Positions 1 through 64,000 of a DNA stretch of 64,000 nt are shown here, piece by piece; within the stretch, counting starts at the first letter, position 1, and every line of letters begins with the position of its first letter. The position numbers and the translations under genes are program-made. Location of the stretch: the NCBI GenBank assembly GCA_016179745.1, contig JACPCP010000018.1:9258-73257 (forward strand), written 5' to 3'. The notes beneath the pieces were generated by a model. It saw nothing but the letters and a program-made list of their open reading frames with translations. It searched no databases and was not told where the DNA came from. Origin of the DNA: Candidatus Omnitrophota bacterium (GTDB lineage Bacteria > Omnitrophota > Omnitrophia > Omnitrophales > JACQLI01).

Positions 1-555
1 CCGCTCTATTTCCAGGCCCCTTACGAGGCCTTTCTCACGCAACTCTCCGTCTCTGTCCTGGCGGGGGCGGTTCTCGCAAGCCCGGTCCTCTTTACCCAGC
101 TTTGGCTTTTTCTGGCGCCCGGGCTTTATCACCGGGAAAAACAGGTTTTGTTTCCTCTCATTCTGATTTCCATTCTTCTTTTTCTCGTGGGCGGCGCCTT
201 CAGCTTCCGGGTCCTCGTGCCGGCGGGTTTGAAATTTTTCCTGAGTTACCAGACGGAATTTTTAAAGCCGCTTCTCGGCGTGGGGCCCTATTTCTCGTTT
301 CTGGCCGGGATGATTCTGGCAGGGGGGCTTGTCTTTGACCTGCCGGTCGTAGTGCTCGGCCTCGTGCGGGCGGGGGTCCTGAATCAGGAAAGATTGAAGC
401 ATTCCCGCAAGGCCGTGATCGTGATCCTCCTGGTTCTGGCCGCCATTTTGACTCCCACCCCGGACCCGGTGAGTCAGCTGATTCTGACCGTGCCGCTTGT
501 GATCTTGTTTGAGGCCTGCGTTTTTTTGGCCCGATGGGTGGAGCGGAAAAAATGA
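1..555 (+). CDS. tatC: Twin-arginine translocase subunit TatC (5' end cut by window edge)
   Basis: Frame 1 is open from base 1 to TGA 553-555. The translation (FTQLWLFLAPGLYHREKQ..., ...AILTPTPDPVSQL...) has the multi-pass membrane layout and signature stretches of TatC. Confidence 0.85.
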   Translation, partial: PLYFQAPYEAFLTQLSVSVLAGAVLASPVLFTQLWLFLAPGLYHREKQVLFPLILISILLFLVGGAFSFRVLVPAGLKFFLSYQTEFLKPLLGVGPYFSFLAGMILAGGLVFDLPVVVLGLVRAGVLNQERLKHSRKAVIVILLVLAAILTPTPDPVSQLILTVPLVILFEACVFLARWVERKK

Positions 556-1460
556 GAGTCCTCTATGCCGGCGACAGCCCGGCGGGCGGCCCGGCCCATT
601 ACCTCCTCGGAATTCTTCGGCGGATGAAAGCGCAGGTAAAGCACCTGGCGCCGGAGGAAAGACTCAGTCCCTCGACCCTCCAGGCGCCTTATGACGGAAT
701 CATCCTGAGTGATTTTTCAAGAGACCACGTTCCGGACAAATCTCAAAAGTTGATCGAAGGCCAGGTCAAAAAAGGGGCCGGGCTTTTAATGGTGGGAGGC
801 TGGGCGTCCTTTTCCGGCCCTTACGGCGGCTGGCACGGCTCGCTTGTCGAAAAACTCCTGCCCGTCACCTGCCTCGGCCGTGACGACCTGGTCAGCTTCC
901 CGGCCGGGGCCTTGATCCTGGAGAAGGTGAAGCACCCAATGTTTCGGTCCGTTTCTTTCACGAACCCGCCCTCCATCGCCGGCCTGAACCGGTTCCTTCC
1001 CAAAAAGGGCAGCATTACGATTCTTGCGGCAAGAAGAATTTTAGCGAGACTTCCCCTCACCCCCACCCTCTCCCCAAAGGGGAGAGGGCAGCGTGGCAGT
1101 TTTCGCAGGGGGCAGGGTGAGGGGGTCATTCGTTTAGAGGAGAGAGAGTATCCTCTCTTGGTTGTAGACCGGGAAAGACGGGTGGCGGCGCTCGCCACCG
1201 ATCTGGCCCCCCACTGGTCGGGCGGGCTTTTGGATTGGGGCAGGCGCCGTTTGACGCTTCCCGCTCACGATGTGATTACGATTGAAGTGGGCGAAACCTA
1301 CGTCCGCTTCGTCTCCTCGCTTTTGAAGTGGCTCACGAATGTCGAGTTGGACCCGCGCTACAGCCCGAAGGAACTCGCCGGGCGCTTTAAGCGTTCAAAT
1401 AGTCTCGAAGGGCTCGAAGGCATTTTTCGGCTGGCTAAAGCGTTAAATCAGCTAAAATGA
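552..1460 (+). CDS. Class-I glutamine-amidotransferase-like (DUF1355/ThuA-like) protein with an in-frame repeat insertion
   Basis: ATG 552 overlaps the tatC stop (ATGA). MRVLYAGDSP...IILSDFS...GLLMVGGWASFSG resembles GATase1-like cytoplasmic proteins. The family assignment comes from motif memory only. Confidence 0.45.
   Translation: MRVLYAGDSPAGGPAHYLLGILRRMKAQVKHLAPEERLSPSTLQAPYDGIILSDFSRDHVPDKSQKLIEGQVKKGAGLLMVGGWASFSGPYGGWHGSLVEKLLPVTCLGRDDLVSFPAGALILEKVKHPMFRSVSFTNPPSIAGLNRFLPKKGSITILAARRILARLPLTPTLSPKGRGQRGSFRRGQGEGVIRLEEREYPLLVVDRERRVAALATDLAPHWSGGLLDWGRRRLTLPAHDVITIEVGETYVRFVSSLLKWLTNVELDPRYSPKELAGRFKRSNSLEGLEGIFRLAKALNQLK
1053..1125. repeat. Palindromic G/C-rich element, family A, copy 1 (in frame within CDS)
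   Basis: Sequence is cccctcaccc...ccctctcccc aaa ggggagaggg ...gggtgaggggg, with a perfect 10-bp inner stem and outer inverted arms. It encodes LTPTLSPKGRGQ...GQGEG. Related copies are at 14469-14520 and 56923-56972. Confidence 0.8.
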
Positions 1461-1547
1461 CCCATCCATACACAATTGCAGATTTGTTCATTGATGAATA
1501 AATGAAGATATGCTATTCTTGGGTTATCTCGAAAGGGGGGTCCAAGA

Positions 1548-1805
1548 ATGACGGCTACTTTGAAGGTGAACGCCCGGAATGATCTTCACCTGCCTGCCAA
1601 ACTCCTGCGGCATTTGAACCTGGGAAAGGACAGGATCTTAAGGGTCGAAGCGAAGGGGAACGCCCTGATCCTGCTCCCGGTGGATTTGGAGCCGCGCTAC
1701 AGCCAGGAGGAGCTCGACGGGTTGGACCGGCTGCATGCGGATGAAAAGAAAAAAGGCTGGATTCGCTTAGAAACCGGGAAAGACATCGACAGACTCCTTT
1801 CGTAA
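1548..1805 (+). CDS. AbrB/MazE/SpoVT-type antitoxin-like protein
   Basis: 85 aa. The N-terminal VNARNDLHLPAKLLRHLNL...ILL pattern is typical of swapped-hairpin AbrB-fold antitoxins. It lies directly upstream of a RelE-like ORF. Confidence 0.6.
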   Translation: MTATLKVNARNDLHLPAKLLRHLNLGKDRILRVEAKGNALILLPVDLEPRYSQEELDGLDRLHADEKKKGWIRLETGKDIDRLLS

Positions 1806-1815
1806 CGCGCCCTCC

Positions 1816-2103
1816 TTGAAATCCCTAGCCGCCTCAAGCCACTTCCAAAAACAGCTCAAGAAGCTTTCGCGCCAGGAGCAGGAAAAAACTCTTCAGGTTC
1901 TGAAGGAGTTTCTCTCGGCCTTAAAATCGGGCCACCTCCCAGCCGGTTACGGTTTTAAAAAAATCAACGGCGACAAGTATGAGATACGGATTGATATCAG
2001 GAAACGGATCGTGATGAAAGCTGAAGGGGATACGTTGATTTGCCAGTTGGTTGGGGATCACGAGGAAGTGAAAAGATTCCTGCGAAATTACCGCAACAGG
2101 TAA
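1816..2103 (+). CDS. RelE/ParE-superfamily toxin-like protein
   Basis: 95 aa with a TTG start. FQKQLKKLSRQEQEK...GFKKINGDKYEIRIDIRKRIVMKAEGDTLICQLVGDHEEV matches the RelE/ParE layout. It pairs with the upstream antitoxin. Confidence 0.55.
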   Translation: MKSLAASSHFQKQLKKLSRQEQEKTLQVLKEFLSALKSGHLPAGYGFKKINGDKYEIRIDIRKRIVMKAEGDTLICQLVGDHEEVKRFLRNYRNR

Positions 2104-2156
2104 AGCCGCTCGCCCCTTGAAATAGGTATCAATTAGTGATAACATTTTAGGCACCG

Positions 2157-2513
2157 ATGAATTCCGAGATTCGAATGCAGATCGTCCGGATGGCCCACGA
2201 ACGAGGGATGAAAGCTTCAGAGGTCGCCCGCCACCTCGCTCTTTACCGCTCTAACCTTTCCCTGATGGATTCGGGGAAGCGTTCCGTCTCTTTAAGAACA
2301 CTCACCCGCATCGCTGATTTTTTGGGCTGCAGCCCCTCTGACCTGATCGTGGTGCGTTCCGCCAAAGAAGGGCCCCTCTTCCGGAGAATGAGAACCCGTG
2401 AAATTTTGAAGCGAAAGGAAGAAGCCTGCCGGGACGGAGAGGATAAAAGCTGGGTGCATCACGTCCTTTTGAACTGGCAGCGCCACACCCGTTTGGCCCG
2501 GCGGATCCAATGA
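2157..2513 (+). CDS. XRE/Cro-C1 family helix-turn-helix protein
   Basis: MKASEVARHLALYRSNLSLMDSGKRSVSLRTLTRIADFLGCSPSDL is a classic HTH_XRE core. Its stop overlaps the next start (ATGA). Confidence 0.7.
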   Translation: MNSEIRMQIVRMAHERGMKASEVARHLALYRSNLSLMDSGKRSVSLRTLTRIADFLGCSPSDLIVVRSAKEGPLFRRMRTREILKRKEEACRDGEDKSWVHHVLLNWQRHTRLARRIQ

Positions 2514-3028
2514 AACGAAAACCCCTCCTCGATCCTTACCTTAAGGTGATTAAACAATTCAATCGTCTCGGGGTCCGTTACGTGGTCGTTGGAATGAGCG
2601 GAATCAATTATTACGCCAGAGATCCCCGCCAGACCTTTGGGACACTTGATTTCGACCTCTTTTTGGAGCCGACCCTGACCAATGTGAAAAAGGCAATTCC
2701 GGCGCTTAAGAGGCTTGGGTATCACGTCGCCGGCGAGAGAGAAGAAGTTTTGGAAGAAGAGCTGAAAGGAATTGTCCGGATCCGTCAGACATTGACGGCC
2801 ACAACTGCCTACGGGGAGATGATCGAACTCCTTCTCGAAATCTCGGGATTTCCCTTCACCGAGCTGGCGAGGGACGCCGCCACTTTTACGGTCGAGGGGG
2901 TCGGGGTGCGGGTCGGGAGCCTTGAAAAACTTCTCCGTTCTAAAAAATTAGCGGGTCGTCCTAAAGATGCCGCCTTCCTCAAACGGTATGAAGCCCTCCT
3001 GGAAGAGGAAGGGATCGAAGAGGAGTAA
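2510..3028 (+). CDS. Nucleotidyltransferase-fold protein (putative toxin partner of the HTH)
   Basis: VVGMSGINYYARDPRQTFGTLDFDLFL fits the G[SG]-x(9-13)-DxD minimal nucleotidyltransferase pattern. The C-terminal LAGRPKDAAFL motif is typical of small TA-type nucleotidyltransferases. Confidence 0.5.
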   Translation: MKRKPLLDPYLKVIKQFNRLGVRYVVVGMSGINYYARDPRQTFGTLDFDLFLEPTLTNVKKAIPALKRLGYHVAGEREEVLEEELKGIVRIRQTLTATTAYGEMIELLLEISGFPFTELARDAATFTVEGVGVRVGSLEKLLRSKKLAGRPKDAAFLKRYEALLEEEGIEEE

Positions 3029-3079
3029 CGCGAATCTTCAACGCCCTGTATCGAGAGGCCTGCGCCTTAGGATTCCTAA

Positions 3080-3129
3080 AAAGGCGGGATGCGGCCCTGG
3101 AGAGGCTGCCCCGGCTGGGATTAGGCGGA
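3080..3129. repeat. 50-nt direct repeat, copy A (flanks the ATPase cassette)
   Basis: aaaggcgggatgcggccctggagaggctgccccggctgggattaggcgga matches 4416-4465 at 48 of 50 positions, with an offset of 1336 bp. Confidence 0.9.
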
Positions 3130-3163
3130 GGCGAGGATGCTTTCGTAGCCCTGGAGAAGGGCT

Positions 3164-4339
3164 TCAGATTTGGTCGGCGTTGCGCCAGTCAATAAACTTA
3201 ACAACCGTTTTCTTATAAAGGGTCTCACCCGAAGCCCCTTCGCCAACAACATACCCCTCCGGAGCTTCCGGATACCGGTCTAGAAAAGCCTTCATTCCAG
3301 CCGGCAAAACACCGGGGGCAAGACTGCTCTTGACTTCAATGGGAACCGGCCTTCGATTTACCACTTTTACGAAGTCCACTTCTGCCTTTTGCCTCGTGCG
3401 CCAAAAATAAAGAGCTGTGTTGGGAGAAATTTTCTGTAAAAGTTCGAGGAAAACAACCGACTCGTAGAGAATGCCCCTATCTGTCCGCAAGCTCAAATCG
3501 TACTCAAAATTTTTAATGACGGCATTTCGAATTCCCAGGTCATAGAGGTAATACTTTCTTGATTTCTTAAGCTCATTCGCCAGGTTGGTCGAAAAACTCG
3601 GAAGCGAATAACAAACGTAGGTTTGCTCGAGGACCGTTAAATACTTTTCAATCGTTCTCGGCGTTAACCCGACCTCCCGTGAAAGACTTGCCACCGACAC
3701 CACGGAGCCCTGATGGTCGGCGAGAAGATACAGTAAATGATTAAAGGCCTTGACGTTCTCCTCCCTGACGAGCGCCTTAATGTCCTTCAAAATGTAGGTT
3801 TCAAGCAGGTCACAAAGATAAATTTGCTTTTCCTCGGGAGTCTCTCTTGCCAGAAGCCCCGGCAAGCTCCCCTCCACCAAAACGGAGTCCGGGGAAAGGC
3901 GGTTGTCCTTGTATTCTTTCAGTGACAACGGAAAGATTTTTATCAAATGCCTGCGCCCCGCCAGGCTTTCTTTCAAATGTTTGTGGATTTCAAGCGACGA
4001 GGACCCGGAGGCGAAGATCTTGACTCCGGACCCGCTGTCAAAAACAGCCTTGAAAAGATGAGATGCATTTTTTAAATAGTGGAATTCGTCCAACAAAACA
4101 ACATCTGCCGTTTTCGTAAGAATCTTGAAGATTGCACTCTCCGATCCTTTGAATTTTAGAAGGTCGTCTGGAATTTCGAGATTGAAGTAGACCGTCTTCT
4201 GGCCGGTCTCCTTCAGGAATTTCTCAAGCTCCCGCAGCAAAAATGTTTTCCCGACCTGCCTCGCACCCAGCAGAATTGTAATTTCTCTTCGCTTTCGGTC
4301 ATTACATAACTCATTGTAAATTTTACGTTTAGCGAGCAT
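3164..4339 (-). CDS. AAA-family ATPase with DUF4143-type C-terminal region
   Basis: Walker A LLGARQVGKTFLL and Walker B VVLLDEF. The overall layout matches the ATPase/DUF4143 family. The likely start is ATG 4337-4339 (MLAKRKIY...); the ORF is open up to 4378. Confidence 0.8.
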   Translation of the reverse strand: MLAKRKIYNELCNDRKRREITILLGARQVGKTFLLRELEKFLKETGQKTVYFNLEIPDDLLKFKGSESAIFKILTKTADVVLLDEFHYLKNASHLFKAVFDSGSGVKIFASGSSSLEIHKHLKESLAGRRHLIKIFPLSLKEYKDNRLSPDSVLVEGSLPGLLARETPEEKQIYLCDLLETYILKDIKALVREENVKAFNHLLYLLADHQGSVVSVASLSREVGLTPRTIEKYLTVLEQTYVCYSLPSFSTNLANELKKSRKYYLYDLGIRNAVIKNFEYDLSLRTDRGILYESVVFLELLQKISPNTALYFWRTRQKAEVDFVKVVNRRPVPIEVKSSLAPGVLPAGMKAFLDRYPEAPEGYVVGEGASGETLYKKTVVKFIDWRNADQI

Positions 4340-4415
4340 GAAAACAATTCTATACAACTGGTATATAAAAGTAAACACTCATTTCTGTGAGGCGGTGCTG
4401 GGCCGGGGAAAGGGC

Positions 4416-4465
4416 AAAGGCGGGATGCGGCCCCGGAGAGGCTGCCCCGGCCGGGATTAGGCGGA
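4416..4465. repeat. 50-nt direct repeat, copy B (contains stop and last two codons of giant ORF 1)
   Basis: Matches 3080-3129 at 48 of 50 positions. Bases 4457-4465 (ttaggcgga) are the Ser-Ala-stop of the giant ORF on the minus strand. Confidence 0.9.
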
Positions 4466-7400
4466 ACGCCAGATCTGGAGCAAGGCCTTGAAGGCCCGTT
4501 CGTATTGGTCGGCGGGCACAAACTGGTCGAGATTCTCTTTTTCAACGATCACAAAGCGCCCCTCTTGTCTAAAGCCCCGGAGGAGGTTGGCGGGAAGCGC
4601 ATCTTGAGAATGCTTGGCTGCAAGCAGGGCAGCGCGGGATTTTTCAAGGAGCCCAGAAAACCGTTCGATAAAAACAATCGGTTTCTTCCCGCGAATTTTT
4701 TGGAGCGCCTCATCGATTCCAAGCTCACTTCGAAGGGCGCCGGGAACATTGATGGCAAACTCGGGCTCGATGTAAGCGCCAGGCTGCGCGGCCGCCCATT
4801 TTTCATATTGATCTGACATCTCAGAAATCAACTGGGCGACACCGTCCGGCCCCGGCTGAATCGGCTGGAGGATCTCCACTTTTTTAGACCCCCCTAACGA
4901 TCCGAGAATTTTCCCGATCTCTTGTCTTAATGATTCAAGCCGGACCGGGTCTGCCGGGACCCCGTAAGGAATGACAAGTGTCACGTGGACGTTGCCTCCC
5001 AGGAGGAGGGCCGGTGAAAGCCGGGCCACGGTTTCTTCGACCGTGGGCACCCCTTCAAGGAAAACCGCAGAGCGGGCCGGGCGGTTTTCGCCCTTCACCA
5101 GCTGAGCGCCAAAAGGAGTTTTGGGAGAGGGACGGACCTCGTCGATTTGCTCTTGGATTCCCAGATTCCGCGCTTCGTTTTCTCTCAGCGCCAAAATCAT
5201 GGCATGAGCCAATTCCGGGAGCTCATCGTTGATTCGAGGATCAAAAATTTCGATCCCTTCCGTGACGTTCGCAATATTGATTACAAGAGATAGGGCATTG
5301 GACGCACTCCATCCCTCGGGAAAAAATCCAGCCGGGATTTGAAGCGCCAACTGATTAAGTCCGGGCAAGATGAGCGCCGCACCACGCGGCTTCACGAACG
5401 GCCGTGTTTTCCCGACGAAAATCTTGCCTGCCGGGCTCTCGAGTCTGACAACACCAGCGCTTTGCCCGATCATTTTTTCCAATTGCTCCGGTGAAGTAAG
5501 AAGCCCGGCTGATTCGACTGCCAGCGGCCCCTCATCACGCAATTCGGAGCGGGACTCCGGCAGGTCCTTTTTGGAAAGAGATTCCGATAGCTTACGGACC
5601 GTCTTCAGAGCTTCTGATTTTTGAGGGAGGTCTCGCTGAAGATCAAACTCGGCCCCCAACTTGATCCCCAAAGCTTTCAAGGCTTTCTGGATGAGACGGA
5701 ATGATTTTGTGTCAGGTTTCGGGTGCAGAAGCTGGTCCATCAACTCCCGCTGGCCGATCCCCTGGGCCGCTAAAAGGGCCGCCTCTCTTTCGACGGGATC
5801 AAAAAGATCCATCGGAATGAGGGGCTCCGAAGGCAGGATTCCCCCTTTCTTCCGGGATTCCTGCATCGCTTGAACGATACGGCGCACCCAGTCTATCAAT
5901 AGGAGAGATTGTGCGTAAAACCTGGTGAGTGGTTGAACCTCCTTTCCCGGTTTCTGCTGTCTTGCCTCGGAGCGGGGGAGAGCGTTGGCGATCACTGTGG
6001 CAAGGGTTTCAACTTCTTTAAATTGGGCGCGCACCTTGTTTAGAGTTTCCTCGGGGACCCCGAACGCTCTCAGCGCTCTCGTCAGGGCTTCCGGTTTGTC
6101 GGGAGGGACAGGAATTTGAATCGAATCAAAATGAATCTTGACATCGCTTCCTGTCCGGCTCGCTTGGATGGCGGGGACAGGCCGCCCCTGTTTTTCCAAA
6201 GACGCCTGAAGCACTCCTGTAAAAGTCTTTTTATCCTGGGGAAGTCCCACGGAGAGGTCCTTTAAGTGAATGATATCTACCGGTAGAGCGGCACCGATAC
6301 GATCCTGATTAGCAAAGTCTCCCAAAGACGAAAAGAGGGTCAAAGAGTCTGAATCCGTCGAGCCCGTTACCGGGAATCTGAGGGCCCGCAGTTTCCAAGA
6401 CAGGTTCGTTGATGGGGAGGCGGGGGCCGTGAGGGTGACATCCTTCAGGGTGACGACGCGGCTTCCATCCGCCCGCTTTTCAAACCTCACCCGGGAGGTC
6501 TTGCTTTCCGCCGCCCGCGCTTCGGAGCGGGGGGAGGAGAGGTGGTCGATGATCGGTTTGAGCTGATCGCTTAGTTCGGGGTGTGTCCCCCGCAGTCTTC
6601 TTTGGAGGAGTGCCAGGCGGGAGAGGGCCCCCCACTGTAGTGCCCGCCACTCGCCCATATTCTCCCGGACCGGCGAAATCTTTGCTTGGGCCTCGTTCAA
6701 TCCACTTGCAAAGGCACCCAGATTCAACTCTGCCTCGATAAGTAATCTCTCATACTTCGTGTCCCAACTGTCCGATTTTGCGATTTCCGCAAGAGATAGT
6801 TGCCAAAGGGAGTTGCTTTTTGCGCGCCGGATTTCGGCGTCACGAAAGGACGGAAGGGCGGCTTCAAATTTCCTTTCAAACTCATCCGTCAAACGGTTAA
6901 GCTCCTCAAGCCGATTGGTGAGGGCCTTAAGAAAAGCGGGGACGGGTGAACCAAGCAGGGAATATGCTTCCGACTTTTGAAGGCCAAAGAGCCGTCTAAG
7001 CTCATCCGATCTATCGTCGTTTGAGTTAACCAATCTACGGAAGGCCGATTCAGTCAGAAGGAGGCCGTTTTCTTCAAGAAGCGCATCGATTTGATAGAAC
7101 ACCGATTCATAGGCACTCTTTATCGCCGAAGCCTCTCTTCTCATTTCATCAAAGAAAGATAGTCCCAGACCTTGTTGAGTCAAACTGTTAGTCATTTTCT
7201 CCAAAAAAGAAAGACCGCCATAAATTGATCGAATCCGCCCGTCTTGTAGAGAAAGGTAGTCCGCCGTCTCAGAAGAGCTATACGGAATACCAGGAGCGTC
7301 GGGGGAGTAGAACGTAACTATTTCACCGATCACTCGTGGGCGGTAAGACTTAGAGATCCAATATAGAAAACCCTCAAACTGCTCTTTCACCCAAAAAACC

Positions 7401-10400
7401 GTCCGGACAAAGGCATCTTTAATCCTCCCATAAACGTCCCAATAGAGGAAATCCCAAACTCGTTGTGAAGTAACGATCAGGATGGCTGCGACAAGCGCAA
7501 CCGCGAAAATGAAGAAATAGCCGATTCCATTAAACACGAATGATGGTATTTCGAAAAAGGGTGTAGCCGGCGTTTGACCGGAGGGCCTGGTAGATTTTTC
7601 CCACGGGACCTCTTCACCCCGTTTTCTTGCCTCCAGTTCTTGCCGCAATCTTTCCAACTCATCTTTGATTTTTGCAATTTCCTCCGGCAGGACGAAGGGG
7701 ACCTCTCCCCCAAGGTTGACGACGAGCCTTGTGATCCGCAGTCGGACCTCGTCGGTCTTCTTCTGAAGCCGGTCGAGTTTCCGTTCCGCTTCAAAAGGGT
7801 CCTCTTCGGCGAGGAACTCATCGATGGCCCGAGCAATCTCCGCCAGCTCCGTATCCAGTTGGTTGAGTTCCGCCGCAAGCTTCTCGGCATCTCCCCCCCC
7901 AAGCTCAGGGACCAATTTAAGAAGTTCCAGAATGAGAGGGAGATCCTGCGCTTCCTCTTCCCTCAATTGTTCTTGATCCTCCAAGGGAGAGAGCTGTTTC
8001 CTCAGTTTGTCCCGGTTAGACTGGATTCGATCGCTCAGGCGAAGGGCTCGTTCCATAAGATCCTGCTTGTCGAGGGGCTGAGCTTCCTTGGGCGCAGATT
8101 TCTCGGGAGGGGTTTTGGGAAGGGGGGTGAGTCTCAACGGCCCCGGTTTCGGTTTTTCCTCCTGGAGAATCCGGCGGATTTCATCCACAATGTCTTTTAT
8201 GGAAACCTCTCGAACAACTTCTTCTTCGTTGACGATACGCACGCCCGGGCCCTTTCCATCCCGTTCCAGCCGGTCCAAGACCCACCGTATTAACTTTTCC
8301 CGTTCCGGTTGAGGAAGCTTACGGTAACGGCTTTCCAGTTCCTCGATCGCCTTTTCAAGTTCTTCCATATCTTTTTCGATCCCCGGCAGGTCCACTTCTT
8401 TCTCAATGATTTCTTCGATGACGCGTGTCAAAGTAACCGTGACTTCCGTGGGAATCGTTGCTGGCGAAACGGCGGGGGTTTCTTCTTCGGGGGCGAGTTC
8501 TGGAGGCGCCGGCTCCCTTTTTTCTTTTTCCGACAGATGGACCAACCGTTGTTTCAAGTCCCTTGCCCGCCTTAACAGCTCTTCTTTCTTGTTGTCAGGA
8601 GGCTGCCGACTTTCCACCGTAATCTCTTGCGGTTTCTCTTGGGAAGGAACGGCTTTTTCCGTGGGCTCCGGTTTTTCTCTGACGACTTGTTCCTCTCCAA
8701 GGGGTGGTTCGAGCAATTCGACAGGTTCTTGAGGTTTCAGGCCCTTCTCCGTCGTTTTTCCGGAAGCCTGCTTTTTCTCGACAACCCGCTTGCCCTCTTC
8801 CGCTACCAGCTCAAGGGCTTTAAATTCCTTCTTCAAGTCCTCTGGCAGAGGTTCTTCTTCCGGTCTGGGGGCCTCAATGGGTCTTGGCGTCAGCTTTTCT
8901 TTCTCCAGTTCGGGCATCACAACCAGCTCCCCTCCCTCCACCTCTTCCTCTGCTTCGGGTATTTCTCCAAAAAGCTGTCGGCGTAGCCGTTCCATTTCCT
9001 GTTCGACTTCCGAAATTCCTTTCGGGACTGAAACGGAAATCCTCCGCCCCTCATCAATGATCTCGACATCCAGGTCGAGGTCGTCGCTTAATCCCTCCAT
9101 CTTTTTCTTCAGGCGGTCCAGTTTTCGCCTCGCCTTTTTCTTGTTTTCCTCCGACACAATTTTGTCGACGTCGTTTTCAAGTTCCCCAAGAGCCTTTTCC
9201 ATTTTCTCAAGTTCTTTTTTCAGCGCCTCAGCATCTCTCCCGTCGAGATTGGGCACAAGCCGCACCACTTCAAAAATGAGGGTGATCGGGCCGTCCAGCA
9301 GGAACTCTTCTCCCTCCAGGGCCGGACTGCTATTCCGGAGCCTCTGTTTTTGCCGTTGGATCCGGTCGTATAAATCGAAGAGCCGATTCATGAGGTCTCT
9401 TTTTACCGCATCGTCGGGCGGGATCGGTTCGTGCCGGGGGCCCGCTTTTTGTTCGGTCGCCACGACCGTGGATTGGGGAGAGGGCTTGTTCAAAATTTGC
9501 TGTAGTGTTTCGCTTGTTCGTTTGGAAGCAATACACCCCGCCCCGCAGAGCACCGCCGCCGTAGCGGTCAAAAGCACCTTCTGAATCGTGCTCATTCGCG
9601 CTTCGGAGCGACTTTTTAGCTTCTCCAAGAGATTATTCAATTGGGTTTCAAAGCGAGTTGCACCCTCCTGGTTCCTCAGCTCCCGCACAAACTTGGTAAT
9701 TCGAGCGTCTGTGCTTAAATCCGGATTTCGAGTAATCGCCACCTCAAGTACGGAGATTGGATGCTCGAATCGCCAGAAAGGTCCCTCAAGATCCTTTAAT
9801 CGTGTGAGGTAATCCAGAAGGACATCAGGCCTTAACGTAGAGGAAACACTCGCATGGATAAACTGCTCCATGACTTCGCTTGCCCGGTTTCGAACCTCTA
9901 TCGAATTGTCTGGCGTCACCCGCTCCAGAATCTTATCCACTAATTCAGTGTCGATAAACCCGGCGGAAATCAAAAATGACCAGCCGACCAACTCTTCTTT
10001 CGCTCCCGTGTTCCCATCCAAAGCCTCCTCAACCAGGTGCACGACAAAGTCACGCGTCAATAGGACCCGCGTTGCGTGAGCAATGTAATCGACTAATTGA
10101 TCCCTGGCCTTTTTAGGGCGTTCGACCCCTGTTCCCGTAAGCCAGATGTCTTGAACGAGACCTAGCACAATCGAATTCAGCCGTGGTTCGTCATAACCGA
10201 GGACCGGACGCACCCTGCTCGCCAAAAAGGATTTGTTGACTTGCTCCTTGGAATGCACTTCCCTTAGAAAAGAGGCAAGCTTGTCAAACTTCTGATTCCC
10301 CCCGAGCTTTGCATACTGATGCAGCCAACCATCAATCTCCGGCTGTTTGCGCTTTGCCTCTGGCTCAGTCAGCTCTATGGACGAATCAATTCTAAATACC

Positions 10401-13400
10401 CTGACCCCCGCCCGCGCTTCGGAGCGGGAGGCTAGGGTTGGCGTCCAAGCTGGTTTAGCCCCCTTAACAACCCGGAAGATACCGTGGCTTTCAAGATTAT
10501 GACGGATTTGGTCGGTGATTTTTTTTTGTCCCCCTGGCGTTGAAGGATCGATCACACCAGTGTTTACAGCTTTGAGAAGAGCCTCGACTGTTTTCGCCGG
10601 TTTCTGGTCTTGGCCTAACGACACTTGCCGGAGTGAATAGAACTCGTCGGTGTCCGTATCAAATAAGAGGTGACCGTCTTTTAGCATTTCGAGGAGCCAT
10701 TTCCATTGTTGGGTGGTCTTGAGCTTGTTGCTGCCGGCTCTCACTAGCGCCTCGATGAGTTCCAAATTGTGCAGGAGGACGAGACGGTAGGTGTCGTGGC
10801 GGACCCCCCTGACCCGTTCTTCAATAATCTGGTCAGGCCGACTCAAAAGCTCCAGTAATTCCCCCGAGTCATTCAATCCCTCAAACAAGGGATCTGGACC
10901 GACTCTTTGAAGCTGTGCTTCGAGGCGTAGTTTCGAGCGTACCGCGGCGAGTCGCAACAGCTCGAAATAAAAAGACGGCTCTTGAAATTTTCCAAAGCTT
11001 CCAAGATCGTTGACATCCTCTACATCAAAAAGCACTCCTTGGCGATCATCCCATTCTGCGGGATTCCTCTTGGCGAGAAACTTAAATTGAGAAGCCGCTT
11101 GCTCTTCTGCGATGCGTACCGGGGGCGTTCGATAGCCCCCCCGATATGGTAGAAACGGGGTTGAAGTTAGAAGCAGAAAGAGTGGAATAAAGAAGACAAT
11201 CCAATTCCTTTTTAACTCCGGTTTTAACCTCGGCATCGCGTCGAAGAATCGTCTCGCAAAGGGAACTCTTTGGGAATCTCCTTTTTGGGTCGTGAGAGTG
11301 TCGTCTTCAAGATTCCGCGCTTCGGAGCGGCGGAGGTCCGTGGGCCACTGACTTATCTCCCCCGGAAACGGTCCGTAAAGTTGCATATCTTTTTCCCGCG
11401 GGTCAAAATCAATATTGGACAATGTCTCAAATGTCAGCATTGCACTCCCAGAATAACGTAAGAAAAGATGTGTTTTGTTGTTTATCTTCCCCAAATAGAC
11501 ATGGAGGTAGTAGTCTCCTCCGAACGAACGGTCCTTACCGAATAGTAAATCTCCTTCTTTTATAGATTCCAGGACACTTTCATCCGCTGACTGGCGTGGT
11601 TTCTCAGAGTGAAATTTATTAAGCTGCTCGATGAGCGGAAGGGCATTTTCCCGGAGGCCAGATCTAAGTTCTAGCTCCAGTTCGTTCCTTCGTGACTCTA
11701 TTTGATCGTCAGTGAGGCCCGGCTCGGCGGCGCGGGTATTCCTTGTTATCACAAGGGCCGTTAACACGCTCCAAAGCGTAAGGCCGTCTTTGCCTTTTAA
11801 AACTGATGTTTTCGTCTGGTATTCCCCTGTTTCAGGGTTCCGTATAGTCTTTTCCAATTGGAATCCACCAGGGTTGAGAATAGCTGAAAATACCTCCTTT
11901 GCCTCGAAAGTCAGTAGAGTTTCGTCTAACAGCACAGAAAGCGCGTTCGCGTGTTTTTCCAGTTGTGATGTTAGATCTTGACTCCGTGCTTCGGAGCGGA
12001 GGACAGGACCCTCTCCGAGGTCGCCGGTAAGTGTGTCGAGGGAAGTAGAAATTCCCAATTTTGCGATTTTCTGATTCACCTCGGCTAATGCCAAGGAGGC
12101 GGCGTCAGCTCCCTCTTGGGTAAACTCCTTTTTGGCGTTGTCCGCAATCATCTCGAGAATGGCCTGACCTGTAATGACAATTAACCTGTTTTCATCACCC
12201 GATCCTTTCATTGCCGTAAAGATTCTGTCCCTAAAAGTAGTGATGCCGGGAAATGGCCCTTCTGATTGTTTTGCATCGTCAATGGCATTCCGAATATAGC
12301 CCTCCCATTCTACTGCCAACTTTCCAAGGCCAATGGCGTGCTTCCTAATTTCCTTTGTCGCTTCAGGAAACTGACTGGCAAGCAAACCGTCGGTTTCCTC
12401 CTCCAACATTCCTTCTCGCAACCAATATTTTGCTACCTCCTCAATCCGCTGATTTGTCGGTACTTCTCTGGCCATTTGCACGAGGGCGTTAGCTTTCCGG
12501 AAGTACGCTTTGGCCGCGGACAGGATGGCTTTTTTGATAGACGGCGACTCTGCGTCTGGAACACTCCGCCCTAGCTCCTTACCAAATTCAGGAAAATTAC
12601 CATGTTTCTTTCTTATTTCTCGTAATGTGTTAGGAAGGTTTTCCCAGTTCACGCCTGAGGCGCCATTTTGGGCCTCTGCGTCTGACAAAAGTTTGTTGAT
12701 AGGGAACCCCAACTCGCTCATCTTATCCATAAAAGTCCGCCATGCCTGTTGTTCTATGAAATCCACGGGGACGATGGCAGTCGCCCGCGCTTCGGAGCGG
12801 AGAGCCTCGTCTGTTTGGTTTCGAGCCTCCGTAGCAGAAGATTCGATTTGGCCGATTTCGTCCAAGAGCTCATCCGGAGATCTTTGAGAAGAGACAAGCG
12901 GTTTTGTCAAGAAAATAGAATCGAGAAGTTCTTCAAGCACGACAAGGGCCCTTGTGGCATCGCCCGATTCAAGGAGGCGCGCGGCTTCCTCGGATCGTTC
13001 CTTAAGCTCGGCCAGTTTCTGGCTTAATTCCAGGCTCTCTCTCGGGGCCAGCGCAATTGCCTGGTCAATTTTGGGCAAGACCTCCTCTTTAAGCGCCGTT
13101 AGCGCTTCCTCCGATTCAGTCGCCCGCGCTTCGGAGCGGTCAGGGAAGAGCTGGGGGAAATCGGTTTGAAGGGAAGCGATTGCCGAGGAGACTTCTTCCG
13201 GGACCTGGATGGGATCCATGAATCCTTGTTCGGCATAACCAGGGAATCTGCGGATTTCGTCAATCCCTTTTTGAATCTCCAGGATCGCCGTTGCCTGATT
13301 GAGAGAGGAGGCGGTGAGGCGAAAGGGACTTAAACTTACCACTTTCCGGATTCCGATTTTAGACAGTGATCTACCCTCGTTAAATTGTTTAACCAGTGAG

Positions 13401-15949
13401 CGGCCGCCCCGTTTTTGAGCCCGGCCGTTTTGAAGAAGGAGGATCGTTGCATCGTCTCTCAGGCGCCCCTCCTTGCGGAGCTCATCGACGATTTCCCTTA
13501 CATATCTTGTGTTTTCGCCCGTATTGGTTGCCTTGAGCTCAGGAATTATGTTTTCCGCACCGACGCCGGCTTTTAACATTTGGTCGGCAAAAAATTCTGC
13601 TTCAGGCACCTCAGTCTCAACGCCTTGTTTTAAAAGAGTGAAGGGGCGATACCACTCAGGCCGCTTTACAGGGCCCCGGCCGCTCGGGACAATAATGACA
13701 TCAGGGTTTTTGTCCTGCGCCTTCTTTGCGATCTTTGCAGCACCCTCGGCCGCCTCCCGATAACTTGAACCGAAAACGATGACAAGATCAAAAGGCCCTT
13801 CCTGAATCCAGCTTTCTCCTTCAAGAGGTTTCCACTTGTCGGTTTTCACGTCATAGACTTCCCTGGCCGCAAGAAAGTCAAAGAGGACCTGGGCGTTTTC
13901 GTCTAGGGCTTCTCTCTGTTCTGTTGCGGGCCCGGTTTGAGTAAAGTGACGGAGTTCGGAGCGGGAGAGGGGGAGTGCGACGGGAGCCGGGACAAAGGAT
14001 TCTTGAACCAGCCGGCTGGTTCCAATGGCAAAGCCCAGGGGTTTCCCGTCCAAAATGGGAATGAGCCGGTCTCCCTCCGGGTTCAATCGGAGCTCAGCCC
14101 TGCGGTCGGTTCCATACAAGCTCTGGCTGAAATTTGATGCGAATTTCCCCGCAGAGATTTTCTTTTCATGGGCCACAGTCGCCAGCCCCTCCAGAACGAC
14201 CCGGAGTTCACTTCGCTGCTTTGCCTGACGGGTGCTTGGGGTCCACATTCGGCCGAACCGAACTTCGGCAGGCTGAAAATGAGCCGCATCATCAAGGTTG
14301 GCCGTATCGAAAGCGGTTTTCTTTTCGCCGAGGAGGGCAGAGACGTAGTCCTCGGAATTGACCTTCTCCGTGATGTGGGGGGTCAGGATGGTGTAAGGAA
14401 TCTGCTTTTCACGAAACGTGTGAGAAAGGCCGGCCGTGTGGAAGCCGCCGGTGATGAGGATGGTAATTCCCCTCATCCTAGCCCTCTCCCCCTTGGGGGG
14501 AGAGGGGAGGGGTGAGGGGGAGGTAAGGATTTTTTCCACCATCGTCTCTTCACGCTGTTTGGCGAGTTCGTAAAACCGGAGGGCCTCCCCGAAGATCGAT
14601 TCCAGCGTGTCGGAGTTGGAGGGAACCAGCTTCCTTTTTCCAAGCGGCGTTCTCTCGTGGAGCGCCTCCAGTTCTACGAGAAAACGAATCAGCGGCCGCT
14701 CGTCCGGATTTTCGGTTTGGACTTTGGCGTAATCTTTTGGCGTGAGCTCCAAATCAAACAATCTTTCATAAAGCCTTTCCTTATGGACGAGCCCGACAAA
14801 CTTTTTGTCCTCTGCCTCACCGGAGACGGCGGACATGATTTTGTCAAAAAGCCTTTCGATTTCTTCAAAGAGCCTCCCGGCCTCGAGTTCACTCTGGAGA
14901 ATGGCGGCTTCGAGGTAGCGGGTGAAATCGGGATACTGCTCGAAGGCAAACCCTTTTTCGAGCGTGGCCCCGACAAGGCGTTCGGCGAGATAGCGGGGGA
15001 GATCGTTTCTCCGGAAGCCCGGGTCATAAACCATCCCTGATTGATAAGGAGAGAAGGAGAGATTTTCAAAACCTTCGACGAGGTCCCGATCGAGACCGAA
15101 GCTCTTTAGGGAACCCACGAGATTTTGCCGGTCCGCCTGCACTTTTTCGGGGTTGAGCTTCGCCTCGATTTCCTGCAGGCGGAGGAGCCGGATCATCTGG
15201 GGCCAATCGAGCTGGCTTTCAAAGTAGCGGATGTCGATGCCGAGGATCGACCGGGCCGCCCGCTCCAATTCCAGCGCATAGGAGAGGAGCTCCATCTGGC
15301 CCGAGTCAAAGGCCTCTCTTGAGCGGAGGAGTTTACGGGCCTCCTTTTCAAGAAGCAGGGTTTCAAGACGGTCGAGAGAGCCCCGGAGGCCCTTTGTGAA
15401 TTGGGCGGTGGCGGGCCGCTGGCGCATCACATATTGAAAGCTGGTGAGGTTCCTCTGGTAAAGCGCCGGGTCTTCGATTCCGTAAGCGGGGATGTCCCTT
15501 GTCGACTCGACCAGGAAAAGCTCGGCGCCGGTGAGCTCGCCCTTTTCGACGAGTTTCTCGGCGACACGCACGTTCAGGCGGTTGTCTTCAAAAAATCGGA
15601 AGTAATCGGGATTTAGCTTCTCGCCCGCACCTTCGATGAACATCGAATCAATGCCGTATTTCTCGTCGAGGAACTTCAGCAGGGCGTAGATTTTTTTCTG
15701 AGTTTCGGGATGAGAGTGGACGCTTTGAATATGAATGAGAGGAGGCGCTGAACCCTTTTGGTGATCCGGGATAAAGGCCTCTTCGATTTTCGCCAGCTCA
15801 GAGGGAATCCCCAGAGGAACGAAGGAAGAAACCATCGGAAGGCCCTCCGGCTGGGCCAATACCACAGGCGAAGGGATCAGCAGGGAGGCGAAGAAACAGA
15901 CCGCCACCGAGCCCGCTACAAACTTTTCACATAGCTTAAGTAACCGCAT
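4457..15949 (-). CDS. Giant modular secreted/membrane-associated protein 1 (3830 aa), punctuated by RSEAR motifs
   Basis: Uninterrupted ORF from ATG 15947-15949 to TAA 4457-4459. It has an N-terminal signal-like segment (VAVCFFASLLIPSPVVLAQP), internal TM segments, coiled-coil regions and a DUF218 module. It ends in ...IWRSA. Confidence 0.8.
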   Translation of the reverse strand: MRLLKLCEKFVAGSVAVCFFASLLIPSPVVLAQPEGLPMVSSFVPLGIPSELAKIEEAFIPDHQKGSAPPLIHIQSVHSHPETQKKIYALLKFLDEKYGIDSMFIEGAGEKLNPDYFRFFEDNRLNVRVAEKLVEKGELTGAELFLVESTRDIPAYGIEDPALYQRNLTSFQYVMRQRPATAQFTKGLRGSLDRLETLLLEKEARKLLRSREAFDSGQMELLSYALELERAARSILGIDIRYFESQLDWPQMIRLLRLQEIEAKLNPEKVQADRQNLVGSLKSFGLDRDLVEGFENLSFSPYQSGMVYDPGFRRNDLPRYLAERLVGATLEKGFAFEQYPDFTRYLEAAILQSELEAGRLFEEIERLFDKIMSAVSGEAEDKKFVGLVHKERLYERLFDLELTPKDYAKVQTENPDERPLIRFLVELEALHERTPLGKRKLVPSNSDTLESIFGEALRFYELAKQREETMVEKILTSPSPLPSPPKGERARMRGITILITGGFHTAGLSHTFREKQIPYTILTPHITEKVNSEDYVSALLGEKKTAFDTANLDDAAHFQPAEVRFGRMWTPSTRQAKQRSELRVVLEGLATVAHEKKISAGKFASNFSQSLYGTDRRAELRLNPEGDRLIPILDGKPLGFAIGTSRLVQESFVPAPVALPLSRSELRHFTQTGPATEQREALDENAQVLFDFLAAREVYDVKTDKWKPLEGESWIQEGPFDLVIVFGSSYREAAEGAAKIAKKAQDKNPDVIIVPSGRGPVKRPEWYRPFTLLKQGVETEVPEAEFFADQMLKAGVGAENIIPELKATNTGENTRYVREIVDELRKEGRLRDDATILLLQNGRAQKRGGRSLVKQFNEGRSLSKIGIRKVVSLSPFRLTASSLNQATAILEIQKGIDEIRRFPGYAEQGFMDPIQVPEEVSSAIASLQTDFPQLFPDRSEARATESEEALTALKEEVLPKIDQAIALAPRESLELSQKLAELKERSEEAARLLESGDATRALVVLEELLDSIFLTKPLVSSQRSPDELLDEIGQIESSATEARNQTDEALRSEARATAIVPVDFIEQQAWRTFMDKMSELGFPINKLLSDAEAQNGASGVNWENLPNTLREIRKKHGNFPEFGKELGRSVPDAESPSIKKAILSAAKAYFRKANALVQMAREVPTNQRIEEVAKYWLREGMLEEETDGLLASQFPEATKEIRKHAIGLGKLAVEWEGYIRNAIDDAKQSEGPFPGITTFRDRIFTAMKGSGDENRLIVITGQAILEMIADNAKKEFTQEGADAASLALAEVNQKIAKLGISTSLDTLTGDLGEGPVLRSEARSQDLTSQLEKHANALSVLLDETLLTFEAKEVFSAILNPGGFQLEKTIRNPETGEYQTKTSVLKGKDGLTLWSVLTALVITRNTRAAEPGLTDDQIESRRNELELELRSGLRENALPLIEQLNKFHSEKPRQSADESVLESIKEGDLLFGKDRSFGGDYYLHVYLGKINNKTHLFLRYSGSAMLTFETLSNIDFDPREKDMQLYGPFPGEISQWPTDLRRSEARNLEDDTLTTQKGDSQRVPFARRFFDAMPRLKPELKRNWIVFFIPLFLLLTSTPFLPYRGGYRTPPVRIAEEQAASQFKFLAKRNPAEWDDRQGVLFDVEDVNDLGSFGKFQEPSFYFELLRLAAVRSKLRLEAQLQRVGPDPLFEGLNDSGELLELLSRPDQIIEERVRGVRHDTYRLVLLHNLELIEALVRAGSNKLKTTQQWKWLLEMLKDGHLLFDTDTDEFYSLRQVSLGQDQKPAKTVEALLKAVNTGVIDPSTPGGQKKITDQIRHNLESHGIFRVVKGAKPAWTPTLASRSEARAGVRVFRIDSSIELTEPEAKRKQPEIDGWLHQYAKLGGNQKFDKLASFLREVHSKEQVNKSFLASRVRPVLGYDEPRLNSIVLGLVQDIWLTGTGVERPKKARDQLVDYIAHATRVLLTRDFVVHLVEEALDGNTGAKEELVGWSFLISAGFIDTELVDKILERVTPDNSIEVRNRASEVMEQFIHASVSSTLRPDVLLDYLTRLKDLEGPFWRFEHPISVLEVAITRNPDLSTDARITKFVRELRNQEGATRFETQLNNLLEKLKSRSEARMSTIQKVLLTATAAVLCGAGCIASKRTSETLQQILNKPSPQSTVVATEQKAGPRHEPIPPDDAVKRDLMNRLFDLYDRIQRQKQRLRNSSPALEGEEFLLDGPITLIFEVVRLVPNLDGRDAEALKKELEKMEKALGELENDVDKIVSEENKKKARRKLDRLKKKMEGLSDDLDLDVEIIDEGRRISVSVPKGISEVEQEMERLRRQLFGEIPEAEEEVEGGELVVMPELEKEKLTPRPIEAPRPEEEPLPEDLKKEFKALELVAEEGKRVVEKKQASGKTTEKGLKPQEPVELLEPPLGEEQVVREKPEPTEKAVPSQEKPQEITVESRQPPDNKKEELLRRARDLKQRLVHLSEKEKREPAPPELAPEEETPAVSPATIPTEVTVTLTRVIEEIIEKEVDLPGIEKDMEELEKAIEELESRYRKLPQPEREKLIRWVLDRLERDGKGPGVRIVNEEEVVREVSIKDIVDEIRRILQEEKPKPGPLRLTPLPKTPPEKSAPKEAQPLDKQDLMERALRLSDRIQSNRDKLRKQLSPLEDQEQLREEEAQDLPLILELLKLVPELGGGDAEKLAAELNQLDTELAEIARAIDEFLAEEDPFEAERKLDRLQKKTDEVRLRITRLVVNLGGEVPFVLPEEIAKIKDELERLRQELEARKRGEEVPWEKSTRPSGQTPATPFFEIPSFVFNGIGYFFIFAVALVAAILIVTSQRVWDFLYWDVYGRIKDAFVRTVFWVKEQFEGFLYWISKSYRPRVIGEIVTFYSPDAPGIPYSSSETADYLSLQDGRIRSIYGGLSFLEKMTNSLTQQGLGLSFFDEMRREASAIKSAYESVFYQIDALLEENGLLLTESAFRRLVNSNDDRSDELRRLFGLQKSEAYSLLGSPVPAFLKALTNRLEELNRLTDEFERKFEAALPSFRDAEIRRAKSNSLWQLSLAEIAKSDSWDTKYERLLIEAELNLGAFASGLNEAQAKISPVRENMGEWRALQWGALSRLALLQRRLRGTHPELSDQLKPIIDHLSSPRSEARAAESKTSRVRFEKRADGSRVVTLKDVTLTAPASPSTNLSWKLRALRFPVTGSTDSDSLTLFSSLGDFANQDRIGAALPVDIIHLKDLSVGLPQDKKTFTGVLQASLEKQGRPVPAIQASRTGSDVKIHFDSIQIPVPPDKPEALTRALRAFGVPEETLNKVRAQFKEVETLATVIANALPRSEARQQKPGKEVQPLTRFYAQSLLLIDWVRRIVQAMQESRKKGGILPSEPLIPMDLFDPVEREAALLAAQGIGQRELMDQLLHPKPDTKSFRLIQKALKALGIKLGAEFDLQRDLPQKSEALKTVRKLSESLSKKDLPESRSELRDEGPLAVESAGLLTSPEQLEKMIGQSAGVVRLESPAGKIFVGKTRPFVKPRGAALILPGLNQLALQIPAGFFPEGWSASNALSLVINIANVTEGIEIFDPRINDELPELAHAMILALRENEARNLGIQEQIDEVRPSPKTPFGAQLVKGENRPARSAVFLEGVPTVEETVARLSPALLLGGNVHVTLVIPYGVPADPVRLESLRQEIGKILGSLGGSKKVEILQPIQPGPDGVAQLISEMSDQYEKWAAAQPGAYIEPEFAINVPGALRSELGIDEALQKIRGKKPIVFIERFSGLLEKSRAALLAAKHSQDALPANLLRGFRQEGRFVIVEKENLDQFVPADQYERAFKALLQIWRSA
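6530..9595 (-). other. Module of giant ORF 1: Met plus hydrophobic anchor, E/K-rich coiled coils with an internal ~110-aa duplication, then a second TM segment
   Basis: The module starts MSTIQKVLLTATAAVLCGAGCIASK immediately after RSEAR. It contains the repeated unit ...DRIQ..R..LR...LVP.L.G.DAE.L...RKLDRL.KK (about 9061-9415 and about 7730-8080). A TM segment GIGYFFIFAVALVAAILIV follows. Confidence 0.6.
13139..13948 (-). other. DUF218 (YdcF/ElyC-like) module of giant ORF 1
   Basis: DLVIVFGSS...IIVPSGRG...EAEFFADQMLKAGVGAENIIPELKATNTGENTRYV follows the DUF218 signature order. The module is bounded by RSELR (13949) and RSEAR (13124). Confidence 0.6.
14360..15949 (-). other. Signal peptide plus TraB/GumN/Tiki-like N-terminal domain (paralogous to the N-terminus of giant ORF 2)
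   Basis: IHIQSVHSHPE...YGIDSMFIEGAGEKLNP...YGIEDPALY...ILITGGFHTAG (GGFH at 14438-14449) is colinear with the same motifs in giant ORF 2. The fold assignment is tentative. Confidence 0.4.
14469..14520. repeat. Palindromic element family A, copy 2 (in frame in giant ORF 1)
   Basis: Sequence is cccctcatcctagccctctccccc ttg gggggagagggg aggggtgaggggg. It encodes SPSPLPSPPKGERARMRG. This stretch is absent at the homologous point of giant ORF 2 (...KSQTAIVLAGGFH). Confidence 0.8.
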
Positions 15950-16120
15950 TTTAAAAAAAGTGAACCTCGATTTTTGGAACCCCTTTCACTGGAACGACTA
16001 AAGAATACCCGACTCAGACCCTTCTGTCAAATAGTCACAAACAGCCTCGAGCCTTGACTCCTGAAGGGGTTCCGTGTATATTGAAACCCCATTGTTTTCA
16101 AAGGGATATGGAAAAGAAGC

Positions 16121-16147
16121 GATAAGTGATAAGCGGTAAGGGATAAG
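16121..16147. repeat. Tandem heptamer repeat (GATAAGY-like, about 4 units)
   Basis: gataagt gataagc ggtaagg gataag lies upstream of the cysC RBS. The same heptamer family flanks the IVS-protein pseudogene at 24069-24396. Confidence 0.7.
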
Positions 16148-16188
16148 TCAGAAAGAAGCAAAAAACGGAAAAAGATAAGGAGGAGGGC

Positions 16189-16743
16189 GTGAGCCAGAAA
16201 GGAGTTACGATTTGGTTTACCGGGCTGCCAAGCTCGGGGAAGTCCACCATTGCCCGGGTGCTTGAGCGGCGCTTCCGCCAGGCAGGGCTCAAGGTCGAAC
16301 TTTTGGATGGGGATGTGGTCCGGACGAATTTGAGCAAGGGTCTCGGCTTCTCCAAGGAAGACCGGGACGCCAATATCAAGAGGATTGGGTTTGTTTGTCA
16401 TCTTCTCACCCGGAATGACGTGATCGCCATTGCGGCGGCCATTTCCCCTTATCGGGAAGTCCGGGATTACAATCGCCGTCTCATCGGGAATTTTGTGGAA
16501 GTTTACGTGAAGTGCTCGATCGACGAATGCGAGAAGCGGGACGTGAAGGGGCTTTTCAAAAAGGCCCGGGCCGGCGAGATCACGGGCTTCACCGGCGTCG
16601 ACGACCCCTATGAAGAACCTCTCCATCCCGAGGTCGTCTGCGACACGGAAAAGGAATCCGCCGACCAGTCCGCCGAGAAGGTGATTAGGAAGTTGGAGGA
16701 ATTGGGGTATCTTAGCGAAGCGTCGTCACACTCGTCATTCTGA
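16189..16743 (+). CDS. cysC: Adenylylsulfate (APS) kinase
   Basis: GTG start preceded by aaggagg. VTIWFTGLPSSGKSTIA P-loop and LDGDVVRTNLSKGLGFSKEDRDANI are hallmark CysC motifs. Confidence 0.9.
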   Translation: MSQKGVTIWFTGLPSSGKSTIARVLERRFRQAGLKVELLDGDVVRTNLSKGLGFSKEDRDANIKRIGFVCHLLTRNDVIAIAAAISPYREVRDYNRRLIGNFVEVYVKCSIDECEKRDVKGLFKKARAGEITGFTGVDDPYEEPLHPEVVCDTEKESADQSAEKVIRKLEELGYLSEASSHSSF

Positions 16744-16811
16744 GGCCTCCGAAGGAGGCCGAAGAATCTCAACTCTGAGATCCTTCGGCCGCTACGCGGC
16801 CTCAGGATGAC
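16734..16811. mobile_element. MITE-like nested-palindrome element (family C, gtcatyctgag termini), copy 1
   Basis: The termini gtcattctgaggcc / ggcctcaggatgac are inverted, with an inner gaagaatctc / gagatccttc pair. The cysC stop codon (16741-16743) lies inside the element. Confidence 0.7.
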
Positions 16812-16841
16812 AGCGATTGCATTAACAACGCGATTTCGACA

Positions 16842-17690
16842 ATGAAAAAAATTGATTTGCATATGCACACGACGCACTCCGACGGGAGTTATCTGCCCCG
16901 GGAGCTCGTGCGCTACGCCGGCGAAAAGGGCCTCGGCTCGATCTCGGTCACGGACCACGACACGATGTCAAGTTTTGAGGAATGCGCTGACGAAGCAAAA
17001 AAGCTCGGGATTGAACTCATCCCGGGGATTGAGATCAGCTGTGATTTTGAGCCGGGCACCCTTCACGTGCTCGGTTATTTCATGGACCGGAACCAGCCGG
17101 GTTTCAAGGCCGTTTTGGATGAAATTCAAAAGGCGCGCCGGGAACGAAACCCCGAAATCATCCGGAAATTGAACCAGCTCGGGATTGAGATCACACTGGA
17201 AGAGGTCACGGCCGTCTCCGGAGGAAAACAAGTGGGGCGTCCTCATTTTGCCAAGATCCTGGTGAAAAAGGGGGCCGTGAAGACAATGGACGAGGCCTTT
17301 TGGAAATATTTGGCGAAGGGAAAACCGGCTTATGTGGACAAGCGCCGCCTTTCGTCCAAAGAAGGCATTCAAAAGATCCGGGAGGCCGGCGGCATCGCCG
17401 TGGCGGCGCATCCCAAACAGATGAAGCTTGCAGGCGAGGCGCTCACAAGAGAAATCAAGCGGCTCGTTGACGAGGGGCTCGGCGGCATCGAGGCTTACAA
17501 TAGCTGTCAGAACCGGGACGAGGCCCGGCTTTACAAAGAGCTGGCGAAGCGGTTTAATCTCCTGGTGACGGGCGGCAGCGACTTTCACGGCGCCAACAAA
17601 CCCGAAGTGGATTTGGGGTATCTCGGCGGCGGCGTGGAATTGGGCTATGAAGTGGTCGAATCGATGAAGGCCTCCCTGGCGAAGAGGTAA
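16842..17690 (+). CDS. PHP-domain phosphoesterase (TrpH/YciV-like; probable 3',5'-bisphosphate nucleotidase)
   Basis: IDLHMHTTHSDGS...SVTDHDT...AHP...GGSDFHG are the PHP metal-ligand motifs. Its position inside the cys operon fits a pAp phosphatase role. Confidence 0.75.
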   Translation: MKKIDLHMHTTHSDGSYLPRELVRYAGEKGLGSISVTDHDTMSSFEECADEAKKLGIELIPGIEISCDFEPGTLHVLGYFMDRNQPGFKAVLDEIQKARRERNPEIIRKLNQLGIEITLEEVTAVSGGKQVGRPHFAKILVKKGAVKTMDEAFWKYLAKGKPAYVDKRRLSSKEGIQKIREAGGIAVAAHPKQMKLAGEALTREIKRLVDEGLGGIEAYNSCQNRDEARLYKELAKRFNLLVTGGSDFHGANKPEVDLGYLGGGVELGYEVVESMKASLAKR

Positions 17691-17693
17691 AAG

Positions 17694-18479
17694 GTGGCAA
17701 TCTTGACAGCACCGCTGGAGTTAGAGAAATTAAATCAGGAGTTTGAGAAGAAAAAGCCCGGGGAAATCATTGCCTGGGCGGCCGGGGAATTTTCGCCCCG
17801 GCTGGCCATGACCTCCTCGTTTGGGCCGGAGTCCGGAGTTTTGCTTCATCTCGTCAGTCAAATCAATCCGGAGGTTGCCGTTTTGTTTCTTGAAACGGGC
17901 TATCATTTTCCGGAGACTCTGGAATACAAAGAGTCACTCGTGCGGCTTTTGGGATTGAAAAATGTAATTGATCTCAAAGCCGATCCGAAAGTCAAGGCCG
18001 ACGTCGTCAAAAAATATGAGGGCGTGCCTTACGAGAAAAACCCGGACCTTTGCTGCCAGATCAACAAGGTGGAGCCCCTGGACCGGGCCCTTAAAGATTA
18101 TGATGCCTGGATGAGCGGCATCCGCCGCAACCAGACGGATTTCCGGAAATCCATCCGTATCGTAGAGGAATACCGGCGGGCGGATCTGGACCGGGCCCGG
18201 CCGCTCTATAAAATTTCCCCGCTCTCCAATTTCACGTCACGGGAGATGTGGTGGTATTTAAAGGAACATAAAATCCCGATCCACCCGCTCTACGACAAGG
18301 GTTACCTCTCGATCGGATGCTGGCCCTGCACGAGGCCGGTCCAGGCAGGGGATGACGAACGCTCCGGCCGCTGGGCCGGGAAGGCCAAGACCGAGTGCGG
18401 CATTCACACCTTTATGGAAGTCAAAGAAGAAAAAAAGGAGAAAGAAAAACCGGGCTCCGGTTACTCTTCAAAAATATGA
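17694..18479 (+). CDS. cysH: APS/PAPS reductase (thioredoxin-dependent, Fe-S type)
   Basis: Carries the C-terminal KTECGIH motif. The CC (DLCCQINK) and CxxC (GCWPCT) cysteines are typical of the 4Fe-4S-containing CysH subgroup. Confidence 0.85.
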   Translation: MAILTAPLELEKLNQEFEKKKPGEIIAWAAGEFSPRLAMTSSFGPESGVLLHLVSQINPEVAVLFLETGYHFPETLEYKESLVRLLGLKNVIDLKADPKVKADVVKKYEGVPYEKNPDLCCQINKVEPLDRALKDYDAWMSGIRRNQTDFRKSIRIVEEYRRADLDRARPLYKISPLSNFTSREMWWYLKEHKIPIHPLYDKGYLSIGCWPCTRPVQAGDDERSGRWAGKAKTECGIHTFMEVKEEKKEKEKPGSGYSSKI

Positions 18480-19648
18480 TTGAACCTCACGGCGGAAAAC
18501 TCATTAACCGGCTGCTAACCGGCAAAGAGGCGAAGGAGGCCAAGAAAAAGGCGGCCGGTCTCAAAAAGCTTGCGCTTACCCCCTTTGAAGAATCGGATCT
18601 GGAGATGATCGCTGCCGGCGCCTTGAGCCCGCTCGAAGGCTTTATGGGCCGGGCCGATTTTGATTCGGTCTTGGACCAGATGCATTTGGCAAGCGGTCCC
18701 GCCTGGACGCTCCCGGTCGTGAAATCAATTTCAGCGGAGGAGACGAAGTCGGTCCGGGCCGGCGGAGAAGTTGCGCTTGTGAATCAAGACGGCACGGCGC
18801 TCGCTATTCTCGCCCTTGATGAAATCTACCCGCACGATAAAAAGAAGCACTGCCAGAAGGCCTACGGGACCGAGGAGAGCGCTCATCCCGGCGTGGCCCG
18901 TGTGATCGGAATGGGAGATTTTCTCGCCGGCGGGAAGGTCTCGGTTTTTGAGCGTCCGGGGCACACAAAATTTCTCGAACACCGCCGGGACCCGGCCGAG
19001 ACGAGGAAAATTTTTGAAGACCGGGGCTGGAAAAAGGTGGTGGCGTTTCAAACCCGGAACCCGATTCACCGGGCCCACGAATACCTGCAGAAATGCGCCC
19101 TGGAGACCGTGGACGGCCTCTTGATTCATCCCCTGGTGGGCGCCACCAAAGGCGACGATGTCCCGGCCGAGGTCCGGATGCGCTGCTACGAAGTCTTGAT
19201 CGAAAAGTATTATCAAAAGGAGCGGGTGCTTCTCTCGGTCTTCCCGGCGGCCATGCGCTACGCCGGCCCGAAGGAGGCGATCTTTCACGCCCTCGTGAGA
19301 AAAAATTACGGCTGCACGCATTTCATTGTGGGCCGGGACCACGCCGGCGTCTCCCGCCCCGACGGAAAGGGTTTTTACGGGCCGTTTGACGCCCAGAAAA
19401 TTTTCGATGAATTCAAACCGGAGGAGATCGGCGTGACGCCGCTTTTCTTCGACAACGCCTTTTACTGCCGTGCGTGCGGCTCGATGGCGTCGGAAAAAAT
19501 TTGCCCGCACAACTCCCAGGACCGGGTGAGTTTCAGCGGCACCAAGGTCCGGGAGATGCTTCGAGCGGGCGAAATCCCTCCGCCCGAATTTACCCGGCCC
19601 GAGGTGGCCCGGGTCTTGATTGAGGCTTACCAAACGAAGGAGAAATAA
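18476..19648 (+). CDS. sat: Sulfate adenylyltransferase (ATP sulfurylase)
   Basis: ATG 18476 overlaps the cysH stop (ATGA). MIEPHGGKLINRL, FQTRNPIHRAHEYL and GRDHAG are canonical Sat motifs. Confidence 0.9.
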   Translation: MIEPHGGKLINRLLTGKEAKEAKKKAAGLKKLALTPFEESDLEMIAAGALSPLEGFMGRADFDSVLDQMHLASGPAWTLPVVKSISAEETKSVRAGGEVALVNQDGTALAILALDEIYPHDKKKHCQKAYGTEESAHPGVARVIGMGDFLAGGKVSVFERPGHTKFLEHRRDPAETRKIFEDRGWKKVVAFQTRNPIHRAHEYLQKCALETVDGLLIHPLVGATKGDDVPAEVRMRCYEVLIEKYYQKERVLLSVFPAAMRYAGPKEAIFHALVRKNYGCTHFIVGRDHAGVSRPDGKGFYGPFDAQKIFDEFKPEEIGVTPLFFDNAFYCRACGSMASEKICPHNSQDRVSFSGTKVREMLRAGEIPPPEFTRPEVARVLIEAYQTKEK

Positions 19649-20605
19649 ATGGCGCCCCAGCGAACGAAACCCGCAGTGGCCGAGGATGCGTTGAAATTGG
19701 TGGGAAACACGCCGCTTGTGAAATTGACAAAGATGGCCGGTCCCGGCTCCGCCTCCCTTTATGCAAAACTGGAATCCATGAACCCCGGCGGGAGCGTCAA
19801 GGACCGGATCTGCCTCAGTATGATTCGGGACGCCGAGGAGAAGGGTTTGATCAAAAAAGAGACGGTCATCATTGAGGCCACGAGTGGAAACACCGGAATC
19901 GGCCTGGCTCTGATTTGTGCGGTCCGAGGCTACCGGCTGATCCTCACGATGCCGGATGACATGAGTTTCGAGCGCCAGCACCTCCTCAAGCGCTACGGCG
20001 CCGAGCTCATCCTGACGCCGGCCCTGGAAGGGATGAAAGGGGCGGTCGACAAGGCCGAAGAGCTCGTCCGCAAAAATAAGAATGCCTTTATGCCCCAGCA
20101 GTTTAACAACCCAGCCAACCCCCAGGCCCACCGGGAAACCACGGCAGAAGAAATCTGGGAGGCGCTCGGAGGAAAACTGGATGCCTTTGTGGCCGGCGTC
20201 GGGACCGGCGGAACGATCACCGGCTGCGGCGAAATTTTCAAACAGAGGAACCCCAAGATTAAAATTGTCGCCGTGGAGCCGAAACGTTCAGCGGTCCTTT
20301 CCGGAAACGAACCGGGCTATCACCGGATTCAGGGGCTCGGGGCCGGGTTTGTCCCCCAGGTCCTGAACCGTCAAGTGATCGACCAGGTGGTGCCCGTGGA
20401 GGATGAAACGGCTTGGGAAACTTCTCTGGCGCTGGCCCGCAAGGAGGGGATCTCGGCCGGAATTTCCTCGGGCGCCGCCTGCTCGGCCGCCCTCCAAACG
20501 GCCGCCGGACTGGGCCCCGGGAAGACTGTGGTCGTGATTTTTCCCGACTCGGGCGAACGCTACCTCACCGCCGCCGAGGAATTCTCAAAAAATGTCCTAC
20601 GTTAA
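19649..20605 (+). CDS. cysK: Cysteine synthase (O-acetylserine/O-phosphoserine sulfhydrylase)
   Basis: NPGGSVKDRI PLP-lysine motif, TSGNTGIGLA, and GTGGTITG glycine loop. Confidence 0.9.
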   Translation: MAPQRTKPAVAEDALKLVGNTPLVKLTKMAGPGSASLYAKLESMNPGGSVKDRICLSMIRDAEEKGLIKKETVIIEATSGNTGIGLALICAVRGYRLILTMPDDMSFERQHLLKRYGAELILTPALEGMKGAVDKAEELVRKNKNAFMPQQFNNPANPQAHRETTAEEIWEALGGKLDAFVAGVGTGGTITGCGEIFKQRNPKIKIVAVEPKRSAVLSGNEPGYHRIQGLGAGFVPQVLNRQVIDQVVPVEDETAWETSLALARKEGISAGISSGAACSAALQTAAGLGPGKTVVVIFPDSGERYLTAAEEFSKNVLR

Positions 20606-21866
20606 AGGGTTGAAATGCCGGGAATGCGGACGGGCGTATCCGAAACAGGCGATCTATGTCTGTGAGTATTGCTTCGGGTCGCTTGAGGTCGATTACGATT
20701 ACGAAGCGATCCGGAAAAATTTCTCCAAGGAGAAAATCCTGAAAGGCCCGAAGAGTCTCTGGCGCTACCGGGAGCTTCTGCCGATTGACGGCGATCCCAC
20801 CGTGGGCCTTTCCTCCGGATTCACCCCATTTTTCCGGACCAAAAATCTGGCGAAGCGCCTCGGGCTTGACGAACTCTACATTAAAGATGATTCCTCCTGC
20901 CACCCGACCTGGTCTTTCAAAGACCGGGTCGTGGCCGTGGCCCTTTCCAAGGCCCGGGAGCTTGGTTTCGACACCGTGGCCTGCGCCTCGACCGGCAATC
21001 TCGCCAATGCGGTGGCCGCCCACGCCGCCCAGGCGGGATTCAAGTGTTACATTTTCATTCCGGCCGATCTTGAGCTGGCTAAAATTGTGGGGACCCTGGT
21101 CTGCAAACCCACGCTCGTCGCCGTCGAGGGGAATTATGATGACGTGAACCGGCTCTCGGCCGAGATCGGCGCCAAATACCCGTGGGCCTTTGTGAATATC
21201 AATATCCGTCCCTATTACGCCGAGGGCTCAAAGACCTTCGGGTTTGAAATTGCGGAGCAGCTCGGCTGGAAAACACCCGCTCACGTCGTGATCCCGGCCG
21301 CCTCGGGCTCGCTCCTCACAAAAATTTGGAAGGCCTTTAAGGAATTTGAGAAACTCGGGTTTCTCGAATCCAAAGTGAAGACCCGGCTTTATTGCGCCCA
21401 GGCCACGGGCTGCGGCCCCATTTCCCGGGCGATCCTGGAAAAATCCGAGGTGATCCGGCCCGAGAAGCCGAAGACGATTGCCAAGTCGCTTGCGATCGGA
21501 AATCCGGCGGACGGTTACTACGCCAAGGACGCCGTGTTTCAATCGGGGGGCTCGGCGGCGCTCGTGACGGATGAGGAGATTCAGGAGGGGATCAAGCTGT
21601 TGGCCGAGACCGAGGGAATTTTTACCGAGACGGCGGGCGGGGTCACGGTCGCCTCGGCTTTGAAGCTGATCAAAGAAGGAAAGATCAAACCCAGCGAATC
21701 CACGGTGCTCGCCATCACGGGCAACGGCTTGAAAACGCAGGAGGCCATTCAAAAGTCTGTCGGCAGCCCCATCACGATCGAGCCGAACGTATCTTCATTT
21801 GAAGCCCGGGTGATGGGGGGCTATAATGCCCCGAAAACGGAGGAACGTCCATGCCGGTCAAAGTAA
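20592..21866 (+). CDS. Threonine-synthase-family PLP enzyme with N-terminal zinc ribbon
   Basis: CRECG...CEYC ribbon, [12 protein letters not shown]-lysine motif and ASTGNLANA. The adjacent MoaD-like gene suggests possible sulfur-carrier-dependent chemistry. Confidence 0.7.
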
Positions 21867-22141
21867 GGATTCCGACACCGCTTCAGAAAATCACGCAGGG
21901 AAAAGCCGAAGTTGAAATTGCGGCTTCGAACGTTAAAGAACTTCTTGATCAGCTCGAGAAAAAACACCCGGGCATCAAGGACCGCCTCTGCGACGAATCG
22001 GGCAAGGTGCGCCGCTTTGTGAATATCTACCTGAACGAGGAAGACATCCGGTTTCTCAAACAGGAATTGACCTCCTTAAAAGACGGGGACGAGGTCTCCA
22101 TTGTCCCGGCCATTGCCGGCGGCTCCGCAAAAAATGGCTAA
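21851..22141 (+). CDS. MoaD/ThiS-family sulfur-carrier protein with extension after the GG
   Basis: 96 aa with a beta-grasp-like sequence ending ...[15 protein letters not shown], i.e. five residues follow the diglycine. Confidence 0.65.
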
Positions 22142-22373
22142 AAAGGCGCTCCACCTCATCTTTCCCGAGAAGCTGATCCGGGAGCCGATCATGTTTCTGG
22201 TGGCCCGGGATCATCATCTTGTGTTGAGCATCTGCCGGGCCCGCATCACGGCCACGGCCGGCGAGGCCACCGTGGAGCTCGAAGGCGGCGCCCAAGACCT
22301 TGAGCGGGCGGAGAAGGCCTTTAAGGAAAAGGGCGTCAAAGTCGAAAGCGTTCTAGGGGACGTGATTGAATAG
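22134..22373 (+). CDS. NIL-domain (ferredoxin-like) protein
   Basis: [39 protein letters not shown]...ATVELEG resembles stand-alone NIL domains often found beside sulfur metabolism genes. Confidence 0.5.
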
Positions 22374-23346
22374 AGACGGGATCGAGGCTTTAAAAAATCG
22401 GGTTCTTGGAGGGGGAGAAATCAGTTTTGACGAAGCACTCTCCCTGGCCCGTCTCGAAGAGCCCGAAGACATTAATACCCTCCTCGACGCCGCCCGGGAA
22501 ATCACCCACTTCTTTAATTCCGCCAAGCCCGGTCTTTGCACCCTTCTGAATGCCAAAAGTTATCTTTGCGGGGAAGACTGCGGATTTTGCGCCCAGTCGG
22601 TCCGCTTCGACACGTCGGCCGACCGCTACCTTTTGATGGAACCGGAGAAGGTGCTGGCGGCGGCCAAACGGGCCGAGGCGCACGGTGCCCAGAACTTTTG
22701 TATCGTCACAAGCGGGGCGGCCCCCACGGACGAGGAATTCGAAAAAATTGTCGTCCTCTTCAAGCGCCTCTCCGAAGAATCGCATCTCAATCTCGACGCC
22801 TCGCTCGGCTTCATCACCGAAGAACAGGCAGAACGCCTCGCCGAAGCGGGTGTGCGCCGTTTCAATCACAACCTTCAGACCTCCCGGGAGTTTTACCCTC
22901 AGATTGTTTCGACGCACACGTATGACACCCGCCTTGAAACGATCCGGTCGCTTCTGGAGGGTGGGCTTGAGCTTTGTTCGGGCGGGATCCTCGGGATGGG
23001 CGAGACGGCGGAAGACCGGGTGAAACTGGCCTTTGAACTGAAGCCCTACAAACCCCACTGTATTCCCGTCAATGTCCTGAATCCCCGGCCCGGCACCCCG
23101 TTGGAAAATCAGCCGAAGCCCGACCCCAAAGAAATTTTGAAAACGGTCGCCCTTTTTCGATTCATTCACCCGAAGGCCAATATCAAACTGGCCGGCGGCC
23201 GGGAGGTCAACCTGACCCCGGAAGAGCAGGAGCGGGCGCTTCGGGGCGGGGCGAACGGCCTGATCCTCGGAGGCTACCTGACCACCACCGGGAATTCCGT
23301 GGCGGCCGATATGCAACTCTTGCAGCGGGCAGGGTTTGCAGTCTAG
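22366..23346 (+). CDS. bioB: Biotin synthase (radical SAM)
   Basis: CGEDCGFCAQS CxxxCxxC cluster motif and an overall BioB-like sequence. TTG start. Confidence 0.9.
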   Translation: MNRDGIEALKNRVLGGGEISFDEALSLARLEEPEDINTLLDAAREITHFFNSAKPGLCTLLNAKSYLCGEDCGFCAQSVRFDTSADRYLLMEPEKVLAAAKRAEAHGAQNFCIVTSGAAPTDEEFEKIVVLFKRLSEESHLNLDASLGFITEEQAERLAEAGVRRFNHNLQTSREFYPQIVSTHTYDTRLETIRSLLEGGLELCSGGILGMGETAEDRVKLAFELKPYKPHCIPVNVLNPRPGTPLENQPKPDPKEILKTVALFRFIHPKANIKLAGGREVNLTPEEQERALRGGANGLILGGYLTTTGNSVAADMQLLQRAGFAV

Positions 23347-24075
23347 TTGGAACATTTTCTACCCGGTAAGAAAATCCTGATCACCGGCGGGACGAGCGCC
23401 CTCGGGAGCGCCTTTGTCCGGAAGGCCCTCGAGGCCGGCGCCACGGTCTTCTTCACCTACTTCAAAAACGAATCCCGGGCCCAGGAGCTGATCGCCCTCG
23501 GCGCCCGGGGTTTCCAGCTTGATCTCTCCGATTTTGAGGCGATCGACCGCTTCCAAAAAGAATTCCGTTCCCTCACGAAAGTCCTTCACGTTTTGATCCA
23601 CAATGCGGCCGTCGCCGAAGACGCCACAATCCAAAATCTTACGGAAGAAGCCTGGGACCGGGTCCTCGATGTGAATTTGAAAGCGCCCTACGCCCTCACC
23701 AAGAAACTTCTCCCCCTTCTTTTTAAAGCGAGCCCGAGTAAAATCTTTTTTATCGTGAGTCAGGCGGCCCAGCACGGAATTTTCGGCGCCTCGAATTACG
23801 CTGCTTCCAAGGCCGGGCTCGTGGCCCTGGCCCAATCGCTCGCCCACGAATACGGCCGGAAAAATATTCTCGTCAACTCCGTGAACCCCGGCTTCATGAA
23901 ATCGAAGATGACCGAATCCCTGCCCGCTGAGGTGATCGAAAAAAATGTCCGCTCGAGCGTGCTCGGGAGAATTTCAGATCCCGACGAGGCGGCCGGCTTT
24001 CTCGTCTATCTCTCCAGTGACCGTATGACCCAAGTCTCCGGCCAACTCCTCCACTTCGAATCAAGAAAGCTGTAA
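23347..24075 (+). CDS. Short-chain dehydrogenase/reductase (FabG-like) inside the biotin operon
   Basis: ITGGTSALGSA cofactor loop, NAAV, and YAASKAG catalytic YxxxK. Confidence 0.8.
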   Translation: MEHFLPGKKILITGGTSALGSAFVRKALEAGATVFFTYFKNESRAQELIALGARGFQLDLSDFEAIDRFQKEFRSLTKVLHVLIHNAAVAEDATIQNLTEEAWDRVLDVNLKAPYALTKKLLPLLFKASPSKIFFIVSQAAQHGIFGASNYAASKAGLVALAQSLAHEYGRKNILVNSVNPGFMKSKMTESLPAEVIEKNVRSSVLGRISDPDEAAGFLVYLSSDRMTQVSGQLLHFESRKL

Positions 24076-24098
24076 GCTGTAAGTGATAAGCTATAAGG
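24069..24098. repeat. Heptamer-repeat block, left arm of a 30-bp imperfect inverted repeat
   Basis: gctgtaa gctgtaa gtgataa gctataa gg matches the reverse complement of 24367-24396 at 25 of 30 positions. Confidence 0.8.
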
Positions 24099-24110
24099 AA
24101 AAGAGGGACA

Positions 24111-24324
24111 ATGGCACACACGTTTAGGAGCCTTAAGGTTTGGGAAAAAGCCCATCAACTTGTCTTGGAAATCTATCGGGCGACAGAGCCGTTTCCAAAC
24201 TCGGAGACTTCTTCTTGCCCACGATCTGAAATATTTGACCGGGGTGGATTACGAGCGCTTGTCGAACCTCACTGATGAGGTAGGCCGAATGCTTTTCGGT
24301 TTTCGTCGCAAGGTCACCTCGTGA
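24111..24324 (+). pseudogene. Degraded four-helix-bundle (23S rRNA intervening-sequence-type) protein gene
   Basis: The N-terminus MAHTFRSLKVWEKAHQLVLEIYRATEPFPNSE and, in another frame, the C-terminus LAHDLKYLTGVDYERLSNLTDEVGRMLFGFRRKV match the family ends. The central part is missing and the frame is broken (214 nt). Confidence 0.55.
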
Positions 24325-24366
24325 TTTCCATCGCCCACCCTCGCCGCTTACACTTTAAAACTTGAC

Positions 24367-24396
24367 CCTTATCGCTTACAGCTTATAGCTTACAGC
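24367..24396. repeat. Heptamer-repeat block, right arm of the inverted repeat
   Basis: ccttatc gcttaca gcttata gcttaca gc ends 3 nt before the KAS start codon. Confidence 0.8.
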
Positions 24397-24399
24397 TGA

Positions 24400-25806
24400 A
24401 TGAAACGAAGAGTGGTGATTACGGGGAGGGGGGTGGTGACGCCGGCAGGGATCGGCGTGGAAGAGTTTCGCCGGAGTTTGAAGGAGGGAAAATCGGGCGT
24501 GGGGCCGATCACCCGGTTCGAGCGGGGCGACCTTCGGGCCAAAAATGCTTACGAGGTTAAAAATTTCCACCCCCTTCCCGGCACGGGACTCCTCGACCCC
24601 TTCATTCAATACGCCCTCGCTGCCGCCAAAGAGGCGATCGGAGACGCCGGTTTTGACCCTTCGGCTGTGGACCCTTTTCGGATCGGGATCGTGGTGAGCT
24701 CCAGCAAGGGCGGGATGCACACCTTTCATCAGTTGTGGGATCGGTTTCACAAACGGCCGAGCGCCATCCTGGGCGCCCGGGTTTACGCCAATCTGGTCCC
24801 GAATTTTGGTGCCCAGTGGATTGCGAGGAAGTGGAAAATCCAGGGCCCGGCCAAGTGTTATGTGACAGCCTGTGCGACCGGCACCACCTCCCTCATTGAA
24901 GGGGCCCGGATGGTCCAGGAGGGAGTGGCGGATTATGTGATTGCCGGGGCGAGTGACGCCTGCCTTGTTCCGCTCCTCGCCGCCGCCTATGAAAATATGG
25001 GGGTCCTCTCGCCGGACGGAATGCACCCCTTTGACCGCCGGCGAAAAGGGTTTCTCCTCGGGGAAGGGGCCGGAATTGTTTTGCTGGAGACCCTCGAATC
25101 GGCGAAGGCCCGGCGGGTAAAAATTTATGGAGAGGTTGCGAGTTTCGCTTACGGGGTCGACTGCCACCACCCGGTTTCTTTTCATCCGGAAGAAGATGCG
25201 CTGGCCCGGACCTTGAAGAATCTCGTGCGTTCGGCCTCGATTTCCGTGGGCGACATTGATTATCTCAATCTTCACGGCACGGCGACGGCCGAGGGGGATC
25301 TCTACGAGACGGATCAAATCAAACGGGCCTTCGGCCCCCGGTCTTACTCCATCCCGGCGAGCGCCACCAAATCCATCACCGGCCACATGCTGGGGGCGAG
25401 CGGGGCGGTGGAGGCCATTGCTTCCTTGATTGCGATGGAAGAGGGGTTCGTGCCGCCCACGGTTCATTATGAAGAGCCGGACCCCCGCTGCGATTTGGAT
25501 TACACGCCCCACCGGGCGAAGAAGAAAAAAGTTTCTCTGGCGGTTTCGATCTCGATGGGCTTTGGCGGGGCCGACAACCGCGAGGAGCTCACCGTCGACC
25601 TGCAGCCGCGTGGCACGATCGCCTATATGGCTCCCGAGCAGATTCGAGGCGAGCTTCTCGACGCGCGCGCGGATCTCTATGCGCTCGGCTGTGATCAACG
25701 TTTTGCTGGAAGAAGAACTGGAAACGTTTCGACAGAAAGGTTTAATTCGAAAACTCCGGACCCTCTCGGATTGCCGTGGGACTCACGCTTTCTTAGAGGG
25801 GCGTGA
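24400..25806 (+). CDS. Beta-ketoacyl-ACP synthase II-like enzyme with aberrant C-terminal extension
   Basis: VVITGRGVVTPAG, active-site ACATG, HGTAT and GHMLGASG are KAS-II motifs. After GFGGADN the usual C-terminus is replaced by about 85 unrelated aa that overlap bioF. Confidence 0.8.
   Translation: MKRRVVITGRGVVTPAGIGVEEFRRSLKEGKSGVGPITRFERGDLRAKNAYEVKNFHPLPGTGLLDPFIQYALAAAKEAIGDAGFDPSAVDPFRIGIVVSSSKGGMHTFHQLWDRFHKRPSAILGARVYANLVPNFGAQWIARKWKIQGPAKCYVTACATGTTSLIEGARMVQEGVADYVIAGASDACLVPLLAAAYENMGVLSPDGMHPFDRRRKGFLLGEGAGIVLLETLESAKARRVKIYGEVASFAYGVDCHHPVSFHPEEDALARTLKNLVRSASISVGDIDYLNLHGTATAEGDLYETDQIKRAFGPRSYSIPASATKSITGHMLGASGAVEAIASLIAMEEGFVPPTVHYEEPDPRCDLDYTPHRAKKKKVSLAVSISMGFGGADNREELTVDLQPRGTIAYMAPEQIRGELLDARADLYALGCDQRFAGRRTGNVSTERFNSKTPDPLGLPWDSRFLRGA
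25612..25689 (+). other. Fossil fragment of a Hanks-type Ser/Thr kinase gene (subdomains VIII-IX)
   Basis: In the KAS frame this reads GTIAYMAPEQIRGELLDARADLYALG, the APE/P+1-loop signature of eukaryotic-like kinases. The bioF start ATG (25679) lies inside it. Confidence 0.5.
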
Positions 25807-26848
25807 GCTGATACTGTTTTGCGGCAATGATTATCTGGGGCTGAGTCACGACCCCCGGGTGATTGAGGCCGCCCGGGAGGCCCTTGCAACGCAAGGGGTC
25901 GGAGCGGGCGCCGCCCGCCTGATTTCAGGGACCACCGAATTCCATACCCGGCTCGAATCGGAGCTTGCGAAATGGATGTCGACGGAGCGGGCCCTGGTTT
26001 TTGGGGCGGGTTATCTGGCCAATCTCGGCGTCTTGACGGCCCTCGCCGGCGAGAAGGATCTCGTGGTGATGGACAAACTTTCACACGCTTCATTGATCGA
26101 CGGCGCACGGCTCTCAGGCGCCACCTTCCGGGTTTTCCCGCACAAGAATTTGTCCCGGCTTGAGGAAATTTTGAAAAGCGCTTCAGGATTCCGGCGCCGG
26201 GTGATTGTGACCGATGCCGTCTTCAGTATGGACGGTGACCGGGCCGATCTCGAAGGGCTCGTTTCCCTCAAAGAGCGGTATGACTCTCTTTTAATCGTGG
26301 ATGAGGCGCACGCCCTCGGAATTTTTGGAAATCGGGGGAGCGGACTCAGTGAAGAAAGGGGATTGGAGAACCCAATCGACGTCAGGGTCGGGACCCTTTC
26401 AAAGGCGCTCGGGGTCTTCGGGGGTTTTGCCGCCGCCTCAGAAACCCTGATCGAATCGCTTGTCAATTTCTCCCGCCCGTTTATTTTCGCCACCGCCCCG
26501 CCGCCTGCCTTGGCCGCCGCAGCATTGAAGGCGCTTGAAATCCTCCAAAGCGAGCCGGACCTCCGGAAGAAACTCTGGCAAAACGTGAAAGGAATTGGGG
26601 ACAGGCACCTTTGGGGGGACAGGCAAACGGGGGTGTGCTCACCCATTATCCCGATCATCATTGGAGATGAAAAACGAACAGTCGAAATTTCAGAGCGTCT
26701 TCTCGAAAAAGGGATTTTGATCCCGGCCATCCGTTACCCCACGGTCCCTAGGGGAAAGGCCAGGCTCCGCCTCACGGTGAGCGCCGCCCACACGGAGGCG
26801 GATTTGAATCAATTGTTTCAGGCCCTTCCGGAGGTATTCAACGGATGA
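25679..26848 (+). CDS. bioF: 8-amino-7-oxononanoate synthase
   Basis: LLEEELETFRQKGLIRKLR..., NDYLGL, SMDGD and GTLSKALG (PLP lysine). The start is chosen at ATG 25679 because the ORF upstream to 25430 lacks BioF-like sequence. Confidence 0.85.
   Translation: MRSAVINVLLEEELETFRQKGLIRKLRTLSDCRGTHAFLEGRELILFCGNDYLGLSHDPRVIEAAREALATQGVGAGAARLISGTTEFHTRLESELAKWMSTERALVFGAGYLANLGVLTALAGEKDLVVMDKLSHASLIDGARLSGATFRVFPHKNLSRLEEILKSASGFRRRVIVTDAVFSMDGDRADLEGLVSLKERYDSLLIVDEAHALGIFGNRGSGLSEERGLENPIDVRVGTLSKALGVFGGFAAASETLIESLVNFSRPFIFATAPPPALAAAALKALEILQSEPDLRKKLWQNVKGIGDRHLWGDRQTGVCSPIIPIIIGDEKRTVEISERLLEKGILIPAIRYPTVPRGKARLRLTVSAAHTEADLNQLFQALPEVFNG
26597..26635. repeat. G-rich ggggacaggc repeat, family B, copy 1 (in frame in bioF)
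   Basis: ggggacaggcacctttggggggacaggcaaacggggg encodes GDRHLWGDRQTG. Confidence 0.75.
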
Positions 26849-28215
26849 AAAAAAGAAACAAAAACAGGGGACAGGCACCTTTAGGGGGACTGGCACCTGA
26901 AAGGGGACAGGCAAAGAGAGACTATGCAGCCATCGACAAGAAATATGTCTGGCACCCTTTCACGCAAATGGCGGATTGGGAGAAGGAAGAGATCCTTGTG
27001 ATTGAGAGGGCCGAGGGCTGTTACTTGATCGATACGGAAGGCCGGCGATACCTTGACGGTGTTTCCTCCCTCTGGTGCAATGTCCACGGCCACCGGGTTC
27101 CCGAAATTGACCGGGCCATCAAAGACCAGTTGAAGAAAGTGGCGCACAGCACCTTTCTCGGGCTTTCGAATGTGCCGGCGATTGAGCTTGCCCGGGAATT
27201 GGTCTCGATTGCCCCGAAAGGCCTCACCCGGGTTTTTTATTCCGATTCCGGATCCGAAGCCGTAGAGATTGCGCTCAAGATGGCCTATCAATATTGGCAG
27301 CAGAAAGGCGAGAAGCGGCGGCAGAAGTTTGCACGCCTCACGAACGCCTATCACGGCGACACGATCGGCGCCGTGAGCGTGGGCGGCATCCCCCTTTTCC
27401 ACGACCTCTACCGCCCGCTCCTCTTCGAGACGATTGAAATCCCATCGGCCGATATTCAAAAAATGGAACCCGTCTTTAAAAAACACGGCAGCGAGATTGC
27501 GGCGCTCGTGATGGAGCCCCTGATCCAGGGGGCGGCCGGAATGATCACCCAGCCGCCCGGCACTCTCACGAAGGTGCGGGCATTGACCCGGTCGTATCAG
27601 ATTCTTCTGATCTTTGACGAAGTGGCGACAGGGTTCGGGCGCACCGGGAAAATGTTTGCGGCGGACCACGAGAAGGTGTCGCCCGACCTGATGGCCGTGG
27701 CAAAGGGGCTCACGGGGGGATACCTCCCGCTTGCCGCAACCCTTTCTACGGAAAAGATTTATCAGGGGTTTCTGGGAGATTATTCGGAGCTCAAAACCTT
27801 TTTCCACGGACACACTTACACGGCGAATCCCCTGGCCTGCCGGGCGGCCCTGGCGAATCTCAAGCTCTTCCGGGAAAAGAAAATTCTTGAGAAATTGAAG
27901 CCGAAGATCGATGACTTAAAGACAGGGCTTCTGCGCTTCCGGGACCTTCCTCACGTGGGCGATATCCGGCAAATCGGCCTGATGGCCGGGATTGAGCTCG
28001 TGAGGGACCGGAGGGCGATGGAGCCGTATCCTTTGAAGGAAAAGACGGGGATCCGGGTCATTCAGGAGGCCCGGCGCAGGGGCGTGATTTTGCGGCCGCT
28101 CGGGAATGTCATCGTTTTGATGCCGCCCCTTGCGATTTCACGGGCCCAACTGAGAGAGCTGATCCATTGCACTTATGATTCGATTCAAGCGGTGACGGGA
28201 GGAAGAAAAGGTTGA
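26845..28215 (+). CDS. bioA: Adenosylmethionine-8-amino-7-oxononanoate aminotransferase
   Basis: VWHPFTQM, AVMEPLIQGAGGM-like, DEVATGFGRTG and AKGLTGG are BioA motifs. The first roughly 25 codons are derived from a family B repeat. Confidence 0.9.
   Translation: MKKRNKNRGQAPLGGLAPERGQAKRDYAAIDKKYVWHPFTQMADWEKEEILVIERAEGCYLIDTEGRRYLDGVSSLWCNVHGHRVPEIDRAIKDQLKKVAHSTFLGLSNVPAIELARELVSIAPKGLTRVFYSDSGSEAVEIALKMAYQYWQQKGEKRRQKFARLTNAYHGDTIGAVSVGGIPLFHDLYRPLLFETIEIPSADIQKMEPVFKKHGSEIAALVMEPLIQGAAGMITQPPGTLTKVRALTRSYQILLIFDEVATGFGRTGKMFAADHEKVSPDLMAVAKGLTGGYLPLAATLSTEKIYQGFLGDYSELKTFFHGHTYTANPLACRAALANLKLFREKKILEKLKPKIDDLKTGLLRFRDLPHVGDIRQIGLMAGIELVRDRRAMEPYPLKEKTGIRVIQEARRRGVILRPLGNVIVLMPPLAISRAQLRELIHCTYDSIQAVTGGRKG
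26867..26920. repeat. G-rich repeat family B, copy 2 (three tandem units at the bioA 5' end)
   Basis: ggggacaggcacc tttag ggggactggcacc tgaaa ggggacaggcaaagagag. The 21-mer aaaggggacaggcaaagagag recurs exactly at 56388-56408. Confidence 0.8.
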
Positions 28216-28946
28216 GAACCCCCAAGGGAATTTTCATTACCGGGACCGACACCGGCGTCGGAAAGACGGTGGTGGGAGCGGGCTTGGCGCTTGTCTTGAA
28301 GGAGCGGGGGCTTCGGGTCGGCGTGATGAAGCCCGTGGCCACAGGCTGCTTCGGCGAGGGGAAGCGGCTTATCTCGGGGGACGCCGTTTATCTTTTTGAA
28401 GCGGCCGAAAACGAATACCCGGCCCTTACCAATCCCTTCCGGTTTCGAAATCCCCTAGCCCCGAGTGTGGCGAGCGTCATCGAGAAAAGGGAAATCCCCA
28501 TCGAGAAAATCCGACGGGCCTTCCGGGAGCTCCAAACCCATTACGATTACATCATTGTCGAGGGCATCGGCGGGCTTCTGGTCCCGATCCATAAAGGCTA
28601 CTTCGTGGCCAACCTCATCCACGAATTCGGCCTTCCGATCTTGATCGTGGCCCGGGGCGGGCTCGGGACGATCAATCACACGCTTCTTACAATCGACGCC
28701 GCCCAGATCCGGGGATTTCAAATCCACGGCGTGATCTTTAACCGGATGCCCCGGGTGAATCTCTCCGTGGCCGAGATCACGAACCCCAAGACCGTCCACG
28801 ACTTGAGCGGCGTCCCCGTCCTTGGCACCCTGCCCGAGATGGAAGATGTCGATGTGGACCGCTGCCTCTTCGGGAGCCTTCGGGAAACCTTCAAGGAGAG
28901 GATCGACCTGGACCGCCTCCTCGGTCTCGAAACCGCCGCCCGCTGA
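28212..28946 (+). CDS. bioD: Dethiobiotin synthetase
   Basis: GIFITGTDTGVGKTVV P-loop, EGIGGLLVP, and overlap with the bioA stop. Confidence 0.9.
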   Translation: MRTPKGIFITGTDTGVGKTVVGAGLALVLKERGLRVGVMKPVATGCFGEGKRLISGDAVYLFEAAENEYPALTNPFRFRNPLAPSVASVIEKREIPIEKIRRAFRELQTHYDYIIVEGIGGLLVPIHKGYFVANLIHEFGLPILIVARGGLGTINHTLLTIDAAQIRGFQIHGVIFNRMPRVNLSVAEITNPKTVHDLSGVPVLGTLPEMEDVDVDRCLFGSLRETFKERIDLDRLLGLETAAR

Positions 28947-29006
28947 ATTCAAGATTCACCCCTTGAAGACCCCCAGGTATAAATACTAGCTATTACCTGT
29001 ATTTTA

Positions 29007-29756
29007 TTGACATCTCTTAAAGATTCAGCTAACTTACTACAGTCAGCTAGTAAATTTATGAAAGATAAAAGCCTGCTCAGGGCCCAACGGGCCATTCTAA
29101 ATCTTGTCGCCGGGAAATATCCGCACGTTTACCTTGTGGGAGGGACCGCGATCAGCCTCCTCTATCGACACCGGATTTCTGAAGATCTCGATTTCTTCAC
29201 GCAGCGGTATTCGGGAAAATTACATCGGGACATTGCAGCCTGGATTGAAAGCCAAACCGGCTTCCCCTCCCATTTGATTGCAGAGGAAAAGCGGAGGACT
29301 TATGTGCCGATGGCGGTTTACGAGTTTGAAACGGGGAAGGACGCTGTTCTCAAGGTTGACTTTGTGAAGGACATTGCGGCCTTGATCCAGCCAAGAAGGG
29401 ACGACGGAATCGCTTCTCCGGAGGATGTCTACTATCGAAAGATCTTGGCCGTCATTGGATGGATTGCGGGCCGATCCCGGACCGGCCAGGTGTTGGCGGG
29501 CGGACGCCAAAAAGCAAAGGACCTCTTCGATATTTTTTATTTATCAGCGAATGTTCTGCCGTTGTCGATTTGGTTCCCCAGACATTTCAGCCGAGAGGCC
29601 TATGAGCGGCTGGCCGCCTGGTATCTCGGCGTTCCCCGGCAAAGAACGGTGATGGAGTTGCTCGAATTGGTCCCCGGCTGTGACACGAAGACCATTTTCA
29701 AAGAGCTGGACGACCAAGTCATTCACAAACTGAATCGAGTTTATCTCAGCTTATGA
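29007..29756 (+). CDS. AbiEii/AbiGii-family nucleotidyltransferase toxin-like protein
   Basis: HVYLVGGTAISLLYRHRISEDLDFF matches the GGTAL...R.S.DiDf core of DUF1814/AbiEii. TTG start at 29007; alternative ATG at 29058. Confidence 0.65.
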   Translation: MTSLKDSANLLQSASKFMKDKSLLRAQRAILNLVAGKYPHVYLVGGTAISLLYRHRISEDLDFFTQRYSGKLHRDIAAWIESQTGFPSHLIAEEKRRTYVPMAVYEFETGKDAVLKVDFVKDIAALIQPRRDDGIASPEDVYYRKILAVIGWIAGRSRTGQVLAGGRQKAKDLFDIFYLSANVLPLSIWFPRHFSREAYERLAAWYLGVPRQRTVMELLELVPGCDTKTIFKELDDQVIHKLNRVYLSL

Positions 29757-30343
29757 AGAGACAGAACTGGCATTGGGACATTAACCTCTCCTATGGGAAG
29801 ATCAAAGAAATTTTGAAGCGTGAAGATGATCCCCGTTTCCCGAGATTGGCAGGGGCCCTCCTTTCCCGTGTTCCGGAGCCCGCCGAGGTCTTTGGGCTCA
29901 TTTCTCCAGCCGCCTTTTGCCGGCGCTACCGGGCGATCGAGAGAGAAATCCTGTCCGACGAATGGACAAGAGAGAAGGCCGCCTTTTGGAAGGCCACCTG
30001 CCTCCGACTCTCAAGAGAGCTTCGGGAACGGGGTGAGAAAATCAGAAAACCGGGAAAAATCAAATTGGACGATTTTGACCGAACGCTCGTCTCGAAAATA
30101 AAGCAGTGCCGGAAAAACGCCCTCTTGTCTCAAAAAGAATTGGCCCAATGGATGGGCCTGAGCCAACAATACATCTCAGGAGTCGAAACGGGGCGGGAAA
30201 GGGTCACGATCGATTTCCTTAAAAGATTGGCGGGAATGACCCATCAACCGATCGAAATCGTCTTTCAAACCAATTATTCTCCGGAAATTAGGCGGAGCGG
30301 GCGAGGGCGGCCCGGATCTCGGGGTCGAGGGCGAGGCGGTTAA
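29753..30343 (+). CDS. Protein with C-terminal XRE-type HTH (possible cognate antitoxin/regulator)
   Basis: LLSQKELAQWMGLSQQYISGVETGRERVTIDFLKRLA is an HTH_XRE core. Its start overlaps the AbiEii stop. Its 3' end overlaps the giant ORF 2 3' end convergently by 56 nt. Confidence 0.55.
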   Translation: MKRQNWHWDINLSYGKIKEILKREDDPRFPRLAGALLSRVPEPAEVFGLISPAAFCRRYRAIEREILSDEWTREKAAFWKATCLRLSRELRERGEKIRKPGKIKLDDFDRTLVSKIKQCRKNALLSQKELAQWMGLSQQYISGVETGRERVTIDFLKRLAGMTHQPIEIVFQTNYSPEIRRSGRGRPGSRGRGRGG

Positions 30344-33300
30344 AAAATTCCGCAATCTGAGCGAGCCCCCTCGGAGTGACCCGCCGGAATGCCAGGGGAT
30401 TCCTGGGGTCCTTTTCGAGCATCTCCCAGAGAAATTTCGAGCGGTGAACGGCTTCAATCAGCCGGATAAAATCAGGTACCCTCAAACCGGAAAGACCGAT
30501 GACGGAGGGTTCGGCGAAGACGCCAAACCCGTGGAAATTACCGGCGTTTGTCAAGTCCAGGGGGGTGACTGGCGACAGGAAGAAGCCAGCGTCTTTAAAA
30601 TCAGGAGACGTTCGGCTGATTCGACCCGGGTTCAAAGGATCATTTTCTCGATACGGCAGCGGAACTACGCCGGGGGCAGCGGCCGCAATCTTGCTAAAAG
30701 GGATTTGCGCCTCTTTGCCGCCCGCAAAGGCAATACCGACCCTCACCTCTGACCGCACAGCCTCACGCACAAAATTCTGAATTTCTTGAATCGCCTCATG
30801 GTCTGCAAGGTGTTTCGATAGGGCGAGGTCCAGAACCGTAGCGCTTGAGGGCGGGATTCTGAAGCTTGGATCAAAGATGCTGCTCCGGGCCGCCCGATTC
30901 ACGAGCGAGGAAAAAAGAACAGGATTGCGCTGGAGTCCCAAGAAGATCGCCCGGGCGTTTTCAGAGAAACGGGCCCGCTCTCCAAATTTCAGGGCCTCTG
31001 CCGTCGAGACCCGCTCCGTGGCGGCGCCGAGGATGAGAATCCTCGAGGCAACCCCCCGGAAAAGATCTTTAATCCTGACGGGCTCGATGACGGCCGGGTC
31101 TATTTTTAGAGTTGCCGCTAGGATAGCCGCCGCCTCTTCCGCCGCTTGACCAAACCTTTCCGAATCAAGCCACTTGAGCATTTCCTCGGGCGTTTCCTGT
31201 TTCATCATTTCAGCCGCAAGATTCACAAGGGACTTCCGAACCTGGTCCCGCACGATTTCTTTTCGGTTCTTCGATTGTTTTTGCAGCCGGTCGACGAACC
31301 GGTCAAAATCCCCGTTCTCCGTGTAAAGCCGGACCATTTCCTCTGCCGTCAAATCCGGGAGGAATATCTGAAACTCTCCAGCCGCTTCCCTTCTTATGGG
31401 AGCGGCGTCTCGCACCTCCGCCCGCTCCCTGGGCGCCTCCGTTTGGAAAGCCTCAGACTTGGCACTTTCAGAAATGGGAGGGTGACCGGGCACTCCTCCC
31501 AATGCAGTTTCAATCGCGGCACGGAGCGCGTTGCGTTCATTTTTTTCCCACTCACCTAAATCAGTGCGACGGGTCTCCCGATGGAGTCTCTTGAGAGTCC
31601 GTGAAAGGAGATCCCGGCCTTCCTTCTCGCCGTAGGCCTGATACAGGCCGGCGAAGATATCTGAGTAATCGGAAGGGTAAGTAAGGATAAGGTTTCGCAG
31701 TCTAATCAAGATAAATATGAAACGCCTGCCGGAGACCGGCAGTCCCACATCGACAACCCGCACCGTCTTGGAAGAGGCTTTGAGATTGAGGGAGTTAGGA
31801 TCGCGGATTGTCCACCGCCCCCTTGTCTTTTTAAGAATCTGGAAGAGCCGATGCGAGGATTCCCGGGTAACACGACTGGCCTCCTCCTCGATTCTCTCTG
31901 GTTCCGTTTCCTTAACTTGATCCAGATAGCTACTTAGAGAAAGGTAATTCGGTTCATCAATCAATTGTTCAGTCCACATCCCGTACCTTGGACTCCAGGT
32001 CCCCAGGGTCTCGGCGCTGGGGTCCTCCGGTTCATAGAGTTCAATGAGGTGGTCGACCTCCGTTCCCGCATCCCTTTTCCGGGGGAACCAGTTCAGGGCC
32101 ACGGAATAAGGCGTTTCCCCATTTGTCACGTGGATATCCAATCGAAAAACACGCTTTTTCCCGCCGGCATTTAGAAATCGGATTGAGACTTCACGAACTT
32201 CCTGGAGAGGAATTACAACGCCGAACAGGGCCCAAAGGGTTGACTGGATGAGATAGGATCGTCGAAGCGCTTGCTCGACCCTGCTACGAAATTGCTTCTC
32301 AAGCGCCGGGCTTTTATCAGATGAAAGTTCTCCGACAGGAGTGAATTGAAAGGCCGCCTTCGTCTGCGGAGAGTCCCAGAAACTGTTCAGTTGGCTTCGA
32401 AAATAGGTTAAGACCTCCTCCGCCCTCTCACTAATTTCTTCAGGCATTCCGTAACGCCGTCTCCCGTAGAGCTTCCAATAGGTCAGAGCAGACCGAAGTT
32501 TAAGATAAAGGAGGTGACTACCTTCGATCCGGGGATCGATCGAAATGGTTCGGACCTGCTCTAGGAGAGCCATTATTTCCTGGGGGGCGGATGCGTCCCT
32601 CAGTTTTTGAACCAGTTCCTGATTTCGTATCTCAGCACGGGGTTTGGAGTTTTCTTCAAGAAATGCGATCACGCCCGCCAGGGTTGCCACTGAAGGAGAG
32701 AGCGGACCGATAAAACGAGGGGCGGTTTCCTTCTTAAGTCTGTCAATAAGCTCCCGAAGCCAGCCCCTGAGCGGGGAACGGAAGTTCCGAGCGCTGACAT
32801 AAGCCTCCATCGTGATAAGAAACATGGCAATATCTTTAACTTCTCTTTCGAGGCCGCGTTCCCAAATCCAACGGAATACCTCGTCATCTTTTATCGTATC
32901 CTTATATTTTTCGATGTCCCGATGTTGGGGGGTGGATGCAATGGCCCAGTCCGTGAATTGGAAGCCGCCGCCCTTACGGAAGTGGATTTCCTCCTCCCCG
33001 AGGTCACGGTGAAATACGCCTTTATGGTGGAAGAGCTCAAGCGCCCGAGCGATTCTTAGAACGTCACTTAAAACATCTTTTTCATCCCGTCCGTGGCGTG
33101 GACGAAATCGGGGGTTCATCCGGTGAGCCGCCGTTTCGCCTTCAATCATCTCCTCAATCAAGTAGGTCTGGCCGGTCTTGGGAGAGGGACGTTCTGTGTC
33201 CCACCCGGTTCGTGCGGCCGCTTTTTGGATCTGGGCAGCTTCTGGATCCGTCAGGACGCCGGAACCGACAAGGCGGGGCAGATGGGGGGCCAGTTCTTCA

Positions 33301-45300: not shown

Positions 45301-48300
45301 CGTCTCCGGTTAAGCTCCTCGGCGATCTCCCTCAGACCCTTAAGAGTTTCATCGGTGCCGTCGAGTTCCTCTTCAATATTCAAATAGAGACGATAAAGGA
45401 ACGCACCAAACGCCGCACGTTCTTTACGAGTTCCTGAGTCTACCCGTTTGCCGGAGAGCGTTTCTTGGATACCTCTCATTTCCTGAATAATCTTTGCAAG
45501 CTTGAGCCGCTTTCTCCAGTCCTCTTTCTCTTCTTCGAGGAGGTCGCTTTCAATTCGGTCCGCCAACTTTTTTAGATCATCTATTGCGAATTTTTCCTTT
45601 CTCTGAATTGTGGCAAAAGCCGGACCCCCCTTCTCAAGGACCAACACACGGAAATAGCGTTGGATATCGCGCAGGATTTCGTTTGGCTTCCTCTGCCGCA
45701 CCTCGGAGCGGGGGGGAGATTCGAGTGTTTCGGCCTGATCGAGGATCTCTTTGATGGGCTGGGCGAGGGAGGGCTGGGAGCGTGCAAGCCGATCGGACAA
45801 AAACGGGATATAAAGCCAGAAGACTTTCCTCTCGGCTCTGAATTTAGCAAGATGGGTTCGGATTTCATTTACCTGACCGAGAAACTTTTCTTTCTCTTTG
45901 AACTTGGAGGCGCCTCGAAGGCGTTCTTCGATCAGGGCCTCAAGCATTGACTCAAATTCGATTTCGGCCTCGGTCCACTTTTCATAATCCACGGCCTCTT
46001 GGACAATCGAATCGGCTTCGAAGCCGCTTAGAGAGAGTTTTTGGTGAGTTTTGACATAGAGCTGACGCAGGGTCTCCAAATCAGTGCGGCTTGCCGCGAG
46101 GGCGTTAACGGCTTCACGGTTCAACTGTTGAATGAATTCAAATTTTTGGATCACCCGCTTTTCCCAATCGGTGTATTGTCTCCCCGAGCGAGCAAACCGG
46201 ATCGCCAAAGGTCCCTCTGTGTAGCTTTCCGAATCGTCGCGCCAGCGTTCGATCGTGATTGGAACGAGGGTTCGTTCTCGAGGGTCATAAGGCCCCGTTG
46301 CGCTCAGGAAGATATCAATGAACTTGTCAAACTCATCCTGAGGATGGGCTGTGCTCTTGACCTCCTCCAAAAGTTCGCTGAGATACCCAAAGAAATCAGT
46401 GATTGCTTGGATTTTTACTGAAGGCGGGGGAATCAAGATAGGGACCTCCTGCTCAGCGGGGGAAACCGGGGAGGCTGGTTCCGGCGGTAAAGGTGCCACG
46501 GTTTGGTTGATGATCCAGGGACTGGGAAGCCTTTTGGGTCGGCGGAAGAGGCGGGCCACGGGGACGGTCAGCGCTGTGAAAAGTTCGAGAAGAATAAAGC
46601 CGGCGAATCCTGCAAGCAAAAGAACCCCGTTTCTGAGAAAACTCATGAGCGCAAAGGGATCCCCATAGCGGCTTGTCTCGAGCATCATGACCACTTCGCC
46701 CTGAGGGGGTTGCGTAATCTCTGAGGATTTACCCTGAGGAATCTGCGTAATCGCCGGGGCTCCAGCGTCATGAAGTGAGGTCTCTTTAGGTTCGCCTCCA
46801 GGCGTTTCAACTCCGCTTCCTGGTTGACCCCGGCCCGAATGATCAGGCGGCATTGAATCTCCGGCCTTCTCCCGCAGCTCCCTCGCCGTATCCAACATCC
46901 ATTCCGGCGTTCCCTCTCCTTCAGTGAGCATCTGATTTATCTCTTCTTCAAGCTTGTTAACCGCGTCTTCGATTATCTTAATAAGCTCAGTAAGAGAAAT
47001 CACAATCTCAACTTTCCTTTCCGTAGATGTCCGCTCGCGAAGCTCGCGAAGCTGGCGAAGCTGGTCAGGTTCCCGCTTAGGGCGTCGCACGACTTCCCTC
47101 TTGGGTAGTTTTTTCATGAGCTCTTCCAGGCGATTTAGCTTTTCTCTAAGCTGGTCCAGCTGTTTTAATAACCGATCGATCGTGTTATCGTCCAAATCGA
47201 GAATCTTTAGCTCCTCCAGCACACTGTCCAGCACGTCGTCCATCCCTTCTAGGTTCCACAACGCACCGATGGCGGGGTACAACTTCGAGCGCAATTCCAA
47301 GATGCGCCGTTGTAACTCCTTCATCTCCCGGAAAAGCCGTTCCTCCTGGGACTCGGCGGGCCGTTTTTCTCCCAAAATATCAAGCTGAGAATATTTAGGC
47401 GCGCCTTCTGCACCGGAGGGAGCATCGGAGGGATTGGGGGCTGTTACCTGAGATAGCATCTTTTGAATTTCATCAAACGGATTCTTGGGGGGAGTATCTG
47501 GAAAACGAATAAAGGGACCGTCAGGTCCTTTCAAATCCAGTTTTTTCCGCTGAAACACAGGCCAATCAACCTTTTTGCCGGATTGGTAGATAGGCCTTAA
47601 TGCAGGCTCAAGTAGAGTTAACAGCTCCTGGGCTTCCCGGAGGAGGGCACGGATATTTTCTTCCCCCCAAGAGCGTTCTCTATTTTCATAACTTTCTTTT
47701 AGGCTCGCCATGATCCGATCCAGCTCTTTCGCAAGTGGGACGAGGCGGCTGCGGTCGTTCGATGGAATCCAGGGGAAGAAACGAGACAACCTATGTGCCA
47801 CATCCTTCGCAAACGCGAGGACTACTTCCGGGCTCGCCTCAGGTTCTTCCGGTGTTAGCGGGGGAGGCTCCTCTATGCGTTTCTCACCCGGCCAGTCACC
47901 TCCGGGCAGCACCTCCGGCGTTTGATCCGGCGGTTTCAGGGTGCTGACTGGCTGCGGCTCCTCTTTGGATTGGGAAGACGGGGGCGCGACACGTGTTCCG
48001 GAGGCCCCTTTTCCTGCCGACGCTTGTGCTCTAGACGTCAGGTCTTTGCGAGCTTGGGGCGCCGGTTGGTGCGGCTCTGATTTTTCCGGGGCCGTTCCCT
48101 CAATAGCCGGGGGCTTTTGGACCTTTTCCTGCTTAAGGTGTCTCGTGGCTAACCGGAGGTCCCGGCGGGAGGTAATCTTGCCTTCTTGCACTTGGCGGAG
48201 AAGCGATTTTTTTTCCTCTTTCGTGGTTTTTTTCGCTTCTTGGATTTTGTTTTCCAGTTGTTGGAGCTTACGGAGGTACCGGTGCATCTGGTGGGCTGCT

Positions 48301-51300
48301 TTCCGGATGGCGGAATCCGGGTCATTGAGCAGAACCTCGATGTCTTTCGGTTCCCTAGCGTTGGCAACCTGGTTAAACTTATCCTGGTGAGTCTCTTCCG
48401 GCGAACCTCGGACGGGATTCAAAGAACTTCCCAGAATAAGAGCAGCAAGGCCGACGCCGACCACTTTTTGCCAAACCGAAGGGCCCGAGATCGCCTTGCC
48501 CCCGCCCAAAAATCGGTCCGGGCCTTGCAATGACGAGGGTTGTTCCATGGCCATCTCAGTGCCGGCAGGGGAACCGGAAATCGCCGTATTATGCGCAAAA
48601 ATGCCGTTGCCGATGAAGTTGTGGGTGCCCTGGACTTCGATATCGTAGACATGCTCCAAGCCCACATAGTCGATCGAGACAATCCGGTCCCAGAGGAGAT
48701 CAGAAGCCGGGTTGGAAAAGGGGATAGGCAACACTACTCCCAACGTTGCGTTGCCTGTTCCCTTTTCCTGCGGAGCGGCTTGGGCGTAGGCAGAAGGGAG
48801 GCTGAGTAGTCCTCTCCAGGCAGTTGTGGTATACTTTGCCGCATGAAACGACGAAACGGTTTCAACCGCATTGTAATTGATCCGGCCGTTCGCTTCGGGA
48901 AGCCTTGTATCAAGGGGACCCGAATTACGGTTGGAGACGTCTTGAATCTCCTGGCGGCGGGCTACACGGTGGACGAAATCCCCGAGCAGTATCCTGGGGT
49001 CACCAAGCAGGACGTTTCCCAGGCGATCGAATTTGCGAGTGATCTGGCTGAGCATCCCGCCAAAGTAACAAACCTCACATAGCGCGTCTCTTTCTCTGTG
49101 AAGATTCTTGCCGACCACTGTGTCCACACCGATGTGGTTCTGGCTTTGAGAGAGGCGGGGTTCGAGGTCATCCGCGTCTTTGAAAAGGGCATGGCCGGCG
49201 CCCCCGATAAGGATATTTATGAATACGCCCAGCGGCATTCCATGGCCGTCCTCAGCTACGACTTCGACTTTGGAAATGTGGCCCGATTCGATATCCTCCG
49301 TTCGCACGGGGTTGTCCTGGTCTATGTTGAAAGGATGACGAGATCCAAGATTATCGAGCGCACGGTCGGTTTCTTTGAAGAGAACCGCCGGCGGAATCTC
49401 TCCGGAAAACTCCATCTGATTGAGCCGCACGGGACCGGCACCTGGCCGGGGTAAACCCGCCGGCACCCCGATCTCATTGCCGACCCTTAACTCCTTCACC
49501 TTGATCCAGGCCCCAACATTTCTCGACAAGCCCGGAGTCAGGTGATACACTTTTTCCAGTGACGGAAAGGAATTACGCATGAGGAAGAACGGGAACAAAG
49601 CACGCAGCCTTAGAAAAACAAAACCGCTGGTCCCCACAAAGCCTGACGTTGGCCACTTCTCAAAATTTGCCTCCCGGGCGGGAGGAATTTCCTTGCCGGA
49701 CAGGTTCCGGGCCGCCGTCGCCTTTGATTCGGAGAAAAGACCCCGTTGGTTTCTCTTCGATATGTTTGCTTTTTGGGAGCTCCTTTGCCGGATTGATAAC
49801 GTACTCTCCAAAACTTTGTCTGACAAAGAGTACTGTTCAACAAATCCCGTCGGTGGCCTCATTGACGAGATCGAAGGCCGCTGGCCGCTCAAAGAGGAGT
49901 CCAAGTCGGCCGTCCGCCGCGAATACGAACGGGCACTGCGGGACATAGCCGCTGGCCGATTCTCCCGTCTCACTGTGTGATCTATCAGTTTATCTTGACT
50001 CGCCAGGCGGAGGAGGACCTGGCGAGATTTCCCGATTCCCTGTCGCACCCGATTAGAAAAAAGCTTGCTTATTTTCTCTCGGCCTCCGACCCCATGAAAT
50101 TTGCCAAGCTCCTTGTGAACCTGCCCCCTGCGACCCACCGGTTCCGCTTTGGAGACATTCGGATGAAGTTTTTCCGGGACAAGAATATTTTCTACATCAC
50201 GGGAATTGACCACCGAGGTAAAGTCTACCGATAGCGGCACCCCGATCTCATCGCCAACCCTCAACTCCTTCACCTTGATCCAGTTTCCTTCTTTTGCCTT
50301 TTGACTTTTGCCTTTTTCCGCCACACTGCGTGACGGATCCGCCAAGCTGTGTGGCGGAGACTTGACGAGATACGGATGATTCGCCGTGGTCTTGATCGAT
50401 CTCCCGGAGGCGGTCGTCAAGCGGTAGACAGGCTTCACTCCCATATCAAGCAGGGCATTAATTCTCCGTGGCTCAATCTTCCCGGTTTCTTCATTTAAGG
50501 AAAGAACCCGGTCTCCGGGCCTGACTTCGGTAATGGGGATTTCTTCAAGCCTTTCGTTATCCTGACGTCCCCGACGCGTGTCATCCTGAGTCCCGCGAAG
50601 CGGGGCGAAGGATCTCAAACCCTGAGATTCTTCGCCCGCCAAAAGGCGTGGCGGGCTCAGAATGACGGGGTTGGTGTTGCGTATCACCGGCAGTCTCGTA
50701 TCCCCCGTGACGCAAAGGCCTTCCGGATCCTCGGAGCTTCTCACCTCGGTTCTCTGAAGCTCTTCGAGCGAAGCAGACCGCGCCTCGGAGCGGCGGCGCG
50801 CAATTTCTTCACCGAATATCCGGCCAATCTCTTTTTCTATCAGACCGGGCAAGCTGACATTTGCAGGGACCCCGTTGCGAAGGAAAGGATGACCGTAGAA
50901 GCTGCCTCCGAGCGGGACGGCCTCAATCCGATCGTAGTCATCCGTGCCTCGCACACGCCTGATGGCGAAATTACGTATACGGGTGTCTGGCTCGGCTTCA
51001 TAGGCTTGCAGCATCAACAGTTCTATTTTTGTTGGGTCTCCTACGATTGCCTGGGCAATCTCCAGAGCCAATTTTTGCAGTTCAGTTTTCTGGGGTTGAG
51101 TGGCGGGCTCTTCTTTGAAGAAAACCCACCCTTCGAAGATGCGGGTAATTAGGTTAGCGTCGACCGGAACCTCCTCTTCGCCTTCATCCTTTTTCAGAAC
51201 AACTTTTTCCTCGCCGGTTTTCACCCCGTTTAATTCTTCAAAAGCCTTGCGGAGCTGGCCGGCAAGTCCGGAATCCGTGACCGTGAATTTAAACCCGCCC

Positions 51301-54300
51301 TCTTCGTTCTTTTGAGACATTACGGCCCCGCTCTGATAGGCCAACAACACTTCTTGGGCCGCGAGGTCAAGGAGATGCCCCTCTGGATCGCTCACCTCCG
51401 GCCGTTTTCCTCTCAGGAATTTCAAAAATGGGATAACCGGATCGACTTGGGCGCGCTGCAGAGTTCCGGCTGAAGGGGCCGGAGGAATGTCGGGTGCTTG
51501 GGTCGGGACCTTAAAGTCGGTTTTGATAATTTTGTGATAAAAACGGGGGCCCGTAGTGGATACGGTTGGCTTACTTAACGTGATATCCTGCCAATGTAAA
51601 TCAGAGACTTCAGCAGTCCTGGGGTTGACCTTCCATGTCACACGCACCGCAGGGACCGGCGTTTCCTGATAAGTAGCTTTGGATGGTACTTCGGTCAGGA
51701 ATGTGCTCCATAGCTTATCTGCAAGGGCTTTCAGAACATGATGACTTGAGCCCCAGAACGCCTTACTGAGGCGGAATAACTCATACACAGCCAAAGCCTC
51801 AGTTTCTTCTAATTGAATCTCGAGGCCATTCTTTTTCAGGGTCACCTTGCCGGTTCCGTCCACAGAAATAGTGCCCGGCACCTCTCTGAGGATCCCTTTC
51901 CCCAGCTCATCTTGCCCCTGGATTTCAAACGTAAGTAGATCGTCGCCAATTGTTACGCTGACATCCCTGCCACGGTACTTCATCGTAGTAGCGAACCCCC
52001 GCACCTCGGCGCGGAGCATGGACTTGGCATTTGCCTTTAAAAGTTGGGAATTTGCCGCTGTCATTATTGCCTCGGTAGATGGGGAAAACACTCTGTTCCC
52101 TTTTGTAATTTCGTAGACTACATGAACGCTTCCGGCATCCTGACCCTCATCATCTAGAGCGACGATAAACTGTCCGTCAAAGCGCCAATAGGTCCCCGAA
52201 TTGTCCTCGAGCAGATCTCCTTTTGTAAGGATCTGAAGGATACCTCTACCTGATTGCTGAGCTTCGGCCATCTCTGAATCAAACGCCACTGGGCGTTCTT
52301 TCCTCTCTTGCTTTATTAAAGCTTCTCTTCGTGCATCTCCGTTTCGATCCTCAAACCGGCTCCCCCGAAAACCCTTCTCATAAGTTTTCCCCAAAACCTC
52401 CTGCGTCTTCCGCACCTCGGCGCGGGCGGAGACGACGGGTTTTTCTGGAGAAAAGGGGACAGAGCCCCTTAATTGTTCAAGGACGGCGGAGGCGACGGCA
52501 CTTTCCGGAGACTGGTCCCGCAATTCCGCCCGGATCGATTCGGGAAGCGAGGCCGCAATGCCCCCGATTTTGGCCCGGAGTTCATTTCTAATCATCCCTT
52601 CCGGCGGAGACTTTGTTTCCGGGCTGGCCGATTTTTGAGTGACTTGCTCGATCGACTTCGCAAGAGCGCGGACTTCCGGCCGTCCCGCCAGGAGACCCGC
52701 CGGAACTCTCCCCGCAAGTTCCTCAAGCGTTTCTCGAACAGCGCCGGGTTTGGCCAGCACTTCAAATTCGGATCGTAGCGGGCGAGAAGGAAGGGCTCTG
52801 GTTCGGAGGAAATCCAGGATTTCGGCTCGGGGTCGTGAGGTTGGAAAAAGCGAAGCGCCGGCCAGGTGCATGAGGGCGGCGGGTTTTGGTTGAGGGGTTT
52901 CGCCCAAGAGGCGGGAGACGTTTTCGACCGTGAATTCTTTTCGGTCCGCCAATTGCCGGAGGCCGGAGACGAAGGAATTAAATTGGATTTGAAATTTTCC
53001 CCAGAGGGAATTGACGGCCTCCTCGGCGGAGCTCTCGAGGGCCTTTTCCAGCTCTTTTTGGATTTCCTCCCTCGATCTAGAGGCGCCGTCGGCGCCGAAT
53101 TTGCCGTGGTAAATTTTTAAAAGGAGATCAATGTAACGAGTGTATTCGCCGGCCTCACCGGTGCGGCCTTCGTCGGCGAGCTTGCGAATCACCTCGTCAC
53201 GCCAGAGTTTGAGATTCTGTTTGAAGTCCGGCTGATTGAGCCCTGCGACGAGTCGCTCCGTCGAATGTCTCACGAAGGCGTCGTAAAAGGTCGTCTTGAG
53301 ATATCGCTTGTAGGAAAGATCGCCTTTCATCACGGCCTCGTAACGCTCTTTTCCTTCGAGCGAACGGATCCTGGGCGTGACGACGGCGTAAGAATAGCCC
53401 GCTTCCTTCAAACTTTTCTCAAACCCTGTTGAGTGAAACCCTCCGGCAAGGACAATCGCTGTTTGGCTTTTCGTTTTCTTGAGAAGTTTTTCGAGATTTT
53501 CGTGAAACACCCGGTCCCTTTCGAGGACAATCCGGTAAAATTCAAGCGCCGGCCGGACCGCTTCCCGGTTAGAAGGATCACCCAGGAGTTCGAGGTAGGA
53601 ATCCGGGGCTTTTTGATAGGCGTCGAGCCGGTCTCGATCGAGTTCGAGACGGACGAGATCCTTGAGGAAGCGGAGTTTTTGGTATTTGAGGGCGAGCGAG
53701 CGCTCCTCCGGTGTTTTGATGAGGGACTGGTCAGCCTCTGAGAGAAAGGTCTTTAGCTCGTCAAAAAGTTTTGTGCCCCTGATCGTCGAAAGGGTTTCGA
53801 CTTGGCCGATCAAGGCTTGCATTTGGGGACTCAATTTGGGTTTGAGACCGAGGGGCCTTCCTGCCTCAACAAGATATTTCAGGAATTCGCCCAAATCCAT
53901 TTGATCGGTGACAAAGGCCTGAGTGCGCCGGTTAAATTCCATCTTGCCCTTCTTGTCGAGCTGGGCGAGGTGTCCTTTTCGGAAATCTTCCGCCAGTCTT
54001 CGGACCTCAATTTCCAACTGCTTTTTGGGCAGAGCGGAACCCTGCTTGAGGGAATGGAGAAGCTGGGCCAAGTGGGGATAGTTGATTTCAGAAGGTGCGG
54101 CGGCCTTCAAGGAGGAGGCCAGGTAATTCAGGAGCTCAAACAAATGGGAGCGTTCATCTCTAAAGGCCTCCACCTTTTCGTGAAAGGTATTCAGATCCGG
54201 CGAAAAAGCCTTCTTCCGTTCCCGATCCAGGCCTGCCTTGATCTCCGCCAATTGCTTGAGAAGTCCGTCTTGATTTTGTGCGGCCCTCAAGTAGGCGAGG

Positions 54301-55975: not shown

Positions 55976-57165
55976 AGAAGATCCTGGTGGCGATGTCGGG
56001 CGGGGTGGATTCGAGCGTGGCGGCGGCGCTCTTGGTCGAACAGGGCTATGAAGTGGCCGGGGCCACGATGCGGACTTGGGCGAGCGGGACGTGTGTCAAT
56101 CGGAACACGAAGGCCTGCTGCGGGCTCACCGGAGTGGAGGATGCCCGGGACGTGGCCGAGCGGCTCGGGATCCGTTACTGGGTCTTCAATTTTGAGGAGG
56201 AGTTCAAGCGCCACGTCGTCGATTATTTTGCGAGCGAGTATCGCCTCGGGCGGACACCCAATCCCTGCATTGCCTGTAACGAACACATCAAGTTCCGGCT
56301 CTTCTTGAAACGGGCAAGACAGCTTGGCTTCGACGCCATCGCCACCGGCCACTACGCCCGCCTCGCCTCAGAGGGGACAGTCCCCTTAAAGGGGACAGGC
56401 AAAGAGAGCTCTCCCGAAAGATGGGACGCCCCCCTCCCCGGGACGACGTATTGGATTGAAGAAGGGATCGATCCCACCAAGGACCAATCTTATGTTCTCT
56501 TTCCGCTCGATCAGGAAGTTTTAAGCCGGACACTCTTGCCGCTCGGCGCCTACCGAAAGTCAGAGATCCGTGAGAGGGCCCGCTCCCTCGGCCTTGTCTC
56601 TGTCATGGAGAAACCCGATTCCCAGGAAATTTGTTTCATTCCGAGCAACGACTACCCCGCCTTTCTCGAAAAGGAGTTTGAAGTCGAGAAGAAGCCGGGC
56701 GTCATTCGGACGAAAGACGGGAACGTCCTCGGGACGCATGACGGTTATCATCAATTCACCCGGGGCCAGCGGCGGGGACTGGGGGTCAGCCGGGGCGAAC
56801 CGGCGGGACGCCCTTACTACGTCCTCGAGACAATCCCGGAAACCAATGAAGTGATTGTGGGGGAGAAGGAGGAGGTTTTGGACACGACGTTCCGGGTGGA
56901 GCGGGTGAATTGGATGATTTTTCCCTCACCCCCTCCCTCTCCCCAGAGGGGAGAGGGTCAGGGAGAGGGGGGAAGATTCTCTTTTCAGGCGCACGTAAAA
57001 ATCCGTTCCCAACACCCAAAGGCGCCCGCCGGTGTGGAAATTTTGGATGAGAGTTCAGTCCGGGTCTGTTTCAAAGAGCCCCAGGAAGCTGTGACGCCCG
57101 GTCAGGCCGCTGTTTTTTATGACGGTCCCCGTGTCATCGGCGGCGGCTGGATTGCATCGCCGTGA
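55972..57165 (+). CDS. mnmA: tRNA 2-thiouridine(34) synthase MnmA with two in-frame repeat insertions
   Basis: [17 protein letters not shown]-loop, [17 protein letters not shown] and [11 protein letters not shown] aaggag at 55961-55966. Confidence 0.9.
56371..56415. repeat. G-rich repeat family B, copy 3 (in frame in mnmA)
   Basis: gaggggacagtccccttaaaggggacaggcaaagagagctctc encodes [15 protein letters not shown] between ATGHYARLA and the KDQSY motif. Confidence 0.8.
56923..56972. repeat. Palindromic element family A, copy 3 (in frame in mnmA)
   Basis: ccctcaccccctccctctcccc aga ggggagaggg tcagggagagggggg encodes [17 protein letters not shown]. Confidence 0.8.
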
Positions 57166-57986
57166 AACCGCTGGATCCCCTCAAGGAAATTATTCATTCT
57201 TACGGCCGGGTCCTCGTTGCCTTTTCCGGAGGAGCGGACTCGGCCTTTGTCTTGAAAATCTGCCGTGACGTGCTCGGTCCGGAAAATGTCAAACCGGTCA
57301 TTGCCAAAAGTCCGTCCCTTCCCCAGTCGGAGCTGGAAGCGGCCCGGTGTGTTGCCGGGGAAATCGGCGCTGAGTTCCTCGTGATCGAAACCCGGGAGCT
57401 TGAGAATCCTGAGTATGCCGCCAATTCGACCCGGCGCTGCTACTTCTGCAAGGGCGAACTTTATTCTTGTCTTCTTCCTCTGGCGGAAAAGTTCGGGATG
57501 CAATTTGTGGTGAACGGGATCAATCGAGACGATCTTGGCGATTGGCGTCCGGGCCTTCGGGCCGCAAGGGAATACGGAATCAAAAGCCCGCTCGTGGAGG
57601 CCGAATTCGGAAAAGAAGAGATTCGATTTTACTCCCGCCAGCTTGGCCTCTCGACCTGGTCGAAACCCCAAGCCGCCTGCCTTTCCAGCCGCATTCCCTT
57701 TGGGACGAAGGTTACGGCGGACCGGCTGAGACAAATTGAAACCGGTGAGGAGACTCTAAAGGCGTTTGGCTTCCGCACCGTTCGGCTCCGCTGGATGGGT
57801 CGGGGCGGTCTGTCCAACCTCCCTTCGGCCTCGGTCGAGGTCGGTCAGGAAGAGGTGGGAATTTTTTTTCAAAATCAGGAAATTCGGGAGAGCGTTACCG
57901 CCCGGCTGAGACAACTGGGTTTCAAATCCATTGATCTTGAGCTCGCCGGCTACCGTCCCGGCCGATTTAACCCCACTGGGCTGTGA
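57162..57986 (+). CDS. larE: PP-loop ATP pyrophosphatase, LarE/TIGR00268-like sulfur transferase
   Basis: VLVAFSGGADSAFV PP-loop, RCYFCK, and ACLSSRIPFG conserved cysteine region. Confidence 0.75.
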   Translation: MKPLDPLKEIIHSYGRVLVAFSGGADSAFVLKICRDVLGPENVKPVIAKSPSLPQSELEAARCVAGEIGAEFLVIETRELENPEYAANSTRRCYFCKGELYSCLLPLAEKFGMQFVVNGINRDDLGDWRPGLRAAREYGIKSPLVEAEFGKEEIRFYSRQLGLSTWSKPQAACLSSRIPFGTKVTADRLRQIETGEETLKAFGFRTVRLRWMGRGGLSNLPSASVEVGQEEVGIFFQNQEIRESVTARLRQLGFKSIDLELAGYRPGRFNPTGL

Positions 57987-60025
57987 ACCCTCTCCGGGGC
58001 GGGATTAAACTCGAAGGGAAAAAGGGGGCCACCCTCCTTCCCTGGACGATTGCCCGCCCGGCCCCGCCCCGCCGGGTCCGTCTCCCTTTGGGAGGAGAGT
58101 CCCCCCTTGTCAAAGCGGGGGATCTTGTCAAGGTGGGCGAGAGAATCACAGCCGGCCTTCACGCCTCGATTTCTGGAAAAGTCTCTGAAGCCGCCGGTTT
58201 TATTGAAATCATTTCAGACGGAAGGGATGAGATTCTTTCCGAGATCGGCAGGGAGCGGCCGGGCTGGGAATCCCTTCCGCCCGCCGAGATGGAAAAAATT
58301 CTTCTCGCTTCAGGTCTTTCTTTTAAGATTTCCCAAGCGGCTTCCATCGATACGGTTCTGATCAATGGCTGCGAATCGGAGCCCTACCTGACCTCTGACC
58401 ATGCCTTGATGATGAGCCATCCGCTTGAAATCTTGAGAGGAGGCGAGATCCTTCGGCGGGCCTTCGGCGCCAAGGAATTGATCGTGGCCCTTGAAGATAA
58501 TAAAGAGGAGGTCGCAGAGCTTCTCAAGAGTAAGGTTTTTTTTCATTCCGAGACAAAGGTCCGAATCGAAACGCTCCCCACCCGATACCCCCAGGGCGCT
58601 GACACGGTTTTAATCGAGACACTTTTAAAGCGTTACGTCCGGCCGGGCCAGTCACCCTTCACGGTCGGTGTGGCCGTGGCCAGCGTCACCGAGACCTTCG
58701 CCGCTTACGAGGCCGTCGTCCTCCAGAAACCCTTTTACGAGCGGGCGGTCACGATCGGCGGGGAGTGTACGGTGCAGCCGAAAAATGTCTGGGTCCGGGT
58801 CGGGACCCCCGTGGAGGAGGCCGTGAAATACGCCCGGGGATTTTTAAGAAAACCAGCCAAGGTCATTCTCGGCGGGCCGATGACGGGCACTGAAATCGAA
58901 AATCTTGATACCCCGATTCTAAAAAATACGCCGGCTGTGCTCGGCCTCCCTCCGGAGGTCCTGAATGGGGATACGGTCGAGCCCTGCATCCATTGCGGCC
59001 TCTGCGTTGAAAGCTGCCCGGCTGAAATCTCGCCGGCCTTGATTTCACTCGCCGTAGAAAAGGATCGCTTCGATTTGGCCGCCGAATACGGGGCTGAATT
59101 TTGCATCGGCTGCGGGAATTGCGCCTATGTCTGCCCCTCCAAACGCCCGATGGTTCAGCTGATCGAGGAGGCCGAATCCCACGGCCGGGCTCCCACGGGA
59201 GCGCCGCACATCCGGTCTGGAGATTCCGTCCCACAAAGGATGTGGACGACGGTCCTGGCGCTTTTGCCCGTTTGCCTTGCCGTTCTCTCTTCCCTGCGGT
59301 TTTCCACCCTCCGGATCCTTGCTGTCTCGACGGCCGCCGCCGTTTTGACGGAACTCGGCGTGAGGAAAATTTTGAAACTCCCAGTCTCGATCCACAACGG
59401 AAGCGCCGTGATCACGGGGATCCTTTTAGGATTGATGCTGCCGGCCGATCTCGCTTCCTGGGCCGTGGCCCTCGCCTCCTTTTTTTCGATTTTCTTCGGA
59501 AAGGAAATCTCAAGCGGCCTTGGCCAAAACCCTTTCAATCCGGCGCTGGCCGGACTCGTCATTTTGTATCTGGGGATTCTGGGCGGGGAGTCCGCCTCTC
59601 CGGGATCGCTGGTGTGGAGCGACACAAGTCCGATGGCCCTTTTGGCAGGCGGCGTGATTTTAATTTGGGCGAAACTGATCCCGTGGGAAATTCCCTTTCT
59701 CTACCTGGGGACGCTTTTTCTTTTGCAAGGGCTCGTCGAACGCACCGCCTCGCTGGCGATGGCCCAGGATTTTTTTCTCTCAGGCCCGCTTCTCCTCGCC
59801 GGTTTTTTTCTCGTGACAGACCCCATGACAACACCGGTCTCGAAGATGGGAATGCGCTGGTTTGCGGTCGGGAGCGGGGCCCTGACCTTCTTCTTTGGGC
59901 GGGAGGTCCCTGTGGGGCCGGCCCTGACCCTGGCCCTTCTTTCCATGAATGCCCTGACGCCCCGCCTTGACGTTTGGTTCCGGCCCAGACCCGCATTAAC
60001 ACGCCAAAAGTCAAATCACCACTGA
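57983..60025 (+). CDS. RnfC-like / RnfD-like fusion protein
   Basis: The N-terminal part has the RnfC_N pattern (VKAGDLVKVGERI...LHASISGKV), INGCESEPYLT and two CxxCxxCxxxCP ferredoxin motifs. The C-terminal ~280 aa are polytopic with RnfD/NqrB-like APHIRSG... and FLVTDPMTTP. Confidence 0.7.
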   Translation: MNPLRGGIKLEGKKGATLLPWTIARPAPPRRVRLPLGGESPLVKAGDLVKVGERITAGLHASISGKVSEAAGFIEIISDGRDEILSEIGRERPGWESLPPAEMEKILLASGLSFKISQAASIDTVLINGCESEPYLTSDHALMMSHPLEILRGGEILRRAFGAKELIVALEDNKEEVAELLKSKVFFHSETKVRIETLPTRYPQGADTVLIETLLKRYVRPGQSPFTVGVAVASVTETFAAYEAVVLQKPFYERAVTIGGECTVQPKNVWVRVGTPVEEAVKYARGFLRKPAKVILGGPMTGTEIENLDTPILKNTPAVLGLPPEVLNGDTVEPCIHCGLCVESCPAEISPALISLAVEKDRFDLAAEYGAEFCIGCGNCAYVCPSKRPMVQLIEEAESHGRAPTGAPHIRSGDSVPQRMWTTVLALLPVCLAVLSSLRFSTLRILAVSTAAAVLTELGVRKILKLPVSIHNGSAVITGILLGLMLPADLASWAVALASFFSIFFGKEISSGLGQNPFNPALAGLVILYLGILGGESASPGSLVWSDTSPMALLAGGVILIWAKLIPWEIPFLYLGTLFLLQGLVERTASLAMAQDFFLSGPLLLAGFFLVTDPMTTPVSKMGMRWFAVGSGALTFFFGREVPVGPALTLALLSMNALTPRLDVWFRPRPALTRQKSNHH

Positions 60026-60089
60026 TCAATTTCGATCAAATTTGTAATTTTTAGACCATAGGCTATCCTTGTGCAGACAAGGAAACCCT

Positions 60090-61172
60090 ATGACCCTTGA
60101 TGCGTATATAAAGGAAGCTCTGGAAAAGGGCGCCTCGGACATTCACTTTGCCGTGGGGCGTCCCCCCACTTACCGCATTCACGGAGAATTAGTCTCAGCC
60201 GGCCCGAGGCCCTTGACGTCCGAAGAGACGGAGGCGCTGGCAAAGGAGATCATCACCGAGGCGCATCGCAAAAGAATCGAGGAAGTCGGCGGTGTGGATT
60301 TCGGATTTTCCTTCAAGGACAAGGCAAGAATCCGTGTCTCCTGTTTTAAAGAACGGGGAAATTTTGGTCTGGCGCTCCGGCCCCTCCCGAACCGGTTCTT
60401 CAGCTTTGAAGAGATCGGACTCTCCGAAAAGGTGATCGAGCTTTTGGGCCTGCCCCGGGGGCTGATCCTGGTGACGGGTCCCACCGGATCCGGAAAGACG
60501 ACCACGCTCGCCACGATGCTCAATTATGTTAATGAGAATTTCGCCAAACACATCATTACGATTGAGGACCCCATCGAGTTTATGCATGCCCATAAAAAAT
60601 CCCTGATCACACAGCGGGAAGTGGGCCAGGATGTCTCCGATTTTTCAGAGGCCGTGGTGAAGGCGCTCCGCCAGGATCCGGACGTGATTTTAATCGGTGA
60701 AATGCGGGATTTGGCCACGATGGAGGCCGCCATCCGGGCGGCTGAAACCGGCCATCTGGTCTTTGCGACGCTTCACACCAGCGGCGCTGCCCGGACCGTG
60801 GACCGAATCATCGATGTCTTCCCGACCCACCAGCAGGCCCAAGTGAGGGTCCAGCTTGCATCCATCCTCGTGGCCGTGCTTTCGCAAACCCTTCTTCCAA
60901 AGGCCGACGGCACCGGGCGAGTGGCCGCCTTTGAACTCATGGTCACAACGCCCGCTATTCGCAACTTGATCCGGGAAGGGAAGACCTATCAAATCTTTTC
61001 TGAAATTCAGACCGGCTCCCGGATGGGGATGAAACTCCTGGACGATCACCTGCATGAACTCTATGACCAAGGCCTCATCAGCTACGACGCTGTGATGCAG
61101 ACTGCCTACGAGCCCAAAGAGCTTTCCGAAAAAATCGTCCGGGGCGCTGTGGGCACAGCTAAGAAAAAATAA
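60090..61172 (+). CDS. pilT: Type IV pilus retraction ATPase PilT
   Basis: GASDIHF, Walker A GPTGSGKTTTLA, ITIEDPIEF, and the Asp/His boxes DVILIGEMRD and ETGHLVFATLHT. ATG 60090 chosen (MTLDAYIKE...). Confidence 0.9.
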   Translation: MTLDAYIKEALEKGASDIHFAVGRPPTYRIHGELVSAGPRPLTSEETEALAKEIITEAHRKRIEEVGGVDFGFSFKDKARIRVSCFKERGNFGLALRPLPNRFFSFEEIGLSEKVIELLGLPRGLILVTGPTGSGKTTTLATMLNYVNENFAKHIITIEDPIEFMHAHKKSLITQREVGQDVSDFSEAVVKALRQDPDVILIGEMRDLATMEAAIRAAETGHLVFATLHTSGAARTVDRIIDVFPTHQQAQVRVQLASILVAVLSQTLLPKADGTGRVAAFELMVTTPAIRNLIREGKTYQIFSEIQTGSRMGMKLLDDHLHELYDQGLISYDAVMQTAYEPKELSEKIVRGAVGTAKKK

Positions 61173-61263
61173 ACTCGAATTTCCCTCCCGCCAGCTTAAA
61201 TGGACCCCGTAAGAAAATTCCAATAAGGCTAAATTTATAGCAAAATATAGTTCTTTATAGCAT

Positions 61264-61318
61264 TTACGTGTAAGCACGTGTAATTGATCAAATGGAGGGT
61301 ATACTTCACACGTGATCA
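61264..61318. promoter_or_regulatory. Cluster of ACGTG-core boxes upstream of the beta-helix protein gene
   Basis: ttacgtgtaa, gcacgtgtaattgatca and cacacgtgatca fall within 55 nt of an AT-rich intergenic region. There is no functional evidence. Confidence 0.25.
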
Positions 61319-61358
61319 AGAGACATATCGGAATTCAATTAAAGGGATGTAAAAAGAT

Positions 61359-64000
61359 ATGAAAATGTTGCGCTCAAAGCCTCTTGCGTGGCTCCTTCTT
61401 TTTACCTTCTTTTGTCAACAGTCGGTTTTCTCTCCCTACGCTGCCTACGCCAATGGCCAAGCCGCTCCGATCAGCGCCACCAATGAGCTTGGTGTCCCGG
61501 TGCCCGTGATTCCGTTTGACCCCACGAAGCCTCCTTCGACGGATGACGGAGATGCGTTTGAGGAAGAGATACGCACAACCACCGAAGAACTTCAAGACGA
61601 TTACCCGCTTACGGAGGCGGAGGAGGCGAAGAAGCAAGAAACAGAGAGGAAAGAAGCAGAGAAGCAAGAGGCAGAGAAAGAAGAGAAACTTAATTACGAA
61701 TACGAGCGTTATGAATTCGAAGATGCCGTTGATCTTTTGAGGCCCGAGTTTGCCACAGCCGTTATCGTCAAGGACCTTTCGAAGGAAAATCTCGAGACGC
61801 TCACGAAACTTGACATCGAGGTCGGCGTTGCAGTCCTCCACGGGGAAATCGTTCTCTTCACTTCCGGGAGCGAAAATGAGTTGGGCACTCTCCCTGCCGT
61901 CAAGGCGCTTATCGACAAAGCCTCTTTCATGTCTCATACCCATCCCGGCGAGGACGCCCTTCAAGGCCCTTCCCACTTTGACATTCAGGAGTCGGTGGAG
62001 GCGCCCAAACTTGAATGGGTTGTCAGTCACGAGGATGCCTATGCCTACAACCAGGATGGCGTTGCCAATGGGGGTAAGGCCTTCTCGCACGAGGATTATC
62101 TTGAAGCCTTAAGCCGGGCCCTTTGGGAAACCGCCGCCGAGCGGGATCAAATGGCTGCCCGTGGAGCGCTAAATCTTTTTGTCGCCGAACAGGACCGCTA
62201 CAACGAAGCCCCCGAATCGGAACAGGTCACGCTTCGTGAGGCGGGAGACCTCATCATCAACGCCGGCCAGATCGTTGTCCTTGCCTCTGGTGAAACCAAC
62301 TTTGGAGACATCACGATTTTGGGCGATGGCCAGCTCATCTCAGATCACGACATCCGGGTGAGCGGCCGGGTGAGTGTTTCGGGAACAGGCAAATTAATGA
62401 TTAATGGCACTGTCGTGGTTGAGGGAAACGTGACTCTTCGGGAAGAAGGAATCCTCGAGGCGAAGGACGCTTCCGGGAAGGCCATTCTCAAGTTTTTTGG
62501 AGAACGAGAACAAATCTTTGACCTCACAGGAGCGGCAGACAATCTCAAGGCAGACGTCTTCATTTCCAAACCGATTCAGAGTGTCATCCTTGCCTCGGAT
62601 GCGATTTTCTCAGGGACCTTTGAGGTGACCACCGGAACGTTTGATGCCAATGGAAAAAACGTCACCGTGGCCGGTCGCACGAACGTTTTTAACGGGAATT
62701 ACAAGGCCAGTTCCGGAACCCAGACCTTTAACGGTGGGCTTATTCAATCCGGGACCGGAGATTTTATGGGGGGAACAGGAGACGTTGTGATCACGGAGAG
62801 CCTGACGGTGGCCGGAGATCGTTTCGAGGCCCCGACCGGCACCTTGACAATCAATGGGGATTTTGAAGTCACAAGCGCCGGAAAGTTTTTCGGCTCCACG
62901 GGAGGGGTTGACCTCAATGGAAATTTTAAGGCCGTGGCCCCGGGTGTCTTTGTCCCTCCCTCAGGGGTTTTCAGCGTCTCCGGAAACTGGCGGAGCTTGG
63001 GAACGATCTCATCTCTTGCCGTGACCTTTGACGGATCGGGGGTGCAGACCCTCGATGCGACGAACCCATTTTCGAAAATTACGCACTCGGGTTCCGGCAC
63101 TTTGAGGCTTGTCAACAGCGACCTGACGGTCACCAATCGTTTTGAGAATACCTCCGGTGTCTTTGACCTGAATGGCAGGGGTTGGGCGATGACCGGAGCC
63201 GCCTTCTCCAATGACGGGACCCTCCGTCTTCAAGGAGAAGAAAATATCGTAGGATTGGTTCAGGACACCGACTCCGGCACGTGGGAGTATGTCTCCGACC
63301 GGTTTGTTTCGCTCAAGGATTTTGGAATTGTTGATTATTTTAATTTGGTGTTGGGTTCTCCGGGGGGAACCGGCAACTACAGTTCGGTTGATGAGAAAAG
63401 AATCAACGGCACCTTGACGATCACGGGCGGGAGCTACGACACGAATGCCAGAAACACGATTGTGGCCGGCCTGGCAACGATCAGCGGAGGAAGGTTCGAC
63501 TCCATTGGCGGGACCCAGGTCTTTAACGGCGGGCTTACGATCAGCGGCGCAGGAATTTTTGAGGCGGATACCGCCACAATCGATTTGAATGGCAATCTCC
63601 ATCTCTTGAGCGGAGGGAGCCTGGTCGGCTCCGGAGGGGGCAAGCTTAATATTTCCGGCAATTGGAACAATGCGGGTGGCACTTTTATTCATAATGGTGA
63701 AACCGTCACTTTCGACGGGGCGAACCAACGCATTAGCGGCTCGAACACCTTTAAGATTCTCAAAAAAGTTTCGACGGTCTCTGACACGTTGACCTTCGAA
63801 GCAGGATCCACTCAAACGATTGTGGGAAAACTCACCCTCAAGGGAGCCGATGCGAATAACCTCCTCTCGCTCCGTTCCACGGTGTCTGGCACCCAGTTCA
63901 AGATCGATCCCCAAAGCACCCGGGACATTGCCTTCCTGGATATCAAAGATTCCAACAATATCAACCCCACCATCATCGATTGCAGTAGCAACTGCGTCGA
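61359..64000 (+). CDS. Large secreted parallel-beta-helix/adhesin-like repeat protein (3' end beyond window)
   Basis: ATG 61359; I translated this frame by hand and it is open to the window end, which is why the ORF track omits it. Signal peptide MKMLRSKPLAWLLLFTFFCQQSVFSPYAAYA. Then come repeated G-x-x-T/F-x-G-G-L-x-I/G-N segments typical of beta-helix passenger domains. Confidence 0.75.
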   Translation, partial: MKMLRSKPLAWLLLFTFFCQQSVFSPYAAYANGQAAPISATNELGVPVPVIPFDPTKPPSTDDGDAFEEEIRTTTEELQDDYPLTEAEEAKKQETERKEAEKQEAEKEEKLNYEYERYEFEDAVDLLRPEFATAVIVKDLSKENLETLTKLDIEVGVAVLHGEIVLFTSGSENELGTLPAVKALIDKASFMSHTHPGEDALQGPSHFDIQESVEAPKLEWVVSHEDAYAYNQDGVANGGKAFSHEDYLEALSRALWETAAERDQMAARGALNLFVAEQDRYNEAPESEQVTLREAGDLIINAGQIVVLASGETNFGDITILGDGQLISDHDIRVSGRVSVSGTGKLMINGTVVVEGNVTLREEGILEAKDASGKAILKFFGEREQIFDLTGAADNLKADVFISKPIQSVILASDAIFSGTFEVTTGTFDANGKNVTVAGRTNVFNGNYKASSGTQTFNGGLIQSGTGDFMGGTGDVVITESLTVAGDRFEAPTGTLTINGDFEVTSAGKFFGSTGGVDLNGNFKAVAPGVFVPPSGVFSVSGNWRSLGTISSLAVTFDGSGVQTLDATNPFSKITHSGSGTLRLVNSDLTVTNRFENTSGVFDLNGRGWAMTGAAFSNDGTLRLQGEENIVGLVQDTDSGTWEYVSDRFVSLKDFGIVDYFNLVLGSPGGTGNYSSVDEKRINGTLTITGGSYDTNARNTIVAGLATISGGRFDSIGGTQVFNGGLTISGAGIFEADTATIDLNGNLHLLSGGSLVGSGGGKLNISGNWNNAGGTFIHNGETVTFDGANQRISGSNTFKILKKVSTVSDTLTFEAGSTQTIVGKLTLKGADANNLLSLRSTVSGTQFKIDPQSTRDIAFLDIKDSNNINPTIIDCSSNCV

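Follow-up and report, generated by a model that had tools for sequence, protein, structure and literature searches.

An intein with antisense toxin–antitoxin genes in a giant open reading frame of a Candidatus Omnitrophota bacterium

The intein and its linker site

The window, meaning the whole stretch of 64,000 nucleotides that was analysed, carries on its minus strand a giant open reading frame (ORF) with an intein, the single one that tblastn found in the window. The ORF, the intein and the linker cassettes are laid out as follows.

30288-54815, minus strand: giant ORF of 8175 aa, intact outside the intein as well
48588-50714, minus strand: complete intein of 709 aa, frame open throughout, giant-ORF aa 1368-2076
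50715-50798, minus strand: N-extein linker cassette RRRSEARSASLEELQRTEVRSSEDPEGL, about 92% identical in DNA to a paralogous cassette
50685-50714, minus strand: block A, CVTGDTRLPV, with the Cys1 nucleophile at 50714-50712 (no variation at C1 in alignments A4 and A5)
50364-50543, minus strand: conserved N-terminal core EIPITEV...TTANHPYLV, with block B (TANH) at 50376-50387; aligns with 4o1r residues 18-80
48588-48704, minus strand: C-terminal core, blocks F and G, SDLLWDRIVSIDYVGLEHVYDIEVQGTHNFIGNGIFAHN
48585-48587, minus strand: Thr+1, residue 1 of the C-extein
38847-38981, minus strand: intein-free paralogous linker cassette ...RSSEDPAESRRTISESAG..., aa 5279-5323, a likely picture of the empty site

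Judged by its sequence, the element at 48588-50714 is a canonical class-1 intein. It scored 78.5 bits against Pfam Intein_splicing PF14890 (cut-off 35.8), 33 bits against TIGR01443 intein_Cterm (cut-off 15.6) and 28.8 against TIGR01445 intein_Nterm (cut-off 24.5). Block B has the TxxH pattern as TANH, in which T, N and H vary little or not at all among relatives, and blocks F and G close with His-Asn (48593-48588) in ...GTHNFIGNGIFAHN. The 131-aa core aligned over its full length with the solved structure of the Npu DnaB mini-intein, 4o1r (E 1.9e-31, core profile), and the match of profile positions 10-131 to this structure indicated a HINT fold by sequence homology. A single-sequence AlphaFold2 model of the spliced core had a pLDDT of 49, too low to be informative. 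An earlier note on this DNA had called a canonical intein here from Cys1, TANH, the terminal His-Asn and Thr+1, and all four residues and motifs, together with the Pfam and TIGRFAM scores, bear this out. Splicing of the 709-aa protein is predicted from the same features.

The intein does not occupy a conserved site of an essential protein, which is a typical but non-defining trait of inteins; its site is a repeated linker, as the earlier note had also stated, and the flanks are orphan sequence. The occupied and intein-free cassettes share about 92% DNA identity over about 75 nt, and their homology ends at GAGGATCCGG and picks up again at ATTTCCG. The N-extein was rightly described as a repeated linker cassette, with its second copy at aa 5279-5323, and the C-extein does start with TAISGSPAG, followed by a hydrophobic segment (aa 2114-2132; 48420-48476) in the place of the proposed transmembrane segment. 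The 568-aa module upstream of the intein gave one weak match (E 5e-7) in an exhaustive HMMER search of 1.84 billion representative proteins. In the metagenome scan the 300 aa preceding the intein had no relative, and no orthologue or empty-site allele was found; the spliced exteins (600 + 600 aa) had no homologue among 8000 word-sharing candidates. The giant protein is probably a membrane or secreted protein, and the motif R[SA]E[VAILM]R occurs 21 times in it, mostly at module junctions.

Antisense gene pairs and repeats inside the intein

Two gene pairs and several repeats lie between the N-terminal and C-terminal intein blocks. The genes run on the plus strand, antisense to the intein.

49523-49551, plus strand: match to a sigma-70-like promoter, TCGACA-17-TACACT with TG, ahead of the antitoxin gene of cassette 1 (consensus match only)
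49579-49980, plus strand: putative antitoxin gene of at most 133 aa, which precedes the RelE-like gene and overlaps it by 4 nt
49977-50234, plus strand: RelE/ParE-superfamily toxin gene of 85 aa, codon-aligned with the intein
48843-49082, plus strand: DUF433 antitoxin-type gene of 79 aa, codon-aligned (Pfam DUF433 85.5 bits, E 2.1e-24)
49098-49454, plus strand: DUF5615/PIN-like toxin gene of 118 aa, codon-aligned
50580-50666, no strand assigned: MITE-like palindromic element of 87 nt, terminal inverted repeats GTCATYCTGAG
50317-50358, no strand assigned: hairpin of 42 nt in perfect register, each arm 21 nt long, with 86% complementarity; it encodes the loop SPPHSLADPSRSVAE that follows block B
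50235-50283, no strand assigned: 49-nt direct repeat, copy 1, encoding the intein strand WIKVKELRVGDEIGVP, directly before cassette 1
49461-49509, no strand assigned: 49-nt direct repeat, copy 2 (WIKVKELRVGNEIGVP), directly before cassette 2
48714-48768, no strand assigned: inverted repeat with arms of 24 nt (83% complementary), separating the C-terminal core from the DUF433 promoter region

Cassette 1 is, on the evidence of homology and gene order, a type II toxin–antitoxin (TA) operon composed of a RelE/ParE toxin and an upstream partner, for which toxicity and neutralisation are predicted. The RelE-like protein matched PHROG 1213 'RelE-like toxin' over its full length (E 1.5e-5), and the family profile A2 matched the solved RelE toxins 2khe (1.4e-11) and 3g5o (4.5e-10). 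Pfam ParE_toxin did not reach the window protein alone, and one family member passed it at 41 bits. Ten relatives of this gene lie inside other inteins. The putative antitoxin had no Pfam or PHROG match and belongs to no known family; it is kept in seven inteins, always upstream of the RelE-like gene and in constant relative frame, and a Shine-Dalgarno-like motif, GGAAAGGA, stands 7 nt ahead of its ATG.

In cassette 2 the DUF5615 protein matched Pfam DUF5615 at 74.7 bits (E 6.5e-21, full length) and PIN_10 at 33.9 bits, and its gene has thirteen relatives inside other inteins. Both proteins pass their Pfam thresholds, DUF433 comes first and 15 nt separate the genes, which is the arrangement of a DUF433-DUF5615 pair; an extended -10-like motif, TGGTATACT, was spotted by eye 8 nt upstream of the DUF433 ATG. 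In an exact-sequence look-up neither of the two window toxins was recorded as a called gene. The earlier note had seen inserted cassettes in the intein, and these are present, but it had missed that they are TA operons on the opposite strand.

The MITE-like element lies in frame between block A and the next strand and adds 29 stop-free codons; its DNA fold has a z of -4.5, and a second copy is intergenic at 16734-16811, with none expected from shuffled sequence. The hairpin falls in the loop after block B, which is hypervariable among related inteins. The copies of the direct repeat are 94% identical at a spacing of 774 nt, equal to 258 codons, and the duplicated beta-strand motif that they encode has a D-to-N change. 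An Rfam scan of 47500-51800 gave a single sub-threshold chance match and no known RNA element, and sense translation of the intein interior gave no Pfam match. All four insert classes have lengths that are multiples of three and are stop-free.

Related inteins and selection on the intein frame

The intein belongs to a clade of 198 tblastn-confirmed loci among GTDB species representatives, mainly from Omnitrophota, with further members in CPR, Elusimicrobia and DPANN archaea; many of the matches are located at the ends of contigs. Complete open inteins numbered 49 against about 6-8 broken ones, a ratio that removes ascertainment bias partly but not fully, as 'complete' was defined by the open frame. 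All 49 complete relatives had Thr as the +1 residue, while the search pattern would equally have accepted S or C. Several copies occur per genome and per protein, up to 2-3 in one protein and in many unrelated host proteins. Within-genome copies reach 91-93% nucleotide identity, with a mean of 0.76 within against 0.64 between genomes. The clade has multiplied in long, fast-evolving Omnitrophota proteins.

At least 27 of the 49 complete inteins contain antisense TA genes. DUF433 was counted in 15 inteins, DUF5615 in 14 and RelE-like genes in 11, while MazF/PemK (61 bits), PIN_2 (66 bits) and DUF5647 were each found in a single intein, and every one of these genes is antisense; HicA-type toxins probably occupy the endonuclease slot of other copies. 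No homing-endonuclease domain was present among the precomputed matches of the closest 30 protein hits. Of the sense-strand alternative-frame ORFs within inteins only that of L003, a 23S rRNA IVS protein, was real. The window copy is the most loaded of the 49, with 709 aa, two cassettes and the duplicated beta-strand motif, and being so loaded it could fold poorly.

The TA genes avoid the codons TTA, CTA and TCA, and by this avoidance the intein frame on the other strand stays open. Given the amino acid sequences and the host codon usage, the probability that the intein frame is open across the four window ORFs jointly was 0.014. Across loci the geometric mean per ORF was 0.014-0.05, and the summed log10 probabilities for four families were -24, -19, -16 and -9; TTA or CTA accounts for about 50% of the Leu codons in some hosts. 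Within each family the relative frame is constant, DUF433 and RelE always being codon-aligned antisense, and in 107/110 pairs the DNA was better conserved when read in the TA frame than in the intein frame. Six free-standing DUF433-DUF5615 pairs, distant relatives taken from a single-protein DUF5615 metagenome scan, served as a control, and all six had stops in every antisense frame. Family-wide selection therefore holds the intein frame open across the TA genes.

Splicing, addiction and rival explanations

Considering these results, we regard it as likely that the element is a cis-splicing DnaB-like class-1 mini-intein with a 131-aa core, whose loops have been filled with frame-keeping selfish DNA including two antisense type II TA operons. 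Translation of the giant gene would run on across the antisense TA DNA and yield about 490 filler residues without a recognisable domain. The N- and C-terminal halves of the intein would then associate and the intein would excise itself, joining ...SSEDPEGL to TAISGSPAG... with the predicted tryptic junction peptide SSEDPEGLTAISGSPAGTEMAMEQPSSLQGPDR; excision and extein joining would leave the host protein unharmed. The TA operons would be transcribed independently from their own promoters and, taking the place of a homing endonuclease, probably serve for addiction or stabilisation, so that the intein would be a means for TA genes to live within coding sequence.

The earlier note had compared the domain to bacterial intein-like (BIL) domains, which cleave rather than splice, and had suggested that it forms part of a processing logic. 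Such a Hint domain would be a host device that cleaves a giant polyprotein at a module boundary with no ligation of the exteins. Its place in the linker of a variable, probably membrane or secreted protein is indeed that of BIL domains, the motif matches at module junctions hint at some processing logic, and Thr+1 inteins can undergo side cleavage. In contrast, the core profile matched the solved BIL domain 2lwy only at 5.5e-7, against 1.9e-31 for 4o1r, and no Pfam Hint_2 match was obtained at E<0.1. Cleavage alone would not need the +1 nucleophile, whereas its retention as Thr in every complete relative is what selection for full splicing predicts. The recurrence of the same element in many unrelated proteins, two or three times in some of them, is the behaviour of a selfish element and not of a host processing device. 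Cleavage without splicing is therefore quite unlikely, and the proposed processing logic is not supported. A decaying intein, splicing-dead, with cassettes that are recent junk and a frame that is open by luck, is also unlikely, though a little less so. The window copy is uniquely overloaded, with two cassettes, the 49-nt duplication and its D-to-N change, the MITE-like element and the hairpin; taken by itself, this copy has a probability of an open frame that is not astronomically small, and a few relatives are broken. However, every catalytic residue is intact, all four insert classes keep the frame free of stops, the remainder of the 8,175-codon ORF is intact, and codon avoidance throughout the family cannot be luck.

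The PIN-like DUF5615 protein and DUF433 as its DNA-binding partner might instead be a free-standing homing endonuclease of the intein and not a toxin system. They sit in the endonuclease slot, where one relative (P0022/L044) has an in-frame NYN (PIN-like) nuclease domain, and the clade has reached many sites with no recognisable homing endonuclease. We nevertheless consider this very unlikely, since the slot elsewhere holds RelE, MazF and probably HicA-type toxins, which are RNase families and not DNA endonucleases, and since DUF433-DUF5615 pairs are common outside inteins. The location of the cassettes at the canonical split site of DnaE/DnaB-type inteins would also suit an effectively split intein, whose halves come from separate transcripts, with convergent TA transcription between them, and splice in trans. 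Strong stop-codon avoidance in the cassettes would be pointless unless they are translated through, and no start signal for the C-terminal half was seen, which makes trans-splicing hardly credible.

The cyanobacterial DnaB mini-inteins (Npu DnaB 4o1r, Ssp DnaB 1mi8) share the class-1 splicing residues and the HINT core with the window intein, whose cargo is inserted at their canonical endonuclease/split site. Unlike them, the window intein is found neither in DnaB nor in a conserved enzyme site but in the repeated linker of a giant orphan protein, its clade is multi-copy with Thr at +1, and its slot holds antisense TA operons, which either stand in for a LAGLIDADG endonuclease or came in once one had been lost. 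With BIL domains the clade shares several copies per genome and a HINT domain whose host proteins are variable, non-essential and probably surface-associated, but it keeps the +1 nucleophile and is far closer to true inteins in the profile comparison. Inteins and group I introns with a homing endonuclease gene are likewise self-removing elements with a second selfish gene in a dispensable slot. The passenger in the window would be an addiction module and not an endonuclease, and it lies on the opposite strand, overlapping the intein ORF; because translation of the intein must still pass through this antisense passenger, both strands are constrained. Type II TA modules stabilise superintegron cassettes and genomic islands, where they lie between genes. 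The window operons are also found in repeat-rich, deletion-prone DNA, the giant ORF having near-identical linker repeats, but they lie within coding sequence and would be made harmless at the protein level by the intein.

Textbooks place inteins at conserved sites of replication and repair enzymes, where homing endonucleases maintain them. The clade departs from both habits, residing in non-conserved linkers of giant proteins and carrying putative addiction modules in place of the endonuclease. We tentatively propose an undescribed class of composite selfish element, which we hold to be possible rather than probable, consisting of an antisense TA operon in the endonuclease slot of a mini-intein: the intein would make TA insertion harmless, and the TA operon would exchange homing for addiction and stabilise both the intein and the repeat-rich giant gene. 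In the literature that could be searched on inteins in Omnitrophota, Omnitrophica and CPR, on inteins with TA or antisense genes and on DUF433/DUF5615, we found no description of this arrangement, and two papers on giant genes do not mention inteins. The arrangement would be a route for selfish genes into coding DNA where very long ORFs dominate the genome, and recombination between dispersed intein copies may help to shuffle modules among giant Omnitrophota and CPR proteins. The coding on two strands is clean and has strong statistical support: one strand need only stay open while the other encodes proteins, which offers a natural test bed for overlapping-gene evolution. As a practical consequence, gene callers overlook the antisense TA genes. 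Protein engineers could also take an interest in a 131-aa core able to accommodate 570 residues of arbitrary insert.

Identity and insertion site of the window intein

The window held a single intein, located in an 8,175-codon giant ORF (30288..54815, minus strand), where it covered residues 1368-2076 from CVTGDTRLPV to GIFAHN and was followed by Thr. Re-derivation confirmed the splicing residues that the earlier note had named, and its coordinates were exact:

50714-50712, minus strand, Cys1
50387-50376, minus strand, block B TANH
48593-48588, minus strand, His-Asn
48587-48585, minus strand, Thr+1

The intein segment scored 78.5 bits with Pfam Intein_splicing (cut-off 35.8) and passed both TIGRFAM intein models, and its nearest solved structures by sequence were the cyanobacterial DnaB mini-inteins 4o1r and 1mi8. 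Once the inserts were removed, a core of 131 aa remained (~131 of 709 residues), collinear and gap-free in 21 relatives. The core profile aligned end to end with 4o1r at E 1.9e-31, as against only 5.5e-7 for the solved bacterial intein-like (BIL) domain 2lwy. Judged by its sequence, the window intein is canonical, and the BIL-like nature proposed earlier was not borne out.

The N-extein ended in the linker cassette RRRSEARSASLEELQRTEVRSSEDPEGL. A second, intein-free copy of this cassette (38847-38981, ~92% DNA identity) reads ...SSEDPAESRRTISESAG..., and homology between the occupied and intein-free copies ended at GAGGATCCGG and restarted at ATTTCCG (TISE / TAIS region); the intein-free copy therefore pictures the empty site. 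A search of 1.84 billion representative proteins with the 568 aa that precede the intein gave one weak match (E 5e-7), the flanks (600+600 aa) gave none in a word-indexed search, a metagenome scan with the intein flank found no relative, and no orthologue of the giant gene emerged from the flank searches of representative proteins and metagenomes. The intein-free paralogous cassette and flanks nearly without homologues thus support the earlier view that the insertion site is a linker rather than a conserved site. The RnfC gene in the window was 100% identical to a Candidatus Omnitrophica MAG protein.

A perfect repeat of 64 nt (GCGGAAAGTCGGCGTACCATTTCCG...CGCTCCGAGGTGCGG), containing the palindrome CGGAAA...TTTCCG, was common to the linkers at 38847-38910 and 41310-41372, and the linker cassettes resemble repetitive or mobile DNA carried in frame. 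The pattern R[SA]E[VAILMT]R (RSEVR, RAEVR, RAEAR...) matched the giant protein 21 times, mostly at apparent module junctions (for example aa 798, 935, 3036, 3518, 3922, 4461, 4497, 5318 and 6036), and may be a protease site or a translated repeated DNA linker element. At its N terminus, the giant protein has a ~600-aa module (window aa 13-624) that was 25-31% identical to the Omnitrophota proteins P0011 (locus L002), P0025 and P0008, each with a same-clade intein downstream at non-homologous distances (~220-900 aa). The window contained another very long ORF of 3,830 aa (4457-15949, minus strand).

Distribution and habit of the intein clade

A protein search with the intein gave 43 matches, the best being Omnitrophica proteins annotated 'hypothetical, partial' whose domain content was unrelated, some with two inteins. 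A scan of GTDB species representatives confirmed 198 loci, of which 78 were retrieved; these yielded 49 complete open inteins, window copy included, and ~6-8 other copies were broken by stops. Omnitrophota supplied most of the loci; CPR/Patescibacteria were also numerous, and the remainder came from Elusimicrobia, one Chlamydiae MAG and some DPANN archaea. More than one locus was present in several genomes, and copies were more similar within than between genomes (within-genome up to 91-93% nt identity). The +1 residue was Thr in 49/49 complete inteins, with flanks ...(D/E)PxGL|C and N|T(Y/A)x in Omnitrophota and a repeat motif, ...GNVGIGTTxPxxKLHVEGQ|C...N|TYLxGNVGIGTT, in CPR. The clade is proliferating and selfish, and a linker position is its habit, so the part in a host 'processing logic' suggested earlier was not upheld.

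In CPR and Elusimicrobia, the intein occupied a single position of the recurring motif GNVGIGTTxPxxKLHVEGQ | TYLxGNVGIGTT within very long repeat proteins, some of which had 2-3 copies (loci L016, L020, L021, L035, L038, L043, L058 and others; proteins P0016-P0024), and this position resembles a short reusable target site. Many MAG copies lay at contig ends (e.g. L005, L011, L015, L021, L026, L042), which fits with short-read assemblies breaking at an intein present in many copies and so leaving giant genes truncated.

Toxin-antitoxin genes on the opposite strand

The window intein contained two plus-strand toxin-antitoxin (TA) cassettes, exactly at the position where DnaB-type inteins keep or have lost an endonuclease, and a further insert:

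50580-50666, MITE-like palindromic element, 87 nt, in frame, after block A
49977-50234, plus strand, cassette 1 RelE/ParE-type toxin, 85 aa, PHROG 1213 match
49579-49980, plus strand, cassette 1 partner orf4 (putative antitoxin), 133 aa, 4-nt overlap with the toxin ORF
49098-49454, plus strand, cassette 2 DUF5615/PIN-like, after DUF433, 74.7 bits
48843-49082, plus strand, cassette 2 DUF433, 85.5 bits

The cassette 1 toxin family profile matched solved RelE toxins at 1e-11, and the loop after block B was encoded by a 42-nt hairpin. A 49-nt direct repeat (94% identical, spacing 774 nt = 258 codons) duplicated the intein strand WIKVKELRVG(D/N)EIGVP, so that one strand copy precedes each cassette. 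Translated on the minus strand, the cassette region gave 488 aa without a Pfam match. A sigma-70-like promoter was predicted upstream of orf4, and an extended -10-like motif was spotted by eye upstream of DUF433. An inverted repeat with 24-nt arms (48714-48768) lay between the C-terminal core of the intein and the start of DUF433 and might serve as an operator or mark a cassette boundary. The MITE-like element (TIR GTCATYCTGAG) had a second, intergenic copy at 16734-16811.

Antisense ORFs of related inteins belonged to recurrent families. DUF433 occurred in 15 inteins and DUF5615 in 14, and 11 encoded the RelE-like toxin, for which the orf4-type partner was present in 7 and another type of partner in 3; MazF/PemK (61 bits), PIN_2 (66 bits) and DUF5647 turned up once each. 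One HicA/HicB pair was probable, as recognized by eye with a weak Pfam match. Direct inspection of loci L002 and L003 showed DUF5615 ± DUF433 arranged as in the window, and only the window copy among the complete inteins parsed had two cassettes.

With the antisense frame codon-aligned, a TA gene would interrupt the intein frame only through TTA, CTA or TCA codons, and the null model drew synonymous codons according to the codon usage of the host. For the four window ORFs, the intein frame stayed open with probabilities of 0.42, 0.18, 0.88 and 0.21 (product 0.014). Across loci, in some of whose hosts TTA or CTA made up about half of Leu codons, the per-ORF geometric mean was 0.014-0.05, and the summed log10 chances were -24 (DUF5615), -19 (DUF433), -16 (RelE) and -9 (orf4). 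On the same DNA, the TA frame was better conserved than the intein frame in 107/110 pairs, and 6/6 free-standing DUF433-DUF5615 pairs from metagenomes, taken as a control, had stops in every antisense frame. These codon patterns indicate that both strands are under selection. The relative TA/intein frame was fixed within each family, which points to inheritance of intein and cargo as one unit.

Splicing model, novelty and other cargo

Most likely, the precursor would be translated through ~490 residues of antisense-TA filler, the two intein halves would associate, the intein would be spliced out to leave ...EDPEGL-TAISGS..., and the TA operons would be expressed separately. Stop avoidance across the cassettes is only sensible if ribosomes read through them, which favours cis-splicing from a single continuous precursor and makes a split, trans-splicing arrangement highly improbable. 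Processing by cleavage only is quite unlikely, the core being closer to true inteins than to the BIL domain, and that the window copy is a dead intein, as its overloading might suggest, is also unlikely. We consider it very doubtful that DUF5615 is itself a homing nuclease. None of the closest 30 protein matches had a precomputed match to a homing-endonuclease domain. An addiction module would be a plausible alternative route to intein persistence; such a module could also guard a gene rich in almost identical linker repeats from deletion.

In the literature searched, we found no publication on inteins in Omnitrophota, Omnitrophica or CPR, no description of inteins with toxin-antitoxin, antisense or opposite-strand genes, and nothing on DUF433/DUF5615 with inteins; some published accounts of giant genes in Omnitrophota make no mention of inteins. 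Within this literature, antisense TA cargo in inteins appears undescribed; we see it as a variation on two known kinds of element, intein and TA, and not as a new category.

Other cargo was also observed. An antisense ORF of ~66 aa with two hydrophobic segments (...EFIAK..DLGK....GLASYFF...) recurred among the shorter inteins, where it filled the endonuclease slot (L012 intein 4523-5389, L020, L027, L058; by eye L033, L037, L038 and L003, 6290-6496) and could encode a small membrane toxin. The N-terminal loop of the L003 intein (3823-5595) contained a 23S rRNA intervening-sequence protein gene (3869-4267 (+), Pfam 137 bits) on the sense strand in another frame, with the intein frame open across it. 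The CPR intein of P0022 / L044 (294-1508) had an in-frame NYN domain (PIN-like nuclease, PF01936) in the endonuclease slot, which could be a candidate endonuclease of unusual kind.

Follow-up and report, generated by a model that had tools for sequence, protein, structure and literature searches.

Putative toxin-antitoxin cassettes encoded antisense at the endonuclease site of an intein lineage

How can a reading frame of several thousand codons stay open across two operons encoded on the opposite strand, and why should such operons lie within an intein? Inteins are thought to persist by cycling through homing, decay of the endonuclease and loss. Plasmids, genomic islands and integron cassette arrays exemplify the mobile or dispensable DNA that is stabilised by type II toxin-antitoxin modules. 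In the stretch of Candidatus Omnitrophota DNA analyzed here (64,000 nucleotides of contig JACPCP010000018.1, assembly GCA_016179745.1; hereafter the window), the endonuclease site of an intein within a giant gene holds two plus-strand cassettes, one composed of DUF433 and DUF5615/PIN_10, and the other of a protein named here AT2 and a putative RelE/ParE-family toxin. The coordinates of all features are collected in Table 1.

The identity of the intein was established by profile searches and by inspection of its termini. It matched Pfam Intein_splicing (PF14890, 6.2e-22) and the N- and C-terminal models TIGR01445 (1.9e-6) and TIGR01443 (4.9e-8). The sequence starts with CVTGDT and finishes with GIFAHN/T, where the slash marks the splice junction, and carries class-1 features at both ends: Cys1 within CVTGDT (aa 1368) and the TxxH of block B in KTTANHPY on the N-terminal side, and blocks F and G in VYDIEVQGTHNF...GIFAHN/T, with His-Asn followed by Thr at +1, on the C-terminal side. 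The pattern CVTGDT...AHN/T is kept in nearly all related inteins. Upon splicing, the ligated extein junction is predicted to read …SSEDPEGL-TAISGSPAG…. A Pfam scan of the host frame of the 709-aa intein returned only Intein_splicing and a weak match to PT-HINT, and no endonuclease domain (LAGLIDADG, HNH or other). The cargo occupies the canonical endonuclease site, directly after the W.KV.EL..GD.I block, which in this intein reads WIKVKELRVG(D/N)EIGVP and is present as a 49-nt direct repeat, the two copies being 94% identical and spaced by 774 nt (258 codons). A search aimed at intein-free or cassette-free alleles, for which 700 aa of the spliced flanks served as query, yielded no homologues of the extein, and preprints on giant genes of Omnitrophota do not mention inteins. 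A repeated linker, RRSEARSASLEEL..SSEDP, reappears at aa 5298 of the giant ORF as a candidate paralogous empty site, a reading that is only suggestive because DNA similarity ends 8 nt short of the splice junction.

Table 1. Features of the giant gene, its intein and the embedded cassettes (window coordinates).
Feature	Position	Strand	Remarks
Host gene, giant ORF, 8175 codons	30288..54815	minus	orphan protein; weak kinase, HATPase and AAA matches
Intein, class-1, 709 aa	50714..48588	minus	aa 1368-2076 of the giant ORF
Intein ends	Cys1, 50714-50712; +1 Thr codon, 48587-48585	minus	
N-terminal splicing domain	50235..50714	minus	CVTGDT through TTANHPYLV to WIKVKELRVGDEIGVP; two in-frame insertions inside
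Palindromic repeat element, 87 nt (29 codons)	50580..50666		in frame within the N domain; fold -30 kcal/mol, z -5.6; second window copy, intergenic, at 16734-16811
Perfect-spacing hairpin, 42 nt	50317..50358		in frame; loop between HPYLV and WIKV
Block copy 1, WIKVKELRVGDEIGVP	50235..50283	minus	adjoins the RelE-like stop codon
Putative RelE/ParE-family toxin, 85 aa, GTG start	49977..50234	plus	codon-aligned; TTA/CTA/TCA = 0
AT2, candidate antitoxin, 133 aa	49579..49980	plus	no known family; offset 2 relative to host frame
Promoter-like site, TCGACA-17-TACACT, TG before -10	49523..49551	plus	consensus match only; 28 nt upstream of AT2 start
Block copy 2, WIKVKELRVGNEIGVP	49461..49509	minus	between the two cassettes; homology to the closest relative, L162, begins exactly here
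DUF5615/PIN_10 putative toxin (Mut7-C group, PIN-like), 118 aa	49098..49454	plus	PF18480 6.5e-21, PF18478 3.4e-8; codon-aligned; TTA/CTA/TCA = 0
DUF433 (COG2442, putative VapB-like antitoxin), 79 aa	48843..49082	plus	PF04255 2.1e-24; codon-aligned; TTA/CTA/TCA = 0
Extended -10-like site, TGGTATACT	48827..48835	plus	7 nt upstream of DUF433 ATG; read from sequence
Inverted repeat, 24-nt arms	48714..48768		upstream of the DUF433 promoter-like site
C-terminal splicing domain, LLWDRIVSIDYVGLEHVYDIEVQGTHNFIGNGIFAHN	48588..48698	minus	

The genes of the first cassette are adjacent and co-oriented, with 15 nt between them, and the same pair was found in 18 other inteins. By adjacency of the two families, DUF433-DUF5615 is a putative VapBC-like type II toxin-antitoxin system. 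VapBC-like DUF433-PIN pairs have been documented (PMC3834315, PMC2701414, PMC5499597); for one of them, a homologous pair in Synechocystis, experiments demonstrated toxin-antitoxin function (PMC3834315), and PIN_10/COG4634 proteins have been assigned as putative toxins whose partners are DUF433 proteins (PMC5499597). The first-pass annotation had proposed toxin-antitoxin modules antisense at the endonuclease position, and both the domain matches of this cassette and the orientation of cargo in the related inteins described below bear it out.

The second cassette, which the same annotation had read as an antitoxin with a RelE/ParE toxin, was recovered as a conserved pair, but its components are less directly identified. 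The RelE-like ORF of the window has no Pfam or NCBIfam match of its own at E 0.01 or better, and its label derives from its relatives, 10 out of 16 of which match ParE_toxin (PF05016, best 2.6e-10), and from the family profile, which matches the solved RelE structures 2khe (4.8e-11) and 3g5o (1.3e-9); the window copy retains Arg, Phe and Tyr at the invariant positions. For the AT2 family, searches of Pfam, NCBIfam and PDB profiles gave no match, and an AlphaFold model built on a 7-sequence alignment was weak (pLDDT 57), with a disordered N-terminal half and a helical C-terminal half, too weak for a fold search. AT2 is nevertheless a candidate antitoxin, given where it lies and how consistently it accompanies the toxin: members of this RelE subfamily always have it upstream, the pair being conserved in 10 inteins and at the free-standing locus L163, and in the window the AT2 stop codon overlaps the start of the RelE-like gene (GTGTGA). 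An exact-sequence look-up of the window DUF433 and AT2 proteins found neither on record.

Both cassettes are preceded by promoter-like sites. The one upstream of DUF433 was missed by the promoter scan because it has no -35 element; an mRNA started from TGGTATACT would be leaderless or near-leaderless. The inverted repeat further upstream is possibly an operator or a terminator.

The host frame runs through the 491 antisense codons of 48810-50283 with 0 stops, in agreement with the first-pass annotation. That annotation is likewise confirmed in placing the three genes with starts at 48843, 49098 and 49977 in codon register with the host frame and the one at 49579 out of register; the offset of the latter is 2. 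In the aligned register, host stops come solely from sense TTA, CTA and TCA codons, all of them synonymously avoidable. The codon count confirmed the absence of these three codons from the DUF433 gene and extended it to the other two aligned genes, as compared to a frequency of 2.04% among 15,026 window reference codons. At offset 2, a host stop is forced only by [C/D/F/H/N/Y]-Tyr dipeptides. The open stretch over the AT2 gene, which had been singled out as noteworthy, turned out to be expected given the amino-acid sequence (P = 0.86). Across 64 cargo genes, only offsets 0 and 2 are used, and the third register, which would forbid Phe-[IKMNT], is not. The synonymous recoding simulation suggested in the first-pass annotation put the probability of the whole stretch being stop-free at 0.014 with window codon usage (20,000 recodings; mean 4.0 stops), and at 0.0025 when codon usage was taken from the flanks of the host gene itself. 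Taken by itself the window statistic is modest (P about 0.01), and it is the comparative evidence across inteins that is decisive. Long antisense ORFs, up to 264 aa, are common in the window.

Relatives were gathered by an ORF-blind scan. The best 80 among 360 genome hits provided 82 inteins, most of them belonging to Omnitrophota, Patescibacteria and Elusimicrobia. Interruption of the host frame in related genomes, which had been named as evidence against selection, was observed in a single case (L066), the frame being uninterrupted and in register in the remaining 81. Every cargo cluster examined was antisense to its host. Recognisable antisense cargo was present in 39 inteins, and antisense toxin-antitoxin pairs in about half of the related inteins. 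The 80 inteins that were classified included 17 with DUF433-DUF5615, 14 with RelE, 3 with double cargo, 12 with small membrane proteins and 13 mini-inteins, together with single cases of MazF, HicAB, PIN and DUF5647; the small membrane-protein cargo and the partners AT4 and AT13 had no Pfam match. An in-frame NYN (PIN-like) domain was found at the cargo position in 7 of 10 otherwise unassigned members, and was seen in Patescibacteria. Among the 23 Omnitrophota inteins of the sample, 21 carried cargo and 1 was a mini-intein. Inteins of this lineage sit in many unrelated host proteins, and two loci, L001 and L002, show the same arrangement in unrelated hosts. Judged from these sequences, antisense cargo is a family-wide trait of the intein lineage and not a one-locus curiosity. 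An assembly artefact was ruled out by the repetition of the arrangement in dozens of independent assemblies.

Selection was assessed on both strands. In codon-aligned cargo none of 4051 codons was TTA, CTA or TCA, as compared to 4.25% in the host flanks, and synonymous recoding of the open frames of the 39 cargo-bearing inteins gave a median P of 0.005 and a summed log10 P of -78 or lower. Combined with the 81 open frames, these values substantiate the earlier proposal that selection keeps the host frame open. Free-standing relatives are known for both window cassettes and carry antisense stops: those of DUF433 contain 3.4% forbidden codons, only 13 of 78 genes lacking them altogether, and for AT2-RelE the free-standing locus L163 has antisense stops and the embedded locus L162 has none. 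In every cargo family, divergence increased from codon position 2 to position 1 to position 3, a pattern not seen in clusters of shadow ORFs. It is thus the toxin-antitoxin frame, and not the host frame, that is under protein-level selection, and the antisense pair is dually constrained, one strand for protein sequence and the other for an open frame.

The cassettes behave as modules. Two inteins located within one gene have blocks that are 93% identical and carry different cargo, DNA homology ending at the cargo edges. The nearest-neighbour intein had the same cargo in 18 of 40 cases, which rules out strict co-divergence of cargo with the intein scaffold. In 24 of 35 inteins the block was followed, at a distance of 9-24 nt, by the toxin stop codon, and a duplicated block between cassettes was observed in the window, L015 and L162. 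At L085, a DUF433-DUF5615 cassette lies antisense in a long open ORF in which no intein was detectable, indicating that an intein is not strictly required.

These observations are best accounted for by a composite selfish element, in which a mini-intein predicted to be splicing-competent would serve as platform for toxin-antitoxin cassettes, and we consider this account probable. The intein family occurs in Omnitrophota, Patescibacteria, Elusimicrobia and phyla close to them. Transcription of the cassettes would run opposite to that of the host gene and start at promoters of their own, and the host ribosome would translate the cassettes' reverse complement into a meaningless loop peptide, to be discarded with the intein by protein splicing. 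An independent operon with its own stops fits inside an uninterrupted host ORF only if antisense, and selection purges TTA, CTA and TCA from aligned cargo. Loss of the intein may be penalised by the toxin-antitoxin module, addiction thereby substituting for homing, and entanglement with a long host ORF may in turn protect the cassette against deletions and frameshifts. Gain and exchange of cassettes could proceed via recombination in the conserved intein blocks, which could have left the 49-nt duplicated block between the window cassettes. We infer from this a mutual stabilisation by addiction and gene entanglement; since cargo is uncoupled from scaffold, passive passengers fit equally well as mutualism. 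A further-reaching interpretation, which we put forward tentatively as somewhat improbable taken as a whole, is that an unrecognised class of inteins persists and spreads without homing endonuclease by carrying addiction modules, the loop being a recombination platform in which antisense frame-neutral cassettes would be inserted, swapped and stacked, with duplicated blocks as junctions similar to those of integron arrays, and that some toxin-antitoxin lineages would have adapted to the interior of ORFs (inteins, giant-protein linkers), where they are invisible to gene callers.

The cassettes might instead be passengers that settle wherever an in-frame stop-free insertion is tolerated, at a site where the loop is spliced out, with no gain for the intein. 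This would agree with the uncoupling of cargo from scaffold, with the other in-frame junk found in the same intein (the 87-nt palindrome and the hairpin), with the same cassette in an ORF without intein at L085, and with the close free-standing relatives. However, tolerance alone hardly explains why 21 of 23 Omnitrophota inteins have cargo and only 1 is a mini-intein, and the cargo is almost exclusively of addiction type and not a set of random small genes, which makes the passenger reading unlikely. The sole difference between it and the composite element is whether the intein benefits. A role of the cargo in mobility, in which the DNA-binding DUF433 would direct the PIN-like DUF5615 to act in trans as a homing endonuclease in place of the in-frame NYN domain, is very improbable, given that the site equally often holds the mRNA interferases RelE, MazF and HicA or small membrane proteins, and that characterised DUF433-PIN pairs act as toxin-antitoxin systems (PMC3834315). 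Pointing in its direction are the in-frame NYN domains in 7 of 10 otherwise unassigned members, the placement of NYN and the Mut7-C/PIN_10 group in one PIN-like superfamily (PMC5499597), and the many unrelated host proteins, from which the inteins must be mobile by some route.

Two other explanations were considered. The level of the giant protein could be tuned through antisense transcripts from an autoregulated toxin-antitoxin promoter or, the intein being oversized, through conditional splicing, an idea consistent with the promoter-like sites that point into the host gene, themselves consensus matches only, and with the autoregulation typical of toxin-antitoxin operons (PMC3834315). Nothing specific was found in support of such a device, and since the same cargo recurs across a wide range of unrelated hosts, which counts against a host-specific regulatory role, it is hardly credible. 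It is also conceivable that the plus-strand genes are shadows of the host frame, or that this frame is open by compositional coincidence, as the frequent antisense ORFs and the likely stop-free stretch over the offset gene might suggest. This is refuted by the Pfam E-values of 1e-24 and 1e-21, by a coding substitution signature that is present in the cargo frame and absent from shadow clusters, by the homologous free-standing operons, and by the recoding P values, which are 0.014 to 0.0025 for the window and fall to 1e-78 or less when the loci are combined, and its probability is next to nil.

Comparison with known systems helps to define the composite element. With inteins that bear a LAGLIDADG or HNH homing endonuclease between the splicing blocks it shares the class-1 Cys1, TxxH and HN with Thr at +1, and the position of the cargo loop between blocks N4 and F. 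By contrast to theirs, the window cargo is not an endonuclease and forms no in-frame fusion; it sits on the other strand with its own promoter-like sites, start and stop, and its host-frame translation matches no domain. Type II toxin-antitoxin cargo of other elements has the same gene families and layout, antitoxin first with stop and start overlapping or adjacent, and likewise forms exchangeable modules with repeated sequence at their borders, whereas here the cassette lies wholly inside another ORF, is recoded against antisense stops, and the element to be stabilised is the intein. In the DnaB intein of Trichodesmium erythraeum, tandem repeats are the non-endonuclease filler at the endonuclease site; that mini-intein resembles the present one in having a seemingly meaningless in-frame loop polypeptide removed by splicing (predicted here), but the filler described here is the reverse complement of functional-looking genes under purifying selection. 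Dassa and colleagues are said to have described in 2009 fractured genes with split inteins in which a free-standing endonuclease gene lies between the halves. An independent gene is thus lodged in the intein locus in both situations, but those host ORFs are split and mended by trans-splicing, whereas 81 of the 82 inteins of the present lineage lie in continuous host ORFs. The engineered insertion of toxins in an alternate frame of an outer gene limits inactivating mutations (OAFI, bioRxiv 10.1101/2024.11.07.622342). OAFI has in common with the intein system an inner toxin gene in another frame, in a tolerant region of an outer gene whose integrity limits such mutations; OAFI is synthetic, whereas the intein system is natural and widespread and would use the intein to dispose of the extra peptide.

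No relevant report of inteins that carry toxin-antitoxin genes, NYN domains or antisense genes was found in the searchable literature, in line with the novelty claimed in the first-pass annotation. An endonuclease site filled with addiction modules suggests a persistence strategy other than the homing cycle, and joins two classes of selfish elements that have been studied separately. It also provides a large natural case of opposite-strand dual coding, with dozens of independent replicates and free-standing controls, governed by a simple and testable rule (no TTA, CTA or TCA in the aligned register), and a parallel to the gene entanglement engineered for biocontainment. By their sequences, inteins would tolerate an arbitrary in-frame insert of 1.5 kb. 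Gene callers miss the cassettes, the host ORF alone being called in L001 and L002; counts of toxin-antitoxin and small genes in Omnitrophota and in the candidate phyla radiation are therefore probably too low.

The host gene, a giant minus-strand ORF, carries an intein that matches Pfam Intein_splicing (6.2e-22) as well as the TIGR models of N- and C-terminal intein regions, and whose catalytic residues, intact and conserved in relatives, show it at the level of sequence to be of the splicing type. A domain scan of the host frame across the intein returned no match beyond these intein models, and therefore no endonuclease domain is present. At the site of the missing endonuclease, where the first-pass annotation had placed two gene cassettes, four plus-strand ORFs lie between WIKVKELRVGDEIGVP and the C-terminal intein blocks (see table). 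The host frame contains no stop in the 491 codons of 48810-50283. Three of the four cargo genes are codon-aligned with it, and AT2, the 133-aa candidate antitoxin, is offset by 2. Absence of TTA, CTA and TCA, the codons that create host-frame stops in this alignment, had been noted for the DUF433 gene and extends to all three aligned genes, versus 2.04% of 15,026 window reference codons. A 49-nt direct repeat duplicates the WIKVKELRVG(D/N)EIGVP block, an intein motif, in copies 94% identical and 774 nt (258 codons) apart. The earlier arithmetic on ORF, genes, open frame and repeat was correct throughout on recheck.

Coordinates of the features discussed (window positions unless a comparison locus is named)
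Feature	Position	Strand	Details
Host ORF	30288-54815	minus	8175 codons, uninterrupted
Intein	50714-48588 (residues 1368-2076)	minus	709 aa; CVTGDT start, TTANHPY block B, VYDIEVQGTHNF...GIFAHN end, then Thr
DUF433	48843-49082	plus	Pfam 2.1e-24
DUF5615/PIN_10	49098-49454	plus	6.5e-21 and 3.4e-8
AT2	49579-49980	plus	133 aa; offset 2 versus host frame
RelE-like	49977-50234	plus	85 aa; GTG start overlaps AT2 stop codon
Candidate promoter TCGACA-17-TACACT	49523-49551		inferred
Candidate promoter TGGTATACT	48827-48835		read by eye
Palindromic repeat, two copies	50580-50666; 16734-16811
Second giant ORF	4457-15949	minus	3830 aa
L066 intein region	977-3288		2 kb between blocks
L016 membrane-protein cargo	3397-3597	antisense
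L001 membrane-protein cargo	6290-6496	antisense
L085 open ORF	1-3849	minus	at least 1283 aa; signal peptide
L085 DUF433-DUF5615 cassette	2250-2847	plus	antisense to the L085 ORF

Experiments have validated DUF433-PIN pairs as toxin-antitoxin systems (PMC3834315), and PIN_10/COG4634 proteins are classed as the toxins paired with DUF433 (PMC5499597). The reading of the second pair as antitoxin plus RelE/ParE held in part. Neither window ORF alone matches Pfam or NCBIfam; the RelE assignment comes through the cluster of the 85-aa ORF, 10 of whose 16 members match Pfam ParE_toxin (best 2.6e-10) and whose profile matched solved RelE-family structures (2khe 4.8e-11, Rv2866 1.3e-9, and RelE3). The window copy reaches 52% identity to members of this cluster and retains the residues at invariant positions. 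AT2 had no relative in a Pfam scan or a PDB profile search, no more than 20 relatives in a set of 1.84 billion representative proteins, and a weak AlphaFold model (pLDDT 57) in which the N-terminal half is disordered and the C-terminal half helical; it is termed a putative antitoxin solely because of its conserved position upstream of the toxin.

The likelihood of an open host frame was assessed by keeping the four proteins fixed and redrawing synonymous codons from window codon usage in 20,000 trials. No stop arose anywhere in the stretch in 1.4% of trials (mean 4.0 stops), or in 0.25% with the codon usage of the host-gene flanks. Per-gene probabilities were 0.42 for DUF433, 0.18 for DUF5615, 0.22 for the RelE-like gene and 0.86 for AT2, so that the stop-free stretch over this offset gene, to which the first-pass annotation had drawn attention, is confirmed and is unremarkable alone. 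The window by itself is suggestive, not conclusive, of an open frame beyond chance, and the question was settled by the agreement of related sequences.

A protein search with the window intein gave 46 matches, mostly from Candidatus Omnitrophica, several aligning with the apparently meaningless part of the query. Two related inteins retain an open host ORF, one (L001) in a CBM-domain protein with antisense DUF433 and DUF5615 and another (L002) in a GNAT protein with antisense homologues of the 133-aa and 85-aa ORFs. A splicing-block profile, run against a single genome of each GTDB species regardless of ORF continuity, revealed 360 relatives, the best 80 of which were from Omnitrophota, Patescibacteria, Elusimicrobia, Planctomycetes, Chlamydiae, one Thermotogae and one Thermoplasmata. 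Together with L001, L002 and the window, N- and C-terminal blocks share a frame without intervening stops in 81 of 82 cases. The exception, L066, has 23 stops and a frame change between its blocks, together with a sense-strand ORF of 163 aa that matches nothing in Pfam; the copy may be decayed or may represent a split arrangement.

Clustering of ORFs in the cargo regions yielded recurrent families, every one antisense. DUF433-like (19 genes), RelE-like (17) and HicA (2) genes are all codon-aligned; AT2 (10) and two further partner families (4 and 2) are at offset 2; DUF5615-like genes (18) and three families of two-helix membrane proteins (4, 4 and 2) are at offset 0 or 2. Pfam added MazF/PemK (1e-16), HicA (1e-18) with HicB-like partners, a weak PIN_4 and DUF5647. 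Among 80 non-redundant inteins, 17 carry DUF433-DUF5615, 14 RelE with a partner, 3 double cassettes, 4 other toxin-antitoxin-like cargo and 12 a small membrane protein; 13 are mini-inteins, and 17 fall into none of these classes. Ten of these 17 were scanned in the host frame, where 7 (L067, L075, L055, L077, L071, L050 and L081, from Patescibacteria and one Thermoplasmata) bear an NYN domain (PF01936; E 1e-16 to 1e-25) in the usual place of a homing endonuclease, and 2 a weak LPD3. The membrane-protein cargo, in L016, L023, L040, L074, L031, L041, L065, L068 and L001 among others, consists of antisense ORFs of 66-80 aa with two hydrophobic helices, a coding-type substitution pattern and no Pfam match; these could be membrane toxins or something else.

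These registers follow a simple logic. In the aligned one, host stops arise only at Leu (TTA, CTA) and Ser (TCA) codons, which have synonyms, and therefore any protein fits by synonymous choice. At offset 2 the sole dipeptides forcing a host stop are [CDFHNY]-Tyr. Offset 1, used by none of the 64 genes of the four main families, forbids Phe-[IKMNT], dipeptides common in these proteins (12-14 in the sets of AT2 and DUF5615). Since an independent operon must have stop codons, it cannot lie in sense orientation.

In every cargo family, pairwise divergence in the cargo frame increased from codon position 2 to 1 to 3 (0.35, 0.47 and 0.66 for DUF433), an order missing from shadow-ORF clusters of the same regions; purifying selection therefore acts on the proteins that the cargo genes encode, and all that is required of the host frame across them is to remain open. 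Recoding of the cargo genes in 39 inteins with family cargo, using local codon usage, gave a median open-frame probability of 0.005 and a summed log10 P of -78 or lower. No forbidden codon occurs among 4051 codons of aligned cargo genes, versus 4.25% of 46,478 flanking host codons. As a control, the 80 closest metagenome relatives of DUF433 were examined: the 78 without flanking intein blocks had 225 forbidden codons in 6693 (3.4%), only 13 being free of them, and a median aligned antisense open run of 124 nt, versus none and open frames of more than 3 kb in the two intein-borne genes. Of three AT2-RelE relatives, one (L162, 82% identity) is intein-embedded with its antisense frame open over the whole contig, one (L163, 60%) is a free-standing operon among ordinary genes with antisense stops, and one (L164, 71%), also free-standing, encodes a truncated toxin. 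Judged from these comparisons of sequence, the open host frame is shown to be maintained by selection, as originally proposed, and the antisense operons look functional.

The cassettes behave as modules. In L005, two inteins of one gene have splicing blocks 93% identical and carry DUF433-DUF5615 and RelE-AT2, respectively, DNA homology stopping at the block edges; L016 shows the same pattern. Across loci, the nearest scaffold carried the same cargo class in only 18 of 40 cases. Of 35 inteins, 24 have the toxin stop codon 9-24 nt beyond the W.KV.EL..GD.I block, and 5 have the cargo ahead of this block. Where cassettes are stacked, the adjacent intein sequence recurs between them, as in the window, in L015 (WVKVSELQAGDEIAAP and WVKVSELKLGSEIAAA) and in L042 (54 nt). 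L162 aligns with the window from the exact outer end of the second block copy onward (78% over 981 nt) and differs beyond, and therefore the block-RelE cassette-block unit is older than the divergence of both genomes; the adjacent DUF433 cassette is variable.

We propose that the cassettes would be transcribed from their own promoters while the read-through peptide would be discarded through protein splicing; the toxin-antitoxin module would penalise loss of the intein, and entanglement with the host ORF would shelter the cassette. Engineered alternate-frame toxin insertion has the same kind of sheltering effect (10.1101/2024.11.07.622342), which is here inferred. Under the main alternative, the cassettes are no more than passengers at a tolerant site; in its favour are the uncoupling of cargo from scaffold, the other in-frame junk within the window intein, and a DUF433-DUF5615 cassette flanked by translated palindromic repeats in an ORF (L085) with no intein detectable by Pfam; embedding may therefore not be limited to inteins. 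A further idea makes DUF5615 a homing nuclease working in trans, reminiscent of the NYN domain elsewhere in the family, a reading under which RelE, MazF or HicA cargo has no explanation.

A full-text literature search for inteins containing toxin-antitoxin genes, NYN domains or antisense genes found none described, and inteins go unmentioned in preprints on the giant genes of Omnitrophota; the components are known, and the architecture and its generality appear new. Annotation systematically overlooks such antisense cargo: gene callers reported the host ORF alone in L001 and L002, close AT2 homologues on record come only from short contigs with a truncated host ORF, and the two window genes looked up, DUF433 and AT2, were absent from a 153-billion-gene index.

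Many inteins of the L024-L081 series (e.g. L124) share the extein context ...KLHVEGQ / intein / TYISGNVGIGTTSP..., part of a repeat motif of large candidate phyla radiation surface proteins, which suggests a preferred insertion site; the window site, SSEDPEGL / TAISGSPAG, differs. A palindromic repeat of about 80-87 nt (GTCATYCTGAG...CTCAGRATGAC; -30 kcal/mol, z -5.6) has one intergenic copy (16734-16811) and one in frame (50580-50666, 29 codons) in the intein N-terminal domain, and other low-complexity in-frame inserts occupy the same loops of related inteins. There are 20 copies of the pentapeptide R[AS]E[VAIM]R in the host ORF and 8, always as RSEAR, in the second giant ORF, against 0.14 expected from shuffling; the underlying DNA word is near-constant and partly palindromic (CCGC[GT]CCGA[GA]G[TC]GCGG). 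Since it often lies at apparent domain boundaries of the giant proteins, it could be a processing motif, a linker motif or a DNA-level repeat.

What the first reader, a model, noticed from the sequence alone, without database searches (positions are those of the whole stretch)
49461..50283. TA cassette 2 is bracketed by 49-bp direct repeats with a 774-nt (258-codon) period
The repeats at 49461-49509 and 50235-50283 match at 46 of 49 positions. They duplicate the intein segment encoding WIKVKELRVGxEIGVP. The duplicated unit is an exact multiple of three, so the insertion or duplication preserved the host frame. This looks like a site-specific or microhomology-mediated cassette insertion into the same hotspot already occupied by cassette 1. 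It hints at a recurrent integration site.
Basis: seen in the sequence. Interest (0 to 1): 0.6.

Follow-up and report, generated by a model that had tools for sequence, protein, structure and literature searches.

The report
Duplicated intein strand flanking antisense toxin-antitoxin cargo
The 49-bp repeats are two copies of a short conserved piece of an intein (a self-splicing protein insert) inside a giant bacterial gene; they mark the seam where a second toxin-antitoxin operon, encoded on the opposite strand, was stacked into the intein slot that normally holds a homing endonuclease, and dozens of related inteins carry the same kind of cargo.

Summary
The repeats at 49461-49509 and 50235-50283 match at 46 of 49 positions, 774 nt (258 codons) apart, with sharp edges and none expected by chance.

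Both copies encode, on the minus strand, WIKVKELRVG(N/D)EIGVP. This is the last conserved motif of the N-terminal splicing half of a 709-codon class-1 intein (48588-50714). The intein interrupts an 8175-codon ORF.

The intein's endonuclease slot holds two type II toxin-antitoxin (TA) operons on the plus strand: DUF433/DUF5615, and a RelE/ParE-like pair. The host frame reads through both without a stop.

Among about 60 related inteins from Omnitrophota, Patescibacteria and Elusimicrobia MAGs, most carry one or two antisense ORFs in this slot. Every cargo I could identify by homology to six seed proteins was antisense.

An 81%-identical contig from another metagenome keeps the same repeat-cassette-repeat layout and the same 774-nt period, but has a different neighbouring gene. 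Two further inteins show similar duplications of 48 and 111 nt.

Repeat length varies, the repeat forms no hairpin, the cassette has no terminal inverted repeats, and the window has no recombinase. I therefore favour recombination between paralogous cargo-bearing inteins, filtered for in-frame products, over site-specific integration. I found no report of TA-carrying inteins in the literature searched.

The parts
30288..54815 (-). Host gene: a single 8175-codon ORF with no Pfam domain other than the intein. It is read straight through the intein and its antisense cargo.
48588..50714 (-). Intein, 709 codons, running from Cys1 (TGC at 50714-50712) to the terminal His-Asn (48590-48588). The +1 extein residue is Thr at 48587-48585.
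   Evidence: Pfam Intein_splicing, E=1.5e-21. Motifs read: CVTGDTRL, TTANHPYLV, VYDIEV, GIFAHN|T.
50578..50668 (.). Palindromic MITE-like element inserted in frame between intein block A and the next strand. A second copy lies in an intergenic region at about 16734-16811.
   Evidence: MFE -66.7 kcal/mol for the 126-nt stretch 50555-50680 that contains it
50364..50522 (-). Conserved N-terminal splicing core, RPGDRVLSLNEET...TTANHPYLV (block B). It is 57-89% identical to the family members in alignment A2.
50235..50283 (-). Repeat copy B. It encodes WIKVKELRVGDEIGVP and is contiguous with the N-terminal splicing half.
49977..50234 (+). Cassette 2 toxin, 85 aa, RelE/ParE superfamily. It is codon-aligned antisense to the host frame, and its TAG stop abuts copy B.
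   Evidence: Homologues carry PF05016. A family profile hits RelE-family PDB chains: 2khe at 1.8e-11, 3g5o_B at 5e-9. dN/dS against L004 is 0.21.
49579..49980 (+). Cassette 2 presumed antitoxin, 133 aa, with no known family. It overlaps the toxin by 4 nt and accompanies most, though not all, T2 homologues in related loci.
   Evidence: dN/dS against L004 is 0.11.
49523..49551 (+). Sigma-70-like promoter candidate for cassette 2: TCGACA, 17-nt spacer, TG-extended TACACT. It lies in the 69-nt spacer between copy A and the antitoxin ATG and is conserved in L004.
49461..49509 (-). Repeat copy A. It encodes WIKVKELRVGNEIGVP and lies between cassette 2 and cassette 1.
49098..49454 (+). Cassette 1 toxin, DUF5615 / PIN_10 (Mut7-C-like nuclease), codon-aligned antisense. 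Its TAA stop lies 6 nt before copy A.
   Evidence: Pfam E=6.5e-21
48843..49082 (+). Cassette 1 antitoxin, DUF433, codon-aligned antisense.
   Evidence: Pfam E=2.1e-24
48714..48768 (.). Inverted repeat with 24-nt arms, 75 nt upstream of the DUF433 start. It is a candidate operator for cassette 1 (inference only).
   Evidence: I1
48588..48698 (-). C-terminal splicing half (blocks F and G): LLWDRIVSIDYVGLEHVYDIEVQGTHNFIGNGIFAHN.

Best explanation
The two 49-bp repeats are two copies of the DNA that encodes the last conserved motif (W-x-K-V-x-E-L-x-V-G-D/N-E-I-G-V-P) of the N-terminal splicing half of an intein in a giant, probably Omnitrophota, gene. In this intein family the slot that usually holds a homing endonuclease is occupied by small type II TA operons on the opposite strand. 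They usually sit codon-for-codon antisense to the host frame, so the host frame stays open, the whole insert is translated as filler, and it is presumably removed by protein splicing. The window's intein carries two such operons. The duplicated motif is the seam left when a second cargo module (cassette 2) was stacked next to the first by recombination between related cargo-bearing inteins. Several such inteins, each with different cargo, coexist in single genomes of relatives. The cassette 2 type is found before the motif in some relatives and after it in others, so a crossover inside or beside the cassette yields motif-cassette-motif. Only in-frame, stop-free products survive, because an out-of-frame product would truncate the 8175-aa host protein. 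That is why the period is a multiple of three. Shown here: the anatomy, the homology, the open frame, purifying selection on the TA genes, conservation of the arrangement in a relative, and recurrence of the pattern. Inferred: the recombination route, that the intein still splices, and that the TA operons act as addiction or persistence cargo for the intein.
For: The repeat and its coding content are confirmed.

All intein hallmarks are present.

The host frame has 0 stops across 48600-50234, against 16 and 17 in the other two antisense frames. Synonymous resampling of the four TA genes gives a joint P(0 stops) of about 0.011.

Homologous inteins carry a single cassette of one or the other type:
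- L001, L024 and L025 have motif then DUF433/DUF5615.
- L003, L019, L031 and L061 have motif then cassette 2.
- L006 and L067 have cassette 2 then motif.

Pfam on 110 antisense ORFs of at least 66 aa from the cargo slots of related inteins gave DUF5615 17, DUF433 16, ParE 8, HicA 2 and PemK 1. Every cargo detectable with six seed proteins is antisense, and 40 of 54 are codon-aligned.

L004 is an independent metagenome contig, 81% nt identical across 49461-50316. It has the same 774-nt repeat spacing. Its distal copy has decayed (WFSHSNLGDEIGVP). Homology ends exactly at the edge of that copy, where a different plus-strand ORF ends.

dN/dS between the window and L004 is 0.11 (antitoxin) and 0.21 (toxin), against about 1.3 in the unselected frames.

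Analogous duplications occur in L066 (111 nt, spacing 579, plus 76 nt, spacing 825) and L049 (48 nt in three copies, spacings 192 and 765). All spacings are multiples of three.

One genome (MHFT01, Omnitrophica RIFCSPLOWO2_12_FULL_50_11) has at least three such inteins with different cargo.

The window encodes no recombinase. The repeat forms no hairpin and the cassette has no terminal inverted repeats.
Against: No donor intein and no close single-cargo allele of this particular intein was found. The source genome is absent from the genome collection (best core match 91%). The metagenome scan and the DUF5615 homologue search gave nothing useful. The recombination route is therefore reconstructed from distant relatives whose cassettes are now too diverged (about 40-58% aa) to recombine with each other. 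The edges of the repeat coincide with the edges of protein-level conservation, so homology-driven and site-specific exchange predict the same boundaries here. The 94% identity of the two copies contrasts with dS of 0.6-0.9 between the window and L004. That needs an extra assumption: gene conversion, or selection acting on both copies. Splicing and TA activity are untested.
Confidence: 0.6

Rival explanations
1. Integron-like, site-specific cassette capture. Under this reading the 49-mer is an att-type site carried at the toxin-proximal end of each cassette, and an unidentified recombinase inserts [cassette + site] units into the intein slot.
For: Each cassette is followed at its 3' end by a repeat copy 0-6 nt after the toxin stop. 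The repeat edges are sharp. The repeat-cassette 2-repeat unit is conserved in L004 next to a different neighbour, and homology breaks exactly at the repeat edge. Multi-copy arrays recur in L066 and L049.
Against: The duplicated length differs between cases: 22, 48, 49 and 111 nt, and in L066 it extends into block B. The same cassette type sits on either side of the motif in different inteins. The repeat has no significant secondary structure, and the weak structure predicted is not shared by the two copies. The window encodes no integrase. The motif's conservation is fully explained by its role in the intein fold. The distance from the toxin stop to the motif varies from 0 to 15 nt among inteins (derived).
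Confidence: 0.12
2. In-situ tandem duplication of a [motif + cargo] unit within one intein, by replication slippage or unequal sister exchange, followed by replacement or divergence of one cargo copy.
For: L066 shows two repeated segments (111 nt and 76 nt) flanking two different cassettes, as if a whole unit had been duplicated. The periods are in frame.
Against: Cassettes 1 and 2 of the window are unrelated families (DUF433/DUF5615 versus the RelE-like pair), and outside the 49-mer no similarity remains between the two units. A second event that imports foreign cargo is still required, which brings this reading back to inter-intein recombination.
Confidence: 0.15
3. Target-site duplication made by a transposon or MITE that carries cassette 2.
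For: Direct repeats flank a discrete gene cassette.
Against: 49 bp is far longer than known target-site duplications, and the copies are imperfect. No terminal inverted repeats lie inside the repeats. There is no transposase. The repeat is a conserved coding motif that is present once in dozens of inteins lacking cassette 2.
Confidence: 0.03
4. Assembly artefact: a chimeric join of two intein alleles from a mixed population.
For: The window is probably metagenome-derived, and related inteins with different cargo exist.
Against: L004, from a different sample and assembly, has the same layout and the same 774-nt spacing at 81% identity. The longest exact run shared by the two copies is only 21 nt. 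The junction between the cassette 2 promoter and copy A exists in neither single-cargo architecture. The structure is in frame and stop-free.
Confidence: 0.02

Closest known systems
Canonical large inteins with a nested homing endonuclease (LAGLIDADG or HNH) between the N- and C-terminal splicing halves
   Same: A selfish gene is nested in the loop that follows the last N-terminal splicing motif. The host frame stays continuous. The catalytic residues are retained: Cys1, TxxH, and HN followed by Thr. DnaB-type relatives P0026 and P0028 carry LAGLIDADG domains right after the same W...G(D/E)x(I/L)x(V/L)P motif.
   Different: The cargo is not fused in frame. It consists of independent operons on the opposite strand with at least one promoter candidate of their own. 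It encodes TA pairs rather than a DNA endonuclease. The intein polypeptide contains about 500 residues of antisense filler. Two cargo units are stacked, with a duplicated intein segment between them.
Integron gene-cassette arrays (attC-bounded cassettes, which often include TA cassettes in chromosomal superintegrons)
   Same: Compact cassettes are arrayed in series. Each is followed at its 3' end by a copy of a repeat. TA modules are the cargo. Neighbouring cassettes differ between related loci.
   Different: There is no IntI or other recombinase. The repeat is coding sequence without attC-like folding. Repeat length varies between cases. At least cassette 2 has its own promoter candidate. The platform is an intein inside an ORF, so every rearrangement must preserve the reading frame.
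'Fractured genes': split inteins with a free-standing endonuclease gene between the two halves (from my own knowledge: Dassa et al. 2009, Nucleic Acids Res; not re-read here)
   Same: A separate gene lies between the DNA segments that encode the two intein halves.
   Different: In fractured genes the host gene is physically split into two ORFs that trans-splice. Here the ORF is continuous and is kept stop-free through the nested genes.
Type II TA modules as addiction or stabilisation cargo of mobile elements (plasmids, prophages, ICEs, superintegrons)
   Same: DUF433/DUF5615 (PIN-like), RelE/ParE, HicAB and MazF-type pairs ride on a selfish element, and their proteins are under purifying selection.
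   Different: The carrier is an intein, that is, a protein-level parasite inside a coding sequence. As a result the TA genes face a second constraint: no stop codon in the antisense frame.

Membership tests
Class 1 intein (Hint fold, protein splicing) | N-terminal nucleophile Cys or Ser at position 1 (block A) | tested here: met
   CVTGDTRL, with TGC at 50714-50712
Class 1 intein (Hint fold, protein splicing) | Block B TxxH motif | tested here: met
   TTANHPYLV at 50364-50390. H, P, Y and L are invariant in the 21-sequence family alignment and the Asn is nearly invariant.
Class 1 intein (Hint fold, protein splicing) | Blocks F and G ending in His-Asn, followed by a Cys, Ser or Thr +1 extein residue, in the same frame as block A | tested here: met
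   VYDIEVQGTHNFIGNGIFAHN|T at 48585-48698, in frame and without stops. Pfam Intein_splicing, E=1.5e-21.
Class 1 intein (Hint fold, protein splicing) | Autocatalytic excision and extein ligation | not testable with these tools
   Requires expression and a western blot or mass spectrometry. Indirect support: the frame is kept open through the cargo in most related inteins.
Type II TA system, DUF433 antitoxin with DUF5615/PIN-like toxin (cassette 1) | Both family domains present in adjacent co-oriented small genes, antitoxin first | tested here: met
   PF04255 at 2.1e-24, PF18480 at 6.5e-21, PF18478 at 3.4e-8. The genes are 15 nt apart.
Type II TA system, RelE/ParE superfamily (cassette 2) | Toxin belongs to the RelE/ParE fold family | tested here: met
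   The query alone falls below the Pfam, NCBIfam and PDB thresholds. Homologues at 44-51% identity carry PF05016. The family profile hits RelE-family PDB chains at 1.8e-11 and 5e-9.
Type II TA system, RelE/ParE superfamily (cassette 2) | Upstream overlapping small gene is a cognate antitoxin of a known family | tested here: inconclusive
   The 133-aa ORF overlaps the toxin by 4 nt, accompanies most T2 homologues in related loci (some, e.g. L002, have a different upstream ORF), and has dN/dS 0.11. It matches no Pfam, NCBIfam or PDB family.
Type II TA systems (both cassettes) | Toxicity that is neutralised by the partner protein | not testable with these tools
   Needs co-expression assays.
Integron cassette array | Tyrosine recombinase IntI adjacent to the array | tested here: not met
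   No integrase or recombinase domain in the giant ORF or in the 20 largest other ORFs of the window. The rest of the genome was not available.
Integron cassette array | attC: an imperfect palindrome that folds into a hairpin in single-stranded DNA | tested here: not met
   DNA folding of both copies on both strands gave an MFE of -1.6 to -4.3 kcal/mol and a z-score of -0.3 to -2.0. The structure is not shared between the copies.
Transposon or MITE insertion with a target-site duplication | Short exact duplication flanking an element that has terminal inverted repeats and/or a transposase | tested here: not met
   The repeat is 49 bp and imperfect. There are no terminal inverted repeats at 49510-50234 and no transposase.

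The most novel reading that the evidence does not exclude
The W-motif DNA is more than a passive seam. Under this reading, this intein family has replaced its homing endonuclease with exchangeable antisense TA (and small membrane-protein) cassettes, and it uses the conserved motif as the crossover point of a cassette-shuffling system between paralogous inteins. That would make an integron-like cargo platform living inside protein-coding sequence, in which the TA modules make the intein hard to lose.
Probability: 0.15. Interest if true: 0.9.

Novelty: new variant of a known kind. Interest (0 to 1): 0.75.

Why it matters
Inteins are normally thought of as a splicing domain with or without a homing endonuclease. 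Here a widespread intein lineage in Omnitrophota, Patescibacteria and Elusimicrobia MAGs carries independent TA operons on the opposite strand.

This imposes a double coding constraint. The TA proteins are under purifying selection, while the complementary frame must remain stop-free so that the host protein, here 8175 aa, can still be made.

The arrangement suggests three things:
- a new way for TA modules to find a neutral 'safe harbour' in streamlined genomes;
- a new way for inteins to persist without homing;
- a natural example of long, selected antisense-overlapping reading frames.

There is also a practical consequence. Gene callers suppress either the nested TA genes or the host ORF. 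Neither T2 nor the DUF5615 toxin of this window was on record as a called protein. TA and defence-gene censuses in these phyla may therefore be undercounting.

The duplicated 49-mer is the visible trace of cargo stacking, and it gives a handle for studying how such cargo is exchanged.

Tried and rejected
- Exact-sequence look-ups of the cassette 2 toxin and the DUF5615 toxin found nothing on record.
- Pfam and NCBIfam on the cassette 2 proteins, and single-sequence PDB searches, gave no hit. The toxin was resolved only with a family profile. The antitoxin is still unassigned.
- A metagenome scan with the antitoxin returned only two weak, uninformative loci.
- A homologue search with the DUF5615 toxin returned nothing, so no close cassette-1-only allele (the 'empty site' for cassette 2) could be recovered. 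Only more distant single-motif, cassette-1-only inteins were available (L001, L024, L025).
- The source genome is not in the genome collection (best core match 91%).
- A nested second intein was rejected, because only the W-motif is duplicated (plus block B in L066). Blocks A, F and G are not.
- A split intein or fractured gene was rejected, because the ORF is continuous and is kept open.
- An attC-like structure, terminal inverted repeats and a recombinase in the window were all negative.
- An inverted repeat linking copy A to the cassette 2 promoter (49496-49511 / 49530-49545) is not conserved in L004, so I dropped it.
- Comparing the similarity of the splicing halves with cargo type, to look for a chimeric origin, gave no resolution. 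Cargo types are intermixed among the closest cores.
- Literature searches for inteins together with TA, DUF5615, Omnitrophota or opposite-strand genes found nothing relevant.
Full report
**1. Observation**

The window contains exactly two copies of the 49-mer, at 49461-49509 and 50235-50283. They are 46/49 identical and 774 nt apart, and none is expected by chance. Similarity stops abruptly on both sides.

On the minus strand the copies encode WIKVKELRVGNEIGVP and WIKVKELRVGDEIGVP, in the frame of one 8175-codon ORF at 30288..54815. Two of the three differences are synonymous. The third exchanges N for D, and both residues occur in homologues.

**2. What the repeat belongs to**

The ORF contains a class-1 intein at 48588-50714, 709 codons. 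Its hallmarks are Cys1 (CVTGDTRL), block B (TTANHPYLV), blocks F/G (VYDIEV...GIFAHN) and a +1 Thr. Pfam Intein_splicing scores E=1.5e-21.

The repeated peptide is the last conserved motif of the N-terminal splicing half. Nearly every homologue has one copy, and in DnaB-type relatives the LAGLIDADG endonuclease domain follows it directly.

Between this motif and block F, on the plus strand, lie two operons:
- DUF433 (48843-49082) with DUF5615/PIN_10 (49098-49454).
- A 133-aa ORF (49579-49980) overlapping by 4 nt an 85-aa ORF (49977-50234).

The 85-aa protein belongs to the RelE/ParE superfamily. Homologues carry PF05016, and a family profile hits the RelE-family structures 2khe (1.8e-11) and 3g5o_B (5e-9). 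The 133-aa partner has no known family.

A sigma-70-like promoter candidate sits in the 69-nt spacer between copy A and the 133-aa ORF.

Read in the host's direction, the order is: N-half, copy B, cassette 2 (antisense), copy A, cassette 1 (antisense), C-half.

**3. The host frame is kept open through the cargo**

Across 48600-50234 the host frame has 0 stops. The other two antisense frames have 16 and 17. Three of the four TA genes are codon-aligned with the host frame, so an antisense stop can arise only from TTA, CTA or TCA codons. Synonymous resampling gives a joint probability of about 0.011 for zero stops.

A free-standing homologue of cassette 2 (L011) does have antisense stops in the corresponding frames.

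Between the window and the 81%-identical contig L004, dN/dS is 0.11 (antitoxin) and 0.21 (toxin). It is about 1.3 in the unselected antisense frames and 0.39 in the host frame. The TA proteins are therefore the selected products, and the host-frame translation of this stretch is filler that merely has to avoid stops.

**4. This is a family trait**

A protein search with the intein region returned mostly Omnitrophica inteins. Several aligned through the antisense-cargo part of the query. Their DNA confirms antisense cassettes of one type each:
- L001: motif, then DUF5615/DUF433.
- L003 and L002: motif, then RelE-like cargo (L003 with the AT2-like partner; L002 with a different upstream ORF).

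A scan of GTDB species representatives with the conserved splicing core gave 79 loci from Omnitrophota, Patescibacteria, Elusimicrobia and other MAGs. About 60 non-redundant inteins were analysable. Most have a 500-1400-nt insert that stays open in the host frame and contains one or two antisense ORFs.

Of 110 such ORFs of at least 66 aa, Pfam assigns 17 to DUF5615, 16 to DUF433, 8 to ParE, 2 to HicA and 1 to PemK. Small two-helix membrane ORFs also recur. Every cargo detectable with six seed proteins is antisense, and 40 of 54 are codon-aligned.

Cargo lies after the W-motif in some inteins and before it in others. Cassette 2 relatives occur in both positions: after the motif in L003, L019, L031 and L061, and before it in L006 and L067. 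The before-motif group is the closest to the window's toxin, at 58% identity.

One genome (MHFT01) has at least three such inteins with different cargo.

**5. The repeat itself recurs**

L004 comes from another sample and assembly. It aligns with window 49461-50316 at 81% identity and has the same 774-nt spacing. Its copy B equivalent is intact (WIKVKDLRAGDEIGVP). Its copy A equivalent has decayed to WFSHSNLGDEIGVP.

Homology with the window ends exactly at the outer edge of that copy. There a different plus-strand ORF ends, 12 nt away. The repeat-cassette 2-repeat layout is therefore old (dS 0.6-0.9) and is not an artefact. The cargo on its far side has been exchanged.

Two other inteins show similar duplications:
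- L066 has a 111-nt duplication covering block B plus the motif (spacing 579), and a 76-nt duplication (spacing 825).
- L049 has three 48-nt motif copies (spacings 192 and 765).

All spacings are multiples of three.

**6. Mechanism**

Several observations argue against a dedicated att site, and against a transposon target-site duplication:
- The duplicated length varies.
- Cargo is found on both sides of the motif.
- The repeat has no hairpin potential.
- The cassette has no terminal inverted repeats.
- The window encodes no recombinase.
- The motif is conserved for structural reasons.

The simplest route is recombination among paralogous, cargo-bearing inteins. This could be unequal crossing-over, template switching, or gene conversion during repair. 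For example, a crossover within a shared cassette between an intein with motif-then-cassette and one with cassette-then-motif would give the observed layout. Selection would then act against any product that breaks the host frame.

The 94% identity of the two copies in the window contrasts with the decay seen in L004. This suggests either gene conversion or continued constraint on both copies.

The whole route is inferred. I give it 0.6, site-specific capture 0.12, and in-situ duplication followed by cargo replacement 0.15.

**7. Function (inferred)**

An intein is a phenotypically neutral landing pad, because anything inserted in frame is spliced out. TA operons can therefore reside there at no cost to the host gene. 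In return they may make loss of the intein costly, which would be an addiction function replacing endonuclease-driven homing. The antisense, codon-aligned placement is the only orientation in which a foreign ORF can easily be made stop-free on the other strand.

**8. Novelty**

Full-text searches found no paper linking inteins with TA cargo, DUF5615 or Omnitrophota. The three Omnitrophota giant-gene papers do not mention inteins.

I file this as a new variant of a known kind: an intein with nested selfish cargo.

Two caveats apply. The literature library is incomplete. Assignment of the window to Omnitrophota rests only on the similarity of its intein to Omnitrophota homologues.

Noticed in passing
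window 30288-54815 (-), whole giant ORF: The motif R-[AST]-E-[VAIM]-R occurs 21 times in the 8175-aa protein; my rough expectation is about 0.2. It usually falls at what look like module boundaries (PRAEVR, PRSEVR, RAEARN). Longer linker stretches are also repeated: RRSEARSASLEEL(Q/R)RT(E/D)VRSSEDP twice and ESRRTISESAGFDVRSEVR twice. The intein sits right after one of these (..SSEDPEGL|C), and an intein-free paralogous site exists (..SSEDPAESRRTISESAG..). It may be a processing site or linker, and possibly the intein's homing sequence.
   Followed up: partly
window 50578-50668 and 16734-16811: A strongly palindromic MITE-like element (GTCATCCTGAG...CGAAGGATCTC...GAGATTCTTCG...CTCAGAATGAC; MFE -66.7 kcal/mol for the 126-nt stretch 50555-50680 containing it) is inserted in frame inside the intein's N-terminal half. 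A second copy lies in an intergenic region. Related inteins carry other in-frame repeat insertions at the same spot between block A and the next strand.
   Followed up: partly
L009 1-960 and L010 (ENA metagenome contigs): A cassette 2 homologue (58-62% aa) lies next to NUDIX and tRNA-synthetase genes with no detectable intein. It nevertheless has 0 antisense stops over about 320 codons of AT-rich DNA, against 30 and 14 in the other frames. It may have escaped recently from an intein, or it may sit in an unrecognised host ORF.
   Followed up: partly
L003 6515-6716, L035 6606-6807, L059 2710-2911, L085, L066 801-1023, L001 6289-6496, L036, L057 and others: Two families of antisense ORFs of about 66-70 aa, each with two hydrophobic helices (MERIxxxRREFIAKxxADLGKxIF...; MWDKDRLDVLADFFLDGAK...), recur as the only cargo of many inteins of this family. 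They have no Pfam match. They could be small membrane toxins or something else.
   Followed up: no
L001, L023, L027-L029, L034, L041, L046, L054, L059, L061, L064-L090 (extein flanks): Most non-Omnitrophota members of this intein family are inserted at the same extein sequence...GNVGIGTTSPAQKLHVEG(Q/L)|C...HN|TY(I/L)SGNVGIGTT. This is a repeat unit of large surface or fibre-like proteins, and some proteins carry two or three inteins. Omnitrophota members sit after ...xGL|C and before TY/TA.
   Followed up: partly
P0003, P0004, P0019, P0020, P0024 (Patescibacteria proteins): Related inteins in CPR bacteria carry an NYN (PF01936) nuclease domain. In P0019 it follows the W-motif in the sense frame. 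This would be a fused, non-canonical nuclease in the endonuclease slot, in contrast to the antisense TA cargo.
   Followed up: no
window 4457-15949 (-): A second very long ORF (3830 codons) lies on the same strand, upstream in the window. I did not analyse it.
   Followed up: no
window 29007-30343 (+) and 55022-55975 (+): More TA or defence-type genes flank the giant gene. An AbiEii-family nucleotidyltransferase toxin and an HTH protein overlap the giant ORF's 3' end, and a Fic/DOC protein lies just upstream of its 5' end.
   Followed up: no
window 48714-48768: An inverted repeat with 24-nt arms (83% complementary, 7-nt loop) lies 75 nt upstream of the DUF433 start, inside the intein's filler region. 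It could be an operator for cassette 1.
   Followed up: no
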